Positions 1 through 64,000 of a stretch of DNA of 64,000 nt are shown here, piece by piece. The DNA is from Ilumatobacter sp. (GTDB lineage: Bacteria > Actinomycetota > Acidimicrobiia > Acidimicrobiales > Ilumatobacteraceae), in NCBI GenBank assembly GCA_007693335.1, contig REDU01000064.1, positions 104-64,103 of the forward strand. The letters are read 5' to 3'. Below the pieces are notes generated by a model. That model was not told the DNA's origin and did not search any database. It saw only the letters and a list, made by a program, of their open reading frames with translations. Each line of letters begins with the position of its first letter. The stretch's first letter is position 1. The translations under genes and the position numbers were made by a program.

Positions 1-1
1 C

Positions 2-1573
2 GGTCGCGGACCACGCGACTGCCTCGACCGGTGGGGACGGATGCTGCTGGAGCGCGCCGGCACACGGCGGCCCGGCCGGTACGCCGATGCGCTCGCGAGC
101 CGCCCCTCGTACTGGACCGACAACGGTGCGGCGTACTGGTACCGCACCGAGCCGGGATCGGACATGGCCACGTCGATCGTGGCGGCCGTGGACGGTCTCC
201 GCGCCGACGGCGTACCCGTGGGCGCCGTCCAGCTCGATTCCTGGTTCTACCCGCACCGCACCCTGCGGCCGTTCGACACCGATGCGTGGGAGGTACCGCC
301 CACCGCGATGACGGCGTGGGAGGAGCGGTCCGACGCACTGCCCGACGGGATCGCCGACCTCCGTGCCCGACTCGGTCACCCCCCGCTGGTGGCCCACATC
401 CGCCACCTGGCGTCGTCGGCCCCGATCACCCAGCAGGTTCCCGTGGCCGTCGATGGCGATCACGCCGTGCCCACCACGCCGGCTGCCTACGAGCGTTGGC
501 TCGACCAGTGCGTGGCGTGGGGCGTGGAGGTCTTCGAGCACGACTGGCTCGTGGACGTCTTCCATCGCAACCGGCGGCTCCGCGAACGCCCGGGTCGGGC
601 CCGACAGTGGCAGGAGGGCATCGATGCGGCTGCCCGCCACCGAGGCATCACCCTCCAGTGGTGCATGGCGACGCCGGCCGACTTCGCCCAGACCGTGACG
701 CTGTCGCAGGTGACCTCGATCCGAACCTCGGGTGACCACGGCTACATCGCCACACCCGGACAGATCTGGGCGTGGTTCTGCACCACGAACGCGATGGCAC
801 GGGCGCTCGGACTCACACCGTTCAAGGACGTGTTCCGGACCGATCCGGAGGTGGCGGGCGAACTCGGCGAACCGGAGGCTCTGCTGTCGGCACTGTCGAC
901 CGGACCCGTGGGACTGGGCGACCGCGTGGGTCGGTTCCGAACCGAGCTCGCGCTCCGCTGTTGCCGCGCCGACGGTGTGCTGATCAAGCCCGATGTGCCG
1001 GTGGCGGCCACCGACGATTCGATCGTCGCTGCCGGCCAGGGCGGCGCGCGTCCGTTGTTCGCCGAGTGCTGGTCACAGCACCCGGCCGGCCGCTGGTGGT
1101 ACGTGATCGCGATGCACTGCCGGCCCGACGACTCCGTCGTGTCGGGCAGCCTCGCGGTGCGTGACCTGGCCGGGGGCGACAACGACCCGGTGGCCGGGGA
1201 GCTGGTCGTCTGGGACCACCTGACGGGAGCGGTGACCCGCGTCGGGGCCGATCACGAGTGGGACGTGCAGCTCGAACGGGAGCAGTGGTCGTACCGGGTG
1301 ATCGCCCCGGTGCTGACGTGCGGACTCGCCGTGGTCGGCGACGTCTCGAAGTTCGTCGGCGCGGGCGACGCCCGCCTCGAGATCAGCGATCTCGGGACGG
1401 GCGTCGGCGTGGTGGCGAAGGGTGCCGGCGAAACGGTGACGATCACCGGCTGGGCCGCGTCGCGGCCACAGGTGGACGGTCACGCTGTGCAGTTCGACAC
1501 AGCGACCGGTCGCTTCACGGTCGATGTCATGGTGCCGTCCAGGGGCTGGACGACGATCACGATCCGACCCTGA
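2..1573 (+). CDS. Hypothetical protein, possibly a glycoside-hydrolase-like (TIM-barrel) enzyme; the 5' end is probably outside the window
   Basis: ORF 41..1573 stays open in the same frame back to nt 2. Motifs SYWTDNGAAYWY, VQLDSWFYP and FEHDWL look like the start of a sugar-hydrolase barrel, followed by a beta-rich C-terminal domain. No family can be assigned by eye. Confidence 0.45.
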   Translation, partial: GRGPRDCLDRWGRMLLERAGTRRPGRYADALASRPSYWTDNGAAYWYRTEPGSDMATSIVAAVDGLRADGVPVGAVQLDSWFYPHRTLRPFDTDAWEVPPTAMTAWEERSDALPDGIADLRARLGHPPLVAHIRHLASSAPITQQVPVAVDGDHAVPTTPAAYERWLDQCVAWGVEVFEHDWLVDVFHRNRRLRERPGRARQWQEGIDAAARHRGITLQWCMATPADFAQTVTLSQVTSIRTSGDHGYIATPGQIWAWFCTTNAMARALGLTPFKDVFRTDPEVAGELGEPEALLSALSTGPVGLGDRVGRFRTELALRCCRADGVLIKPDVPVAATDDSIVAAGQGGARPLFAECWSQHPAGRWWYVIAMHCRPDDSVVSGSLAVRDLAGGDNDPVAGELVVWDHLTGAVTRVGADHEWDVQLEREQWSYRVIAPVLTCGLAVVGDVSKFVGAGDARLEISDLGTGVGVVAKGAGETVTITGWAASRPQVDGHAVQFDTATGRFTVDVMVPSRGWTTITIRP

Positions 1574-1582
1574 CACGAACGG

Positions 1583-1734
1583 TCAGGTGGTACCTCGTCG
1601 TGCGGCGCCCATGAAGAAGCTGACGACCAGCAGGGCGGCGGCGATGATGAGGAGCCAGAACAGGCCCTCCACGAGGAGGCCGACGCCTCCGAGCAGGAGT
1701 GCGAGTATGAGGATGACGATGACGAGAGCCATGA
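1583..1734 (-). CDS. Small hydrophobic membrane protein (49 aa)
   Basis: Starts at an internal ATG (1734..1732) of ORF 1583..1981. MALVIVILILALLLGGVGLLVEGLFWLLIIAAALLVVSFFMGAARRGTT gives two predicted TM helices. The upstream part of the ORF is Arg-rich shadow sequence. Confidence 0.45.
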
Positions 1735-1755
1735 TGTGAACTTCCTTGTCTGAAG

Positions 1756-3165
1756 ATGCCGGCGACAGGGTGCCGCAGCGGCGATGTGGACACGGTTCCC
1801 CCGAGCGACGAGCGCGAAACATCCTGCGTACCCTGCACCCATGGCCAACCCCACCACCGACGCGTGACCCCCGAGCTCTCCCAACGGTTCGGCGACGGCG
1901 ATCCCGATGCCGGGCGCACCGGCGCCTCGCCGCCGCTCTCGCTCGATCCGACCGACGACGCGGTCGGCTGGGTGCACACACACCTCGGACACCTCACCTG
2001 CGACGGGCCGGGCCGGCCCGGCGGGATCCGCGGAGGCGAGCGGTCGGCCCGCGCCGCGCTCGCCGGTTTCGATGTGGCCGGCTACGCGGCGCGACGCAAT
2101 GAAGTACTCCCAGTGTCGCGGCGGGGCGCGTCGGGCCTGTCGCCGTACATCCGACATGGTCTGCTCACACTGCCCGAGATGTGGACAACCGTGGCCGACG
2201 GGCCGACACGTGACCGCCGGAAGTTCCGTGACGAGCTGCTGTGGCAGGAGTACGCCCGCCACCTGTACGCCCGCGTGGGTCGGGCCCTCGGTGACGATCT
2301 GCGATACACCGCAGCGCCCACTGCCAACGCTCCCGACGACCCCTGGGCGGGAGACCTGGCGTGCGTGCGGTTCGCGGTCGACGAGTTGGAGACCGATGGC
2401 TGGTTGGTGAACCAGACCCGGATGTGGCTCGCATCGCACTGGTCGGTGCGGCACGGCGCGGACTGGCGCGCCGGCGAGGACCGCTTCTTCCGCCACCTGC
2501 TCGACGGGTCACGTGCGGCCAACCGCGCCGGTTGGCAGTGGACCACGGGTCGGGTCAACGGCTCCGCGTACGGATTCTCCCGTCGACAGGTCGAACGACG
2601 TGCCCCCGGCCTCTGCGACTCGTGTGCCCACCGACATCGGTGTCCCATCGAGCAGTGGCCCGACGACCCTCGGCTCGATCGCGCCGGAGCCGATACGGCC
2701 GACACCGACCTGAGCGGCGCACCCGACGCCGGTCCGGACGAGCCGGAACTCGACGCATCGGTGCCCCCGGCCACCGCGGTCTGGCTCACGGCAGAGTCGC
2801 TCGGCGATTCCGATCCGGCGCTGGTCGCCCACCCCGACCTCCCGGCCGTGTTCGTGTTCGACGAACCGCTCTTGGCGCGGCTACGTCTCGCGACCAAGCG
2901 GCTGGTGTTCCTGACCGAGTGTCTGGCCGACCTGGCCGAGCGGCGATCCGTCGAGGTGTACCTCGGCGATCCCGTCGAGGTGCTGGCCGGGCGGGCGCTC
3001 GCCACCACGCATTCTCCGGTGCCGGGCGGTGCTCGCCGGCGTGGGGCGCTCACGATCGCCGCGCTGCACCCCTGGCCGTGGTTGCGTCGACCCACGAACG
3101 GACCGATCGGTTCGTTCAGCGCGTGGCGGCGCGGCCTCGAGAGTGCTCAGGCGCTCACGGTGTAG
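1756..3165 (+). CDS. Photolyase/cryptochrome-family FAD-binding protein with atypical domain order
   Basis: [32 protein letters not shown] and [34 protein letters not shown] match photolyase FAD-domain motifs. The C-terminal [48 protein letters not shown] resembles the alpha/beta domain that is normally N-terminal. The true start is uncertain. Confidence 0.7.
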
Positions 3166-4415
3166 GCGGCGCGCACCTCAGCGGCCGCCTGCTCGGCGGC
3201 TCCGGGGGTACGGGCGTGCACCACGGCGAGCGGACGATCGGACCCGACGTCGCTGCCCAGCTCGGCCAGTGCGGTGAGCCCGACCAGCGGGTCGACGGGG
3301 TCCTGCGGCCGGGTACGACCCCCGCCGAGGGTCACCACGGCGAGTCCGACCGACCGGGTGTCGATGGCGGTCACGCTGCCTGCGCCATCAGGCGAAACCT
3401 CGATCACGACCGGCGCTGACCCGAGGTGCCGATCGGGCTGCTCGACCAGGTCGGACGGCCCGCCCAGCGCGGTGACCATCCGGGCGAACCGCTCGGTGGC
3501 GGCACCCGACGTGAACGCCTGCTCGATCAGACCACGGCCCGATTCGACGTGTGCCGCGAGCCCCGCCAGGACGAGCATCTCGGCACCGAGCGCCACGACC
3601 ACCTCGTGCATCCTGGGCTCGCGGTGCGCGCCGGTGAGATGGTCGATGGCCGAGCGCACCTCGAGCGCGTTGCCGGCGGCCGAGGCCAGCGGTTGGTTCA
3701 TGTCGGTCAGCAGCGCCGTGGTCGGCAACCCGGCCCCCACCGCCACCTCCACGAGCGAGTCGGCCAGCTCCTGGGCGCGCTCGCGTGACGACATGAACGC
3801 GCCGTTGCCGAACTTCACGTCGATCGCCAGTCCGCCGAGCCCGGCCGCGAGCTTCTTCGACAGGATCGACGCCGTGATGAGTGGGATCGATTCGACCGTG
3901 GCCGTCACGTCACGAACGGCGTACAACCGCTTGTCGGCGGGTGCGAGATCGTCGGTCTGTCCGATGATGGCGCACCCCACCTCGGACACGACCCGGGCGA
4001 ACAGCTCTCGGTCGGGCATCGCGTCGTACCCCGGGATCGACCCCATCTTGTCGAGCGTGCCGCCGGTGTGCCCGAGTCCGCGACCCGAGATCATCGGCAC
4101 GTACGCACCACAGGCCGCCACGGCCGGGGCGAGCATCAGACTGACGGTGTCGCCCACGCCACCGGTGGAGTGCTTGTCGACCACCGGCCCGTCGAGGTGC
4201 TCCCAGGTCAGCACCGTGCCGCTGCGCATCATCGCGGTCGTGAGGGCCACGCACTCGTCGGGCTCCATGCCCTGGAAGAACACCGCCATGGCGAACGCCG
4301 CTGCCTGGCCCTCGGCCACCGAGCCGTCGACCAGACCGGTCACGAAGCGTTCGATGTCGCCGGCACCGAGCAGCCGACCGTCACGCTTGGCCCGGATCAC
4401 CTCTTGCGGCAGCAT
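3147..4415 (-). CDS. deoA: Thymidine (pyrimidine-nucleoside) phosphorylase
   Basis: [13 protein letters not shown].., [26 protein letters not shown] and SILSKK motifs. The start ATG at 4415 overlaps the deoC stop (ATGA). The rest of the 641-aa ORF is an out-of-frame shadow over deoC. Confidence 0.93.
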
Positions 4416-5197
4416 CACGCCTCCTCGTCGAGAACGGCGAGCAGTGCGTCGAGCAGCCCGCTCGCACCGAATCGGAACGTGCTGGGACGCGCCCAGCCGG
4501 CGCCCATCACCCGATCGGCGGCCGCGAGGTAGGCAGCGGCATCGGCTGCGGTGCGGAGACCACCCGATGGCTTGATCCCCACGATGCGACCGGTCGCCAT
4601 CGCGTCGGCATCGGCCAACACGGCCAACATCGCCTCGACGGCATCGGGCGTGGCCGAGACGTCGGTCTTGCCGGTGGACGTCTTGATGAAGTCGGCACCG
4701 TGGGCCACGGCGAACCGGGCGATGCGGTCGACCGCCCCGAGATCGGGCAACATGCCGGTCTCGAGGATCACCTTCACGTGTGCCCCGGCGTCGGTCGTGA
4801 GCGAGCGGACGGCGTCGAGCACCTGCTCGGGGCGTTCGGTGTCGCCGGCGAGCCAGGCACGATAGGGGACCACCACGTCGATCTCGGTGGCGCCGTCGGC
4901 GAGGGCGCGCTCGGTGAGCACGCCCACCGCGAACGGCCGCTCGTCGCCGGTCGGGAAGTTCACGACCGTGGCGATCTCGACCCTGCTGTCGCGCAGGACA
5001 TGGGCCGCCCGGGCGACGAAGTCGGGCCAGACGCACACGGCGGCGGTGCCGTGGGTGGCCGCCCGGGCGCACAGACCCTCGACATCGGCCACGCTCGAGG
5101 TGTCGGACAGATCGGTGAGATCGATGAGCCCGATCGCACGGCGCGCGAGCTGCGGGTCGGGGCGGGTGGTCACGAGCTCACTGTACGTCCGTGGCAC
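4415..5197 (-). CDS. deoC: Deoxyribose-phosphate aldolase
   Basis: Typical long-form DeoC: [39 protein letters not shown] and IKPSGGLRT. Confidence 0.9.
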
Positions 5198-6203
5198 GCA
5201 CCCGCACGCGGGCCGTGCTGCCGCGCACCACCAGTTCGGGAAGGACGTCGAACGCCGAGGGTGCGTACGGCTGGTCGGCCACCTTGGCGAGGAGCACCTC
5301 GACCGCGTGCGTGCTGATCTCGTCGACCATCTGGCGCACCGTCGTGAGCGGTGGGTCGGTGTAGGCCATCAACTCGGTGTCGTCGTAGCCCACCACCGAG
5401 ATGTCACCGGGCACGTCGAGCCCGGCGTCGCGGGCCGCATGGATCGCCCCCAACGCCATGACGTCGCTGCCGGCCACGATGGCGGTGGCACCGGCGTCGA
5501 GGATCTGTTGCGCACCGACGCGACCACCCGCCACCGTGAACATCGACGAGACCACGAGCCGCTCGTCACGGTCGAGCCCCCACTGCTCGATGGCCGTGCG
5601 GTAGCCCTCGAGCCGACGGACCACGGGAAGATAGTGGGTGGGTCCCGTCAGCATCCCGACGCGGCGGTGACCGAGGTGTGCCAGGTGCTCGATGGCGATC
5701 GCTGCCGCCGCGGTCTCGTCGGACGAGACCGACGGCACGTCGAGCCCGTCGACCCTGCCGTTCACGAACACGAGGGGGAGGTGGCGCTGCACGAGTCGCT
5801 CGTAGATCGCGTGATCGCCGTCGAGGTCGGCGTGCCGCCCCGAGACCACCACGAGTCCGACCACACCGTGATCGAACAGCGTGGGCAGGTAGTCGTCCTC
5901 GCTCGCGCCGATGCGGCCGGCGCAGCAGAGGACCGACACGTAGCCGCGCGCCAGCAGCCGCGACTCGAGCGCCTGGGCGTAGGCGGGGAAGATCGGATTG
6001 TCGAGCTCGGGGAGCATGAGGCCGACCAACCCCGGCCGCGGCTCGCCGCGCAGACCCGGTGGCTCGTAGCCCATCTCACCGAGAACGGCCAGTACGTCGC
6101 GACGGGTCGTTGCGGCGACCGCGGGCTTGGCGTTCATGACGCGACTGACCGTCGCCTCGCTGACGCCCGCTCGTTCCGCCACGTCCCGTAGCCGGATCCG
6201 CAT
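5178..6203 (-). CDS. LacI-family transcriptional regulator, first gene of a lacI-deoC-deoA unit and divergent from malEFG
   Basis: MRIRLRDVAERAGVSEATVSRVMN is a LacI-type HTH, followed by a periplasmic-binding-protein-like sugar-binding core. The start is taken at the internal ATG at 6203. Confidence 0.88.
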   Translation of the reverse strand: MRIRLRDVAERAGVSEATVSRVMNAKPAVAATTRRDVLAVLGEMGYEPPGLRGEPRPGLVGLMLPELDNPIFPAYAQALESRLLARGYVSVLCCAGRIGASEDDYLPTLFDHGVVGLVVVSGRHADLDGDHAIYERLVQRHLPLVFVNGRVDGLDVPSVSSDETAAAAIAIEHLAHLGHRRVGMLTGPTHYLPVVRRLEGYRTAIEQWGLDRDERLVVSSMFTVAGGRVGAQQILDAGATAIVAGSDVMALGAIHAARDAGLDVPGDISVVGYDDTELMAYTDPPLTTVRQMVDEISTHAVEVLLAKVADQPYAPSAFDVLPELVVRGSTARVRVRATDVQ

Positions 6204-6260
6204 GTGTCGGTCCCCTCCTGCGCGCCACTGTACGACCAATTGTCGACCATTCTGGAAGAA

Positions 6261-6285
6261 CTGCAAGTTTCTTGCAATCTTGCCA
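6261..6285. promoter_or_regulatory. Putative LacI/MalR-type operator in the divergent promoter region
   Basis: CTGCAAG-ttt-CTTGCAA is an inverted repeat (6/7 match), followed by a third CTTGCCA copy. It lies in the comparatively AT-rich lacI/malE intergenic region. It resembles the CTTGCAG heptamers reported for Streptomyces MalR/Reg1. Confidence 0.45.
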
Positions 6286-6384
6286 GCAGAGGTTTACCGT
6301 GGACGGTGGCGGGGGCCGGAGGCCCCCGCGACGCCCGAGCGTCAACACCCGTGAACACCTGTCACCACCACTCAAGGGGAGATC

Positions 6385-7740
6385 ATGCGCGCACACCGCC
6401 GCCTGCTCGCCGTCGCCGTCAGCTTCGCCCTCGTGGGCGCAGCGTGCGGTTCCGACGACGACAGCACCACCACACCGGCCACCGATCCGGCCGCCGACAC
6501 CACCGAGGCTCCCGTCGAGGAGGCACCCGAGGAGGAGGCCCCCGAGGAGGAAGCCCCCGAGGAGGAAGCCCCCGAGGAGGAAGCCCCCGAGGAGGAGGAG
6601 TACGTGCCGCCGGCACGTGGCGACGCCGACCTCGTGATCTGGGCCGACGACACCCGCACCCCGGTGCTCGCCCCCATCGCCGCCGCGTTCTCCGAGGAGG
6701 AGGGCGTCGAGGTCGTGGTGCTCGAGGTGCCGTTCGACAACATCCGCACCAGCCTCAACACCGCCGCACCGGTCGGTGAGGGTCCCGACATCATCATCGG
6801 CGCCCACGACTGGCTCGGCGAGCTCGTGTCCAACGGCGTGGTGCTCCCCGTCGATCTCGGCGCGACCGCCGATCTCTACAGCGATGTGGCGATCGAGGCG
6901 TTCTCGTTCGACGGTGCCACCTACGGCCTGCCGTACGCCGTGGAGAACATCGCCCTGATCCGCAACACCGACCTGGTGCCCGAGGCACCGGCCACGTTCG
7001 AGGAGCTCGAGGAGATCGCCCTCGGCCTGGTGGCCGATGGCACGGTCGACATCCCGCTGGCCATCCAGCAGGCACCCGGCGACCCGTTCCACAACTACCC
7101 GCTGTTCACGGGTGCGGGCGGCTACGTGTTCGGTCAGAACCCCGACGGCAGCTACGACCCGACCGACCTCGGCATCGACTCACCCGGCGGCCTCGAGGCA
7201 GCCGAGAAGTTCGGCGAGTGGGCGGCATCGGGTCTGCTCAACTCCGACATCGACTACGGCGTGATGACCTCGTCGTTCGGTGAGGGACGGGCACCGTTCG
7301 CCATCACCGGCCCCTGGGCGCTCGGCGAGTTCAGCGACGTCAACTTCGTGGTCGAGCCGGTCCCGTCCGTGAACGGCGGCACGCCGCAGGTGTTCGTGGG
7401 TGTGCAGGGCTTCATGATCTCGTCGTTCAGCGAGAACCCCGAGTTGGCCACCACCTTCCTGCTCGACTTCCTGAACAGCGAAGAGCTCCAGCTCGAGCTG
7501 TTCGAGGCCGGTGGGCGTCCGCCCGCCATGACCTCGGCCTTCGAGCAGGTGGCCGACGACCCCATCATCCAGGGCTTCGGTCTCGCCGGCCAGCAGGGCG
7601 CACCGCTGCCCGCCATCCCGGAGATGGGTGCCGTCTGGGGCGCGTGGACCGACGCCTACGAGCAGGTGTTCGCCGGCGCCGACCCCACCGCCACCTTCGA
7701 GGGCGCCGCCGCCTCGATCCGGTCCAGCATCGGCGGCTGA
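6385..7740 (+). CDS. malE: Maltose/maltodextrin ABC transporter substrate-binding lipoprotein
   Basis: Signal peptide with lipobox LVGAAC, then an acidic EEAPE linker, then a MalE-like core (LVIWADDTR.., GPDIIIGAHDW, YGLPYAVENIALIRN, PAIPEMGAVW). Confidence 0.88.
   Translation: MRAHRRLLAVAVSFALVGAACGSDDDSTTTPATDPAADTTEAPVEEAPEEEAPEEEAPEEEAPEEEAPEEEEYVPPARGDADLVIWADDTRTPVLAPIAAAFSEEEGVEVVVLEVPFDNIRTSLNTAAPVGEGPDIIIGAHDWLGELVSNGVVLPVDLGATADLYSDVAIEAFSFDGATYGLPYAVENIALIRNTDLVPEAPATFEELEEIALGLVADGTVDIPLAIQQAPGDPFHNYPLFTGAGGYVFGQNPDGSYDPTDLGIDSPGGLEAAEKFGEWAASGLLNSDIDYGVMTSSFGEGRAPFAITGPWALGEFSDVNFVVEPVPSVNGGTPQVFVGVQGFMISSFSENPELATTFLLDFLNSEELQLELFEAGGRPPAMTSAFEQVADDPIIQGFGLAGQQGAPLPAIPEMGAVWGAWTDAYEQVFAGADPTATFEGAAASIRSSIGG
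6517..6600 (+). repeat. In-frame 15-bp tandem repeat (about 5.5 copies) encoding the (EEEAP)n linker of MalE
   Basis: The unit gaggaggaagccccc is repeated head to tail. The (PPRGG)n and (PRRK)n ORFs in other frames and on the other strand are artefacts of this repeat. Confidence 0.9.
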
Positions 7741-9332
7741 TGACCGGGGTCGAACCCGTTGACGAGGGCCGGGGGGCCGACGCCCCCCGGCCCTCGCCGC
7801 GCCCCGTGCTCGGCAACTACGGCTCACCGTTGGGCATCCTCGTCAAGCTGGTGGCACTGGCGCTGCTCAACGCCATCGTGCTGTGGGGCCTGACGGTGAT
7901 GGCCGACGCCGGTGAGTGGGCGTTCCTCGTCTTCTCCGCCCTCGCGCTGCTGGTGATCGACTGGGTGTACCTGTCACGCCGCCGGATCCCGGGCAAGTAC
8001 CTCGTGCCGGGCACGTTGTTCCTCCTCGTGTTCGCGGTGTACCCGGTGCTCTACACGGTCTTCATCTCGACCACGAACTACGGCACCGGCAACAACCTGT
8101 CGCAGGAGCAGGCCATCCAGCAGATCGAACGCCAGTCGATCAGCGCCACCGACGAGGCCACCCGCTACTCGCTCCAGATCCTCGCTCGCGGCAACCCCGG
8201 CGGCGACCTCGCGTTCCTCCTCACCGATCCCGACGGTGAGCGGTTCCTCGGCACCGCCGACGAACTGGTCCCCCTCGCCGACGCCGACGTCGTGGCCGAC
8301 GGTCGACGCGAGACGATCGACGGTTTCGTGCCGCTCAACGCCGGTCAGGCACAGGACCGCGTGGCCGAGATCCGCAGCTTCGTCGTGCCCGGTCCCGAGG
8401 GCGAGATCGACAACGACGGGTTCGGCGCCGCGTTCACCAAGCTGCAGCGCTACGTCTACGACGCCGCCACCGGCACGATGGTCGACACCGTGAACGACGT
8501 GGTGCTCGTGGCCGACGGCGGGTACTTCGTGGACGACGACGGGCGACGACTCCTGCCCGGTTGGCGCACCAACGTCGGGCTCTCCAACTACGAAGCGCTC
8601 CTCACCGATCCGGCGTTGCGCGGCAACTTCATCCGCGTGTTCGTGTGGACAGTGGTGTTCGCCGCCGCGTCGGTGTTCTTCTCGTTCTCGCTCGGCCTGC
8701 TGCTCGCGCTGGTGTTCAACAACCCGACGATGCGCGGCCGCCAGCTCTACCGCAGCCTCATCATCATCCCCTACGCCCTGCCCAGCTTCATGACCGCCCT
8801 GGTGTGGCGCGGCATGTTCAACCAGTCGTTCGGGGTGATCAACCGTTGGCTCGACGTGAGCCTGCCGTGGCTCAGTGGCCAGTGGCTCCCGTACGTGTCG
8901 ATCCTGATCGTCAACACCTGGCTCGGCTACGTGTACATGTTCCTCGTGAGCAGCGGGGCGCTGCAGAGCATCCCCGACGAACTCACCGAGGCGGCCAAGG
9001 TCGACGGCGCCACCGGTCCGATGCGGTTCCGTCGCATCACGCTCCCGCTGCTGCTCGTGTCGATCTCGCCACTGCTGATCGCGAGCTTCGCGTTCAACTT
9101 CAACAACTTCAACCTGATCTACCTGCTCACCGAGGGTCGCCCGTCGATCCCCGGCAGCGACGCCGGGCGCACCGACATCTTGATCACGTACACCTACAAG
9201 GTGGCGTTCGAGCAGGGGGCACGGGCCGACTACGGCTTCGCCTCGGCCCTCGCCGTCGTGATCTTCCTGATCGTCGCGGCGATCTCGGCGGTCAGTTTCC
9301 GGTACACCAAGCAGCTCGAGGAGATCCGATGA
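7740..9332 (+). CDS. malF: Maltose ABC transporter permease, MalF-like with a large periplasmic P2 loop
   Basis: The start ATG at 7740 overlaps the malE stop (TGATG). It has an N-terminal TM pair, a roughly 180-aa soluble loop, then a permease core with the EAA-type motif EAAKVDGATGPMRFRRITLPLL. Confidence 0.88.
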   Translation: MTGVEPVDEGRGADAPRPSPRPVLGNYGSPLGILVKLVALALLNAIVLWGLTVMADAGEWAFLVFSALALLVIDWVYLSRRRIPGKYLVPGTLFLLVFAVYPVLYTVFISTTNYGTGNNLSQEQAIQQIERQSISATDEATRYSLQILARGNPGGDLAFLLTDPDGERFLGTADELVPLADADVVADGRRETIDGFVPLNAGQAQDRVAEIRSFVVPGPEGEIDNDGFGAAFTKLQRYVYDAATGTMVDTVNDVVLVADGGYFVDDDGRRLLPGWRTNVGLSNYEALLTDPALRGNFIRVFVWTVVFAAASVFFSFSLGLLLALVFNNPTMRGRQLYRSLIIIPYALPSFMTALVWRGMFNQSFGVINRWLDVSLPWLSGQWLPYVSILIVNTWLGYVYMFLVSSGALQSIPDELTEAAKVDGATGPMRFRRITLPLLLVSISPLLIASFAFNFNNFNLIYLLTEGRPSIPGSDAGRTDILITYTYKVAFEQGARADYGFASALAVVIFLIVAAISAVSFRYTKQLEEIR

Positions 9333-10270
9333 AGGCGCCGATGCCGGGCGAGACGACCACGGTCGACCCGTTCGCCACCGAGCACCGGCGTGCCGGGTAC
9401 GTCCCGACCCGGAACCCCGCGCGCTGGTTCCGCGACACCGGCTGGCGTCACGTGGTCGCGCTGACCGCGGTCGCGTTCGCACTGTTCCCGGTGATCTGGG
9501 TGCTGTCCGCGGCCTTCGGCACCGGCAACCTCAGCGCGCAGCGGCTCATCCCGCGCGAGATCACCCTCGACAACTTCCGCACGCTCATGACCGAGCCGGG
9601 ACACCCGCCGTTCTGGCGGTGGTTCGCGAACTCGATGATCGTGGGCGTCGTGACGGCTGCGGGCACGGTGCTGCTCTGTGCGCTCTCGGCGTTCGCGTTC
9701 AGCCGCCTCCGGTTCCGGGGCCGACGCCCGGGTCTGCTGGCACTCCTGCTCGTGCAGATGTTCCCCAACCTGCTGGCGATCACGGCGCTGTTCTTGTTCA
9801 TGACCCGCATCAAGACGATGTTCCCGGCGATCGGCCTCGGCACGATCTGGGGACTGATCTTCATCTACCTCGGCGGTGCGCTGGGCGTGAACACCTGGCT
9901 GGTCAAGGGCTTCTTCGACACCATCCCGTTCAGCCTCGACGAGTCGGCCAAGATCGACGGTGCCAGCCACGCCCAGACGTTCTTCCTGATCATCCTGCCG
10001 CTGGCGCGACCCGTGCTGGCGGTGATCGCGCTGCTGTCGTTCATCACGAGCCAGGCCGAGTTCCTGCTGGCCGACGTCATCATCGGGGCGAACGACGAGC
10101 AACGCACGCTCGCAGTGGGTCTGTCGCGCTACATCCTCGCCGGCTTCGACAACCGATGGGGGCCGTTCGCCGCCGGCGCGCTCATCGCAGCGGTGCCGGT
10201 GGTGCTGCTGTTCTTGTTCCTCCAGCGCTTCATCGTGTCGGGCCTGACGTCGGGCGCGGTCAAGGGCTGA
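9329..10270 (+). CDS. malG: Maltose ABC transporter permease, MalG-like
   Basis: MKAPMPGE.. starts within the malF stop (ATGA). The core contains ESAKIDGASHAQTFFLIILPLARP. Confidence 0.88.
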   Translation: MKAPMPGETTTVDPFATEHRRAGYVPTRNPARWFRDTGWRHVVALTAVAFALFPVIWVLSAAFGTGNLSAQRLIPREITLDNFRTLMTEPGHPPFWRWFANSMIVGVVTAAGTVLLCALSAFAFSRLRFRGRRPGLLALLLVQMFPNLLAITALFLFMTRIKTMFPAIGLGTIWGLIFIYLGGALGVNTWLVKGFFDTIPFSLDESAKIDGASHAQTFFLIILPLARPVLAVIALLSFITSQAEFLLADVIIGANDEQRTLAVGLSRYILAGFDNRWGPFAAGALIAAVPVVLLFLFLQRFIVSGLTSGAVKG

Positions 10271-10295
10271 AGTCGACCAGGTTGACCACCACCTC

Positions 10296-10309
10296 TGAAA
10301 GCGCTTACA
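10296..10309. promoter_or_regulatory. Putative LacI-family operator (TGAAAGCGCTTACA) upstream of the second lacI gene
   Basis: A 14-bp near-palindrome centred on CG, about 24 nt upstream of the ATG at 10333. It shares 12/14 positions with the site at 11438..11451 when read on the opposite strand. Confidence 0.5.
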
Positions 10310-10332
10310 TGGACGCGCAGAGGGGAAGCGAG

Positions 10333-11421
10333 ATGGCACCACACACGGGCACCGCGTCGGGAGAACGGCGGCGGGCCACGATCGAGGACGTCGCCGCGGC
10401 GGCCGGGGTGTCGGTGGCAACCGTCAGCCGAGCCATCCGTGGGCTCCCCAACGTGGCCATCTCCACCCGTGAGCGGGTGTCCAAGGTGGCCGACGAGCTG
10501 TCGTACCGGGCCGATCCGGCCGCCTCCCGGCTCGCCACCGGCCGCTCGCAGTCGGTCGGCGTGGCCGTCCCCCTGCTGAACTACTGGTACTTCTCCCAGG
10601 TGGTCTCGGGGGCCGAAGCCGTGCTCGCCGCCGAGGGCTACGACATGATCGTGATCGGGGTGGCGGGGGACGATGCCCGACGGGCGCTGCTCGACGGCGC
10701 CACCTCGATCCACCGCCGCGTCGACGGGCTGGTGTTCGTCGACGTGCCGCTGGGCGACGACGACACCGAGTTCCTCAGGTCGCGCGGCCTGGCCGTGGTG
10801 ACCGTGGGCAACCACAACGCCCACTTCCCCTCGATCGGCATCGACGATGTGGCCGTGGGCGAGATCGCCGCCGAGCACCTGCTGGGGCTCGGCCACACCC
10901 GCATCGGGATCATCGGCGGGCAGACCGGCGGACCGCTCGACTTCCCCGTGCCCGATCTGCGCCGCACCGGGTACGAGCGCGCCCTCCGACGGGCCCGCAT
11001 CGACGTCGACCCCGCCCTCGAGGTGGTCGGCAACTTCTCGGTGCTGGGCGGTCGCGACGCCGCCGACAGCCTGCTCGCCACCCACGATCGACCCACCGCC
11101 GTCTTCGCGATGTCCGACGAGATGGCCTTCGGGGCCCTGCTCTCGGCGCGCGAGCACGGACTCGACGTTCCCGGCGAGATCTCGATCGTGGGGGTGGACG
11201 ACCACGACGTCTCGGTCGTGGTCGGGCTCACCACCGTCCGCCAGCCGGTGGCCGATCACGGGGCCCGTGCCGCCCGGCTGGTGATCGAACAGCTCACCGG
11301 ACGCGAGGTCGGTCCCACCCGCGTCGAGCGCCCGGTCGAGCTCGTGGTGCGCTCGACCACCGCACCGCTCACCACCGCTCGGAACGAGGTGCACCGGCCA
11401 GAAACCCGCTCGAAACCTTGA
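10333..11421 (+). CDS. LacI-family transcriptional regulator
   Basis: ATIEDVAAAAGVSVATVSRAIRG is the HTH, followed by a PBP-type effector domain. An RBS-like aggggaag precedes the ATG at 10333. Confidence 0.88.
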   Translation: MAPHTGTASGERRRATIEDVAAAAGVSVATVSRAIRGLPNVAISTRERVSKVADELSYRADPAASRLATGRSQSVGVAVPLLNYWYFSQVVSGAEAVLAAEGYDMIVIGVAGDDARRALLDGATSIHRRVDGLVFVDVPLGDDDTEFLRSRGLAVVTVGNHNAHFPSIGIDDVAVGEIAAEHLLGLGHTRIGIIGGQTGGPLDFPVPDLRRTGYERALRRARIDVDPALEVVGNFSVLGGRDAADSLLATHDRPTAVFAMSDEMAFGALLSAREHGLDVPGEISIVGVDDHDVSVVVGLTTVRQPVADHGARAARLVIEQLTGREVGPTRVERPVELVVRSTTAPLTTARNEVHRPETRSKP

Positions 11422-11437
11422 CGACACCCCGTACGTA

Positions 11438-11451
11438 TGTAAGCGTTTACA
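11438..11451. promoter_or_regulatory. Putative LacI-family operator (TGTAAGCGTTTACA) upstream of the sugar ABC operon
   Basis: A 14-bp near-palindrome in the 89-nt gap between the lacI stop and the SBP start. It belongs to the same motif family as 10296..10309. Confidence 0.5.
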
Positions 11452-11510
11452 CCCGGGACGGGCATCTCCGTCCCGATCGTGAACACACCCGAATGAGGGG
11501 GAGGACCCTG

Positions 11511-12935
11511 ATGACGAAGCGCTGGCACAAGCTGGCCGCTCTGCCCATCGCCTTCGCACTCGTGGCCGCAGCATGCGGCGGCGACGACGACGGCGTGGCA
11601 GACGCACCCGACGAGCCCGATACCACCGAGGCTCCCGACACCGACGAACCCGACGCTCCCGACACCGAAGACTTCGGTGGCGTCGAGATCGTGATCACCG
11701 GCTCCGAGCGCGACGACCCCTCGGTCGGCGCGATCAACGCCGTGTTGCAGGAGTTCGGCTCCGAGCGCGGCATCGACGTCACCTTCATCGGTGACGCCGA
11801 CTGGGAAGCCAACATCAACACCCAGGTCGAAGGCGGCAACCCGCCCGACATCTCGATCTTCCCGCAGCCCGGCAAGCTGGCCGAGTTCGCCCGCGACGGT
11901 TTCATCCTGCCGCTGAGTGACGACGTGGTCAGCTCGATCCAGGACCACTGGGCCGAGAGCTACCAGCTCGACGGCATCGTCGACGACGTCCACTTCGGTG
12001 TGCCCGTCAAGACCGACCTCAAGTCGCTCGTGTGGTACAAGCCGTCGATCTTCGAGGGTGCCGGCTACGCCGTGCCCGAGACCTACGACGAGCTCGAGGC
12101 CCTCACCCAGCAGATGGTCGACGACGGCGGGCCCGCCCCGTGGTGCGTCGGCGTCGAGTCCGGTCAGGCCACTGGCTGGACCTACACCGACTGGGTCGAG
12201 GAGATGGTGCTCCGCCTCCACGGTGGCGACGTGTACGACGGCTGGGTCTCCAACGAGATCCCCTTCGACGACCCCCGCATCATCGAGGCCATGCAGGCCC
12301 CGATCACGCTGTGGACCGGTGAGAGCGACGAGGAAGCCGCACGTCAGGCACTCGCCGACCGTGACCTGCCCCGCGTGTTCGCCGCCAGCGGCACCATCGC
12401 CCAGACGAACTTCGCCGACTCGGCCGACCCGCTGATGGACGGCCAGTGCTACATGCACCGCCAGGCGTCGTTCTTCTCCGGGTTCTTCCCCGAGGGCACG
12501 CCGTTCGCCGACGGGTCCGACGACGCCATCAACGTCTTCTACTTCCCCGACATCAACGACGACGCACCGGCGCTCACCGCCGGCACGCTCGCCGCGGCGT
12601 TCAACGACGAGCCGGCCACGATGGCCGTGCTCGAGTTCATGGCGACCGGTGAGTACGCCGAGAAGCGCCAGGCCGAGCAGACCCGTCTGCTCGACGGTGG
12701 TCTGTCCGGCTTCCTGTCGGCTGCTTCCGGCCAGGACCCGTCGGTGTACCAGCCGCTCGAGCAGGAGTTCCTCGACATCCTGCTCAACGCCGAGCTGGCC
12801 CGCTTCGACGCCTCCGACCTCATGCCGGCAGCCGTCGGCGCCGGGTCGTTCTGGAGCGAGGGCACCAACATCATCAACGGTGACATCACCGTGAGCGAGG
12901 GCGCAGCCCGCATCCAGGAGTCGTGGCCCAACTGA
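11511..12935 (+). CDS. Carbohydrate ABC transporter substrate-binding lipoprotein (substrate unknown)
   Basis: MTKRWHKLAALPIAFALVAAAC is a lipoprotein signal. It is followed by a D/P/T-rich linker and a family-1 SBP core (ITGSERDD.., ISIFPQPGKLAEF, WCVGVESGQATGW). A strong RBS, gggggagga, precedes the start. Confidence 0.85.
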   Translation: MTKRWHKLAALPIAFALVAAACGGDDDGVADAPDEPDTTEAPDTDEPDAPDTEDFGGVEIVITGSERDDPSVGAINAVLQEFGSERGIDVTFIGDADWEANINTQVEGGNPPDISIFPQPGKLAEFARDGFILPLSDDVVSSIQDHWAESYQLDGIVDDVHFGVPVKTDLKSLVWYKPSIFEGAGYAVPETYDELEALTQQMVDDGGPAPWCVGVESGQATGWTYTDWVEEMVLRLHGGDVYDGWVSNEIPFDDPRIIEAMQAPITLWTGESDEEAARQALADRDLPRVFAASGTIAQTNFADSADPLMDGQCYMHRQASFFSGFFPEGTPFADGSDDAINVFYFPDINDDAPALTAGTLAAAFNDEPATMAVLEFMATGEYAEKRQAEQTRLLDGGLSGFLSAASGQDPSVYQPLEQEFLDILLNAELARFDASDLMPAAVGAGSFWSEGTNIINGDITVSEGAARIQESWPN

Positions 12936-12975
12936 GTCACAGCACCACAGCAGTGAGAACTGCACTGTGAATTCC

Positions 12976-13013
12976 GGTCGGGGCACTGGCACTACGGTGT
13001 CGGTGCCCCGACC
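12976..13013 (+). other. Intercistronic stem-loop between the SBP and permease genes
   Basis: GGTCGGGGCAC-(16 nt)-GTGCCCCGACC gives a perfect 11-bp GC-rich stem, followed only by a weak aTTT. It is a likely mRNA-stabilising or attenuating hairpin of the kind often seen after SBP genes. Confidence 0.55.
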
Positions 13014-13069
13014 CATTTCGGGGAGATCCAGGCCAGCTGGAGGACAGAGCTGGAGGGGAAAGGGACGAC

Positions 13070-14992
13070 ATGGGGAAGATCATCTCGACGCTGATCACGG
13101 TGGTGGTCGCGGTCGGCTTCAGTGCGGCCATCTGGGTGGGCGCCAATCTGGTGTTCAACCAGGCCCGGTACCACTGGGCCCGCTTCAACGGACTCGTGTT
13201 CGGCGTGGGGGGATTCCTGCTCGGGGTACTGCTCTCCGGCAACCGTCTCACCATCGGATCGGAGGGTGAGACGCTCGGGGGCTTCCTCAACTGGGTCTGG
13301 CTCCCGCTGGTGCTCGCCGCCGTGTTCGCCGTGTTGGGCGTGGCGCTCACCCGCACCGACGACGACCGGCAGCGACTCATCATCGCCATCGCCACCGGCG
13401 CCGTGGTGGGCGTCGGTCTCGGGTTGCTCATCCAGGACCAGTACCTCCCGTCGTTCTCGCCCATCGGACTCATCGGCTGGACGGTGGCCGGTGTGGCGAT
13501 CGGCGGCGGCCTCGCCCTCGCCCGCAAGAAGCCACCCCTCAACGGCGTGCTGGTGTGGGGTGCACTGTTCTTCATCATCGGAGCCTGGGGCACGGCCGAC
13601 CTGGGGGCGGGTTCGACCGTCGAAGCGGTGATCGGCACGCTCGTGCCGGCCCTGGCCCTCGGGGTCCGGCTCGGACTCACCGACAACCCCGAGCTCCACA
13701 CCCGCACGATCATCGATCAGAAGTCACGTGCCGTGATCTTCCTCGGACCGGCGCTGCTGTTCATCTTCATCACGCTGCTGGTACCCACCGTCCGCACCAT
13801 CTACCTGTCGCTGCTCGACAACCGCTCCGAGGAGTTCGTCGCGTTCGAGAACTACGTCACGACCTTCCAGGACCGCGGGAGCTGGGACGCGTCGGGCTTC
13901 TCCAACTTCTTCACGAGCCAGCTGTTCTGGATCGGCGTGGTCCTCCTCGGCATCGGGGTGGTGCTCGGCATCGCGCAGAAGCAGCGCACCGGTAAAGCCG
14001 TCGAGCTGGGCGGAGCGAGCCTCGGCCCGCTGGTCGTTGCGGGCGTGCTGCTCGCCTTCGCCCTGTTCACGACACTGCGCGGCACCATCGTGAACAACCT
14101 CTGGTGGGTGGTGGCCGTCACCCTGTTCTCCACGGTGCTCGGTCTGGCCGTGGCCGTGCTGGCCGACAAGGCCAAGGGCGAGAAGATCGCCAAGTCGATC
14201 ATCTTCATGCCCATGGCGATCTCGATGGTGGGCGCCTCGATCATCTGGCGGTTCATGTACGCCAGCCGCGACATCAGCGGCGAGCAGACCGGTGTGCTCA
14301 ACGCCCTGTGGGTGGGCCTCGGTCGGCTCAGCACCGGCAGTGGCATCCCCACCCTGATCGTGACGATCGTGCTCGGCCTGATCCTGCTCGGCCTCGCCTA
14401 CATGGTCGCCATGGCCCTCACGAAGCAGAACGTCGGTCGGGCCGTCGTGCCCGGCGTGGCGTTCTTGCTGATCGGCTGGTTCTTCGTCAGGTTCGCCGGC
14501 ATCGTCGGCGGCGGTGTGGGCGGCTTCCGCGTCACCGCCGACGGCCAGACCGTCGCCCGCACGATCGATTTCATCACCGACTCGCCGTACAACAACTTCT
14601 GGCTGATGGTCATCCTGATCTGGATCCAGACCGGCTTCGCGATGGTGATCCTCTCGGCGGCCATCAAGGCCGTGCCCGAGGAGTACCTCGAGGCCGCCCG
14701 GGTCGACGGTGCGACGCAATCACAGATCTTCTGGCGCATCGTGCTCCCCCAGATCGGCACCACCATCGGCGTGGTGGTCACCACCCTCATCGTGGTGGTC
14801 ATGAAGGTGTACGACATCGTGAAGGTCGTCACCAACGGCCAGTTCGGCACCCAGGTGCTGGCCAACGACATGTTCAACCAGGCCTTCGCCTTCGGCAACA
14901 CCGGACGCGGCGCCGCACTCGCGGTGCTGATCTTCGTGTCGGTGCTGCCCGTCATGTACCTCAACATCCGCCGTATGCAGAAGGAAGCGTGA
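13070..14992 (+). CDS. Carbohydrate ABC transporter permease, unusually long (640 aa) with extra TM segments
   Basis: The C-terminal part is a MalF/UgpA-type core with the EAA loop EAARVDGATQSQIFWRIVLPQI. About 215 aa of additional hydrophobic helices precede it, and further hydrophobic inserts lie inside the core. Confidence 0.85.
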   Translation: MGKIISTLITVVVAVGFSAAIWVGANLVFNQARYHWARFNGLVFGVGGFLLGVLLSGNRLTIGSEGETLGGFLNWVWLPLVLAAVFAVLGVALTRTDDDRQRLIIAIATGAVVGVGLGLLIQDQYLPSFSPIGLIGWTVAGVAIGGGLALARKKPPLNGVLVWGALFFIIGAWGTADLGAGSTVEAVIGTLVPALALGVRLGLTDNPELHTRTIIDQKSRAVIFLGPALLFIFITLLVPTVRTIYLSLLDNRSEEFVAFENYVTTFQDRGSWDASGFSNFFTSQLFWIGVVLLGIGVVLGIAQKQRTGKAVELGGASLGPLVVAGVLLAFALFTTLRGTIVNNLWWVVAVTLFSTVLGLAVAVLADKAKGEKIAKSIIFMPMAISMVGASIIWRFMYASRDISGEQTGVLNALWVGLGRLSTGSGIPTLIVTIVLGLILLGLAYMVAMALTKQNVGRAVVPGVAFLLIGWFFVRFAGIVGGGVGGFRVTADGQTVARTIDFITDSPYNNFWLMVILIWIQTGFAMVILSAAIKAVPEEYLEAARVDGATQSQIFWRIVLPQIGTTIGVVVTTLIVVVMKVYDIVKVVTNGQFGTQVLANDMFNQAFAFGNTGRGAALAVLIFVSVLPVMYLNIRRMQKEA

Positions 14993-14993
14993 G

Positions 14994-15998
14994 ATGACCT
15001 CCACCGGCACCACCCCGGTCCTCACCGATCCCGGCGACGTCCACCCCGACGCGGCCATGGGCGACGACGGCGGCAAGAAAGGGGGGGTCGGCGACCGCAT
15101 CTACGGCCTGCTGCGGGCCATCCCGCCGGGCGTGCTCTGGCTGCTCGTGCTCGTGTGGAGCATCCCCACGCTCGGGCTGTTCGTCAACTCGTTCCGCGAC
15201 CGGTCGTCGCAGCGCAGCTCGGGCTGGTGGACCTCGCTCGCCAGCCCGGAGCAGTTCACACTCGACAACTACGAGGTCGTGCTGGGCGCCAGCGCGTCGG
15301 CCGGGCTGGTCGACTCGCTGTTGAACTCGTTCGCGATCGCGATCCCCGCCACGATCATCCCGATCGCCATGGCGGCATTCGCCGCCTACGCGTTCGCCTG
15401 GATCGATTTCAAGGGACGCAAGTGGTTGTTCATCGGCACGGTCGCGCTGCTGGCGGTGCCGCTGCAGGTGGCGCTCATCCCCCTGCTCCAGCTGTTCTCG
15501 GGCGGCGCCCACTGGACCATCCCCGGTCTCGACCGCACGATCACGTTCATCGCCGACTTCGATCTGGCCGGCAACACCACCGCCGTGTGGCTCACCCACG
15601 CCGGGTTCGCGATGCCGTTCGCCATCTTCTTGCTGCACAACTACATCTCGGGGCTCCCGAAAGACCTGTTCGAGGCCGCACGCATCGACGGCGCCGACCA
15701 CTTCACGGTGTTCTGGCGGCTCGTGCTCCCGCTCTCGATCCCGGTGCTGGCCGCCTTCGCGATCTTCCAGTTCCTGTGGACCTGGAACGACTTCCTGATC
15801 GCCAACACGATGGTCGGCAGCAACCCGAACGCCATCCCCACCACCATCCGCATCGCCAACCTGGCCGGCGACTTCGGCCGCAACGAACACCTCCTGCCGG
15901 CGGCTGCCTTCGTGCAGTCGTTCGTACCGATCGTGGTGTTCTTCGCCCTGCAGCGCTACTTCGTGCGCGGCATCCTGGCCGGATCCGTGAAGGGCTGA
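14994..15998 (+). CDS. Carbohydrate ABC transporter permease (MalG/UgpE-type)
   Basis: The ATG lies 1 nt after the upstream stop. EAA loop EAARIDGADHFTVFWRLVLPLS; 6-TM pattern. Confidence 0.88.
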   Translation: MTSTGTTPVLTDPGDVHPDAAMGDDGGKKGGVGDRIYGLLRAIPPGVLWLLVLVWSIPTLGLFVNSFRDRSSQRSSGWWTSLASPEQFTLDNYEVVLGASASAGLVDSLLNSFAIAIPATIIPIAMAAFAAYAFAWIDFKGRKWLFIGTVALLAVPLQVALIPLLQLFSGGAHWTIPGLDRTITFIADFDLAGNTTAVWLTHAGFAMPFAIFLLHNYISGLPKDLFEAARIDGADHFTVFWRLVLPLSIPVLAAFAIFQFLWTWNDFLIANTMVGSNPNAIPTTIRIANLAGDFGRNEHLLPAAAFVQSFVPIVVFFALQRYFVRGILAGSVKG

Positions 15999-16039
15999 CC
16001 CGCCCCACCTGCGACGGGCAGCAACTACGATCGGACGAC

Positions 16040-16942
16040 GTGACCTCTCTCGTCCGCACCGATCCGCGTCCGTTGGGCGACCTCCCACCCGTCGGACCCA
16101 TCGCCTACGGACAGTGGCGCTACACCACCGACGACGTGGGCGCGGCGCAACGCCTCATCGAGACGGCACTCGACGCCGGGATGAACCTCATCGACACCGC
16201 CGACGTGTACGGCCTCGACTGGGGCGGCACCGGGTTCGGTGAGGTCGAGGCGCTGCTCGGCCGGGTGCTGGCCGCGGCCCCGGGGCTGCGCGACCGGATG
16301 GTGCTCGCCACCAAGGGGGGCATCGTGCCACCGGTGCCCTACGACTCGTCACCCACCGCACTGCGGGCTGCCTGCGAGGCATCGCTCGGCCGGCTGGGTG
16401 TCGACGTGATCGATCTCTACCAGATCCACCGACACGACATGCTCACGCATCCGGCCGATGTGGCAGCCACGCTGGCCGCGCTGCGCGACGAGGGCAAGAT
16501 CCGCGAGGTCGGCGTGTCGAACCACACGCCGGCCCAGATCGCAGCCCTCGCGGCGCACCTCCCGTTCCCGATCGTGTCGAACCAGCCCGAGTACTCGGCC
16601 GTCCAGCTCGCACCGCTGCGCGACGGCACGTTCGATGCGTGCATGCGCGACGGTGTCACACCGCTGGCATGGAGCCCGCTGGCCGGCGGCGCGCTCGCCA
16701 CCGGCGACGGTCTCGCACCCGACCTGCTCGCGGTGCTCGACGAGTTGGCCGAACGCGAAGGCGTCGACCGGTCGATCATCGCGCTGGCGTTCGTGCTGGC
16801 CCACCCCGCCGCCCCGGTGGCGATCATCGGCACCCAGAATCCCGACCGCATCACCGGCTCGAACGCGGCGCTGGCCGTGCAACTCGACCGCCACGACGTC
16901 TATCGCATCATCCAAGCCTCCGAAGGAGTTCCCCTGCCATGA
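16040..16942 (+). CDS. Aldo/keto reductase
   Basis: RPLGDLPPVGPIAYGQWRY, LIDTADVYG, DLYQIHRHD, VGVSNH and WSPLAGG are AKR signatures. The first canonical start in frame is the GTG at 16040; upstream ORF sequence overlaps the permease out of frame. Confidence 0.82.
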   Translation: MTSLVRTDPRPLGDLPPVGPIAYGQWRYTTDDVGAAQRLIETALDAGMNLIDTADVYGLDWGGTGFGEVEALLGRVLAAAPGLRDRMVLATKGGIVPPVPYDSSPTALRAACEASLGRLGVDVIDLYQIHRHDMLTHPADVAATLAALRDEGKIREVGVSNHTPAQIAALAAHLPFPIVSNQPEYSAVQLAPLRDGTFDACMRDGVTPLAWSPLAGGALATGDGLAPDLLAVLDELAEREGVDRSIIALAFVLAHPAAPVAIIGTQNPDRITGSNAALAVQLDRHDVYRIIQASEGVPLP

Positions 16943-18003
16943 GCCCGATCGAAGTCAGCTGGTTCTCCGCACTCTGCGACGACGACTACGAGTTCCTCGG
17001 GGTGCCCGACACGGCGCTGCAGAGCTCGTGGGAGCACTGCAGCGACATCGTGCGGGCCGCCGACCGTCACGGCCTCGACAACGTGCTGCTGCCGTCGGGC
17101 TACACCCTCGGCATCGACTCCACGGCGTTCGCCGCGGCCATCGCCACCCACACCCGTGACATCAACCTGCTCCTGGCCGTGCGCATGGGCGAGATGTGGC
17201 TCCCACAGTTGGCCCGTCAGCTCGCCAGCATCGACCAGTTCGCCAACGGCCGGCTGTGCATCAACATCATCTCCTCCGACATCCCCGGTGAGGCGCTCGA
17301 CTCGGCGCCCCGCTACCAGCGCACCCGCGAGTGGATGCAGGTGCTCAGATCGCTCCTGAACGGCGAATCCATCGACTTCCACGGCGAGTTCGTCGACCTC
17401 GAGCTCGACCCGCCCCGCATCTCGACGGTGTCGGGCACCTGCCCGCCGTTCTACTTCGGCGGGTTCTCCGATGCCGCCAAGGACGTTGCCGCCGCCGAGG
17501 CCGACGTGTTCCTCACCTGGCCCGACACCGTCGCATCGGTGGGCGAGACCGTGACCGAGATGCGGGGTCGGGCCCAGGCCTACGGCCGGGAACTCACCTA
17601 CGGGCTCCGGGCCCATGTGATCGTGCGCGAGACCGAGGCTGCGGCCCGTGCCGCCGCCGACCGTCTCGTGTCGAAGCTCGACGACGACACCGGTGCCGCC
17701 ATCCGCGGCAAGTCGCTCGACGCGGCGTCGGTGGGCGTGCAGCGTCAGGCGGCACTGCGCGAATCTGCCACCGACGACGGGTACGCCGAGGCCAACCTCT
17801 GGACCGGTGTGGGCCGGGCCCGCAGCGGCGCCGGCGCCGCCATCGTGGGCGACCCCGATCAGGTGGCCGCCAAGTTGGAGGCGTACCGCTCCGTCGGTGT
17901 GAGCGCGTTCATCCTGTCGGGGTACACGCACCGTGCCGAACTCGACCTGTTCGCCCGCTACGTGCTGCCCAAGCTCGACCACGCACCGCTCAAGGTGCGC
18001 TGA
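16939..18003 (+). CDS. SsuD-like (alkanesulfonate-monooxygenase-type) luciferase-like flavin monooxygenase
   Basis: The ATG overlaps the AKR stop (ATGA). From memory of E. coli SsuD, similarity runs end to end: WFSAL.., GRLCINIISS, PPFYFGGFSDAA, HVIVRETEAAARAAADRLVSKLDD, NLWTGVGRARSGAGAAIVGDPDQVAAKLEAY..FILSGY. Confidence 0.85.
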   Translation: MSPIEVSWFSALCDDDYEFLGVPDTALQSSWEHCSDIVRAADRHGLDNVLLPSGYTLGIDSTAFAAAIATHTRDINLLLAVRMGEMWLPQLARQLASIDQFANGRLCINIISSDIPGEALDSAPRYQRTREWMQVLRSLLNGESIDFHGEFVDLELDPPRISTVSGTCPPFYFGGFSDAAKDVAAAEADVFLTWPDTVASVGETVTEMRGRAQAYGRELTYGLRAHVIVRETEAAARAAADRLVSKLDDDTGAAIRGKSLDAASVGVQRQAALRESATDDGYAEANLWTGVGRARSGAGAAIVGDPDQVAAKLEAYRSVGVSAFILSGYTHRAELDLFARYVLPKLDHAPLKVR

Positions 18004-18012
18004 CGACCCAGC

Positions 18013-19185
18013 TCAGTGCCAGATGGCGAGGCGGGTGTCAGGGTCGAAGAAGTGGAACCGCTCGGTCGACACGGCGATCTCGATGGTGTCGCCCATGCGA
18101 ACCCGCGACCGGGGGCTGAAGCGACCGACGGCGGTCGAGGTGCCGTTGTGTGAAGCCTCCTCGATGGCGTCGGGATCTCCGGAGTTGATCTTCGCGGCGT
18201 CCACACCGAAGTGGACCATCAACTCGGAACCGAGCGCCTCGATCAGCGAGACCTTGGCCGTGATCCGGCGATCGACAGGGATGTCGGCCATCATCTCCGC
18301 GTCTTCGAAGTCCTCGGGGCGGATGCCGAGGATGACCGGCTTGTCCGCGTAGGCGCGCAGGGCCGGCCGCTCTCCGAGCACCGACGGATCGAGCGTGACC
18401 GCCTGACTGCCGATGCCCACCGTGGCGTTGTCGCCCTCGATGCGCAACGACGCCTCGTACAGGTTCATCGACGGCGAACCGATGAACGCCGCCACGAAGA
18501 CGTTGTCGGGGCGGTCGTAGAGGTTCTGCGGGCTGTCGACCTGCTGCAGATAGCCGTCTTTCAGCACGGCCACCCGATCGCCCATGGTCATGGCCTCGAT
18601 CTGGTCGTGCGTGACGTACACGGTGGTGACGGCCAACTCACGCTGCAGCGCCGCGATCTCGGCGCGCATCTGGACGCGCAGCTTGGCATCGAGGTTCGAC
18701 AGCGGCTCGTCCATGAGGAATGCCGCCGGCTGACGCACGATGGCACGACCCATGGCCACGCGCTGACGCTGACCACCCGAGAGCTGCCCGGGCTTGCGGT
18801 CGAGGTTGGCCTCGAGTTCGAGGATGGCCGCGGCCTTGCGCACCCGGCTGTCGATCTCATCTTTCGGCACCCGTGCGAGCTTGAGGGCGAAGCCGATGTT
18901 GTCGTACACCGACATGTGCGGGTACAGCGCGTAGTTCTGGAACACCATCGCGATGTCGCGGTCTTTTGGCTCGACGTCGTTCACGATGCGATCGCCGATC
19001 CGCATCGTGCCACCCGAGATCGTCTCGAGACCTGCGACCATGCGCAGCGCGGTCGACTTGCCGCAGCCCGACGGACCCACGAGCACCAAGAACTCCTTGT
19101 CCGCGATCTGCAGATCGAGATCGTAGATCGCCTGGAATCCGTTCTCGTAGATCTTGTTGATCTTCTCGAGCTCGACGGTTGCCAT
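18013..19185 (-). CDS. msiK: Sugar ABC transporter ATP-binding protein (MsiK/MalK/UgpC type)
   Basis: Walker [10 protein letters not shown], signature [14 protein letters not shown], Walker [12 protein letters not shown], plus a C-terminal TOBE/MalK regulatory domain. Confidence 0.93.
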
Positions 19186-19227
19186 CAGTCCCTCCCCGGG
19201 AATCCCCCCCTGTGCGTTCCGGTGAGG

Positions 19228-19671
19228 CTAGTCGACCGGGCGACGATCTTCGACCACGACGAAGCGACGACCCGTGATGATCTCCGGCTCGATACGGACC
19301 ACGCGGTTCTTCGGACTCGCGTGCCACGGGAACAGCGGGAGATCAGCGGCATCGAAGCGACCGTGCACCTGCTCGAGCTCGACCGCGCGCCCCCTGATCA
19401 CGACGCTCCACGCCTCGCCGGCCTCGGGCTCGTAGCCGTCGGCCTCGAACGCGACCGACGTCCCGAGCACCGCAGCCGCCAGCTTGGTGCCCTCCGCCGT
19501 GCGGAAGATCACCGAACCATGGTCGACCACGTAGTTGACGGGGAAGATGTCGGGTTGGTTCATGATCGCGACCGCGATCCGACCCACTCCACCCCCCTGC
19601 TGTTCGTTGGCCCGCATCAACTCCCAGCACTCGGAGTCGGTGAGCTCTCGCATCCCCTCTGGTGTCGCCAT
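19228..19671 (-). CDS. Pyridoxamine-5'-phosphate-oxidase-family (FMN/F420 split-barrel) protein
   Basis: LTDSECWELMRAN..GRIAV..PDIFPVNYVVDHGSVIFRTAEGTKL..WSVVIRGRA is the typical PNPOx-like 2 architecture. Confidence 0.78.
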   Translation of the reverse strand: MATPEGMRELTDSECWELMRANEQQGGGVGRIAVAIMNQPDIFPVNYVVDHGSVIFRTAEGTKLAAAVLGTSVAFEADGYEPEAGEAWSVVIRGRAVELEQVHGRFDAADLPLFPWHASPKNRVVRIEPEIITGRRFVVVEDRRPVD

Positions 19672-19736
19672 GAGCCCATGGTCGCGCGGCCGGCACCCTG
19701 CCGCCAGGGTCGAACGTCACGGTAACGTCGAGCCCC

Positions 19737-20330
19737 GTGAACCAGATGAAGACCCGCCTCCAGTCGCTCGGGCTGGTCGACCGCGCCCTGGCCGCCATCG
19801 GTGACGACGAGCTCGAGGCACTCGTGGCCGGTCTCGGCGACGACCATCGTGAGGCCGTCGAACGGCTCGCGGAGGGCACGTCGGCCGACGAGCTGCGGGC
19901 CGCCGCCTCCTCGGGACGCCTCAACGGCACGATGGAGAGCCTGGTGATGGTCCTCACCGACGCCTGCCTCGCCGACTGCATCGAGCAGCTCGACGATCAC
20001 GCCGACAACCCGTCCACCGATCAGCTCACCGAGGTGCTGCCCGGTCTCGTCGAGCGCCACGGAGTACCCCTGACCCGGCTCATGCTGGCCTCCACCGTGG
20101 CCGGTGAGGCCCCGGCCGCCGCGATCATCCGCGATCTCCTCAAGAACGACGACCTCGTGAAGCTCCCACCGGTCGAGCCGAAGCCGGTCACGCCCATCGT
20201 GCAGGCCCCGTCGGTGGACGACGCCGAGCGCGAGGCGATCAAGGCCAAGCGACGCGAGATGAAGGAACGCAAGCAGGCCGAGGCCCGCGCCCGACGCGAA
20301 CAGTCACAGCGCGACCGCGGCAGGGCCTAG
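19737..20330 (+). CDS. Hypothetical protein (acidic helical N-terminal part, Lys/Arg-rich C-terminal tail)
   Basis: A 197-aa ORF with coding-like composition and no recognisable motif. GTG at 19737 or ATG at 19746 could be the start. The stop overlaps the ogt stop (convergent). Confidence 0.5.
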   Translation: MNQMKTRLQSLGLVDRALAAIGDDELEALVAGLGDDHREAVERLAEGTSADELRAAASSGRLNGTMESLVMVLTDACLADCIEQLDDHADNPSTDQLTEVLPGLVERHGVPLTRLMLASTVAGEAPAAAIIRDLLKNDDLVKLPPVEPKPVTPIVQAPSVDDAEREAIKAKRREMKERKQAEARARREQSQRDRGRA

Positions 20331-20863
20331 CCACCGCACGCTCCGCCGCCCGACGTGCTGGCGAGCACGTGCCGCTCGTGGTCGAGGAGCCAGGCCTTGG
20401 CGTCGAGGCCACCGGCGAAGCCCGTCAATCGGCCGCCGGCACCGTTCACGCGATGGCACGGCACCACGATCGACAGCGGGTTCCGGCCGTTCGCCGCGCC
20501 CACGGCCCGGGCCTTGCGCGCATCACCGAGGGCCACGGCCTGCTCGGCGTAGGTCATCGTGGCACCGAACGGGATCGAGCGGAGCACGGCCCACACCGAC
20601 CGCTGGAACGGTGTGCCCGCCGGGGCCAGCGGGAGGTCGAACACCGTGCGCTCACCGGCCAGGTACTCGTCGAGTTGCGCCACGGTGCGCGCGAGCACCT
20701 CGTCGGGGTCGTGGGGCGCTCCCGTCGCCGGTTCGGTCGACGACGACTCGGGCAACGGGACCCTGACCGCTCGATCGTCGCGCCACAGCACGGCGCGGAG
20801 TCCGCTCTCGTCGGCCACCAACGTGAGGCGGCCGACGGGTGTGTCATGGGTGGTGCGATGCAT
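20327..20863 (-). CDS. ogt: Methylated-DNA--protein-cysteine methyltransferase
   Basis: Active-site IVVPCHRV, GTPFQRSVW and MTYAEQA motifs. The start is taken at the internal ATG at 20863, just after the ada/alkA stop. Confidence 0.9.
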   Translation of the reverse strand: MHRTTHDTPVGRLTLVADESGLRAVLWRDDRAVRVPLPESSSTEPATGAPHDPDEVLARTVAQLDEYLAGERTVFDLPLAPAGTPFQRSVWAVLRSIPFGATMTYAEQAVALGDARKARAVGAANGRNPLSIVVPCHRVNGAGGRLTGFAGGLDAKAWLLDHERHVLASTSGGGACGG

Positions 20864-20868
20864 GGCGT

Positions 20869-22389
20869 TCACGATGTGCTCCCCCACAGATGGTGCAGCG
20901 CGTACGACCGCCAGGGGCGCCAGCGTTCGGCCGCGTCGGCACCGGCACCGGCACCGGCACGCTCCAGCGCCCGTCGCACCCCCAGGTCGGTCGGCAAGAA
21001 CGCGTCGGGGTCGTGCAGACCCCGCATCACCACGTACTCGGCCGTCCACGGGCCGATGCCCCGGATCGCCAGGAGGCGACGACGAACCTCGTCGCGGTCG
21101 GCTCCGTGGTGGAGTCGGAGCGAGCCGTCGATCACCGCACCGGCGAGCCGTCGGAGGGTGTCGCGCCGCGAGCCCGGCATCGCGAGGTGCTCGTCACCGA
21201 TCTCGACAACTGCGGCGGGGCCCGGGAACACGCGCGTCACGAGATCGTCGGTGAGCGTGAGTGGCTCCCCCACAGCGGTCACGATCCGACCCGCCACCGT
21301 GCGAGCGCCGGCCACCGAGACCTGCTGACCGACCACGGCCCGCACCGCGGTCTCGAACGGATCGACGCTGCCGGGTACCCGACGACCGGGGGTGGCGCGC
21401 ACGAGCGGACCGAGAACCGAACACGACCCGAGCACCTGGTCGACGGCCAAGGGATCGGCGTCGAGGTCGACGAGACGTCGCACCCGCTCGACCGCCGGTT
21501 GGAGGTCGCGCCAGTCGTGCAGCCTGAACGAGGCCCGAACGGCGCCGTCGTCGGGTTCGAGCGTCACGACGCCGTGACCGCGTGGGAGCCGGAGCGCCCG
21601 ACGGTACCGCTGCTCGGTCGACGACTCGACGCCCGGAACCGCACGTGCGGCGAGGAACCCGAAGATCTCGGCGACCGGGAACGGCTGCCGCGCCGTCAGC
21701 CGGACGGTCACCGCAGCAGCACCTCCGGCGTCGGCCACCGACGCGGTCCTGACACCAGCCGCTGCTGCGGCCCGACGGAGCTCGGTCGGCGACGCGGAGT
21801 AGACGGCCCGGACGGTGTCGTTGAACTGGCGGACGCTCGCGAAGCCGGCGGCGAACGAAACGTCGGTGACCGGGACGTCGGTGGTCTCGAGGAGGACGCG
21901 CGCCGTTCGGGCGCGCTGCGACCGAGCGAGCGCGTTCGGACCGGCGCCCAGCTCGTCGACCAGGACCCGGGTCACGTGCCGGCTGCTGTAGCCGAGGCGA
22001 GCAGCGAGACCGGTGAGCCCCTCCCGGTCGACCACACCGTCACCGATGAGCCGCATCGCCCGTGCCACGAGATCGGCACGGGTGTCCCAGTCGGGCGATC
22101 CCGGTGTGGCATCGGGTCGACAGCGCTTGCAGGCCCGGAAACCGTGCTGCTGCGCAGCCGCCGCGGTGGGGACGAACTCGACGTTGCCGGGCCGCGGCGT
22201 GCGCGCCGGACAACTCGGTCGGCAGTAGATCCCGGTCGTCCGCACCGCGGCGTAGAACCGACCGTCGAAGCGCACGTCGCGGCTCGACAGCGCCCGATAG
22301 CACCGTTCGTGGTCGAGCCAGATGCGCTCGGGTCCGGTGCCGGCTGTCGATGTCACCATCACATCATGACCGCCCCCGCACCGACTCAC
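20869..22389 (-). CDS. ada: Bifunctional Ada-type regulator (Zn methylphosphotriester domain + AraC HTH) fused to AlkA-type DNA-3-methyladenine glycosylase II
   Basis: CRPSCPAR..FRACKRCRPD is the Ada Cys4 domain. It is followed by an AraC-type HTH (GYSSRHVTRVL, SVRQFNDTV), an AlkA N-terminal domain and an HhH-GPD domain (IRGIGPWTAEYV). The start could be 22389 or 22359. Confidence 0.87.
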   Translation of the reverse strand: MSRCGGGHDVMVTSTAGTGPERIWLDHERCYRALSSRDVRFDGRFYAAVRTTGIYCRPSCPARTPRPGNVEFVPTAAAAQQHGFRACKRCRPDATPGSPDWDTRADLVARAMRLIGDGVVDREGLTGLAARLGYSSRHVTRVLVDELGAGPNALARSQRARTARVLLETTDVPVTDVSFAAGFASVRQFNDTVRAVYSASPTELRRAAAAAGVRTASVADAGGAAAVTVRLTARQPFPVAEIFGFLAARAVPGVESSTEQRYRRALRLPRGHGVVTLEPDDGAVRASFRLHDWRDLQPAVERVRRLVDLDADPLAVDQVLGSCSVLGPLVRATPGRRVPGSVDPFETAVRAVVGQQVSVAGARTVAGRIVTAVGEPLTLTDDLVTRVFPGPAAVVEIGDEHLAMPGSRRDTLRRLAGAVIDGSLRLHHGADRDEVRRRLLAIRGIGPWTAEYVVMRGLHDPDAFLPTDLGVRRALERAGAGAGADAAERWRPWRSYALHHLWGSTS

Positions 22390-22419
22390 CGGCGGTTTTC
22401 GGACATCGCAACGGGATCG

Positions 22420-23658
22420 TCAGTCACCGGCCACCGGGATCAGCCGATCGGGCGATTCGAGCGCCACGGGACGGGGACGCTCGACCACCCTGGTCCACAG
22501 CACGACCAGACCGACCAGACAGAACACGGCCCCACCGGCGAAGCCCGCCCGCTTGCCGAACAGCTCACCGACGAGCCCCAGCAGTACGCCACCGGTCACG
22601 GTCCCGACCTCGAAGAACATCGTGAACGAGCTGATCGCGGCCGCCCGCTGATGCTCGTCGACCGCGTCGACCACGATCGCCATCAGCGACGGGTACAGGA
22701 ACGCCATGCCGACGCCGAACACGACCGCTGCCGTCCACAGCCCCCACGCCTCGGGCACCGTCGCCACGACGATCAGTGCGGTCGCGAGGAGCCCGAGCGC
22801 GATCGTGCCGGACGGCCCGGGGCCGATCTTCTCGGGGATCCGCGCGCCCACGATGCGGAGCACGAGGCAGACCATGCTGTACGTGAGGAACAACCCGCCG
22901 GCGCCGCTCAGGCCGAGATCACGAGAGTGCTCGGGGATGAACGCCGCGAACACGGCGAAGCCGGCGATACCCGATCCCAGCACGATGCCCGGCCACAGTG
23001 CCGCCGGGTGGAGGAACCGCCGCTTCACGCGTACGCTCGGCGCTGCACGTTGGTCGAGATGCCGAGGCACGGCCAGCACGAGCAACGCGGCGAGCACCGC
23101 GATCAGCCCGGCGACCGAGAACGTGAGCACGTAACGATCGTCGGCCAGCAACCACTCGCCGAGGACCGGTCCGATCCCGATACCGCCGAAGACAGCCACG
23201 GAGAAGTAGCTCGCTGCCTCTGCGCGTCGGTTCGGCGGTGCGAGATCGGCGATGGTCGTGGCGGCGCCGACGAACATCGCGGCTTCACCCACACCGGTGA
23301 GACCACGCAGGATCAGCAGTTGCCAGAGCGAGTCGGCGAAGCCGGCGGAACCGCCCGCGATCGCAGCGACGAGCGCCCCCGTCATCATGAGCCGCCGACG
23401 GCCGTACCGGTCGCCCGCCCAGCCGATGGCCGGACGGGCGAGGATGGCCGCGGTGGCGAACGCAGCGAGCGTGAGCCCCACACCGAACTCCCCTGCTCCC
23501 AGCGAATCCTCGACGAAGCGCGGCACCACCGCCACGAGCAGACCGATGTAGACGAAGAAGACCAGGGCCGCCGAGGTGACCGCGAGGAACGGCATCGTCA
23601 CGAGACGCTCGCGCCGGCCGCTCGCGGAGCTGGGGGTGTGGAGATCGTCGAGGCTCAT
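22420..23658 (-). CDS. MFS transporter
   Basis: A 12-TM pattern with the MFS loop motif GWAGDRYGRRRLM between TM2 and TM3. Confidence 0.85.
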   Translation of the reverse strand: MSLDDLHTPSSASGRRERLVTMPFLAVTSAALVFFVYIGLLVAVVPRFVEDSLGAGEFGVGLTLAAFATAAILARPAIGWAGDRYGRRRLMMTGALVAAIAGGSAGFADSLWQLLILRGLTGVGEAAMFVGAATTIADLAPPNRRAEAASYFSVAVFGGIGIGPVLGEWLLADDRYVLTFSVAGLIAVLAALLVLAVPRHLDQRAAPSVRVKRRFLHPAALWPGIVLGSGIAGFAVFAAFIPEHSRDLGLSGAGGLFLTYSMVCLVLRIVGARIPEKIGPGPSGTIALGLLATALIVVATVPEAWGLWTAAVVFGVGMAFLYPSLMAIVVDAVDEHQRAAAISSFTMFFEVGTVTGGVLLGLVGELFGKRAGFAGGAVFCLVGLVVLWTRVVERPRPVALESPDRLIPVAGD

Positions 23659-23725
23659 GAGGGGCGCTACATCCTCCCGCCCGCAACGCCGGCTCCGGTG
23701 ATCGGATTCCGGTTCGAGACGAACG

Positions 23726-24631
23726 TCACACGGGGGCGACGTCCACCGAGACCTCCAGCGACTGCCCGGCCCTCGGCCCGATCACGACCCCCCGGACGGG
23801 TGAGAGATCGGCGTAATCCCGGCCCCAACCGACCGTGACGTGACGCACGGCCGGCAGGTGGTCGTTCGTCGGGTCGAAGTCGATCCAGCCGGCATCGGGG
23901 GTCCACACCGAGCACCAGGCGTGCGACATGTCGGCGCCGATCATGCGCGGCCGACCAGCGGGCGGCACGGTCTCGATGTAACCGCTCACATAGCGCGCCG
24001 CCAGACCGAACGACCGGAGACACGCAGTGGCGAGATGCGCGAAGTCCTGGCAGACACCGCGGCGGCCGACGAGGACGTCTGCGAGCGGCGTCGACATGTC
24101 GGTGGACGTCGGATCGAACACGAAGTCGGTGAAGATGCGGTGGCACAGGTCGCGCGCCACCGCGACCACGCCGCGGTCGGGAGTGAACGATGGTGCGGCC
24201 AGCTCGTGGAACCGGGCACCGAGCCGCCGGAGGTCGACGAACTGTGAGGCGGCCCGGAACGGCGCAACGGTCAGCGCCTCGTCGTCGCGGGCTCCGGCCA
24301 CCAGCTCGGCGACCAGCGGCCAGGGCATCCCGTCGTCGAGCGGGCCGGGCTCGCTGACCGACACCGTGCTCACCGCTTCGACCACGAGTTGGTCATGGGG
24401 TCGGTGCACCCCGAACTGCGTGACACGGTTGCCGAACGCATCGGCGTACTCGTCGATCTCGAACGGCTCGGGATCGACGGACACCAGGGACGACTCGACC
24501 CGCTGTGTCGGCGTGTCGCGTGGGAGGAGGTGGGCCACGGTGTAGCCGTCGGCCATCGCCACGTCGTACCGGTACTCCGTGCGGTGGGTGACGCGATAGC
24601 GCCGGTCCCCGGCGGTCGATGCAGCACTCAT
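23726..24631 (-). CDS. Transglutaminase-family protein (Bact_transglu_N + transglutaminase core)
   Basis: YRVTHRTEYRYD is the N-terminal domain. The core is GVCQDFAHLATACLRSFGLAARYVSGY with the downstream SHAWCSVW..DPTN His/Asp. The ATG at 24631 overlaps the upstream stop (ATGA). Confidence 0.87.
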   Translation of the reverse strand: MSAASTAGDRRYRVTHRTEYRYDVAMADGYTVAHLLPRDTPTQRVESSLVSVDPEPFEIDEYADAFGNRVTQFGVHRPHDQLVVEAVSTVSVSEPGPLDDGMPWPLVAELVAGARDDEALTVAPFRAASQFVDLRRLGARFHELAAPSFTPDRGVVAVARDLCHRIFTDFVFDPTSTDMSTPLADVLVGRRGVCQDFAHLATACLRSFGLAARYVSGYIETVPPAGRPRMIGADMSHAWCSVWTPDAGWIDFDPTNDHLPAVRHVTVGWGRDYADLSPVRGVVIGPRAGQSLEVSVDVAPV

Positions 24632-26826
24632 CGGCGACTCACCACCACCCTCGGGCTCACCGGCGCGGCGAACCACCGCGCCACCAGCGTCCGACCGAAC
24701 TCGTCGAGCGCCGCCTGCACGGTGGACACGAGCTCGGCCAGGTCGAGCGACAGCGCGTCCTCGGCCGCGCGAACCAGCACCACACCGGCCTCCCATTCGG
24801 CCGTGGCCGCGTGCTCGGCCAACCGCTCGAGGCTGAACGCCAGCGATCGCGGGTTCGATCGGTCGCACAGGAGCAGCGAGACCGCCGCCTGGAGCTCGAC
24901 ATCACTGCGGTAGCGGCGTCGATACGCCACGAGGCTCTCGTTCGCGGCCAACATCACCTCGATGGTCGCTGCATCGACCGGATCGAGCGGTGGATCCCCG
25001 ACCACGTCGCCGAGCCCGGCGGCCACACCGTCGAGCAGCACCTGTGACCGTTCGAGTCGCCTCCCGACGTCACCGAGCCGCCACGCTGCCCCGCGCACGG
25101 TGCTCTCGTTCCAGAGGCCCACGAGGGCCGCGAGATCGGTGAGCAACGCATCGAGGTCGTCAACCGCGGCCACGTGGCGCCGCAGACCGGCGCGACTGGT
25201 CGCCAGACGTTCGAGCACACGGCCGGTCGTGACCGAGAGGAACTCGCGCACGGTGGTCGCCTCGGTGAGGAGATTCCCGATCTGGAACGCGACGTCGTCG
25301 CCGGCGCGAGAGAGCTCGTCGTACAGCGCGTCGAGGCCGGGGAGATCGGACACGTCGTCGGGGGCCTGTCGGAGACCCCGGCTGATGCGCTGCATGCGCT
25401 CCGACCATCGACCGCCGTCGAGCGAACCCAGACCGGGGTCCTGCTCGACCCTCGAGCTCACCACCCTGATGACACGAGCCACCGCCTCGGCCCGCTCGGC
25501 CGCCCGGTTCATCCAGTACAGGGCGGCCGCGGCGCGGGTGGGCACCGACCGACCGAAATCGACCTGCGGCAGCGGGGGTACGACGAGGGGCGTGAGCGTG
25601 CTCCCGATCACCCAGACGTCCTTCGCGGCGCAAGCGGTCGGCCGCGTCGGCCGGTCGTCGGGTGCCAGCAACCGGCACGACCCACCCGGGAGCACCGACA
25701 CGTTCATCCCGTCGTGGGTGGCGAACATGCGCAGCACGTACTCCCCCGGCACGACGCCGACCTCGGTCAGCACGGGGGTGGACGCGAGACCCGATCCGCG
25801 ATCGACCTCGGGCTCGTACCGCGACAGCCGCAGATCGGTACCCAGCAGGTGGTCGACCGCAGCCGAGACGTACGCGGCGACGTCAGGATCCTCGAGCACA
25901 CCGGCGCCGTGGGCGTTGGCCAGCGCCGCGCCACCCGATCTGACGGCCAGGAGCAGTCCGGGCACCCCGGCCGAACCCATCGAGCCGACCTCGAGCGGGT
26001 CGATGCCCGGATCCTCGAGCCGGCGGTAGACCACGTCGACCGGTTCGAGACCGTCGAGTGTGCGGAGCCAGAGGCGACGTTGCCGCACGACGAGGTCGGC
26101 CCCCTCGACCAGGTTCACGCCGAGCTGCACCGCCAGGTACGAGTGATCGATGTACGAGGGATGGTCGATGCCGCCGGTGAACAGCACGGTGCGCGGACTG
26201 GCCGTCGGCGCGGTGGCGGCCAACGCCCGACGGAGCACCCCCGGGAATCGCGCCAGCGAGGCCACACCGCTGCGGGCGTGCACGTCTGACAACACCCGCG
26301 CCATGACCGAGCGGTCGAGCAGCGCGTACCCGAGGCCGGGAGGCGCATCGGTCAGGTCCTGCACGACCTTCCACACCCCGTCGGCGGTGCGGACCAGATC
26401 GACGCCGTACGTCGTGAGCCATCGCAGCGGCGCCGGCGCGTTCACCATCGACAGCCGGTACCGGTGGGTCGAGTGGAGCGAGTCGCTCGGCACGACACCG
26501 TCGCGCAGCAGCCGGCGTTCGCCGTAGAGGTCGGCCAGAACGGTCTCGAGCGCCGCCATACGCTCGACCACGGCTGCGGCCAACCACTTGAACGTGGCCG
26601 TGTCGATCACGAACGGCACGGGATCGAGCCGCCACGGTCGGCTCTCGATGTCGGCGCCTCGACCATCGGCACGCACCGGGAGATCGTGCACGAGGTGACC
26701 GGCGCCCTCCGCCATCAGCAACCGGTCGGTCTGGTGCTGCCACTCGATCAGCCGCGACCTGTCGAGCAGCGCCGAGCGGAGATCGGGGTCCCACCGGGTC
26801 GACTCGTCGAAACGGTCGGCGAGCAT
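24628..26826 (-). CDS. Fused circularly-permuted type-2 ATP-grasp + alpha-E domain protein
   Basis: The N-terminal half parallels the stand-alone ATP-grasp at 27855..29276 (VVYRRLEDPGIDPLE.., GVPGLLLAVRSGGAALANAHGAGVLEDP). The C-terminal half carries an alpha-E signature (AAALYWMNRAAERAEAVARVIRV). The start is ATG 26826 or GTG 26832. Confidence 0.8.
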   Translation of the reverse strand: MLADRFDESTRWDPDLRSALLDRSRLIEWQHQTDRLLMAEGAGHLVHDLPVRADGRGADIESRPWRLDPVPFVIDTATFKWLAAAVVERMAALETVLADLYGERRLLRDGVVPSDSLHSTHRYRLSMVNAPAPLRWLTTYGVDLVRTADGVWKVVQDLTDAPPGLGYALLDRSVMARVLSDVHARSGVASLARFPGVLRRALAATAPTASPRTVLFTGGIDHPSYIDHSYLAVQLGVNLVEGADLVVRQRRLWLRTLDGLEPVDVVYRRLEDPGIDPLEVGSMGSAGVPGLLLAVRSGGAALANAHGAGVLEDPDVAAYVSAAVDHLLGTDLRLSRYEPEVDRGSGLASTPVLTEVGVVPGEYVLRMFATHDGMNVSVLPGGSCRLLAPDDRPTRPTACAAKDVWVIGSTLTPLVVPPLPQVDFGRSVPTRAAAALYWMNRAAERAEAVARVIRVVSSRVEQDPGLGSLDGGRWSERMQRISRGLRQAPDDVSDLPGLDALYDELSRAGDDVAFQIGNLLTEATTVREFLSVTTGRVLERLATSRAGLRRHVAAVDDLDALLTDLAALVGLWNESTVRGAAWRLGDVGRRLERSQVLLDGVAAGLGDVVGDPPLDPVDAATIEVMLAANESLVAYRRRYRSDVELQAAVSLLLCDRSNPRSLAFSLERLAEHAATAEWEAGVVLVRAAEDALSLDLAELVSTVQAALDEFGRTLVARWFAAPVSPRVVVSRR

Positions 26827-26833
26827 CGACACG

Positions 26834-27853
26834 TCAACCGCCCAGCGACAGGTAGCGGACGTCGACGGCTCGCCCGAGGTCGGCGAGCGCCGCCTGGACG
26901 GTCTCCATCGCGGCATCGAGCACCACACCGTCGTCGGCCCCGGGGTCGCACGACGCCAACACCGCCTCGGCCTTGTCGAGTGCGACCACGACGGTGTCGG
27001 GATCGGGCAACTGGGCCAGCACCGCCCGGATCTCGTCGAGACAGCCCTGCACCGAACGCGGGAACGCCGAGTAGTAGAGCAAGAAGCGCACCACGGAGGG
27101 CCCCTCGATCGGTCCGTGCGTGGCGCGCTGGTACATCTGCAGCGCCGACACGGAGCGGAGCGCGCTCATCCACTGGACCTCGTCCTGGTCGTCGCGAACC
27201 GGCTCGTCACCCTCGCTGAACGTGGTGGCCTCGCTGATCGCCTGGATCTGGCCGGTGACGGGATCCTGCACCTGGGTCTGGGTGTACCCCTCGGCCCGCA
27301 TCTGCAGGATCGACGCAGCACGCAACCCGACCACCCGGGTGGTCATGTCGGCCCGCTCGATCAGCCGTCCGAGTCGCCACATCCGGTACGGGTTGGCGCG
27401 GGTCATGGTCGATTCGAGCACACCGTCGAGACGGCGACTGTCGTCGATCACGCGGCCCAGGAACCGGTCGCGGGTACGTCGGCCCACCGCCCGCTCGGCC
27501 TCCGACGACACGTACTGGTGGAGCGCGTTCAGCGCGTACCAGGCCTCGCGTGGGAGCACCTCGCGGGTGGTCCGCAGGTTCTCGCGAGCACGCGCCACCG
27601 TGGTCCCGATGCTGCTCGGGTTCGAGGTGTCGGCGATGAGGAACTCCATCACCTCACGCTCACCCCTCCCATCACCCCGCAGCGGCTCGCTGCCGGTCAG
27701 TTCCACGAGCGGCTCCCAGCGCAACGGCACGTCGCTCGGCAGATCGATGATCAGGTCGCCGTACGAGCGGATGATGCGGGCGGTGTCCTCGGCACGCTCG
27801 ACGTAGCGCGCCCCCCAGTAGAGGCGTTCGGCCACGCGTGACAACAGCGCCAT
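26834..27853 (-). CDS. Alpha-E domain protein
   Basis: MALLSRVAERLYWGARYVERAEDTARI.. is the canonical alpha-E N-terminus. The ATG at 27853 lies 1 nt after the ATP-grasp stop. Confidence 0.85.
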   Translation of the reverse strand: MALLSRVAERLYWGARYVERAEDTARIIRSYGDLIIDLPSDVPLRWEPLVELTGSEPLRGDGRGEREVMEFLIADTSNPSSIGTTVARARENLRTTREVLPREAWYALNALHQYVSSEAERAVGRRTRDRFLGRVIDDSRRLDGVLESTMTRANPYRMWRLGRLIERADMTTRVVGLRAASILQMRAEGYTQTQVQDPVTGQIQAISEATTFSEGDEPVRDDQDEVQWMSALRSVSALQMYQRATHGPIEGPSVVRFLLYYSAFPRSVQGCLDEIRAVLAQLPDPDTVVVALDKAEAVLASCDPGADDGVVLDAAMETVQAALADLGRAVDVRYLSLGG

Positions 27854-27854
27854 G

Positions 27855-29276
27855 TCAGGCCCCCGACGCCGGGTGCAGATCGATGATCCAGGTGTCCTTG
27901 CTGCCGCCACCCTGCGACGAGTTCACGACCAACGAACCCTTCGGGAGCGCCACCCGGGTGAGCCCTCCAGCGGTCACGTAGCTGCGCTCGCCGGTGAGGA
28001 TGAACGGACGGAGGTCGACGTGCCGTGGTTCGATCTCGTGGTCGATCAGGGTCGGCACGGTCGACAGCGACAGGATCGGTTGTGCGACCCAGTTGCGCGG
28101 ATCGGCCTCGATCGCCTCGACGGCCTCGGCCAGCTGGGCGTCGGTGGCCCGGCTCCCGATCAGGATGCCGTATCCCCCGCTCTCGTTGGCCGGCTTCAAC
28201 ACGAGGTCGGCGATGTTGTCGATCACGAACGCCCGCTCGTGGTCGTACATGCACCGGTAGGTGGGCACGTTGGGGATGATCGGCTCCTCGCCCAGGTAGT
28301 ACCGGATGAAGTCGGGCACCCACGCGTACACGACCTTGTCGTCGGCCACGCCGGCGCCGGGCGCGTTCGCGATGCCCACGTTGCCCGCCTTCCAGGCCCG
28401 CATCAGCCCGGGCACGCCGATCATCGACTCCGGATCGAACACCTCGGGGTCGAGGAACAAGTCGTCGATCCGCCGGTAGATCACGTGCACCCGCTCGAGC
28501 CCGGCGATGGTGCGCATGTAGACGCAGTCGTCGTCGCCCACGGCGAGATCGGCGCCCTCGACGAGTTCGGCACCCATCCGCTGCGCCAGGAACGAATGCT
28601 CGAAGTACGCCGAGTTGAACACCCCCGGTGTGAGCACCACGATCTGGGGGTTGGCCACCCCGTCGGGGGCGAGCGAGGTGAGCAGCTTGTTGAGCTCGTC
28701 GGTGTAGGCATCGACGGGCCGGATGCTCTGGCGGGCGAAGATCTCGGCGAACGCCCGCTTCGTGACCGCCCGGTTCTCGAGCACGTAACTGACGCCGCTC
28801 GGCACGCGCAGGTTGTCCTCGAGCACGTACATCTGGCCGTCGTCGTCGCGCACGAGGTCGGAACCCGAGATGTGCGCCCACACGCCGTGCTTGGGGTGCA
28901 CGCCCCGACACTGCTCACGGAAATTGACCGAGTCGTCGAGGAGGTCGGCGGGGAACACGCCGTCGGCGATCACCTGCTGATCGTTGTAGAGATCGTCGAT
29001 GAACCGGTTGAGCGCAGTGAGCCGTTGCACGAGGCCACGCTCGATCTGCGACCACTCGCGGCCGGAGATGACACGAGGGATGATGTCGAACGGCCAGGCC
29101 CGATCGATGTTGGCACCGTCGGAGTAGACGGTGAACGTGATGCCCATCGTCAAGATGTCGAGCTCGGCCACCTGTTGACGGTCGAGCAGCTCGTCACGCT
29201 CGAGCGAATGGATGAACTCCATCAGCGCCGCAGCGTGCGGACGCGGTGCTCCGGTCTCGGTGACGAGTTCGTCCAT
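27855..29276 (-). CDS. Circularly permuted type-2 ATP-grasp protein
   Basis: 473 aa with VIYRRIDDLFLDPEVF, GVPGLMRAWKAGNVGIANAPGAGVADDKVVY and LVLKPANESGGYG, typical of the CP_ATPgrasp_2 (DUF404/DUF407) family. Confidence 0.87.
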   Translation of the reverse strand: MDELVTETGAPRPHAAALMEFIHSLERDELLDRQQVAELDILTMGITFTVYSDGANIDRAWPFDIIPRVISGREWSQIERGLVQRLTALNRFIDDLYNDQQVIADGVFPADLLDDSVNFREQCRGVHPKHGVWAHISGSDLVRDDDGQMYVLEDNLRVPSGVSYVLENRAVTKRAFAEIFARQSIRPVDAYTDELNKLLTSLAPDGVANPQIVVLTPGVFNSAYFEHSFLAQRMGAELVEGADLAVGDDDCVYMRTIAGLERVHVIYRRIDDLFLDPEVFDPESMIGVPGLMRAWKAGNVGIANAPGAGVADDKVVYAWVPDFIRYYLGEEPIIPNVPTYRCMYDHERAFVIDNIADLVLKPANESGGYGILIGSRATDAQLAEAVEAIEADPRNWVAQPILSLSTVPTLIDHEIEPRHVDLRPFILTGERSYVTAGGLTRVALPKGSLVVNSSQGGGSKDTWIIDLHPASGA

Positions 29277-29317
29277 CGCCGACGAAGATAGACGCGAGCG
29301 GCCGGCGACGTCGGATG

Positions 29318-30574
29318 TCAGACGTCGGCAGGCTTGGGCTCGCGGGGCAGACCGAGCACACGCTCACCCACGATGTTGCGCTGCACCTGGCTCGTGCCAC
29401 CCCAGATCGTCTCGGACCTCGAGAAGAAGAACGACGACATCATCGCACTCACCGGATACCCCTCGCGTCGCTTGTCGCGTGCGGCGCCCGGCCACGAACC
29501 GACCGACGGACCCGTGTCGATCAGCATCGACTCGGCACCGAAGATGTCGAGCGCGAGCTCCATCGCCCGCTGGTGCATCTCCGACCAGAACATCTTGTTG
29601 GTGACCCCCAATGCGATCGTGCCCATGTCACGGGAGTCGTTCAGCGTGGCGGTGAGGTTGCGGAGCCCGTTGATCCGCAGGATCTGGATCTTGGTGTAGA
29701 AGACCATCAGTCGCTGGCGGATGTGAGGATCGTGGATGGCGCCGTTCCCGGTGGCCGCCTCGACCAGCAGGCGGTACTCCTCCTCGAAGCGCCGGAAGCC
29801 GGTGGTGGCCGACTGACCGCGCTCGAACGCGAGCGTGGAGTTGGCGACCTTCCAGCCGTTGTTGACCCCGCCGACCACGTTGTCCTTCGGGCAGCGGGCA
29901 TCGTCGAAGAACACCTCGGAGAACTCGGCGGTGCCGTCGGGCTGGGTGATGCCGCGGACCTCGACGCCGTCCTGGCGCATCGGCACGAGCATGTACGAGA
30001 TGCCCTTGTGCTTGGGGGCGGCGGGATCGGTGCGGGTGAGCAAGAAGCAGTAGTCGGCGTGGTGGCCCTGCGTGGTCCACACCTTCTGGCCGTTGATCAC
30101 CCACTCGTCGCCGTCGAGCACGGCGCTGGTCTTGATGCTGGCCAGGTCTGAGCCCGAGTTCGGCTCGGAGAAGCCCTGGCACCACCGGGTCTTCCCCTGG
30201 AGGATGCCGGGCAGGAACTCCTGCTTCTGCTCCTCGGTGCCCCACTGCAGCAGGGTCGGGCCGACCAGGGTGTCGCCGAAGAAGTCGCCGCGCATCGGGG
30301 CCTTGGCCCGGGCGAACTCCTCGGCCAGCACGACCCCCTGCATCGTGGTCAGGCCCTTGCCGCCGTACTCGGCCGGCCAGGTGGCGCAGATCCAGCCGCC
30401 CTCGAACAGCTTCTTCGGCCACTCGACGTTGAACTGCTTCCGCTCGGCGTCGCTCATCTCGAGGCCGGTCGGGTCGTGGTGCTCGTCGAACCAACCGTCG
30501 GGCAGGTTCTCGACGAGCCACCCCCGGATCTCGGTGCGGAACTCCTCGGCGTCGGCGGGGTAGGTGAGGTCCAT
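29318..30574 (-). CDS. Acyl-CoA dehydrogenase (FadE-like)
   Basis: WCQGFSEPNSGSDLAS, INGQKVWTT and a C-terminal IWGGTSQVQRNIVGERVLGLP. The start is taken at MDLTYPADAEEF (ATG 30574). Confidence 0.9.
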   Translation of the reverse strand: MDLTYPADAEEFRTEIRGWLVENLPDGWFDEHHDPTGLEMSDAERKQFNVEWPKKLFEGGWICATWPAEYGGKGLTTMQGVVLAEEFARAKAPMRGDFFGDTLVGPTLLQWGTEEQKQEFLPGILQGKTRWCQGFSEPNSGSDLASIKTSAVLDGDEWVINGQKVWTTQGHHADYCFLLTRTDPAAPKHKGISYMLVPMRQDGVEVRGITQPDGTAEFSEVFFDDARCPKDNVVGGVNNGWKVANSTLAFERGQSATTGFRRFEEEYRLLVEAATGNGAIHDPHIRQRLMVFYTKIQILRINGLRNLTATLNDSRDMGTIALGVTNKMFWSEMHQRAMELALDIFGAESMLIDTGPSVGSWPGAARDKRREGYPVSAMMSSFFFSRSETIWGGTSQVQRNIVGERVLGLPREPKPADV

Positions 30575-30595
30575 GCCCACCATTGTGCCCTGACC

Positions 30596-30613
30596 CTTGA
30601 CCCGCGGGTCAAG
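30596..30613. promoter_or_regulatory. Perfect 18-bp palindrome CTTGACCCGCGGGTCAAG just upstream of the acyl-CoA dehydrogenase start
   Basis: Read directly from the sequence. It lies 22 nt from the ATG at 30574, in the divergent region. It is a candidate dimeric repressor operator. Confidence 0.45.
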
Positions 30614-30679
30614 TCGCACGTAACACGACGTTCACCGGCGCCCAACACCGGTGAAACGTGGCGCGCGTACCGTGCACCC

Positions 30680-30964
30680 GTGGACCGACCCGCTCCTGTG
30701 TCGAACGCCGTGCTGCCCGATCAGGTCACACGGCCGCAGGACTCTCGCCCCCTCGAGCACCTGACTCCACAGGAGCGGGCGGTCTACCAGGTCTTGGAGG
30801 CCAACTGTGGTCGCGTGCTCAGCCGCCACGAGATCGCCCGTGCCGCCGGGATCGGCGAACTGAGCGACCGCCGCTGTGATTCGCTGATCGTGGGCGTGCG
30901 CCGCGCCGTGGGTGCCGACCGCGTCCGCACCGTGCGCCGCCGCGGCTGGATGCTCGTCGCCTGA
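30680..30964 (+). CDS. Small stand-alone winged-helix (OmpR/PhoB effector-type) DNA-binding protein, with no receiver domain
   Basis: LTPQERAVYQVLEANCGRVLSRHEIARAAG..SLIVGVRRAVGADRVRTVRRRGWMLVA matches the trans_reg_C pattern. Only GTG starts are available (30680, 30698 or 30710). The upstream part of the 162-aa ORF is antisense to the ACAD gene. Confidence 0.45.
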   Translation: MDRPAPVSNAVLPDQVTRPQDSRPLEHLTPQERAVYQVLEANCGRVLSRHEIARAAGIGELSDRRCDSLIVGVRRAVGADRVRTVRRRGWMLVA

Positions 30965-30985
30965 GCACCCCGCTCGCACCAACTG

Positions 30986-31023
30986 GCCACAGACACGAAA
31001 CATTCGGGCGACAGGCCGGAAAC
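30986..31023 (+). promoter_or_regulatory. GlnR-type double box upstream of amt
   Basis: GCCAC-n6-GAAAC-n6-GCGAC-n6-GAAAC was read directly. It fits the actinobacterial GlnR consensus gTnAc-n6-GaAAc-n6-GtnAC-n6-GAAAC. It lies about 110 nt upstream of the amt GTG. Confidence 0.55.
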
Positions 31024-31132
31024 CGGGCTCCCTTACGGTTCGCCGCAGTCGGGCGGCAACGTGGCCCCTCGCGGACATCAACCCCTACTCAACCCATCTA
31101 CGTGCCCCTACGCACATGACAAGGAGCCACTC

Positions 31133-33375
<2,243 letters not shown>

Positions 33376-33430
33376 CGGCTTCGCCCGACAGCTCTCGCCA
33401 CGCCGGGCACCATCGGCCTACATTGGCGAC

Positions 33431-34636
33431 ATGACCGACACGACGGCTCCCCCCGAAGCCCCCGCTGCCAAGAAGGAGCGGTGGACCGCCCAGTGGAAGG
33501 AGCTGTACGCCGAAGTCATCACCACCGGGCTCTGCACCGGATGCGCCGGGTGCGTGGTCACCTGCCCCCACGACGTGATCGGCTACGAGCACGAAGAGGG
33601 CAAGTACATCCCGTTCCATCTCGAAGAGGAGCTCGGGCTCGACAACTGCGTCCACGGCTTCGGCGAGCAGGGCGGTTGCACCACCTGCACCCGGGCCTGC
33701 CCCCGATTCCGCGCCTGGGAGCCCGCCGCCGACATGCACCTGTTCGGCCGGGTGCGCGAACCCGACGAGATGTCGGGCATCTGGCGCCAGCTCTTGCTCA
33801 CCCGGGCCAGCGACGACATGGTGCACAAGATGGGCCAGGACGGCGGGCTCGTGTCGGCGATGCTCATCTGGTTGCGTGAGCACGACTACATCGACGCCGC
33901 GCTCGTGTCGGGGGTGGAGGACGACGATGCGTGGAAGGCCAAGCCCGCCGTGGTCTCGACCACCGACGAGATCCTCGCCACCGCCGGCAGCCGCTACACG
34001 TACTGCGCGAATCCCCTCGCCCTGCCCGAGGCGAAGGAGAAGGGCTTCGAACGACTCGCGCTGGTCGGCATGGGCTGCCAGACCTCGTCGCCACCGGTGA
34101 TGTGGGACCGCAAGGCCGGCAAGATCTCCAAACCGTTCCTGTTCAACATCGGTCTGCTCTGCTCCAAGACGTTCGACGACGCCATCTTCACCGAACTGTT
34201 CGAGGCCAAGTACGGGCTCAAGAAGGCCGAGATGGCCAAGATGAACATCAAGGGTGTCTTCCAGATCTGGATGAAGGACGGTTCGTACCACGAGATCGAC
34301 CTGAAAGAGTGCCACCAGTGGACCCGTCAGGGCTGCAAGACCTGCCCCGACTTCGCTGCCGAGCACTCCGACGTGGCCACCGGCGGGATCGGCAAGGACA
34401 ACGACTGGACGCTCACGATCGTCCGCACCGAGTTGGGCGAGGAGGTCATCAACCGGATGATCGCGGACGGCTCGATCATCTCGCGCCCGGCACAGGAGGA
34501 CGACGAGGCGATGCGGCTGCTGCGGCTGCTGTCGATCGTGAGTCGGCGCCGCTGGCCCAAAGAGGCCGACGCCGCGCCCGCCATCGGCGTGCCGCCGCCC
34601 AAGAAGAAGAAGGCCGCCCCGGCACCAGCCGGCTGA
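33431..34636 (+). CDS. FrhB/FdhB-family (coenzyme F420 hydrogenase/dehydrogenase beta-subunit-like) iron-sulfur flavoprotein
   Basis: N-terminal ferredoxin-type clusters CTGCAGCVVTCP and CTTCTRACP. FrhB-like core (GQDGGLVSAML, AGSRYTY, LALVGMGCQ) and C-terminal CKTCPDFAAEHSDVATGG. Lys-rich tail PPPKKKKAAP. Confidence 0.8.
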   Translation: MTDTTAPPEAPAAKKERWTAQWKELYAEVITTGLCTGCAGCVVTCPHDVIGYEHEEGKYIPFHLEEELGLDNCVHGFGEQGGCTTCTRACPRFRAWEPAADMHLFGRVREPDEMSGIWRQLLLTRASDDMVHKMGQDGGLVSAMLIWLREHDYIDAALVSGVEDDDAWKAKPAVVSTTDEILATAGSRYTYCANPLALPEAKEKGFERLALVGMGCQTSSPPVMWDRKAGKISKPFLFNIGLLCSKTFDDAIFTELFEAKYGLKKAEMAKMNIKGVFQIWMKDGSYHEIDLKECHQWTRQGCKTCPDFAAEHSDVATGGIGKDNDWTLTIVRTELGEEVINRMIADGSIISRPAQEDDEAMRLLRLLSIVSRRRWPKEADAAPAIGVPPPKKKKAAPAPAG

Positions 34637-34650
34637 GCGGCGCCGCTCAG
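34633..34650. terminator. Palindromic hairpin between convergent genes (candidate bidirectional terminator)
   Basis: CTGAGCGGCGCCGCTCAG is a perfect 18-bp palindrome. It overlaps the frhB-like stop and lies 10 nt from the lipoprotein gene stop. There is no clear U-tract. Confidence 0.4.
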
Positions 34651-34660
34651 CTGCGAGCGA

Positions 34661-34951
34661 TCAGGAGTTGCAGGCCGCCAGATCGCGCTCGAAGCGGGCG
34701 AGAGCGGCCACACCGTCGGTGTTGCCGGCATCGGCCGATTCGGCGATGCCCTGCAGGTCGTCCGGGGAATACTCGTCGATCTGCTCCCGCATGCACTCGC
34801 CCGTGGCCTCGCTGATCTGGCCCTGTACCACCATCCGGTCGACCATGTCCTCGGCGACCCGCTTCGACGACGGGGTCGATGCGCAGGCACTCAGCCCCAT
34901 CACGGCCACCAGGGCGAGCACGGCGAGGCGGTGGGGGCGACGGGCGTTCAC
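34661..34951 (-). CDS. Small lipoprotein of unknown function
   Basis: MNARRPHRLAVLALVAVMGLSAC is a signal peptide with a lipobox. The mature part is 73 aa and carries two further Cys. Confidence 0.6.
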   Translation of the reverse strand: MNARRPHRLAVLALVAVMGLSACASTPSSKRVAEDMVDRMVVQGQISEATGECMREQIDEYSPDDLQGIAESADAGNTDGVAALARFERDLAACNS

Positions 34952-34982
34952 AGCGATGAAAGGCTACTGCCAGACTGTGCCG

Positions 34983-35900
34983 ATGCCCCTCCACCCCCAG
35001 GCACGTTCGCTCCTCGAGGCCATCGAGGAACTCGACCAGCCACCTCTCGAGGAGCTCGAGCCCGACGACGCCCGTGAGAGCCGGGCGGCGCTGGTGCGAC
35101 CGTCGCTCATCGAGGGGGTCGTGATGCAGGACCTCGACGCCGGCGGGGTGGGGGCGCGGCTGTACCGGCCGGCGATGGTGCCCGACGGGGTGCCGACGGG
35201 ACTCCTGCTCTGGTTCCACGGGGGCGGCTGGGTGTTGGGCTCGGTCGATGGCCATGACGACCTGTGTCGCTCTCTCGCCCTCCGATCCGGCAGCCGGGTG
35301 CTCAGCGTCGAATACCGACTGGCCCCCGAACATCCCTTTCCCGCCGGGCTCACCGACGCCATCACGAGCGCCAGATGGGCCCACGAGCATGCCGCCGAGT
35401 TGGGCGCCGACCCCGACCGCATCGCCCTGGGCGGTGACTCGGCCGGGGCGAACCTCGCCGCGGTGGTGGCCCAGCTCGCACCCGTGCCACTGCGGTACCA
35501 GGTGCTGGTGTACCCGGTGACCGACGCTCGACGCACCACCGACTCGTACCGCGAGAACGGCGACGGTCGGTTCCTCACCGCGGCGGGCATGGAGTGGTTC
35601 GTGAACCACTATCTCGCAGGCGGACAGGGATCCGAGGGTGACCCCCGGGTGTCGCCCCTGTTGGCATCCGAACAGGCCGTCGCAGCGTCACCACCCACGC
35701 TCGTCATCACCGCCCAGTTCGATCCGTTACGCGACGAGGGGGTGGCCTACGCCGATCGTCTCGCCGATGTCGGGGTGGCCACCAGCCACGTCATGTTCCA
35801 CGGCCAGATCCACGGTTTCGTGTCGATGCCCGAGTTCCTCGACGACGCCGACACCGCCCGGGCCGTGATCGCACAGGCCCTCGCCACCGCCTTCCGCTGA
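34983..35900 (+). CDS. Alpha/beta hydrolase, hormone-sensitive-lipase-type esterase
   Basis: Oxyanion HGGGW, nucleophile elbow GDSAGANL, and a C-terminal DPLRDEG...HGF. An alternative start exists at 34956. Confidence 0.85.
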   Translation: MPLHPQARSLLEAIEELDQPPLEELEPDDARESRAALVRPSLIEGVVMQDLDAGGVGARLYRPAMVPDGVPTGLLLWFHGGGWVLGSVDGHDDLCRSLALRSGSRVLSVEYRLAPEHPFPAGLTDAITSARWAHEHAAELGADPDRIALGGDSAGANLAAVVAQLAPVPLRYQVLVYPVTDARRTTDSYRENGDGRFLTAAGMEWFVNHYLAGGQGSEGDPRVSPLLASEQAVAASPPTLVITAQFDPLRDEGVAYADRLADVGVATSHVMFHGQIHGFVSMPEFLDDADTARAVIAQALATAFR

Positions 35901-36620
35901 TCATCCAGCCAGCTCGAGGGCGCGGGCGAACACGGCATCGAGCATCTGCTCGGTGAGCCGGCCGGTGAACGTGTTCTGCTGGCTCGGGTGGAACGAGCAC
36001 AGCAGCACCGGGCCGTCAGCCAGCGGCACCTCGACGGCGTGGCCGAACTTCGGGCGCGGCCGCACGCCGAAGTGCCCGCATGCCGCCGCGTAGCCGAAGC
36101 CGCCGAGGCACACGATCACGTGCGCCCGTTCGAGCGCCGCGAGCTCGCGACGCAGGAACGGCGCACACGCATCGCGCTCGGCCGGGGTGGGCCTGTTCGC
36201 GGGTGGGGCGCACTTGACCGCCGCCGTCACCCAGGCGTCGGTCAGGGTGAGACCGTCACCCCGCGCCACCGATTCCGGCTGATTCGCGAGTCCCGCCCGG
36301 TGCATGGCCCGGAACAACCAGTCACCGCTGCGGTCGCCCGTGAACACGCGACCGGTGCGGTTGGCCCCGTGGGCTGCCGGCGCCAGCCCGAGCACCACGA
36401 TGCGAGCGGCAGGATCGCCGAACCCGGGGATGGGGCGACCCCAGTACTCCTGGTCGGCGTAGGCGGCCCGCTTGGTGGCGGCCACCTCCTCGCGCCACGC
36501 CACCAGGCGCGGGCACGCACGGCAGCTGACCACCTCGCGCTCGAGCGCACCGAGCTGGGCAGTGCGTCCCGTCTCCACCTCTCCATCCTGGCCGAACGCC
36601 AGTAGGTTGGACCCACACAT
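35901..36620 (-). CDS. Uracil-DNA glycosylase, family 5 (UdgB-like)
   Basis: CRACPRL, GLAPAAHGANRTGRVFTGD and SFHPSQQN. The start is uncertain: the ATG at 36620 shares CATG with the divergent gene, and a GTG near 36580 is an alternative. Confidence 0.82.
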   Translation of the reverse strand: MCGSNLLAFGQDGEVETGRTAQLGALEREVVSCRACPRLVAWREEVAATKRAAYADQEYWGRPIPGFGDPAARIVVLGLAPAAHGANRTGRVFTGDRSGDWLFRAMHRAGLANQPESVARGDGLTLTDAWVTAAVKCAPPANRPTPAERDACAPFLRRELAALERAHVIVCLGGFGYAAACGHFGVRPRPKFGHAVEVPLADGPVLLCSFHPSQQNTFTGRLTEQMLDAVFARALELAG

Positions 36621-37281
36621 GGCGAAGAAGAAGACGACCAGCGCCCCGGCCACCACCATCCTGCTCGTGCGTCACGGCCAGACGCCCACCACCGGCACCA
36701 CGCTCCCCGGGCGTGCACCCGGTCTGCACCTCGCCGACACGGGACGGGCCCAGGCCGAACGTGCTGCCGAGCGCATCGGCGAACTCCCGGCGGTCGATGC
36801 CGTCTACACGTCTCCGCTCGAGCGCGCCCGGGAGACGGCCGCTCCGATCGCCCGGGCCACCGGACTCCGGCCCAGGGTCGGACGTGGGCTGCTCGAGTGC
36901 GACTTCGGCGAGTGGACCGGCGCCGAACTCAAGACGCTGATGAAGCTGCCCGAGTGGTCCACGGTGCAACGGGCACCGAGCACGTTCCGGTTCCCCGGTG
37001 GTGAGAGCTTCGCCGAGATGCAGCATCGGATCGTGGGCGCGCTCGACAAGATCCGGGCGGCGCATCCCGGCGGCACGATCGTGTGCGTGTCGCACGCCGA
37101 CCCCATCAAGGCGGCGGTGGCGTACGCGCTCGGCACCCACCTCGACCTGTTCCAACGCATCGTCATCTCCACCTGCTCGATCAGCGCGCTGGCGTGGCCG
37201 AGCGGCGCCACCGGCGGCGCACCGGTGGCGCTCACCGTCAACTCGATCGGCGGCAGCCTGGCCGACCTCCGTCCGTCATGA
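36619..37281 (+). CDS. Histidine-phosphatase-superfamily protein, MSMEG_4193-type probable phosphomutase
   Basis: ILLVRHGQT (RHG), SPLERARETA, ECDFGEW and VCVSHADPIKA. It is followed by DUF3090 and the kinase-like gene, as in the conserved actinobacterial trio. Confidence 0.83.
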   Translation: MAKKKTTSAPATTILLVRHGQTPTTGTTLPGRAPGLHLADTGRAQAERAAERIGELPAVDAVYTSPLERARETAAPIARATGLRPRVGRGLLECDFGEWTGAELKTLMKLPEWSTVQRAPSTFRFPGGESFAEMQHRIVGALDKIRAAHPGGTIVCVSHADPIKAAVAYALGTHLDLFQRIVISTCSISALAWPSGATGGAPVALTVNSIGGSLADLRPS

Positions 37282-37309
37282 CCGGACGAGGCATGCCGGA
37301 GTACACGCG

Positions 37310-37813
37310 ATGAGTGCATTCTTCGAGTTCGAGCACGTCGATGCGTTCACCACCGGTGCCGTCGGCCGACCCGGTGAGCGCGTCTTCTACCTCCAGGCGC
37401 GTCAGGGTCGCCAGCGGGTGGCGGTCAAGTGCGAGAAGCAGCAGGTGAGCGCCATCACCCAGTACCTCCGGCGCGTGCTCCACGACCTGCCGTCGCCCGA
37501 GGAACGTCCGATGGCCGGTGCACTCGAGCTCGCCACCCCTGTCGACACCGAGTTCGTGCTCGGGCCGATCGGGCTCGGCTACGACCGCTCCAGCGATCGA
37601 CTCGTGGTCCAACTCGAAGAAGCCGTGCCCACCGACGAAGAAGGCGAGCCGCTCGAGCCGGAGCAGGGCCACATCCGGGTGTACCTGAGTCGGAGTCAGG
37701 CCGCTGCGTTCTGCGAGCACGCCGACAAGGTGGTGGCCGCCGGTCGACCCGACTGCCAATGGTGTTCGCTCCCGATCGACCCCGACGGTCACCCATGTCC
37801 GCGGATGAACTGA
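37310..37813 (+). CDS. DUF3090-family protein
   Basis: FEFEHVDAFTTGAVGRPGERVFYLQAR.. with a C-terminal CQWCSLPIDPDGHPCPRMN Cys/His motif. It occupies the middle position in the trio. Confidence 0.78.
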   Translation: MSAFFEFEHVDAFTTGAVGRPGERVFYLQARQGRQRVAVKCEKQQVSAITQYLRRVLHDLPSPEERPMAGALELATPVDTEFVLGPIGLGYDRSSDRLVVQLEEAVPTDEEGEPLEPEQGHIRVYLSRSQAAAFCEHADKVVAAGRPDCQWCSLPIDPDGHPCPRMN

Positions 37814-38526
37814 GCGCCGGCTCCGGCGCCGAGGCCACCGACCAGCGGACCTTCCTGCGCGAGGGCGAGATCGAGGTCGAAGGTCGCATGCCGTGGAGTT
37901 CGAACGCCACGTTCCTCGTGACCGTGCACCACGACGGCACGAGCCACCGGGCCATCTACAAGCCGGTACGCGGCGAGCGCCCGCTGTGGGACTTCGAACC
38001 CGGCCTGCACCGACGCGAGTACGCGGCGTACGTGTTGAGCGAGCACGTCGGCCTCGGTGTCGTCCCCACCACGATCATCCGCGACGGACCCTTCGGTGAG
38101 GGCTCACTGCAGTGGTTCGTCGAGGCCGACCACTCCGAGCACTACTTCACGATCTTCGAGCAGCGCACCGATCTGCACGATCAGCTCCGCTCGATCGCCG
38201 TGTTCGACCTCCTGGCCAACAACACCGACCGCAAGAGCGGCCACTGCCTGCTGGCCGACGACCGCGTCTGGGCGATCGACCACGGGCTCTGCTTCGCGGC
38301 ACCGTCGAAGCTGCGCACCGTCATCTGGGAGTTCGCCGGTGAGGAGATCGAGCGGACCGTGGTCGAGGCGGTGGCCGAGCTGGTCGCGTCGGTACCACTC
38401 ACGCTCGCGACACTGCTCGACGACGCCGAGGTCGACGCCATCCGCCGGCGCGCCCGCACGCTGGTCGAGCTGCCGGTGTTCCCGAGCGACGAGACCGGCG
38501 GCCGGTACCCCTGGCCACTGGTGTGA
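37795..38526 (+). CDS. SCO1664-family protein (PI3/PI4-kinase-like fold, probable small-molecule kinase)
   Basis: AIYKPVRGERPLWDF, catalytic-loop-like DLLANNTDRKSGHCL and AIDHGLCF. It overlaps the DUF3090 gene by 19 nt. Confidence 0.78.
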   Translation: MSADELSAGSGAEATDQRTFLREGEIEVEGRMPWSSNATFLVTVHHDGTSHRAIYKPVRGERPLWDFEPGLHRREYAAYVLSEHVGLGVVPTTIIRDGPFGEGSLQWFVEADHSEHYFTIFEQRTDLHDQLRSIAVFDLLANNTDRKSGHCLLADDRVWAIDHGLCFAAPSKLRTVIWEFAGEEIERTVVEAVAELVASVPLTLATLLDDAEVDAIRRRARTLVELPVFPSDETGGRYPWPLV

Positions 38527-39524
38527 ACGATCCCGACGGGCGCGACGATCAGCTCGACGAGTTGATCCATCGGGTCGACCTCGACGGGTTGGTGCGACTG
38601 GTTGACGCCCGCTGCGAGTCACGCGACTGGGAGGGTCTGAGGCGGGTGCGCGACCGGGCACGCGCCGCCGCGGCCACCGGCCGTCAACTCTGGCCGGCCA
38701 CCACGCTGGCCAGCTACCGGCTCGCCCTGCTCGCGCCGGCGCCGTGGGCGGCCGAGGCGGTCGACCACGGCGGGCGATTCACACTCGGCCCGCTCACCGA
38801 GGTGGTCGCCCAGCACCACAGCTGGAGCGATCTGTCACCGCACCTCGACACCGGGCCCACCGGACGATACGTCGCGCACGAGCGTGGGCTGCGGGGCGAG
38901 GAGATCCACGAGCACGAGCTCGAACGGTTCGCCCCCGTGATCGACATCCCCGCCACACCCCGACCCTGGGAGCCCGACTACCCGGTGGCCGTGTACCACG
39001 ACAGCCACGCCGAGTTCCCCGCTCCGCCCTGGCCGACGGGCCTGTCGAGGGTCACCCCGTCGGCGGCCGAGCGGCTGGACGACCCCGCGTTCGACGACGC
39101 GGTCCGACATCTGCTGAGCGGCTGGACCGCTGACTCGGAGGGCCATGCCCGGACGGTCTGCGTGGAGGGTGATGCAGCCGCGGCAGTGGCGGTGCTCGAC
39201 GTCGCGACGGTACGGCTGGTGGAGATCGGTACGACCGACGCGATCGCCTGGCTCGGCTGGGCCGGCGCGAGCGGCGGCGCCCACGGTCGCCGGCGGGGCG
39301 CGGCGGCCGGGCGCGACGGCGCCTGGTGGGTGCTCGGCGCGATCGGCGAACTCCACGACCAGTGGCCGCCCACCGACCACGACGTGACGTCCGTCCTCGA
39401 CGATCTCCGCTGGTGGTGGTGGTCGGACGCGCACGAGCCGCAGGGCTGGACCCTGCGGCTCGTGGTCGAAGATGTCGTCGACGGGGTCGCCTGGGCGATC
39501 GACGCCGGCGATCAGCGGTTCTGA
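38523..39524 (+). CDS. Hypothetical protein, translationally coupled to the kinase-like gene
   Basis: The GTG start overlaps the upstream TGA (GTGA). The 333-aa ORF has coding-like composition and a DLRWWWWSD motif. No recognisable domain. Confidence 0.55.
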   Translation: MNDPDGRDDQLDELIHRVDLDGLVRLVDARCESRDWEGLRRVRDRARAAAATGRQLWPATTLASYRLALLAPAPWAAEAVDHGGRFTLGPLTEVVAQHHSWSDLSPHLDTGPTGRYVAHERGLRGEEIHEHELERFAPVIDIPATPRPWEPDYPVAVYHDSHAEFPAPPWPTGLSRVTPSAAERLDDPAFDDAVRHLLSGWTADSEGHARTVCVEGDAAAAVAVLDVATVRLVEIGTTDAIAWLGWAGASGGAHGRRRGAAAGRDGAWWVLGAIGELHDQWPPTDHDVTSVLDDLRWWWWSDAHEPQGWTLRLVVEDVVDGVAWAIDAGDQRF

Positions 39525-40477
39525 AGCGCTTCGATCAGCTTGGGCAGCACCTTGTGCACGTCGCCGACGATGCCGAGGTCGGCCACGCCGAAGATCGGTG
39601 CTTCTTTGTCCTTGTTGATCGCGATGATGTTCTTCGAGCCCTTCATGCCCACCATGTGCTGGGTGGCACCCGAGATCCCGGCCGCGATGTAGACCTTGGG
39701 CTTCACGACCTTGCCCGTCTGGCCCACCTGGTAGCTGTAGGGCACCCATCCGGCGTCGACGATCGCACGTGACGCGCCCGGTGCACCCTTGAGCGCCTTG
39801 GCGAGCGACTCGATCATGTCGAACTTCTCGGCCTCGCCCAGTCCGCGACCGCCGGCCACCACGATGTCGGCCTCGTCGAGCTTGGGCCCTGAGGTCTCCT
39901 CGACGTGCACGGCGGTGACGGTGGCGCCGCCGGTGGACCCCAGGTCGGGGACGGGGGCGGCGACCACCTCGGGGGCGCCACCGCCACTGGCCTCGGGCAC
40001 GAAGCTCTTCGGGCGGAACGTCGCGAGGTACGGGCCCTCGCCGGTGAACGTGGTGGACACGAGGGTGTTACCGCCGAAGATCGGCGTGGTCACCTTCACC
40101 GAGTCGCCATCGGCGGCGATGTCGACGTTGTTGGTCAGCACCGTGCGGTCGAGCTTGACCGACAGGCGGCTGACGACGTCGCGGCCCTCGTAGTTCTGCG
40201 GGAACAGGATCACGTCGGGCGAGTCGCCGCCGTCGATCACGGCCTTCATGGCCGAGGCGACGGCCGCACCCGGCAGCGCACCGGCGAGGTCACCGGTGGC
40301 GTAGGCCTTGCTGGCGCCGTACTCACCGAGGCCACCGGCGATGGCCGACGCGTCACCCGCCACGAACGCCGTGACGGTGCTCCCCAGGGCCCGCGCCTTG
40401 GTGAGCAGCTCGATGGTGCCGGAGCTCGGGGCCCCGTCGGTCTCCTGTGCGAAGACCCAGATGTTGTCGATACCCAT
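39512..40477 (-). CDS. etfA: Electron transfer flavoprotein alpha subunit
   Basis: [11 protein letters not shown].., with a C-terminal FAD-binding SRAIVDAGW.., [24 protein letters not shown] and [13 protein letters not shown]. Confidence 0.92.
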
Positions 40478-40517
40478 GTCGTTTCTCCGATCCGTGTCGA
40501 TCTGTGATCCGGGTTGC

Positions 40518-41294
40518 TCAGATGACCTTGAGGCCGTCGAGGTACTGGACGATCTTGGTGAACGTCTCGCCGTCGTCTTCGATGATCTCGCCGGCCTCAC
40601 GCTCGGGGGCCTGGGCGACGTCGACGATCTCCTGCCGGGCGCCCGCCCAGCCGACCGGGGTGATCCCGAGGTCGGCGGCGGTCACGGTGTCGACCGGCTT
40701 GGACTTGGCGGCCATGATGCCCTTGAAGCTCGGGTAACGGGGCTCGACCACACCGGCGGTCACGCTGACCACGGCGGGGAGCGGGCACGTGACCTCGTCG
40801 TACCCGGCCTCGGTCTGGCGCTCGACCTTGAGGGTCTCGCCATCGATGGTGACGGTCTTGGCGAACGTGACCGACGGCAGACCGAGCACCTCGGCCATCT
40901 GCTCGGGAACGGTGCCCGTGTAGCCGTCGCTCGACTCGGTACCGGCGAGCACGAGATCGGCGTCGCCGATCTTCTTCACGGCGGCGGCCAGGACCTTGGC
41001 CGTGGTGAGGGCATCGGAGCCCGCCAGCTCGGGATCGGACACCAGCACGCCCTTCACGGCACCCATGGCCAGTGCGGTGCGCATACCCGACACCTCTCCG
41101 TTGGGGGCCATCGAGATGATGCTGACCTCGCCGCCACCGGCTGTGTCGACCAGCTGCAGCGCCATCTCGACGCCATAGCCGTCCGACTCGTCGAGGATCA
41201 GCTTGCCGTCACGCTTCAGCGTGTTGGAGGACGGGTCGAGCTCACCGGGCGAGGCCGGGTCTGGGATCTGCTTCACGCACACGATCACGTTCAT
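40518..41294 (-). CDS. etfB: Electron transfer flavoprotein beta subunit
   Basis: MNVIVCVKQIPD.., DLVLAGTESSDGYTG and a C-terminal recognition loop. It lies immediately upstream of etfA. Confidence 0.92.
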   Translation of the reverse strand: MNVIVCVKQIPDPASPGELDPSSNTLKRDGKLILDESDGYGVEMALQLVDTAGGGEVSIISMAPNGEVSGMRTALAMGAVKGVLVSDPELAGSDALTTAKVLAAAVKKIGDADLVLAGTESSDGYTGTVPEQMAEVLGLPSVTFAKTVTIDGETLKVERQTEAGYDEVTCPLPAVVSVTAGVVEPRYPSFKGIMAAKSKPVDTVTAADLGITPVGWAGARQEIVDVAQAPEREAGEIIEDDGETFTKIVQYLDGLKVI

Positions 41295-41371
41295 GTCTGC
41301 ATTGTTACCCGTCAGTCACTTCACCGCCCAACCGGGGGACCATCGGGACACCCGCTGGTACGGTTCGCGTC

Positions 41372-42301
41372 TTGCGGATCCTGCTGGTGGTGAACTCGTT
41401 CGCGTCGTCGGTCACGGCACGCAACACCGTGATCGTGCACCGCCAGCTGTCGCGCGGCCACGACGTGGAAGTGGTCGAGACGAACCGACGTGGTCACGCC
41501 ACCCGATTCGCCCACGACGCCGCTCGGCGCGGTATCGACGTGGTGATCGGGTACGGCGGCGACGGCACGCTCAACGAGGTGGCCACCGGCATCGCCGGCA
41601 CCGACGCCGCACTCGGCGTGCTCCCCGGCGGCTCCACCAACGTGTTCGCCCGCACCCTCGGGATGCCCAACGATCCGGTGGCGGCGGTGGATCACCTCGT
41701 GCTGGGGCTCGACGCCGGCGACCTGCGGTCGATCGGGCTGGGTCGGGTGAACGGGCGGTTCTTCTGTTTCCACACCGGCGTGGGGTACGACGCCGCGGTC
41801 GTACGCGACGTGGAGCGCCGGGGTGCACTCAAGCGGTGGTTCGGGCATCCGCTGTTCATGTACTCGGCGCTCGCCACGTGGGCTCGTGGCTACGACCGCG
41901 GCCGGCCGCACTTCTCGCTCGACGCCGGCGACGGTCGCCGCATCGACGACGGCTACTTCGCGGTCGTGCTCAACACGAACCCGTACACGTTCCTCGGCAA
42001 CCGACCACTCGATCTGGTTCCCGGCGCCACGCTCGACCAGCCGTTCGCCGTCGTGGCCTTCCGGTCGATGCGCGCCGGGGTGATCGTGCGCGGGCTCGGC
42101 AGCGCGCTGCGCGGCGGCGGCGTGACCCCGAACGAACACCTCGCGTCGTGGGACGGCGTGCACCATCTCGTGCTCGAGCACGACGAAGCGTTCCCGTACC
42201 AGGTGGACGGCGACTACCTCGGCACCGCCACCCGGCTCACGTTCGACCACGTACCCGACGCCGTGCGCCTCGTCCATCCCGGGACACCGACGGGGTCGTA
42301 G
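41372..42301 (+). CDS. Diacylglycerol-kinase-family lipid kinase
   Basis: MRILLVVNSFA.. and the GGDGTLNEV motif, with a YegS/BmrU-like architecture. Confidence 0.85.
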   Translation: MRILLVVNSFASSVTARNTVIVHRQLSRGHDVEVVETNRRGHATRFAHDAARRGIDVVIGYGGDGTLNEVATGIAGTDAALGVLPGGSTNVFARTLGMPNDPVAAVDHLVLGLDAGDLRSIGLGRVNGRFFCFHTGVGYDAAVVRDVERRGALKRWFGHPLFMYSALATWARGYDRGRPHFSLDAGDGRRIDDGYFAVVLNTNPYTFLGNRPLDLVPGATLDQPFAVVAFRSMRAGVIVRGLGSALRGGGVTPNEHLASWDGVHHLVLEHDEAFPYQVDGDYLGTATRLTFDHVPDAVRLVHPGTPTGS

Positions 42302-42311
42302 CCGCGTCGAC

Positions 42312-43022
42312 TCAGGGACGCACGAAGAGCCGGCGGGCCACGTCGGGCACGTCGGTGCACACCCCGTCGACGCCGTAGCCGATGAGCTCACGCATCCGGT
42401 CCTCGTCGTTGCACGTCCAGGTGTTCACCGCGAGTCCGGCGTCGTGGGCGGCCGCGACCGCATCGTGATCGAGCAGGTCGACCCAGGGATGGACCGCGTG
42501 GTGACCACCTGCCACCGCCGCGGCGATGACCGCTGGAGTGAGCCGGCGCACGAGCAGCGCGGTGCGCACCGACGAACCGACCACGCGCACCGCGTCGACG
42601 GTGTCCGGGTCGAACGAGGAGATCAGCCAGCGGGTGGGTTCGTCTGGCAAGGTGCTCAGGAGGTCGAGCACCGCGACCGAGAGACCGCGATCGGGGTCGA
42701 AATCGGGCTCCGACGGATGGTTCTTGATCTCGAGGTTGACCCAGGCCCCCTCACAGGCCCGCAACGCCACGTCGAGATCGGGCACGTGCGGCGGCAGCTC
42801 GTCGCGCCGCAACGACACGATGGCCGATCCACCGGGCAGGAGGGCGTCGTGATGCACCACGAGGTGCCCGTCGGCCGTGCGCCGCACGTCGAGCTCGATC
42901 CCCTCGGCGCCCAGCTCGACCGCCAGTTCGAAGGCCTCGACGGTGTTCTCCGGGGCGGCCGCCGAGGCTCCACGATGGGCGATCACGGCGGGCACGGCGG
43001 GCATGGCGGGCACGGACGACAC
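42312..43022 (-). CDS. Glycerophosphodiester phosphodiesterase family protein
   Basis: VIAHRGAS..ENT, ELDVRRTADGHLVVHHD and a C-terminal NTW..DGVCTD. Confidence 0.85.
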   Translation of the reverse strand: MSSVPAMPAVPAVIAHRGASAAAPENTVEAFELAVELGAEGIELDVRRTADGHLVVHHDALLPGGSAIVSLRRDELPPHVPDLDVALRACEGAWVNLEIKNHPSEPDFDPDRGLSVAVLDLLSTLPDEPTRWLISSFDPDTVDAVRVVGSSVRTALLVRRLTPAVIAAAVAGGHHAVHPWVDLLDHDAVAAAHDAGLAVNTWTCNDEDRMRELIGYGVDGVCTDVPDVARRLFVRP

Positions 43023-43110
43023 CGGATGAGTCTGGCATCACCGGGGGTCGAGCCGACGGCCCACGGCGGCACCGGCCGTTCTCCATCAGGCACCGCGGTC
43101 GATCGGTTTT

Positions 43111-43137
43111 TCCGATGAGGGCAGTGACTTCATCGGA
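43111..43137. promoter_or_regulatory. Inverted repeat TCCGATGA-n11-TCATCGGA in the AT-richer whiB upstream region
   Basis: Perfect 8-bp arms read directly, flanked by T-runs, about 95 nt upstream of the whiB GTG. Confidence 0.4.
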
Positions 43138-43229
43138 TTTCATTGCCAAACAGACGGTGAACGCCTAGCGTGACGCCGTCGTGCCGCCGGACCACAGCGG
43201 TGCCCTACTCACCTCCGAGGAGCCACTCC

Positions 43230-43523
43230 GTGTCGATCCTTGCGTCCAGCCTCGCCCTGGCAGCCACCGACGACGACTGGCGCGATCACGCGCTGTGCCG
43301 AGACACCGATCCCGACCTGTTCTTCCCGGTCGGCACCACGGGTCAGGCCCTCGTGCAGATCGACCACGCCAAGCGGGTCTGCGGTGAGTGTTCGGTCACC
43401 TCGGCATGTCTCGACTTCGCCCTGGCCACCAACCAGGATTCGGGGATCTGGGGCGGACTCTCCGAAGAGGAACGACGCGTCATCCGACGCCGCCGGGCCG
43501 CCGCCCAGCGCGCCGCCGGCTGA
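43230..43523 (+). CDS. whiB: WhiB-family Fe-S transcription factor (WhiB1-like by context)
   Basis: Four Cys (C-x29-C-x2-C-x5-C): ALCRD..., VCGECSVTSAC. It also has the GIWGG turn and a basic tail. RBS gaggag, then GTG at 43230. Confidence 0.88.
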   Translation: MSILASSLALAATDDDWRDHALCRDTDPDLFFPVGTTGQALVQIDHAKRVCGECSVTSACLDFALATNQDSGIWGGLSEEERRVIRRRRAAAQRAAG

Positions 43524-43525
43524 CT

Positions 43526-43541
43526 CCGGTCTCCAGACCGG
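43526..43541. terminator. Short hairpin between convergent whiB and mscS-like genes
   Basis: CCGGTCT-cc-AGACCGG lies immediately after the whiB stop and 2 nt from the opposing stop. The stem is weak and short. Confidence 0.3.
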
Positions 43542-43542
43542 C

Positions 43543-44439
43543 TCAGCGCTGCTCGTCGACGGCGCCGCCGTTCAGTTCGTGCTCGGCCCGCTCGACGAGG
43601 GTGGCCGTGGCCTGCTCACCGAGCGGTCGCAGGGTGTGCACGTCCATCTCCACCTCGCCCGTGACCGGCTGATGGCCGGCGATGTCGCCGAGGAAGACCA
43701 ACTGGGTGAGATCGACCGTTCCGGCCAGACGGCGCACCGTGTCGGCCACCTCCTCGACGGAGTGCCCCTCGGCCTTGACCCGGATCGTGGCCGAGGCCGA
43801 CTCCTGTGAGAGGTTGCGGATCTGGGCCATGGCCGTGTTGGGGAAGTGCAGGGTGCTGCGCTCGTCGCGGACCCGTGTGCTGAACAGGCCCACGTGGTCG
43901 ACCACCGCCCGCACCGGCTCGCTCCACCCCGCGTCGAACTCCACCTCATCACCCACGCCGTAGCGGTCCTCGAAATGCACCAGCAGGCCGGTCAGGTAGT
44001 CGTTCACCTTGTGCTGGCCGCCGATGGCCACCGCCGCCCCCAGGAATCCGGCACTCGACAGGAAGAACGCGGCGTTGATGTCGAGCACGTGGAACACCGA
44101 GATGATCGCGACGAGCCAGATCACCAGCGAGACCAGGTGGTTGAGCATCCTCGAGGCCGCGTCGATGCGCTGCGAGCGACGCTGCTCGGTCATCTCGAGG
44201 GTCTCGCCGCTGATGCGACGTGACCGGGTGCGCCACACCGGGCTGGGACGCACCACGCTGCGGTCGGCCACGTGCCGCACGGTGCGACGGATCACCGCAC
44301 CGGTGACACGGGTCAGCACGAACGCGCCGAGGACGAACCCGAGCAGGATCAGCGGGGACGAGACGACCCGCGTGTCGACGGGGAGTTCCGCCGCGAAGGA
44401 GAGATGCACGGCCCCATCATGCGCCAGCTTCGCGAACAT
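43543..44439 (-). CDS. Mechanosensitive ion channel (MscS) family protein
   Basis: Three N-terminal TM helices, then an MscS pore/beta-domain signature FLGAAVAIGGQHKVNDYLTGLLVHFEDRYGVGDEV. Confidence 0.8.
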   Translation of the reverse strand: MFAKLAHDGAVHLSFAAELPVDTRVVSSPLILLGFVLGAFVLTRVTGAVIRRTVRHVADRSVVRPSPVWRTRSRRISGETLEMTEQRRSQRIDAASRMLNHLVSLVIWLVAIISVFHVLDINAAFFLSSAGFLGAAVAIGGQHKVNDYLTGLLVHFEDRYGVGDEVEFDAGWSEPVRAVVDHVGLFSTRVRDERSTLHFPNTAMAQIRNLSQESASATIRVKAEGHSVEEVADTVRRLAGTVDLTQLVFLGDIAGHQPVTGEVEMDVHTLRPLGEQATATLVERAEHELNGGAVDEQR

Positions 44440-44476
44440 GACAATCAGGTGACGATTCGAACAGGAGTGACTCTCG

Positions 44477-46006
44477 TCATGCCGTCGTGCTCTCGATCGG
44501 GTCGATCTCGGTCGGCACGGTCAGGTCCACCACCGTGCCGTGGGTCGCACCCAGCGTGTCGAGACCGGCCCGGGCGAGGTCGTCGGCCGTGGCCGGGCGC
44601 ATGGTGATGGTGCCGTTCAACTCGGTCGTGACGAGGGTGCGCACGATCGAGAGACCCAACCCGGTCGCCCCATCGAGCTCGAAGCCGGCTTCGACGCCAC
44701 GGCCGTCGTCCACCACCTGGATGGTGAGACGGGTCTCGTCGTTGTCGAGGGACACCACCACCCCACCTCCGCCGCTGCCCTCGGGGAACCCGTGGTCGAC
44801 GGCGTTCTGCAACAGCTCGGTGAGCACCACCGACAGCGGGGTGGCGATGTTGGCCGGCACCCGTCCGCCGTCTCCCCGCACGCTGAAGCGCACCGGGCGA
44901 TCGGGCGACTGCAGACCCTCCTCGGCCAACCGCAGCAGCGGCCGCACGATCTCGATGAACGTGACGTCGTCGCCGGGCTCACGCGACAGCGACTCGTGCA
45001 CGAGCGCGATGGTGCGGATCCGACGCACCGACTCCGACACGGCCGCCTTCGCCTCAGGGTTGGTGAGCCGGCGCGCCTGCAGGCGCAGCAGCGACGAGAT
45101 GGTCTGCAGGTTGTTCTTCACGCGGTGGTGGATCTCGCGGATGGTGGCGTCCTTGCTGAGCAACAGCCGGTCGCGCTTGCGCAGCTCGGTGATGTCGCGC
45201 ACGAGCAGCACCCCGCCCGACACCTCACCCGGGACAGAACTCGGATCGTTCTCGATGATCGGGACGCACCGGCACAGCAGCGTGACCTCGGTGCCCTGCT
45301 CGAACTCCTCGATCACCGGCACCCTGCGCTCGTACGCCTGGCGCACCGGACCATCGTGGAACCCGAGCTCGGCCAGCCGCATGCCGAGCGCGCTCGACTG
45401 GATCCCGACCCGGTGCAGCGCCGAGTTCGCGTTCGGTGACACGTACCGGAGGCGGGCATCACCGTCGAGCAGCAGCACACCATCGCCCACCCTCGGCGCG
45501 GCGCTCGAGTCGCCCACGCGACTCGGGTACGGGAACGAACCGGCGGCGATCATCGAGGCGAACCGCTCGAAGATCGAGTTGTAGGTGCGCTCGAGCTCCC
45601 CCAGCCGTCGACCCGCCTGTTCGATCCACTCCTTCGTGAGCACCGCGATACAGGTGTCGCCGTGCACGACCGGAATGGCGAGCATCCGGGTCTGGTCGGG
45701 CAGGTCCTCCACCTGCACCTCGCCCTCCACGATCGTGCCGCTCTCCGACGCCCGCGACAGCATCGGGCGCTCGGTGTCGTTGGCCCATGAACCCACCCAG
45801 TCGGTCTGGTAGATCGTCTGGCCCGTGGCGGGCCGGATCTGGCCGGCGGTGAGCCAGCGGCCGTCGTCGGTGGGCAGGTAGAGCAACAGGTCGGAGAAGC
45901 AGAAATCAGCCAGCATCCCCCACTCGGTCACGAGTCGGTTGAGATGCGAGATCTGGTCACGTCCGAGTGCGGTGTGCTCGCGGGCGAGTTCGGTGAGCGA
46001 GGCCAT
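44477..46006 (-). CDS. pdtaS: PdtaS-type cytoplasmic sensor histidine kinase (GAF-PAS-HisKA_2-HATPase)
   Basis: The N-terminus MASLTELAREHTALGRDQISHLNRLV..DFCFSDLLLY is typical of PdtaS. H-box EIHHRVKNNLQTISSLLRLQ. The ATPase has LTELLQNAVDHGF and GLGLSIV. No TM segments. Adjacent to whiB as in mycobacteria. Confidence 0.85.
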   Translation of the reverse strand: MASLTELAREHTALGRDQISHLNRLVTEWGMLADFCFSDLLLYLPTDDGRWLTAGQIRPATGQTIYQTDWVGSWANDTERPMLSRASESGTIVEGEVQVEDLPDQTRMLAIPVVHGDTCIAVLTKEWIEQAGRRLGELERTYNSIFERFASMIAAGSFPYPSRVGDSSAAPRVGDGVLLLDGDARLRYVSPNANSALHRVGIQSSALGMRLAELGFHDGPVRQAYERRVPVIEEFEQGTEVTLLCRCVPIIENDPSSVPGEVSGGVLLVRDITELRKRDRLLLSKDATIREIHHRVKNNLQTISSLLRLQARRLTNPEAKAAVSESVRRIRTIALVHESLSREPGDDVTFIEIVRPLLRLAEEGLQSPDRPVRFSVRGDGGRVPANIATPLSVVLTELLQNAVDHGFPEGSGGGGVVVSLDNDETRLTIQVVDDGRGVEAGFELDGATGLGLSIVRTLVTTELNGTITMRPATADDLARAGLDTLGATHGTVVDLTVPTEIDPIESTTA

Positions 46007-46026
46007 CGGGACTCGACAGTACCGCC

Positions 46027-46938
46027 GTGTCCACCGGGTACCGTGGCGCTGTGTCCTCGAGTGGAGAAGTGACCGTCGCCGCCGTGCAGATGTCGATGGG
46101 GGATCGGGCCGAGATCAACGTGGCCACCGCCGAGCGTCTCGTGCGTGACGCAGCCGCGCAGGGTGCCCAGGTGGTGCTGATCCCCGAGCTGTTCGAGGGG
46201 CCGTATTTCTGCAAGGACCAACTGCCCGAGCACCTCGATCGCGCGCGACCGGTCGACGGCCACCCTGCCGTGGAGCACTTCCGGGCCGTCGCCGCCGAGC
46301 TCGACGTGGTGCTCCCGCTCAGCATCTACGAGCGGGCCGGCAACGCCCTGTTCAACACCGTCGCGATCGTCGACGCCGACGGGTCGGTGCTCGGCACGTA
46401 CCGCAAGAGCCACCTCCCCGATGGGCCCGGCTACACCGAGAAGTACTACTTCAGTCCCGGCGACACCGGCTTCCGCGTCTGGCACACCCGGTACGGCACG
46501 ATCGGTGTCGGCATCTGCTGGGACCAGTGGTTCCCCGAGACCGCTCGGGCGATGGCGCTCATGGGGGCAGAGATGCTGTTCTACCCCACCGCGATCGGCA
46601 GTGAGCCGCCCGATCCGTCGTGGGACTCCAGTGGGCACTGGCAGCGGGTGATGCAGGGTCACGCCGGCGCCAACCTGATGCCCGTGGTGGCGGCCAACCG
46701 GTTCGGGCACGAGGTGGGGAGCACCACCGAGATCACGTTCTACGGTTCGTCGTTCATCACCGACGCCACCGGTGCCAAGGTGGCAGAGGCGCCGCGCGAC
46801 GCCGACGCCGTGCTCACCGCCACGTTCGACCTCGACGCACTCCGCACCCAGCGCACCGCATGGGGACTGTTCCGCGATCGACGTCCCGACCTCTACCACC
46901 CGCTGCTCACGCTCGACGGCACGTCGAACCCGCGATGA
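46027..46938 (+). CDS. aguB: N-carbamoylputrescine amidase (nitrilase superfamily)
   Basis: VAAVQM.., IPELFEGPYFC, YRKSHLPDGPGYTEKYYF and GVGICWDQWFPE (catalytic Cys). Confidence 0.87.
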   Translation: MSTGYRGAVSSSGEVTVAAVQMSMGDRAEINVATAERLVRDAAAQGAQVVLIPELFEGPYFCKDQLPEHLDRARPVDGHPAVEHFRAVAAELDVVLPLSIYERAGNALFNTVAIVDADGSVLGTYRKSHLPDGPGYTEKYYFSPGDTGFRVWHTRYGTIGVGICWDQWFPETARAMALMGAEMLFYPTAIGSEPPDPSWDSSGHWQRVMQGHAGANLMPVVAANRFGHEVGSTTEITFYGSSFITDATGAKVAEAPRDADAVLTATFDLDALRTQRTAWGLFRDRRPDLYHPLLTLDGTSNPR

Positions 46939-47975
46939 CCGACACGACCGCGACGACCGCCACGACCGCCACGACCGGGCGGATGCCGGCCGAGTTCGCG
47001 GCGCACGAGCGCACCGTCATCTGCTGGCCCAGCCGTGACGACCTGTACGGCGAGCTGATGTCCGCGGCGAAGGACGCCCACGCCCTGGTGGCGCGAACCA
47101 TCGGCCGCTACGAGCCGGTCACGATCATCGCCCGGCCGGGTGCCGACGCCGCCGAGGCGCTCGAGCGGTGCGGTGGATCGGTCGACGTGGTCGAGTTGCC
47201 GCTCGACGACTCGTGGTTCCGCGACTCCGGTCCGATCTACGTCACGGGTGCAGGCCGGCGGGTCGCGACCGATTGGATCTTCAACGGCTGGGGCGAGAAG
47301 TTCGTGCCGTTCGACGCCGACGCCCAGCTGGCCCGACGCTGGGCCGAGCACGCCGGGCACGAGGTGCGATCCGTGCCGATGGTGCTCGAGGGCGGCTCGA
47401 TCACGGTCGACGGCGAGGGCACCGTGGTCACCACCGCGCAGTGCCTGCTGCACCCCAACCGCAACCCGGGCCTCAGCCGCAGCGAGATCGAGTCGACGCT
47501 GAGCGCAGAGCTCGGGGTGTCGGTGGTGCACTGGCTGCCGTTCGGCCTGTTCGACGACCACGACACCGACGGACACGTCGACAACGTGGCGGCGTTCGCT
47601 CGGCCCGGCGTCCTCCTGCTGCAGGGCTGCGACGATGCCGCGCTGCCCGACCACGAGCGCATGTCGGCCAACCGACGCTGGATCGAGGGCGCTCCCGATG
47701 CGGCGGGGCGCCCGATCGAGGTGGTCGAGATCCCCGTGTTGCCGTTCACCGAGATCGGCGGCCAGCGTGTGCCCGTCCCGTACCTCAACCTCTACGTGGG
47801 CAACGGCTACGTGCTGATCCCGGTGTGCGGTCACGCGGCCGACAGCGAGATGTGCATGCTCATCGGCGAGCAGTTCCCCGACCGCGACATCGTGGCGCTC
47901 GACGTGGGAGCCGTGCTCGCGTTCGGCGGCGGCGGCATCCACTGCATCACGCAGCAGATCCCCGTCGTACGATGA
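46935..47975 (+). CDS. aguA: Agmatine deiminase
   Basis: The ATG overlaps the aguB stop (ATGA). WFRDSGPIYV, NGWGEKF, EGGSI..DGEGT, DGHVDN and GGGIHCITQQ (catalytic Cys). The N-terminal (TTA)n run comes from a 9-bp repeat. Confidence 0.9.
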   Translation: MTDTTATTATTATTGRMPAEFAAHERTVICWPSRDDLYGELMSAAKDAHALVARTIGRYEPVTIIARPGADAAEALERCGGSVDVVELPLDDSWFRDSGPIYVTGAGRRVATDWIFNGWGEKFVPFDADAQLARRWAEHAGHEVRSVPMVLEGGSITVDGEGTVVTTAQCLLHPNRNPGLSRSEIESTLSAELGVSVVHWLPFGLFDDHDTDGHVDNVAAFARPGVLLLQGCDDAALPDHERMSANRRWIEGAPDAAGRPIEVVEIPVLPFTEIGGQRVPVPYLNLYVGNGYVLIPVCGHAADSEMCMLIGEQFPDRDIVALDVGAVLAFGGGGIHCITQQIPVVR

Positions 47976-48541
47976 GGGTCATGACCGATCTCGCCCGCAC
48001 CGACCTCGCCCGCACCGACTTCACCGCCTTCGACGAGTCGACCGCCGACGACTGGGCCATCATCACCGAGGGCATCAAGGTCACCCAGAGCCGCGTGGCC
48101 GACAACGTGATCGCCCAGATGGAGATGCTCCGCCACGACCACGGCGGCTTCCCGGTCGACCGCCTCGAGCACTCGCTCCAGACCGCCACCCGCGCCCAGC
48201 GCGACGGCCGCGACGACGAGTACGTGCTGTGCGCGCTCATCCACGACATCGGCGACAACCTCGCCCCGTACAACCATCCCGACATCGCCGCCGGCATCGT
48301 GAAGCCGTTCGTGTCGGAGGCCAACCACTGGATGGTCGCCCACCACGGCATCTTCCAGGGCTACTACTTCTGGCACCACATCGGTCTCGACCGCAACGCC
48401 CGCGAGGCGTACCGCGACTCGCCGTACTTCGAGTACACCGAGGAGTTCTGCGCCAAGTACGACCAGGTCGCCTTCGACGCCGACTACCGCAGCGAGCCGC
48501 TCGAGCACTTCGTCCCGCTCATCCGCGCCACCTTCGGCTGA
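47972..48541 (+). CDS. HD-domain protein with an H..HD..H..H..D ligand pattern (possible diiron oxygenase rather than phosphohydrolase)
   Basis: The ATG overlaps the aguA stop (ATGA). LEHSLQTA, LIHDIGD, NHPDIAAG, VAHHGIFQG and KYDQVAFDADY. The N-terminal DLARTDLARTD comes from a 15-bp duplication. Confidence 0.78.
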   Translation: MRVMTDLARTDLARTDFTAFDESTADDWAIITEGIKVTQSRVADNVIAQMEMLRHDHGGFPVDRLEHSLQTATRAQRDGRDDEYVLCALIHDIGDNLAPYNHPDIAAGIVKPFVSEANHWMVAHHGIFQGYYFWHHIGLDRNAREAYRDSPYFEYTEEFCAKYDQVAFDADYRSEPLEHFVPLIRATFG

Positions 48542-48551
48542 CACGACCCGG

Positions 48552-49802
48552 TCAGCGGACCTCGGCGAACAGCGCCTTCAGGTAGGCGCCCTGTTCGAAC
48601 CCGATGGGGTGATCGATCGCGTGGCCCGTCCGCCGGATCTCACGCAGCCGGGCCCCGGCGTGCGACGCCGCCTCGTGGACGATCTGGAAGAACTCCTCGT
48701 CACCCACGCGACTCGAGCACGACGCCTGCACCAGTGAGCCACCACGCCGGATCAGCGGGATCGCCGCCTGCGTGAGCCGGAAATAGGCGCGCCGGGCGGC
48801 GGGCACGGCGGCGGCACTCTGGGCGAACGACGGCGGGTCGAGCACGACGAGGTCGTAGGACTCACCCCGCTCGGCCAGCTCGCGCATGACGGCGAACGCG
48901 TCGCCCACCGTGGTGTGCGCATGGCACTCGCGTACCGATCGGATGTGACGGTTGTGCTCGAGGTTGCGTCGGGCCGTCTCGAGCGCCGGCTCGCTGACAT
49001 CGACCAGGTGGACGGCCTCCGCGCCGCCCGCCGCTGCCGACACCGAGAACCCACCGGTGCTGGCGAACACGTCGAGCACCTTCGCGCCGGCGGCCATGCC
49101 CCTGACCAGTCCCCGGTTGTCGCGTTGGTCGAGGAAGTGCCCCGTCTTGTGGCCGCGCACGACGTCGGCCTCGAACACGAGACCCCGCTCGCGGAACAGC
49201 ACGGGTGCGTCGGACGCGGGCCCGTACAGCGTGCGGCCGTCGGTCAGTCCGCCGACCGGCGCCGTCGAGCGCGACAGACGCAGCACGATCCGTGCCGGGT
49301 GGACGCGGGCGATCAACGCGTCGAGCACGAGTTCCAGGTGGGGCCACCAGATCGCCGAGTAGAGCTTCACGACCAGGGTGCTGTCGTAGCGGTCGACCAC
49401 GAGACCACCGAACCCGTCGTTCTCGCCGTGGACCAGGCGGTAGCCGGTGGTGTCGGGATCGGCGTCGAGCGTCGATCGGCGATCGATCGCATCACCCACC
49501 CGATGCGACCACCACTCGGCATCGATGGTGGCCGGCGAGCCCTGGTGGAGCACCTTCACCCGCAGCGGTGACTCGGGATCCCAGAGGCCGATCGCCGCGA
49601 ACTTGCGGTCGGCGTCGAAGATCACGGCCAGGTCGCCGGGCGCGGCATCGTCGTGGTTGACATGGGTGATCGACCCGTCGAACACCCACGGGTTCCCGCC
49701 GCGGACCTGGCGGAGGGCGTCGTTGGTGACCCGCACGGCCAGCCGGCGGTCGGATGGCCGCGGCAGCGTTTGGACCTCGTCGATCAGCGTGGTGGCCGTC
49801 AC
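48552..49802 (-). CDS. Class I SAM-dependent RNA methyltransferase, RlmI-like (PUA-like N-terminal domain)
   Basis: GNPWVFDGSI, GYRLVHGENDGFGGLVVDRY, the SAM pocket VLDVFASTGGFS and motif IV VVLDPPSFA. The GTG start at 49802 overlaps the upstream stop (GTGA). Confidence 0.8.
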   Translation of the reverse strand: MTATTLIDEVQTLPRPSDRRLAVRVTNDALRQVRGGNPWVFDGSITHVNHDDAAPGDLAVIFDADRKFAAIGLWDPESPLRVKVLHQGSPATIDAEWWSHRVGDAIDRRSTLDADPDTTGYRLVHGENDGFGGLVVDRYDSTLVVKLYSAIWWPHLELVLDALIARVHPARIVLRLSRSTAPVGGLTDGRTLYGPASDAPVLFRERGLVFEADVVRGHKTGHFLDQRDNRGLVRGMAAGAKVLDVFASTGGFSVSAAAGGAEAVHLVDVSEPALETARRNLEHNRHIRSVRECHAHTTVGDAFAVMRELAERGESYDLVVLDPPSFAQSAAAVPAARRAYFRLTQAAIPLIRRGGSLVQASCSSRVGDEEFFQIVHEAASHAGARLREIRRTGHAIDHPIGFEQGAYLKALFAEVR

Positions 49803-51025
49803 GTGTCGCCCGTCCCACGGCGAAGATGGTCGGTGACGGGATGGTCGGTGCGGAGGTGCTCGGCCAGCGCGAGCAGGTCGGCCACGTCGTTGATGTCGCG
49901 GTCGAGTGCCGGTGCGGTGAGCACCACCGGGGAGCACTCGGCGAGCTCGGCGTGTCGTTCCGACTCACGGGTGGCCACCACCGCCACGTCGTGGAAGCGG
50001 GTGGCGATCTCGGTGAGCACACCCTGCACGACGTCGGTGTCGGCGTCGAGTCGTTCGGCCACCTCGCCCGACAACTCCCCCGCGGCGGCCTTCTCGAGTC
50101 GACGGGCACTCGCGGCCGCTGCCGGAGCGGTGAACTCCGGCGGCATCACGCGGTTCGCGATCATCGCACCCAGGTGGAAGTCGCGCCGCGACAACTCGCG
50201 GGCGAGGTACATCGCCTCGTGCGTGGGCGCCGCTTCGAGCGTCGACACCACCACGAACGCCGTGCGATGGTCGCCCAGGAGTTGTTCGACCTCCTCGGCG
50301 TGGCGCACGAACCCCTTCTCCATCGCCTGGAACAGCACGAAGAACTCGGCCACGTCCTGCAGGAACCGTGAGCCGAGCACGCGGTCGGCCACCTGGTAGA
50401 ACGGCTTGGATGCCGCGGTGAACAGGCGCGAGCGGTACGGGACCGTGAGCCAGCGCAGCAGCCGCGAGCCGAAGAAGTCCTTCATGCGGCCGGGCGCGTC
50501 GAGCACGTCGAGCGCGTTGCGCGACGGCGGGGTGTCGACCACGATCAGATCGAACTCGCCCGAGCCGTGCAGCTCGTGCAGCTGCTCCATCGCCAGGTAG
50601 TCGTGACTGTGCACGAACCGGCTGGTGATGTTCTGGTAGAGCGGGTTCGACAGCACGGCGTCGCGCACCTCGGCATCGGGGGCGTGTCGGCGGATGAGCT
50701 CGTCCCATCCGGCCTTCGTGTCGAGCATGGCCGCCCAGAGCTCGCCGCGTGGCTCGATGTCGGCGTCGACGAAGGCGTCGTCGGGCACACGCACGGCCGT
50801 GTTCCCCAGGGCGCCGATACCCAGCGCGTCGGCCAGGCGGCGGGCCGGGTCGACGGTGATCACGAGCACGCGACCACCCAGGTGGGTCGCGGCCGATGCC
50901 GCCAGTGCCGCGGCCACGGTGGTCTTGCCCACACCGCCCGAGCCGGCGACGAGGATCATCTCGCGCGACGCGAGCAGGGCGTCGAGCGCCAGCCCGTGTT
51001 CGTCGGCAGCGTCGCGGTACGTCAC
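49799..51025 (-). CDS. ArsA/Get3-family P-loop ATPase (second of a pair)
   Basis: ILVAGSGGVGKTTVAAALA (deviant Walker A), LVITVDPARRLAD and DLIVVDTPPS. The GTG at 51025 overlaps the stop of the first ArsA-like gene (GTGA). The upstream 275 codons of the 683-aa ORF are shadow. Confidence 0.83.
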   Translation of the reverse strand: MTYRDAADEHGLALDALLASREMILVAGSGGVGKTTVAAALAASAATHLGGRVLVITVDPARRLADALGIGALGNTAVRVPDDAFVDADIEPRGELWAAMLDTKAGWDELIRRHAPDAEVRDAVLSNPLYQNITSRFVHSHDYLAMEQLHELHGSGEFDLIVVDTPPSRNALDVLDAPGRMKDFFGSRLLRWLTVPYRSRLFTAASKPFYQVADRVLGSRFLQDVAEFFVLFQAMEKGFVRHAEEVEQLLGDHRTAFVVVSTLEAAPTHEAMYLARELSRRDFHLGAMIANRVMPPEFTAPAAAASARRLEKAAAGELSGEVAERLDADTDVVQGVLTEIATRFHDVAVVATRESERHAELAECSPVVLTAPALDRDINDVADLLALAEHLRTDHPVTDHLRRGTGDT

Positions 51026-51972
51026 GTCGCCACGTCCAGCTCCGCGGCGAGGGCTTCGCCCACCAGCTTCACGACCCGACGACCCGACGACCGCGTGAAC
51101 AGCTCGGGCACGTAGAGCACGTCGGTGGAGGGGTCGAGCCCGGCGCGCAGACGATCGAGGTGCCCTGCGCCCACCCGACGGCGGGCATCGGTGGTGCGTG
51201 CTGCATCGACCACGGTCCCCACGGCTCTCCCGGCGGCCGCTTCGAGCAGGTCGTCGACCCGGTCGAGGTGTTCGACCACCTCGGTCTGGCGCCGATCGAA
51301 CAGCGCGGGCAGCACGCGGTTGGCGACCACGGTGCTGGCGGTGATGCCGGTCTCGGCCTCCAACCGCTCGAGCAGATCGAGCGTCTCGGTGACCGGCATC
51401 TCCTCGGGGGTGGTCGTCACGACCACGCCGGTGCGCTCGGGGTCCTGGAGGATGTCGAGCATCCAGCCGGTCTGGTCGCGAACCAGTCCCACCTGCACGA
51501 GGTCGCCGATGACCTTGGGTGCGCCGATCTGGGCGACGATGTGTCCACTGGCCTCGGCGTCGACCACCACGAGGTCGTAGTGGCGTTCGCGCACCTCGTA
51601 GCAGAGCTTGCCCACCCCGAGGATCTCCTTCACACCGGGTGCGGCGTCGGCGACGAAGTCGAACGTGCGCGCCAGCGGGCCGATGCGACCGAGGAACGGC
51701 ACCTTCACGAACGTCCGCAGGTACTCGCGGAGCGAGTCCTCGGTGTTCATCGCCATGGCGAACAGGTTCGGTTCGACCTCGCGCGGCTCGAACTCCAGCG
51801 TCGTGGCGTCGAACGCGGCGGCGAGCGCGTCCTTGGCGTCCATCTCGCACACGAGTGTGCGCTTGCCGGAGGCCGCGGCGAGATGCGCGATCGACGCCGC
51901 GACGGTGGTCTTGCCCACACCACCTTTGCCCGTGACGAACAGCAGGTGCCGGTCGAGGAGGTGGCTCGTCAG
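51022..51972 (-). CDS. ArsA/Get3-family P-loop ATPase (first of a pair); start upstream of the first canonical start codon
   Basis: The track ORF starts at the GTG at 51918, inside the P-loop (..LLFVTGKGGVGKTTVAAS). The frame is open upstream, and the only start-like codon after the DUF3107 stop is the CTG at 51972. Other motifs: LVCEMDAKD, DLVVVDAEASGH. Confidence 0.75.
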   Translation of the reverse strand: MTSHLLDRHLLFVTGKGGVGKTTVAASIAHLAAASGKRTLVCEMDAKDALAAAFDATTLEFEPREVEPNLFAMAMNTEDSLREYLRTFVKVPFLGRIGPLARTFDFVADAAPGVKEILGVGKLCYEVRERHYDLVVVDAEASGHIVAQIGAPKVIGDLVQVGLVRDQTGWMLDILQDPERTGVVVTTTPEEMPVTETLDLLERLEAETGITASTVVANRVLPALFDRRQTEVVEHLDRVDDLLEAAAGRAVGTVVDAARTTDARRRVGAGHLDRLRAGLDPSTDVLYVPELFTRSSGRRVVKLVGEALAAELDVAT

Positions 51973-51973
51973 G

Positions 51974-52213
51974 TCAGCCCCCGAAGCCGATGCGACGATC
52001 GCCGTCGGGTGCGCCGATCTCGATGTAGGCGATCTTCTCCGACGACACGCCCACCTTGCGACCGCGCTTGTCGGTGAGCCACAGGACCGCCGTCTCGCCG
52101 GTGAGCGCGGCCTCCACGAGCGCGGGGATGCCGTCGCGCTGATCGTCAGCGATCTCCACCGTGAGCTCGCGGGGGGCCTGGGTCACTCCGATGCGTACGT
52201 CCACGCCAGGCAC
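51974..52213 (-). CDS. DUF3107-family small protein
   Basis: VDVRIGVTQAPRELTVE...LWLTDKRGRKVGVSSEKIAYIEIG matches the actinobacterial DUF3107 pattern. GTG start at 52213 or 52204. Confidence 0.7.
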   Translation of the reverse strand: MPGVDVRIGVTQAPRELTVEIADDQRDGIPALVEAALTGETAVLWLTDKRGRKVGVSSEKIAYIEIGAPDGDRRIGFGG

Positions 52214-52338
52214 GGTACCGCCATCTCGAACTGTCTGTGGGGTTCGCCCGGAACCGCCGGATCACCGCGGACAGTTCGCCCGAGATGCCGACCGTGGTCT
52301 GGCAGGTCCGCACGAAGTGGTGCTTCGTTCGGGAGCGG

Positions 52339-53061
52339 TCAGACGGCGGTGGTGCAGAAGGTGTCGCCGAGCGCGAAGCTCGACTCGGTGGTGACACCGA
52401 GATCTTCGTGACCGCGGGCGTGCAGCGCCGTGAGCATGCCGCGGACCATGCCGCGGTCGACCGCGCAGATCACGGGGTGCTCGGTGGCGACGTCGCCGAA
52501 CGGGCAGTGGTTGTTGATGATGCGCAGCCGGTCGTTGTGGGCCTCGGCGTGGGCGGCGAACCCGTGCGCGCTGAGGGCATCGGCCACCGCCTGCATGGCC
52601 GACCGCAGCGAGCGCTGCCCGGCCGCGAGCGCGCTGCCCGACAGACCGGCGGCCATGGCACGGCCGTACTCGGCGCCCACCTCTTCGGCCATCTTCTCGG
52701 CCTGCTCGGCAGGGAGCTGCGCCAGCGCCCGTCCGAGCAGCGAGAGCACCAGGTCGTCACCACGTACCGGGAAGTCGGCCATCGCCGCCGGCACCGCCGA
52801 GTAGCGCTTCGAGGGCCTGCCGGCTCCGGCGCCCTCGGTCCTGGCCGTGCTGACCTCGAGGTACCCGCCGGCGGCGAGCTTGTCGAGGTGGTGACGGGCC
52901 ACGTTGGGGTGCACGCCGATCTCGGCGGCCACGGCCGCCGTGGTGGCACCATCGCCGCCACCGTGGTCGCGCACATACAGGTAGACCTTGCGGCGCGTCG
53001 GATCACCGAAGGCATCGGTGATGGCCGACACCGTGGCGGTGAACGACGCGCTGTTCCCCAT
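52339..53061 (-). CDS. ArsR/SufR-like winged-helix transcriptional regulator with a Cys-containing C-terminal domain
   Basis: FGDPTRRKVYLYV..AAVAAEIGVHPNVARHHLDKLAAGGYLE is the wHTH. The C-terminal part is NNHCPFGDVATEHPVICAVDRG...FCTTAV. It occupies only the last 240 codons of the 643-aa ORF. Confidence 0.75.
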   Translation of the reverse strand: MGNSASFTATVSAITDAFGDPTRRKVYLYVRDHGGGDGATTAAVAAEIGVHPNVARHHLDKLAAGGYLEVSTARTEGAGAGRPSKRYSAVPAAMADFPVRGDDLVLSLLGRALAQLPAEQAEKMAEEVGAEYGRAMAAGLSGSALAAGQRSLRSAMQAVADALSAHGFAAHAEAHNDRLRIINNHCPFGDVATEHPVICAVDRGMVRGMLTALHARGHEDLGVTTESSFALGDTFCTTAV

Positions 53062-53139
53062 GGCCCCAATTCTAATGGACCTCCGGGATTTCCACTGTTC
53101 ACGTAGTGCAAATTGGTCGAGTCGGGCCAGAATGGGGTC

Positions 53140-54285
53140 ATGGCAGTGACCAACGATCTCGTGGTGGACGCCCTCCGACCGGTCGAGGACCCCGAGCTGC
53201 ACCGCTCGATCGTCGACCTCGGGATGCTCCGGAACGTCGACATCCGCGACGACGGCACGGTCGGCATCCTCGTGGCGCTCACGATCGCCGGCTGTCCGCT
53301 CCGCAGTGAGATCACCCGACGGGTGACCGATGCGGTCGAGACGATCCACGGAGTGGCGGGCGTCGATCTCGAGTTCACCGTGATGACCGATCAGGAACGC
53401 GAAGACCTCCGCAAGCACCTCCACGGCGACGCCGGCGCATCGGCCGGTTCGAACCAGGCGCACGGTCACGCCGAAGGGCGTGCCATCCCGTTCGCCGACA
53501 CCGGCTCGAAGACCCGTCCGCTGTTGATCTCGTCGGGGAAGGGTGGCGTGGGCAAGTCGAGCGTCACCACCAACCTGGCCGTGGCACTCGCCCAGCAGGG
53601 GTACTCCGTGGGCGTGGTCGACGCCGACATCTACGGCTACTCGATCCCGCGCATGCTCGGCACCGACCGCGACCCGGTCGTGATCGATCAGATGCTCGTT
53701 CCGCCCGAGATGTGGGGCGTGCGCTGCATCTCGATCGGCTACTTCGTCCCCGAGGGCCAAGCCGTGATCTGGCGGGGCCCGATGCTCCACAAGGCACTCG
53801 AGCAGTTCCTCACCGATGTCTTCTGGGACGAGCCGGACTTCCTGCTCGTCGACATGCCCCCCGGCACCGGCGACATCGCGCTCAGCCTCAGCCAGTACCT
53901 GCCTCGCGGCGAGGTCTACGTCGTCACCACCCCGCAGCCCGCCGCCCAGAAGGTGGCCCGACTGTCGGCTGCGATGGCCGCCAAGGTCAACCTGCCGGTG
54001 CGGGGCATCATCGAGAACATGTCGTGGTTCACCGGCGACGACGGCACGCGCTACGAGATCTTCGGCTCCGGTGGCGGCCAGCTGCTGGCCGACGAGCTCG
54101 GCGTGCCACTGCTCGGGCAGCTCCCGCTGGTCTCGGCCCTGCGCGAGGGCAGCGACGACGGCCGACCGATCACCGCCATCGACCCCGACAGCGAGGCCGC
54201 GCAACTGTTCTCGTCGATCGCCGGCCGCATCGCCACGGAGCTGAAGCCCAAGAAGGTGTTCAGCCCGCAACTCAAGGTCATCTGA
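53140..54285 (+). CDS. mrp: Mrp/ApbC/NBP35-family Fe-S cluster carrier ATPase
   Basis: N-terminal MIP18/DUF59-like domain (VEDPELHRSIVDLGML), deviant Walker A SGKGGVGKSS, DMPPGTGD and the CxxC-region analogue NMSWF. Confidence 0.9.
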   Translation: MAVTNDLVVDALRPVEDPELHRSIVDLGMLRNVDIRDDGTVGILVALTIAGCPLRSEITRRVTDAVETIHGVAGVDLEFTVMTDQEREDLRKHLHGDAGASAGSNQAHGHAEGRAIPFADTGSKTRPLLISSGKGGVGKSSVTTNLAVALAQQGYSVGVVDADIYGYSIPRMLGTDRDPVVIDQMLVPPEMWGVRCISIGYFVPEGQAVIWRGPMLHKALEQFLTDVFWDEPDFLLVDMPPGTGDIALSLSQYLPRGEVYVVTTPQPAAQKVARLSAAMAAKVNLPVRGIIENMSWFTGDDGTRYEIFGSGGGQLLADELGVPLLGQLPLVSALREGSDDGRPITAIDPDSEAAQLFSSIAGRIATELKPKKVFSPQLKVI

Positions 54286-54311
54286 GCCACCGGTCCCCCC
54301 ACCTCGACCCG

Positions 54312-54650
54312 ATGGATCCAGTCCCCAAGTACCGGTTCGAGCGACTGGTCGCCGATGCGATCGACGACCTGCCCGACGAACTCGTTCCCGTGCTCGACAA
54401 CGTGGTGGTGCAGATCGAGGACCGCAACCCCGACGAGCCCTCGCTGCTCGGCCTGTACGACGGCGTGCCCCACATCGAACGCACCGGCGCCGAGGGGCCC
54501 GACATCGTGTCGATCTACCGGCTCGCGCTGTGCGAGATGTGCGACGACCTCGACGATCTCGTCGAGGAGGTCTACGTGACCGTCATCCACGAGATCGCCC
54601 ACGCGGCGGGCATCGACGACGAGCGTCTCCACGAGCTCGGCTGGGCGTAA
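54312..54650 (+). CDS. Small zinc metallopeptidase-like protein (DUF1025/zincin-like)
   Basis: 112 aa with a C-terminal HEIAHAAG (HExxH) and the typical FERLVADAIDDLPDEL N-terminus. Confidence 0.72.
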   Translation: MDPVPKYRFERLVADAIDDLPDELVPVLDNVVVQIEDRNPDEPSLLGLYDGVPHIERTGAEGPDIVSIYRLALCEMCDDLDDLVEEVYVTVIHEIAHAAGIDDERLHELGWA

Positions 54651-54667
54651 CGACTACCGTGGGGCCC

Positions 54668-55465
54668 GTGAGCGACACCCCACCCCCCGGGGGACGGCAC
54701 CCGGATCCGCCGCCGCCCCCACCGCCGCCGGGCCTGACGGGGTCGCAGCCACCCGGGTACACGGCGTACGACAACGCCCCCACCGTCGGCAAGCTGTCAC
54801 GGGTGGGCGGTCTGTCGACCGCACTCGTGGTGCTGGTGGGCGTGGTGGGTGTGAGCGCCGTGATCGCGGCCGTGCTCAGCGGTGGCGCACGGGACTCGGC
54901 GCGTGACTTCCGCGAGGGGCGCATCACCGAGAACGAGTTCCTCGAGTCGTACCTCGCCGTCGGGATGCTCGGGCTGGTCCAGTTGGTGGCCACACTTGCA
55001 GCGTTCGTGCTCACCGTGATCGTGATGTACCGGCTGGCGGCCAACCACCGGGCGCTCGGCCGACGCGGCACCTGGTCACCCGGTTGGGCCATCGGTGGAT
55101 GGTTCCTCCCGCCGCTCGTGATCTACGTGATCCCCTTCCTCATGTTCCGCGAACTCTGGAAGGCATCCGACCCCGACGCCCCACACGGCACCGACCAGTG
55201 GAAACGAGGTCCGGTGAGTGCGCTGGTCCCGCTGTGGTGGGTGCTGTACGGCCTGGTACCGCTGGGGCTCATCGTGATGCAGGGTGCCGGCTCGGTGGGC
55301 GGTGGTGGCTTCACCAGCAGCACCGACGCGCTGGCCGAGACCGTCGAGGAGCAGTTCGCGCTCACGCTGGTCGGATCGCTCCTGACGCTCGCCGCAGCGG
55401 TCGTGTTCATCGCCATGATCCGCGGGCTGGTGGCCCGCCATCGCCGGCTCACCGGCGAGAGCTGA
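54668..55465 (+). CDS. DUF4328-like integral membrane protein with a Pro-rich N-terminus
   Basis: GTG start, a PPPPPPPPG stretch, then several TM helices and a WAIGGWFLPPLVIYVIPFLMFRELW motif. Confidence 0.62.
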   Translation: MSDTPPPGGRHPDPPPPPPPPGLTGSQPPGYTAYDNAPTVGKLSRVGGLSTALVVLVGVVGVSAVIAAVLSGGARDSARDFREGRITENEFLESYLAVGMLGLVQLVATLAAFVLTVIVMYRLAANHRALGRRGTWSPGWAIGGWFLPPLVIYVIPFLMFRELWKASDPDAPHGTDQWKRGPVSALVPLWWVLYGLVPLGLIVMQGAGSVGGGGFTSSTDALAETVEEQFALTLVGSLLTLAAAVVFIAMIRGLVARHRRLTGES

Positions 55466-55485
55466 AGCAGCTCCGGGCACGAACC

Positions 55486-55953
55486 ATGAGCCTGTACATC
55501 GTGCGTCATGCCAAAGCCGGCGAGCGGAGGGCCTGGAACGGCGACGACGAGGCGCGTCCGTTGAGCACCAAGGGCCAGAAGCAGGCGAGGAGCGTTTCGG
55601 AGCGGCTGGCCAAGCTGAAGGTGTCGGGCCTGCTGGTGTCGAGCCCGTACGTGCGCTGCGTGCAGACGCTCGAACCGCTCGCGGAGATGGTCGGGACCAC
55701 CGTCGCCACCGACGGGCGCCTGACCGAGGGCGCCTCCTTCGAGGGCACGCTCTCGCTGCTCGACGAGTTGCCCGACCAGTCGGTGCTCTGCAGCCACGGC
55801 GACATCATCCCCGAGACCGTGAAGGCGCTGGTTCGTCGCGGCCTCGACGTGCGATCCACCCCCGACTGGCGCAAGGCGTCGGTGTGGGTCATCGAACGCA
55901 GCGCGGCCGGCAGGTACACCCGCGCCAGGGTCTGGCCGCCCCCCGGACGCTGA
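55486..55953 (+). CDS. sixA: SixA-like histidine phosphatase
   Basis: MSLYIVRHAKAG (RHA), PLSTKGQKQA, SSPYVRCVQT and CSHGD. 155 aa. Confidence 0.78.
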   Translation: MSLYIVRHAKAGERRAWNGDDEARPLSTKGQKQARSVSERLAKLKVSGLLVSSPYVRCVQTLEPLAEMVGTTVATDGRLTEGASFEGTLSLLDELPDQSVLCSHGDIIPETVKALVRRGLDVRSTPDWRKASVWVIERSAAGRYTRARVWPPPGR

Positions 55954-55960
55954 CCGGCAG

Positions 55961-56692
55961 TCAGGGTTCGATCGCTTCGAGGCCGAGCACGAACTCCTCG
56001 ATCAGACCGCGCATGTCCGCAGGAGGATCGTTCGCCAGGCAGGCCTCGGCCTCGACCGCGGCCGTCTCGGTGTCGCCCTCGAAGTTGGCGGCGATGATCG
56101 CGAGGAAGCAGTGCGGATCGGCATAGCCGGGTGCGACCTCGATCGACCGGCGCAGCGACGCCCGAGCCGTCTCGAGCGCCACCGGGCTCAACTCCTCACC
56201 GGCACCCTGGGCCATGATCGCGAGCAGCCATCCGTTGTACGCGAGCGCCTCGGCATGGTCGGGGCGCTGCTCCAACACCGCGCCGTAGAGACCCTGGGCA
56301 CCGACGACATCGCCGGCGAACATCTGTGATCGCGCCTGCACCAGCAAGCCGGGCACATCGCCGCCGGGGATACCGCCGGTGATCTCCTGACCGGGGAAGC
56401 GCTGCCCTGACGACTGCGCCACCAGCAGCCCGGTGGCCGCCGCCAGTGCGATCACCACACTGGTCCAACCGAGCAGACGCCACCAGTTGCGGGGTCGCTT
56501 CTGGGGCAGCGCAGCACGACCGGCCTCGATCGCACGGAGCACCTCGGCGGCTCGCACCGTGTAGCCGTCGCGCAGCACCTGGTAGTCGTGGTCGTCGACA
56601 TCGCCGTACCGGTGCTCACGCTCGAGGTCGCGGAGCGAATCGAGCAGGAAGCTCCGCTCCTCTTCCAGCTCGGCCAGACGATCGGGATCCAT
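55961..56692 (-). CDS. ccmI: CcmI-like TPR membrane protein (last gene of the ccm operon)
   Basis: A cytoplasmic coiled segment, one TM (WWRLLGWTSVVIALAAATGLLVA), then a TPR-like periplasmic part (GAQGLYGAVLEQRPDHAEALAYNGWLL). The assignment rests on position after ccmH. Confidence 0.55.
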   Translation of the reverse strand: MDPDRLAELEEERSFLLDSLRDLEREHRYGDVDDHDYQVLRDGYTVRAAEVLRAIEAGRAALPQKRPRNWWRLLGWTSVVIALAAATGLLVAQSSGQRFPGQEITGGIPGGDVPGLLVQARSQMFAGDVVGAQGLYGAVLEQRPDHAEALAYNGWLLAIMAQGAGEELSPVALETARASLRRSIEVAPGYADPHCFLAIIAANFEGDTETAAVEAEACLANDPPADMRGLIEEFVLGLEAIEP

Positions 56693-56718
56693 CGCCGTGC
56701 GACGTGTCACCGGCGCTG

Positions 56719-57240
56719 TCACGGCTCGTGGTCCCGTTCGTGATCGTGGAGCTGTTCGTCCTCGGACGCCAGGGCCGCGTCGACCAGGGAGTAGTCGTCG
56801 GCGGTGGCAGCTCGGTCGCCATCGGCCGCAGCACGCCAGCGGCGGAACGCCATCGCCAGACCCGCCACGCCCAGCACCAGCGCAGCAGCAGGGATGGCCC
56901 AGGCGAGCGCCTCGATACCGGTGGAACGCGGCACCAGGAGCACCTCCCCGCCGAACCGGTTCGCGATGTCCTCGATGATCTGGTCGTCGGAACGTTCGGC
57001 CTCGGCCACCTGGGCGCGGATCTCGGCACGGATGCTCTCGGACGCATTGTTGCGCGACTCGAAGACGCTCTCGCCCTGGCACACCGGGCAGGCCACCCGC
57101 CTCGAGACGTCATCCACCCGTTCGCCCGGCGAGCGAGGACCGGTATCGCGTGTCGAGCCCACGGCGAGCAGGCCGACCACGAGGAAGATCAGCAGGATCC
57201 ACGTGGGCCACCGCTTGATCGACTGCACCTGACGCGCCAC
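56719..57240 (-). CDS. ccmH: Cytochrome c-type biogenesis protein CcmH
   Basis: An N-terminal TM, then the RVACPVCQGESVFESRN CxxC motif and a second TM. Confidence 0.85.
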   Translation of the reverse strand: MARQVQSIKRWPTWILLIFLVVGLLAVGSTRDTGPRSPGERVDDVSRRVACPVCQGESVFESRNNASESIRAEIRAQVAEAERSDDQIIEDIANRFGGEVLLVPRSTGIEALAWAIPAAALVLGVAGLAMAFRRWRAAADGDRAATADDYSLVDAALASEDEQLHDHERDHEP

Positions 57241-57241
57241 C

Positions 57242-57835
57242 TCAGTTGCCCTCTCGGAACCGCTGGAGCTGTTGGCCGAGGAAGTCGGCGGTCACCTCGG
57301 AGATCAGACGCCGCTGCACCACCCCGTTGGGGTCGATGATCCAGGTCTCGGGCACCTGGGCCACGCCGAAGGCCACGGCGAAGCGTCCGTCGTGGTCGTA
57401 CACGACGGGCCAGTCTCCCCCGCCCTCCTCGGCGAAGAACTGCTCGACCGCGTCGCGGTCGTCGTCCACCACCACCTGGTAGAACTCGGCACCGTCGTTG
57501 CCGAGTGCCTCCTGTTGCGCCACGAACTCGATCAGCTCGGGATGCTCACGCTTACAGGGCACGCACCACGATGTGAAGAAGTTGACGACCACCCAGCTGC
57601 CCTTGCGGCGCGACAACTCGAACGTGCTGCCGTCGGCCAGCTCCCCGACGGCCTCGGGGGCCGGTCGACCCAGCAGATAGGTGGACGCCTCGCGGTTCTG
57701 CGTGGGGTCGGCGTTCGCCAGCACCACGAACAACCCGGCCATCACCACGGCGACCGCGAGCGCGATGAACGGCGCGACCGGCCTGCGCCGTCCACTCCGG
57801 TCAGTTGCCTCGCGCGTGTCGACGGCGTCGCTCAT
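57242..57835 (-). CDS. ccmG: Thiol:disulfide oxidoreductase CcmG/DsbE (TlpA family)
   Basis: A membrane anchor and a thioredoxin fold with WCVPC, and GVAQVPETWIIDPNG. The ATG overlaps the ccmF stop (ATGA). Confidence 0.87.
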   Translation of the reverse strand: MSDAVDTREATDRSGRRRPVAPFIALAVAVVMAGLFVVLANADPTQNREASTYLLGRPAPEAVGELADGSTFELSRRKGSWVVVNFFTSWCVPCKREHPELIEFVAQQEALGNDGAEFYQVVVDDDRDAVEQFFAEEGGGDWPVVYDHDGRFAVAFGVAQVPETWIIDPNGVVQRRLISEVTADFLGQQLQRFREGN

Positions 57836-59832
57836 CTCTGCTGCTCCGCACCGACGGGCACCGGCGCCGACACCGGATCGGTGGGGCGACGGCGGCGGCC
57901 GGGGAACGCGGCCAGCAACGTGCCCAGCATCATCAGTCCACTGCCGATCCAGAGCCACACGATCATCGGCTTGACGAACACCCGCAGCGTGGCGTCGGTG
58001 CTGCCCGGGAGCGGACGCACCGTCCCGTCGAGCGTCAGGTAGACGTCCTTGGTGAGGCTGGTGCTGACACTGGGCGTGCCGATGGTCTCACCGCGCTGGA
58101 GGTAGGTGGTGATGGCAGGGGCGAACGTACGGCCACCGTCGAGACGGATCTGGGCCGACACCACGCTGGCGCGGTCGTCGAGCGTCTCGGTGATCTCGAT
58201 CAACTCGAACGTGTGCCCACCCCACGACTGCACCGTGCCCACAGTCACGGGGATGTTGGCCGAGTGCGTGAAGCTGTTGGACGACGCCAGCCCGACCGCG
58301 ATGAGGATCACGCCGAGGTGCACCACCATCCCGCCGTTGGCACGGCCGACGAGGCCCCGCCAGCCCTGGCGACGGGTGGCCAGCACGAGCTGGCGAATGG
58401 CGGCGCCGCCGGCGAACCCGGCGAGCCCGAACGCGAGCAGCGGCGCCCAACCGGTGGCGCCCACGAGCACGGCGAATGCCAGCGCACCCACCCCGGCCCA
58501 GGCCGGCCAGAACAGCCGATCGCGCAGCAGCTCGGTGGAGGCCTTGCGCCAGGGCAGCACCGGTGCGATGCCCATGAGGAACAGCAGCATCAGCCCGAGC
58601 GGGGTCGACATGCGATCGAAGTAGGGGGCACCCACCACGGTGCGGCGGTCTTCGAGGGCTTCGATCAGCAGCGGGAACAGGGTGCCGAGCAGCACCACGA
58701 ACGCGAACGCGGTGAACAGCACGTTGTTGGCCAGGAAGGCACCCTCACGCGACACCGGCGAATCGATGGCACCGGGCGATCGCAGTCGGTCGCCGCGCCA
58801 CCCGATCAGTATCAGCGAGCCGATCACCACGACGGCGAAGAAACCGAGGAGGTACCCCTCGATGTCGCCGGCCGAGAACGCGTGGACGCTGTTGATGATG
58901 CCCGATCGCGTGATGAACGTGCCCAGGATCGTGAGTGCGAACGTGGCGATCAGCAGGCTGATGTTCCAGACGCGCAGCATGCCGCGCCGCTCCTGTACGA
59001 GTACGGAGTGGATGTACGCCGTGCCGGTGAGCCACGGCAGCAGGCTGGCGTTCTCGACGGGGTCCCAGCCCCAGACACCGCCCCAGCCGAGCACCTCGTA
59101 GGCCCACCAGCCACCGAGGATGATGCCGATGGTGAGGAACGCCCAGGAGAACAGCGCCCAGCGGCGGGTCTCCATCAGCCATCCCTCGCCCACACGACCG
59201 GTGATGAGCGCGGCGATGGCGAACGCGAACGGCACCGTGAAACCGATGTACCCGAGGTACAGCAGCGGCGGGTGGAAGATCACCAGGATGTGGTTCTGCA
59301 ACAGTGGGTTCGGTCCCGGGCCGTCGAAGCCGAGCCCCACGGGCGGACCAGCGGCGAAGGGCGACGCCGGGCCGAACGACACGAACGCGAAGAACGCCGA
59401 GACCACGAACATGATCACGAGCGCCCAACCCACGAGCGGATCGTCGGTGCGGGCGCGGAACCGCCACGCGACCGCCGCGGTGAAGCCGGCCAGGACCAGC
59501 ACCCACAGCAGCAGCGACCCCTCGAGCGCGCTCCACATGGCCGCCACGTTGTAGAGCGCCGGGGTGGCCGACGAGCCCACCTGCTGCACGTACGCGAGTG
59601 AATAATCGCGGGTGATGAGCGCCCGCTGCATCATGATCACCGACAGCACGGCGCCCGCCAACGCCAGCCAGGCGTAACGCGGCGCGTGCTGCAGGGTGCG
59701 CGTGGCGCGGGCCCGGATCGAGAACGCCGTGGCGAACGCACCGAACGTGGTGGCCGAGAGCATGAGCAGCAACCCGGCGTTGCCGAGTGCGCTGTTCAGA
59801 CTGGCCGCGAGCACGCTTCCGCCCGGCGTCAC
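57832..59832 (-). CDS. ccmF: Cytochrome c heme lyase subunit CcmF
   Basis: A 666-aa polytopic protein with the WWD motif WGGVWGWDPVENASLLPWL. Confidence 0.93.
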   Translation of the reverse strand: MTPGGSVLAASLNSALGNAGLLLMLSATTFGAFATAFSIRARATRTLQHAPRYAWLALAGAVLSVIMMQRALITRDYSLAYVQQVGSSATPALYNVAAMWSALEGSLLLWVLVLAGFTAAVAWRFRARTDDPLVGWALVIMFVVSAFFAFVSFGPASPFAAGPPVGLGFDGPGPNPLLQNHILVIFHPPLLYLGYIGFTVPFAFAIAALITGRVGEGWLMETRRWALFSWAFLTIGIILGGWWAYEVLGWGGVWGWDPVENASLLPWLTGTAYIHSVLVQERRGMLRVWNISLLIATFALTILGTFITRSGIINSVHAFSAGDIEGYLLGFFAVVVIGSLILIGWRGDRLRSPGAIDSPVSREGAFLANNVLFTAFAFVVLLGTLFPLLIEALEDRRTVVGAPYFDRMSTPLGLMLLFLMGIAPVLPWRKASTELLRDRLFWPAWAGVGALAFAVLVGATGWAPLLAFGLAGFAGGAAIRQLVLATRRQGWRGLVGRANGGMVVHLGVILIAVGLASSNSFTHSANIPVTVGTVQSWGGHTFELIEITETLDDRASVVSAQIRLDGGRTFAPAITTYLQRGETIGTPSVSTSLTKDVYLTLDGTVRPLPGSTDATLRVFVKPMIVWLWIGSGLMMLGTLLAAFPGRRRRPTDPVSAPVPVGAEQQR

Positions 59833-60305
59833 GCCGCTCCCGCGTCGCAGCCCTCGAACTCGGCCTCGTCGATACGCTCGGAGTTCACGGCCACGTACTC
59901 CTCGGAGTGCTTCACCTCGACGCGGTCACCCACGAACGTGGGCCCGTCGAGCACCCCGTGCACCACCACGGGGATGCATTCTTTGAAGATGCCGCCCGGC
60001 TCGCCGTCGTACCGCACTGACTGGGTGGCTCCGTTGAAGCTCACCGTGAACGAGGTGACACCGCGCTCGTTGAGCACCGATCCCTCGTCGACCGTGCCCT
60101 GGATGCGCAGCCGACGGTCGGTGTCGCATCCAGCCCGTTCGCCCACCTCGTCGACGTTGCAGTAGTAGTCGACGGCCGAGGTGAGGAACTGCACGACGAT
60201 CACCCCGCCGGCCACGACCACCAGGGCGAGCACGAGCATCGGGAGCGCTCGACGTCGAGTGCGACGGGGCGCGGGCGGGGCGGGGCGGGGGGTGAGGTCG
60301 GTCAT
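59829..60305 (-). CDS. ccmE: Heme chaperone CcmE
   Basis: A membrane anchor, an OB-fold (RLRIQGTV), and the heme-binding HxxxY in VEVKHSEEYVA. Confidence 0.9.
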   Translation of the reverse strand: MTDLTPRPAPPAPRRTRRRALPMLVLALVVVAGGVIVVQFLTSAVDYYCNVDEVGERAGCDTDRRLRIQGTVDEGSVLNERGVTSFTVSFNGATQSVRYDGEPGGIFKECIPVVVHGVLDGPTFVGDRVEVKHSEEYVAVNSERIDEAEFEGCDAGAA

Positions 60306-60436
60306 GTCCAGTACTGCTCCTCGGGGGGCACCTGCTGGGCGAGTTTGCGACCACGACGTATCGTGGTCCAGGCGAAGATGGCGATGGCAGCGAACGTGAT
60401 CGCGTAGCTGCCGATGATGAATCCTGCGTCGTCCAC
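60302..60436 (-). CDS. ccmD: Heme exporter protein CcmD (small single-TM protein)
   Basis: The GTG at 60436 lies 2 nt after the ccmC stop. VDDAGFIIGSYAITFAAIAIFAWTTIRRGRKL gives one TM plus a basic tail. It overlaps the ccmE start. Confidence 0.6.
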   Translation of the reverse strand: MDDAGFIIGSYAITFAAIAIFAWTTIRRGRKLAQQVPPEEQYWT

Positions 60437-60437
60437 G

Positions 60438-61217
60438 TCAGTTCTCTCCCTCGGCACGGCGCGCGGCCAGGGCGGCCTCGAGTCCGTGATCGTCGAGTGC
60501 ATCCTCGAGCGCCATCACCCTGGTGCGGTGCAGCATCAGCCACACGTAGATGAGCGCGAACGCCACGACGCCCACGAACAGACTGAACAGCATCAGGCCG
60601 TCCATCTTGACCTGGCCGTCGGTGCGCAGCACGGTGGCCTCCTGGTGGAGACTCCGCCACAGGCGCACGCTCCAGTGCACGAGCGGGATCAGGAGCACGG
60701 CCAGCATGCCGATCACCGCGCTCCGGCGGGCGCGCTGGTGGTGACTGCCCCCGAGGCGGCGCACGGCGAGGTAGCCGATGTAGGTCACGAACAGCAGGGC
60801 CGTGGTGGTGAGACGAGCGTCCCACTGCCAGAACACGCCCCACGTGAGCCGGCCCCACAGTGCGCCCACCACGAGCGTGAGCGCCACGAACAACACGCCG
60901 ATCTCGGCACTGGCACCCGCGGCGCGGTCGAAACCGAGCGCGTGGTTCTTCGTGAACATGTAGAGGCCCGAGCAGATCGCGGTCACCACGAACGCCACGT
61001 ACGCCACCCAGATCGTCGGCACGTGCACGTAGAGGATGCGGACCGATTCCTCCTGGTCGCGATCGGCGGGCGAGAACCCGAGACCGAAGGCCACCAACCA
61101 GGCGACGGCCACGAGCGCGAGGATCCCGAGCACCCGGGTGGCGGTCGTGCCGGTTCCGGGCCGTCGGGAACGGTCGGGACCGGTCGTGGCGCCGGGAGGG
61201 GTCTGCGTCTCGGTCAT
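60438..61217 (-). CDS. ccmC: Heme exporter/heme-handling protein CcmC
   Basis: WWD motif WGRLTWGVFWQWDARLT, with the conserved flanking His residues. Confidence 0.92.
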   Translation of the reverse strand: MTETQTPPGATTGPDRSRRPGTGTTATRVLGILALVAVAWLVAFGLGFSPADRDQEESVRILYVHVPTIWVAYVAFVVTAICSGLYMFTKNHALGFDRAAGASAEIGVLFVALTLVVGALWGRLTWGVFWQWDARLTTTALLFVTYIGYLAVRRLGGSHHQRARRSAVIGMLAVLLIPLVHWSVRLWRSLHQEATVLRTDGQVKMDGLMLFSLFVGVVAFALIYVWLMLHRTRVMALEDALDDHGLEAALAARRAEGEN

Positions 61218-61242
61218 GGTGCTCGTTCCGGTCTGGGGTCGT

Positions 61243-61926
61243 TCACTCGTCGATCAGAGGCCCGAAGGCCAAGGTGCCGCCGACACCGAACGCGACGGCG
61301 AAGACGGTGAGCAGGCCCACCCAGGGCCAGCCCTCCGACACCACCGCCCCGGCGGTACCGAGGGCCGATTCGACCGCTCGAGTTGCTCCGATCAGGACGG
61401 GCGCCACCACCGGGAGCACGAGTAACGGGAGCAGTGTCTCCCGTCCTCGGAACCCGGCGGCGAGGCCTCCGTACAATGTACCGACCACAGCGAGCCCACA
61501 GGTAGCGGTGATGAGGGTGGTGACCAAGAGCACGCCGCCCTCGAGACGGATCTCGGCGCCGTAGAGCACCACGGCCGTGCCGAGCAGGATCACCTCGAGC
61601 ACCGCCAGCTGCACGGCCAGCGCCAGGGCCTTGCCGAGGAAGAGCGCGGCGGGGTCGACGCCGGCCACTCGGAGGGCATCGAGGCCGCCGTCGTCGGTCT
61701 CGATCGCATAAGCGCGCTGCACCAGTACGAGCATGCTGAACAGCGTGGCCAGCCACACGAGACCGGGCGCCACCCGCTGCAGCACCACGTCGGCGTCGAG
61801 CGCGAACGCGAACATGACCATCGTGACCGCGGCGAACGGCACGATCTGGTTGGTGACGACCCGGCTGCGCCGCTCGATGCGGAGATCCTTGCCGGCCACG
61901 AGCAACGCCACGCGCCACACCCTCAC
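61243..61926 (-). CDS. ccmB: Heme exporter membrane protein CcmB
   Basis: 227 aa with six TM segments and a typical CcmB N-terminus (LLVAGKDLRIERRSR). It overlaps the ccmA stop. Confidence 0.9.
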   Translation of the reverse strand: MRVWRVALLVAGKDLRIERRSRVVTNQIVPFAAVTMVMFAFALDADVVLQRVAPGLVWLATLFSMLVLVQRAYAIETDDGGLDALRVAGVDPAALFLGKALALAVQLAVLEVILLGTAVVLYGAEIRLEGGVLLVTTLITATCGLAVVGTLYGGLAAGFRGRETLLPLLVLPVVAPVLIGATRAVESALGTAGAVVSEGWPWVGLLTVFAVAFGVGGTLAFGPLIDE

Positions 61927-62696
61927 GTCGGGTCACCCTCGTGCGGCTGACCGGCCTCGGTCGCCCGGCCGGCCACGACGTCGATGGTGCGGGTGGCAAG
62001 CGCCCCGGTGCGCTCGAGCTCGTGGCTGGCGACCAGCACGGTGGCGCCGGCCGACGCCGCCTGGTGCAGTGTCTCGTCGAGCTCATCGCGACCGATCGCA
62101 TCGAGGCCGGCATGGGGCTCGTCGAGCAACCACACCTCGGCTCGTCGCGCCACCAGGCAGGCGAGCGCGGTGCGGCGCTTCTGCCCCGCCGACAGGCGCC
62201 GTACGGGCACGTCGGCGAGTCGGCCCGACAGATCGAGGCGCTCGAGGGCACCGTCGACCTCGTCGGACGACGCGCCCACGGTGGCGCCCCAGAAACGGAC
62301 GTTCTCGGTCACGCTGAGATCGGCGTACAGCCCGTTGGAGTGACCGAGCAGCCCGACCCGGGTGCGCACGGCGTCACGCTCGGCCACGAGATCGAGGCCG
62401 AGCACCCGGCCGCGGCCGCGCACGACCGGCACGAGTCCGGCGCAGAGTCGCAGCACGGTGGTCTTGCCCGCGCCGTTGGGGCCACGCAGCAGCACGATCT
62501 CGCCGCGCTCGACCCGTAACGACAGCCCGGCGAGCGCCGGGAACGAGCCGAGCACGGCCACCACGTCGACCAGATCGATCACCGGCTCGACCAGCTCGAT
62601 CACCGGGTCGGTCACGGGGCTCGACGCTATCGGCCGGCCCGACCACAGGCTCGGAACCGTGCCCGATAGCGTCTCGGGCGTGGCGGACACGAGCAT
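61923..62696 (-). CDS. ccmA: Heme exporter ATP-binding protein CcmA
   Basis: Walker A GPNGAGKTT, signature LSAGQKRR and Walker B LLDEPHAGLD. The start is uncertain: ATG 62696, or GTG 62615 or 62603. Confidence 0.85.
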   Translation of the reverse strand: MLVSATPETLSGTVPSLWSGRPIASSPVTDPVIELVEPVIDLVDVVAVLGSFPALAGLSLRVERGEIVLLRGPNGAGKTTVLRLCAGLVPVVRGRGRVLGLDLVAERDAVRTRVGLLGHSNGLYADLSVTENVRFWGATVGASSDEVDGALERLDLSGRLADVPVRRLSAGQKRRTALACLVARRAEVWLLDEPHAGLDAIGRDELDETLHQAASAGATVLVASHELERTGALATRTIDVVAGRATEAGQPHEGDPT

Positions 62697-62757
62697 CGAC
62701 CCGGCGATCGAGACGGAGGGTGCCCCGCCCTCCGACACCACCTCGCCCGAACCACAT

Positions 62758-64000
62758 GTGCGGTGGATCACCCGGCGGCGACTCGCCAAATGGGACCGGC
62801 CGCGCGGTCCGCACGACTGGCGATGGTTCGTCGGCACCACCGGGCGCATCCTGATCGCCACCGGCCTGTTGATGTTCGGATTCGTGGCCTACCAGCTGTG
62901 GGGCACGGGACTCGAGACCGCTCGAGCCCAGCGTGCCCTCACCACCGAGTTCGACGCGCTGCTCGAGGTCACCCCCGAACCGGCTCCACCCCCCGTCACC
63001 GCACCACCCGAACCCGAGCCCGAACCCGACGACGGGATCGATGACGCCGAACCCGCACCGGAACCCGAACCGGAACCGGAACCCGAACCCGAACCCGAGC
63101 CGCAGGTGCCCGAACCCGTCGTGCTCCGCGGGGCGCCGGTCGCCCGCATCGAGATGCCCACCATCGGTGTGGAGGAGATCGTCGTGTCGGGCGTGGCGCC
63201 CAACGACCTGCAGAAGGGGCCCGGCCACTTCCCCAGCACACCGCTGCCGGGTCAACTCGGCAACTCCTCGATCGCCGGGCACCGCACCACCTACGGACAG
63301 CCGTTCCGCGACGTCGATCGACTCGAGCCGGGTGACGAGATCATCATGACCACGGTGCAGGGCACGTTCGTGTACCGGGTGACGGGCACCCAGATCGTGT
63401 CACCGCAGGACTCCCACGTCGTGACCACCACCGACCCCGACGTGGCCGAGCTCACGCTCGTGTCGTGTCACCCGGTCCTCTCGGCGGCACAGCGCATCAT
63501 CATCTCCGCCGATCTCGACCTCGATCAGTCGACACCGCTGCCCGCCACCGTGACGAGCGATCCCGACGACGAAGTCCTCGACGAGCTGCCGACCGAAGAT
63601 CTCGATGCGGCGCCCGAACCGGAGCCGGCACCCGAGGCGGAACCGGTCCCCGACGCAGCACCGACCCCCGAACCCGAGCCGTCGCCCGAACCGGTCGACG
63701 AGACCGTCGACGAGACCGTCGACGAGACCGGCGACGACGAGACCGTTGACGAGGTCACGGTTGCCGACGTGGACGACGAGCTCGACGACGCCTTCGGTCG
63801 TGGCTGGTTCCACGACCAGGACGCCTTCGGCCAGATCGGTCTCTGGGGCGCAGCCCTCGCGCTCATCTCGATCCTGGCCTACGGGCTCAGCCGGGTCACT
63901 CGACGCGACCTGGTCGGGTTCACGCTCGGCGTCGCCCCCTTCGCGGTGGCTGCGTTCTTCTTCTTCCAGAACGTCAACCGGCTGCTCCCGCCGGGCCTCT
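62758..64000 (+). CDS. Class E-like sortase with long acidic/Pro-rich linkers and a C-terminal membrane segment; 3' end outside the window
   Basis: Not in the supplied ORF track because there is no stop before the window end. My own translation from the GTG at 62758 gives VRWITRRRLAKW.., a TM (ILIATGLLMFGFVAYQLW), the catalytic IAGHRTT, LTLVSCHP and AAQRIIISA, then a DE/P-rich tail and further TM helices (LWGAALALISILAYGL, VAPFAVAAFFFF). A GTG at 62680 is an alternative start. Confidence 0.8.
   Translation, partial: MRWITRRRLAKWDRPRGPHDWRWFVGTTGRILIATGLLMFGFVAYQLWGTGLETARAQRALTTEFDALLEVTPEPAPPPVTAPPEPEPEPDDGIDDAEPAPEPEPEPEPEPEPEPQVPEPVVLRGAPVARIEMPTIGVEEIVVSGVAPNDLQKGPGHFPSTPLPGQLGNSSIAGHRTTYGQPFRDVDRLEPGDEIIMTTVQGTFVYRVTGTQIVSPQDSHVVTTTDPDVAELTLVSCHPVLSAAQRIIISADLDLDQSTPLPATVTSDPDDEVLDELPTEDLDAAPEPEPAPEAEPVPDAAPTPEPEPSPEPVDETVDETVDETGDDETVDEVTVADVDDELDDAFGRGWFHDQDAFGQIGLWGAALALISILAYGLSRVTRRDLVGFTLGVAPFAVAAFFFFQNVNRLLPPGL
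63061..63102 (+). repeat. In-frame hexamer repeat (gaaccc/gaaccg) x7 encoding (EP)n in the sortase linker
   Basis: Read directly. It generates the periodic G/S/R-rich ORFs seen in other frames and on the other strand. Confidence 0.9.
63694..63753 (+). repeat. In-frame 12-bp tandem repeat (gtcgacgagacc x3 plus degenerate copies) encoding (VDET)n
   Basis: Read directly, in the sortase C-terminal acidic region. Confidence 0.85.

Follow-up and report, generated by a model that had tools for sequence, protein, structure and literature searches.

A pared-down actinobacterial cassette predicted to degrade sulfoquinovose by a sulfo-SMO-type route

The locus lies in a 64-kb stretch of Ilumatobacter DNA (the window) and comprises, in order, a lacI gene, a gene for a lipoprotein SBP, two permease genes, an aldo-keto reductase (AKR) gene and a luciferase-like monooxygenase (LLM) gene, all on the + strand, with msiK convergent downstream. 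A 41-nt gap separates the stop of permease 2 (15998) from the GTG start of the AKR gene (16040), the AKR and LLM genes are joined by an ATGA overlap (CCATGAGC), and the LLM and msiK stop codons are 9 nt apart. The original prediction, made from the sequence alone, had read the SBP and permeases after lacI, the gap, the overlap and the convergent ATPase correctly. The cassette genes are intact, with coding-type GC3 values of 0.83–0.96.

The first gene encodes a LacI-family repressor (10333..11421; Pfam LacI HTH and Peripla_BP_3) that scores under the cut-off of all NCBIfam equivalogs and is a putative functional analogue of the sulfo-SMO pathway regulator. In a survey of 84 related loci (71 from Acidimicrobiia; 80 with sufficient flank), LacI orthologues of 43–66% identity head the cassette in 31 of the 71 Acidimicrobiia loci. 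As had been proposed, lacI is flanked by two copies of one operator motif: O1 (TGAAAGCGCTTACA; 10296..10309), a LacI-type 14-bp palindrome that precedes the lacI start by 24 nt, and O2 (TGTAAGCGTTTACA; 11438..11451), which lies some 60 nt ahead of the SBP start. Each matches the 14-bp palindrome TGWAAGCGYTTACA exactly, and nowhere else in the 64 kb does a site come within one mismatch of it; the chance expectation is 0.11 matches at up to two mismatches. The O1 motif also precedes lacI in L002, L009, L011, L012, L014, L027, L028 and L034, and an identical or near-identical O2-like site precedes the SBP gene by about 60 nt in L001, L002, L009, L011, L012, L014, L024, L027, L028, L034 and L058. 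The operator pair is highly non-random, and its promoter positions are kept in relatives. One of these loci, L002, belongs to I. nonamiensis, a cassette-bearing Ilumatobacter.

For the SBP of this CUT1-type ABC importer (11511..12935; SBP_bac_1), the most probable start is the ATG at 11511, which has the RBS GGGGGAGGA ahead of it, and the protein carries the signal peptide MTKRWHKLAALPIAFALVAAAC with the lipobox VAAAC. Its predicted ligand is sulfoquinovose (SQ), a sulfosugar of plants and algae, or an SQ glycoside. Two comparisons had been suggested for this protein: a likeness to SmoF was not found (no match to 7NBZ/7OFY, even at E ≤ 10), and neither did the SBP cluster tightly with any characterised neutral-sugar binder, its top PDB match being AcbH at 39 bits. 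SBP orthologues of 39–63% identity occur in cassettes that also bear a homologue of the sulfoquinovosidase SqgA. Permease 1 (13070..14992; 640 aa) has BPD_transp_1 at residues 422–627 behind a long multi-TM N-terminal extension, giving about 17 hydrophobic segments in all, and is 41–66% identical over almost its full length in relatives; permease 2 (14994..15998; BPD_transp_1) is 54–80% identical. The MsiK/UgpC-type ATPase (18013..19185, − strand; ABC_tran and OB_MalK) scores 472 bits with the UgpC subfamily model, over a cut-off of 432, and is the probable energiser of the importer. The window also holds an ATPase-less MalEFG-like system upstream of the cassette, which MsiK probably energises too. 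Among the Acidimicrobiia loci, 41 of 71 have msiK convergent directly downstream of the LLM gene. The operator motif precedes msiK in L011, L013, L014, L015, L017 and L072; a motif scan of the 64 kb found none ahead of the window msiK.

The LLM (16939..18003; Bac_luciferase, 175 bits) is a SmoC/SquD-like, FMNH2-dependent enzyme whose top PDB matches are the SmoC structures RoSmoC (7OH2, 354 bits) and AtSmoC (7OLF, 350 bits; PMC8795539), followed by MsuD (235 bits) and SsuD (223 bits). The likeness to SsuD noticed earlier does extend over the whole length, at 37% identity, but SmoC is the closer match at 50%. In a neighbour-joining tree with four characterised references only, the window LLM and its relatives joined SmoC with 100% bootstrap support, leaving MsuD and SsuD outside, and all F420 LLM models scored far under their cut-offs; the enzyme thus falls in neither a non-sulfonate nor an F420-dependent clade. 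All seven named SmoC active-site residues are kept: Y126, S177, W194, R224, H226, Y329 and H331 correspond to RoSmoC Y136, S189, W206, R236, H238, Y341 and H343. In 37 columns that are invariant within the SmoC clade but differ in SsuD and MsuD, the window LLM has the clade's residue, and a 6-residue deletion is shared with that clade too. The LLM is accordingly predicted, from sequence, to be a sulfoquinovose monooxygenase.

In the E. coli SsuEADCB system, SsuD (PDB 1M41) uses FMNH2 and O2 to cleave C–S bonds and release sulfite. SsuD and the window LLM belong to the same TIM-barrel LLM fold family and have FMN-phosphate and sulfonate-site residues in common, as does MsuD, and the best NCBIfam models for the LLM are those of SsuD (273 and 272 bits); homologues are publicly annotated as 'alkanesulfonate monooxygenase'. 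These observations could be taken to mean that the LLM is a general SsuD-type enzyme for sulfur scavenging, with a neutral-sugar importer and a detoxifying AKR as unrelated neighbours. We consider this highly improbable: the LLM reaches about half of the SsuD equivalog cut-off (272 versus 518 bits) and is set apart from SsuD by its place in the SmoC clade, the deletion and the 37 clade-specific substitutions. Moreover, E. coli has SsuE and SsuABC, whereas the window cassette has neither an SsuE nor an SsuABC-type transporter, but a sugar-type transporter, LacI-type sugar regulation with conserved operators and an AKR partner whose pairing is invariant, with SQases linked in relatives.

That partner (16040..16942; Aldo_ket_red, 192 bits) is SmoB/SquF-like and predicted to be an NAD(P)H-dependent 6-oxo-glucose (6-dehydroglucose) reductase. 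Its top PDB match is indeed SmoB (7BBY/7BBZ; 147 bits, 38% identity), a modest preference over YdhF (130 bits). The catalytic tetrad is D52/Y57/K92/H130, and R131 and W211 are the equivalents of SmoB R152 and W232. The SmoB loop with Lys120, which contacts glucose, is absent from the window AKR in the alignment, and from all aligned non-Rhizobiales AKR orthologues as well.

The AKR gene lies upstream of the LLM gene, adjacent or with one gene between, in all 80 loci with sufficient flank, and in 49 of the 71 loci from Acidimicrobiia the same ABC transporter adjoins the pair, so the conservation that had been proposed as a check is borne out. A co-occurring GH31 was found in the proteobacterial loci, but in Acidimicrobiia the SQase is instead a homologue of the GH188 NAD+-dependent sulfoquinovosidase SqgA, present within 10 kb in 43 of 71 loci, where it is placed either between the AKR and LLM genes or divergently to the AKR gene. 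These homologues score 331–357 bits against 8QC3/8QC2 and conserve the sulfonate-binding Arg and Lys (SqgA: PMC10755693). SqgA is absent from every one of the 21 most closely related loci, whose LLMs are 79.5% or more identical to that of the window. Proteobacterial LLM orthologues of 66–68% identity, from Caulobacter, Sphingopyxis and Sphingorhabdus, lie in LacI/AKR/LLM/TonB-receptor/GH31/MFS clusters; among the genes examined in the Caulobacter and Sphingopyxis clusters, no flavin reductase was seen.

We infer SQ as the substrate. The same chemistry on a different one (a sulfonated carbohydrate or polyol other than SQ, or an alpha-glycoside that contains SQ but is not SQGro) would fit a subclade without any SQase, an SBP unrelated to SmoF, the only characterised SQGro binder, and an AKR without the SmoB K120 loop. 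In 26 of the 71 loci from Acidimicrobiia the cassette is also linked to GH13 alpha-glucosidase-like genes, but this linkage is no argument for a new substrate because a GH13 of a Roseobacter sulfo-SMO cluster is an ordinary alpha-glucosidase with no SQase activity (bioRxiv 10.1101/2023.03.31.535182). We regard a different substrate as unlikely, given that SqgA homologues with intact sulfonate-binding residues occur in sister loci whose SBP, permeases, AKR and LLM are orthologous, and that GH31 adjoins the proteobacterial orthologues.

As the original prediction had cautioned for GH31 and flavin reductases, the 64-kb window holds no sulfoquinovosidase (GH31 or GH188) and no recognisable flavin reductase; it also holds no sulfite or sulfate exporter. 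Its reading of the gene at the left edge as hydrolase-like, and as the only such gene, is not supported: that ORF (41-1573) has no Pfam or NCBIfam match, and the window contains an Abhydrolase_3 hydrolase (34668-35900) and a GDPD hydrolase (42312-43022). The PNPOx-like gene (Pyridox_ox_2, PF12900; 19228..19671, − strand), which precedes msiK by 42 nt and is co-oriented with it, has a homologue in L003 only among the 84 loci and is probably outside the cassette; no evidence supported its product as a flavin reductase. The missing SQase, reductase and exporter, together with some close relatives that keep LacI-AKR-LLM-MsiK but lack nearby transporter genes (L005, L006, L010, L013 and L021), might suggest a decaying remnant whose pathway no longer works. 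Such decay is very doubtful: the intact genes with coding-type GC3, the 79–95% LLM identity across the clade and the conservation of both operators together indicate purifying selection, and flavin reductases are often unlinked (SmoA is not part of a survey definition of the pathway, PMC13372026, and none was seen among the genes examined in the Caulobacter and Sphingopyxis clusters). The window's Ilumatobacteraceae subclade carries a minimal form of the cassette.

The characterised smoA-I cluster of Agrobacterium tumefaciens C58 (Sharma et al. 2022, PMC8795539) resembles the window cassette in its SBP-based ABC import, its local transcriptional regulator, a SmoC of the same clade with the same active-site residues (50% identity) and a SmoB that likewise adjoins the monooxygenase gene and shares the catalytic tetrad, R152 and W232 (38% identity). 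It differs in having the flavin reductase SmoA and the GH31 sulfoquinovosidase SmoI, which the window cassette lacks, and its SmoF has no detectable homology to the window SBP. The window AKR lacks the K120 loop and has a DWGGTGFG insertion after the catalytic Tyr, permease 1 is longer by about seven TM segments, the ATPase gene is of the MsiK type and lies in convergent orientation, and the cassette belongs to an actinobacterium of the Acidimicrobiia. Outside the actinobacteria, the nearest orthologues (LLM 66–68%, AKR 46–54% identity) are in L073, L079, L081 and L083, of the Sphingomonadales/Caulobacter type, which was compared through these four loci and likened by description to the Novosphingobium aromaticivorans SquD/SquF system, characterised in work cited in PMC12890257. 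There the AKR shares the architecture of the window AKR, likewise with no K120 loop, its gene is directly upstream of the LLM gene and a LacI-family regulator is present; import, however, is by a TonB-dependent receptor and MFS rather than CUT1 ABC. These clusters also carry GH31 (or SqgA) and in many cases a YeiH-family exporter, none of which the window has. Roseobacter-clade clusters, which carry the GH188 SqgA (PMC10755693, PMC12780224), share with the window a sulfo-SMO core without GH31, and their combination of smoB, smoC and SqgA recurs, with an SqgA homologue, in most Acidimicrobiia relatives of the cassette (43 of 71); GH13 alpha-glucosidase genes may accompany them, for example Marinovum MsGH13. 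Unlike the window and its 21 closest relatives, which lack SqgA in cis, they have SqgA, and they retain SmoA, the Marinovum protein being 47% identical to that of Agrobacterium (both from bioRxiv 10.1101/2023.03.31.535182).

Taken together, we think it likely that the cassette is of the sulfo-SMO type, importing SQ, removing its sulfur as sulfite and converting the remainder to glucose. Without inducer, the LacI repressor would sit on O1 and O2 and keep lacI and the SBP-permease-permease-AKR-LLM operon off. With inducer present, the lipoprotein SBP would bind extracellular SQ or a small SQ glycoside, which the two permeases would bring in with energy from the neighbouring MsiK-type ATPase. The SmoC-type LLM would then hydroxylate C6 with FMNH2 and O2, giving a product that would collapse to 6-oxo-glucose and sulfite, and the translationally coupled AKR would reduce 6-oxo-glucose to glucose with NAD(P)H. 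FMNH2 would presumably come from a flavin reductase encoded elsewhere, and sulfite would be disposed of through genes elsewhere.

The suggestion of a Gram-positive sulfo-ASMO/SMO variant is supported by the LLM clade, the AKR match, the synteny and the SQases in relatives. Reviews still give the pathway as alpha/beta-proteobacterial, as the original prediction had it, but a 2026 genome survey, which defines a sulfo-SMO cluster as SmoB and SmoC within 10 ORFs without requiring SmoA, already includes Actinomycetota clusters (PMC13372026), which weakens the taxonomic novelty; the SmoB- and SmoC-like genes of the window cassette likewise lie within 10 ORFs. In a pathway known from Proteobacteria, the window cassette is predicted to be a pared-down actinobacterial copy, and its SQase-less subclade may take up free SQ or use an SQase encoded elsewhere.

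The cassette, a LacI regulator, solute-binding protein (SBP), two permeases, an aldo-keto reductase (AKR) and a luciferase-like monooxygenase (LLM), is probably a module for sulfoquinovose (SQ) import and desulfonation. Every gene named in the original prediction of sulfosugar desulfonation is present. The LacI gene (10333-11421) encodes a LacI helix-turn-helix N terminus and a periplasmic-binding-protein-like effector domain, and is followed by an SBP_bac_1 gene whose most likely start is the ATG at 11511, with a strong ribosome-binding site ahead of it and a lipoprotein signal peptide behind (predicted mature protein from Cys22), and by two BPD_transp_1 permease genes. The AKR gene (16040-16942) begins 41 nt after the permease gene and the LLM gene (16939-18003) overlaps its stop as ATGA, both as first described; msiK, for an MsiK/UgpC-type ATPase, indeed lies convergent just downstream (18013-19185). 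The 8-23 kb portion of the window has a GC content of 65-73%, and database homologues 80-95% identical to the LLM belong to Ilumatobacter nonamiensis, I. coccineus (82% identical) and Ilumatobacteraceae MAGs; the host is an Ilumatobacteraceae-like member of the Acidimicrobiia.

We compared the LLM with all PDB sequences, and its best matches were RoSmoC (7OH2, 354 bits) and AtSmoC (7OLF, 350 bits), with MsuD (235 bits), SsuD (223 bits) and SfnG (105 bits) scoring lower. The source for the SmoC and SmoB PDB codes is Sharma et al. 2022 (PMC8795539). The enzyme, originally likened to SsuD and proposed for placement against the SsuD, MsuD and F420-dependent clades, forms one clade with SmoC at 100% bootstrap in a neighbour-joining tree, with MsuD and SsuD outside. 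It is 50% identical to SmoC, 66-68% identical to orthologues from Caulobacter and Sphingomonadales, and 37-38% identical to SsuD and MsuD. The LLM has every one of the seven residues named for the RoSmoC FMN-phosphate and sulfonate sites (Y126, S177, W194, R224, H226, Y329 and H331), but they are also common to SsuD and MsuD and are therefore necessary rather than diagnostic. More informative are 37 columns, invariant in 18 SmoC-clade sequences, at which both SsuD and MsuD differ, and a 6-residue deletion in the ISSD(I/F)PGE loop common to the LLM and the SmoC clade. The LLM scores 272.2 bits against the SsuD equivalog TIGR03565 (cut-off 518.2) and 273.1 bits against NF001939 (cut-off 510), and we consider it very improbable that it is an SsuD-like enzyme with a sulfur-scavenging role. 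An F420-dependent or non-sulfonate enzyme was rejected, since F420 models fall far below their thresholds (the best, TIGR03619, gives 62.9 bits against a cut-off of 166.9) and the best PDB matches are SmoC. On sequence grounds, the LLM is thus a predicted SmoC/SquD-type FMNH2-dependent SQ monooxygenase.

The partner enzyme, originally compared to SmoB, has SmoB as its best PDB match (147 bits, 38% identity); YdhF follows closely with 130 bits. Its catalytic tetrad is kept (D52/Y57/K92/H130), and R131 and W211 are the equivalents of SmoB R152 and W232. The loop bearing SmoB K120, which contacts glucose, is missing from the AKR and from every non-Rhizobiales orthologue aligned, including the GH31-linked ones. 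The gene beside the monooxygenase thus encodes a predicted SmoB/SquF-type 6-oxo-glucose reductase with the K120 loop absent. A recent survey defines sulfo-SMO clusters operationally by SmoB and SmoC homologues in a 10-ORF window, with SmoA optional (PMC13372026); here the two genes are adjacent and overlapping, well within 10 ORFs.

A scan of species-representative genomes returned 565 stretches encoding an LLM relative. The best 80 of these were considered and are mostly from Acidimicrobiia (Ilumatobacteraceae, MedAcidi-G1 and G2B, and the sponge symbionts Poriferisodalis and Poriferisocius), then from Caulobacter and Sphingomonadales. Using tblastn seeds, we analysed 82 non-redundant loci (71 Acidimicrobiia and 11 proteobacterial; individual loci are numbered L001 onward), whose neighbourhoods were taken from close homologues of the window LLM, the exact LLM sequence having matched no contig. 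The AKR gene lies upstream of the LLM gene, adjacent or one gene off, in 80/80 loci whose upstream sequence extends for 1 kb or more, so that the pairing of the original prediction is conserved in relatives. In Acidimicrobiia the pair is accompanied by the same LacI/SBP/permease/permease genes and a convergent msiK. Proteobacterial loci show the classical sulfo-SMO/ASMO layout, in which the pair is joined by LacI, a TonB-dependent receptor, GH31, an MFS transporter and a YeiH-family exporter. Two MAGs labelled Pseudomonadota and Myxococcota (L056 and L061) also carry AKR-LLM pairs, with LLMs 68-72% identical to that of the window; these group beside the Acidimicrobiia clade and apart from the Sphingomonadales/Caulobacter set, a placement that could reflect horizontal transfer or mis-binning.

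Around 14 loci have a gene of about 1.1 kb between AKR and LLM, and others have a divergent gene upstream of AKR; both encode a Gfo/Idh/MocA protein whose best PDB matches (331-357 bits) are ArSqgA and FlSqgA (8QC3, 8QC2), NAD+-dependent GH188 sulfoquinovosidases (PMC10755693). Equivalents of the ArSqgA catalytic residues and the sulfonate-binding Arg166 and Lys172 are kept in an alignment of the Acidimicrobiia homologue. The AKR-LLM gap was also considered as the site of a flavin-reductase gene and rejected, the inserted gene being SqgA; other small neighbouring ORFs encode a sigma factor or a serine/threonine dehydratase, or are matchless. It had been suggested that relatives be surveyed for a co-occurring GH31 or flavin reductase, and this succeeded in part: GH31 occurs in 5/11 proteobacterial loci and in 0/71 Acidimicrobiia loci, 43 of which have an SqgA homologue within 10 kb. 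That the cassette is linked, in different lineages, to two unrelated sulfoquinovosidase (SQase) families is the best contextual evidence for SQ as the substrate, and we regard it as unlikely that the cassette handles a related but different sulfonated substrate.

Two further genes recur in the neighbourhoods. In 26/71 Acidimicrobiia loci, sponge symbionts among them, the cassette is in synteny with a gene of about 520 aa for a GH13 oligo-1,6-glucosidase/TreC-like alpha-glucosidase (for example, L001 1535-3118 and L033 835-2394), which often co-occurs with SqgA. That it encodes a non-classical SQase is unlikely given the precedent of Marinovum MsGH13, the sole characterised GH13 of a sulfo-SMO cluster, which is a plain alpha-glucosidase with no SQase activity (bioRxiv 10.1101/2023.03.31.535182). 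A YeiH-family (PF03601/TIGR00698) 'putative sulfate export transporter' gene is linked to smoBC in Ilumatobacteraceae and in Caulobacter/Sphingopyxis (L001 11135-12139, L009, L034, L073 7693-8712, L077, L079 and L081), following the LLM gene in the close relatives L001, L009 and L034, and is a candidate sulfite/sulfate exporter for the pathway. Where L001 has this gene, I. nonamiensis (L002 11121-11978) has a 285-aa ORF between LLM and msiK that has no Pfam or NCBIfam match.

The two operator copies first noticed around lacI are real. O1, TGAAAGCGCTTACA (10296-10309), and O2, TGTAAGCGTTTACA (11438-11451), are exact palindromes of the TGnAAnCGnTTnCA type at the lacI and SBP promoters, and are the sole sites in the 64 kb with 0-1 mismatches to the palindrome TGWAAGCGYTTACA; 0.11 matches at up to two mismatches are expected by chance. 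These positions are kept in relatives, upstream of lacI and about 60 nt upstream of the SBP gene, and an operator also precedes AKR where that gene heads its own unit divergent from sqgA. Six loci have an operator just upstream of msiK (L011 12325, L013 12292, L014 12363, L015 4618, L017 4056 and L072 12234), suggesting that msiK belongs to the same LacI regulon there. In the window no operator site lies upstream of msiK, and a PNPOx-like gene sits there, 42 nt upstream on the same strand. Together, the domain and predicted operators identify a putative LacI-family repressor, and the operator footprint defines a small predicted regulon spanning the whole cassette. A sigma-70 promoter scan of 10200-19800 gave no match and is uninformative for a high-GC actinobacterium.

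The CUT1 ABC importer genes are co-operonic with AKR and LLM. Even at E<=10 the SBP did not match SmoF (7NBZ/7OFY), so it is not a SmoF orthologue and comes from a different lineage; its closest solved relatives, at 33-39 bits, are AcbH, RafE-type and glucose binders. The SBPs of SqgA-containing cassettes are orthologous to it (39-63% identity), and transporters are diverse among published sulfo-SMO clusters (PMC8795539). Permease 1 (13070-14992) is unusually long (640 aa) and has about 17 hydrophobic segments; only residues 422-627 belong to the canonical BPD_transp_1 domain, leaving about seven extra N-terminal transmembrane (TM) segments, and this long form is kept in relatives at 633-752 aa (for example, L002 and L003). 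A second sugar system lies directly upstream (5178-10270), comprising a divergent LacI gene on the minus strand (5178-6266), an SBP (6385-7740), a MalF-like permease (7644-9332) that carries a TM_PBP2_N domain, and a MalG-like permease (9329-10270), whose stop is only 62 nt from the lacI of the cassette. This MalEFG-like system (6385-10270) includes no ATPase gene, so the neighbouring MsiK-type ATPase may power both importers. In L003 the same upstream operon ends with a maltodextrin-glucosidase-like GH13 gene (624 aa) that is absent from the window.

The subclade of the window carries a minimal form of the cassette. SqgA is found in 0/21 loci whose LLM is at least 79.5% identical to that of the window. 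Seed searches of the 64-kb window revealed no GH31, GH188, GH13, YeiH, TonB receptor or MFS partner, tblastn with GH31 and SqgA seeds gave no match, and no sulfite-handling gene was seen across the window. No flavin-reductase family was detected among the scanned gene products, which cover most predicted genes of the window. The original caveat that the operon has neither a GH31 SQase nor a flavin reductase therefore holds and extends to the 64 kb: the cluster has no dedicated NAD(P)H:flavin reductase (SmoA/SsuE), and a gateway SQase (GH31 YihQ/SmoI or GH188 SqgA) occurs in relatives and not in the window. Among the best 120 database homologues of an Acidimicrobiia SqgA, none is named Ilumatobacter, most entries carrying no name. 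We rejected the PNPOx-like gene as the missing flavin reductase: it belongs to Pyridox_ox_2 and accompanies the cassette only in L003 of 84 loci, so it is probably unrelated. For all these absences, a non-functional remnant is a highly unlikely explanation of the cassette.

A left-edge ORF (41-1573) was rejected as a glycosidase for want of a family match; it and an ORF at 19737-20330 are well formed with coding-type GC3 (0.88-0.90), and neither has a Pfam or NCBIfam match. The latter lies between the PNPOx-like gene and MGMT/Ada genes, and L003 has an ORF at the same position. Pfam scans of 30 more genes of the window gave unrelated housekeeping functions only. The rest of the window (20327-64000) is occupied by genes unrelated to the cassette, such as MGMT and Ada/AlkA DNA-repair genes (20327-22389), an MFS transporter (22420-23658), a transglutaminase, circularly permuted ATP-grasp and Alpha-E cluster (23726-29276), Amt-GlnK (31061-32909), an FrhB/FdhB-like F420 dehydrogenase beta-subunit protein (33248-34636), ETF alpha and beta (39512-41294), a PdtaS-type histidine kinase (44477-46006) and a ccm cytochrome c maturation cluster (56719-61926).

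In the preferred SQ import and desulfonation scheme, LacI would repress at O1 and O2 until a sulfosugar-derived inducer appears. The lipoprotein SBP, two permeases and MsiK would bring SQ into the cell or, should an SQase be encoded elsewhere, a small SQ glycoside. The SmoC-type enzyme would then convert SQ, O2 and FMNH2 from an unlinked flavin reductase into 6-oxo-glucose and sulfite, and the translationally coupled AKR would reduce 6-oxo-glucose to glucose. The sequence data establish the gene identities, synteny, operators and clade membership; substrate, cofactor supply and the fate of the sulfite are the parts of this scheme that we infer.

To our knowledge, sulfo-SMO is one of only two known routes with complete mineralisation in a single organism. 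A January 2026 review lists sulfo-ASMO as alpha/beta-proteobacterial (PMC12890257, Table 1) and a July 2026 review names only proteobacterial sulfo-SMO taxa (PMC13436972); a 2026 ISME J survey reports sulfo-SMO clusters as frequent in Actinomycetota and Spirochaetota (PMC13372026), and, among the 20 papers listed by a literature text search, was the only one to link sulfoquinovose to Ilumatobacter, Acidimicrobiia or Actinomycetota. A North Sea bloom preprint counted multiple 'ssuD' copies in Ilumatobacter MAGs, with SQ not recognised. Because Actinomycetota clusters are already in that survey (PMC13372026), we regard the cassette as a new, sequence-predicted member of a known pathway and not as a new kind of system. 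It differs from described sulfo-SMO clusters in its non-SmoF SBP, the lack of an SQase or reductase in cis and its LacI operators, features that are within the accessory-gene variability already described for such clusters.

A broader reading, which we offer only tentatively, is that the form seen in Ilumatobacteraceae is a separate, pared-down module that scavenges free SQ, with a new SQ-specific SBP lineage and a permease of about 17 TM segments, and that, with the SqgA-bearing marine MedAcidi and sponge-symbiont versions, it makes the Acidimicrobiia a large and overlooked guild of organisms that mineralise SQ completely. Ocean abundance estimates used a 60% identity cut-off against Roseobacter SmoC, and sequences such as the window LLM, about 50% identical to rhizobial SmoC, may fall under it (PMC12780224); such a guild, if real, may have been partly missed by ocean surveys. 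If the cassette is functional, its SBP would add a second type of sulfosugar binding protein, unrelated to the first, cultured Ilumatobacter strains would offer a tractable Gram-positive model, and common Acidimicrobiia of freshwater, soil, the sea and sponges would consume SQ and release sulfite.
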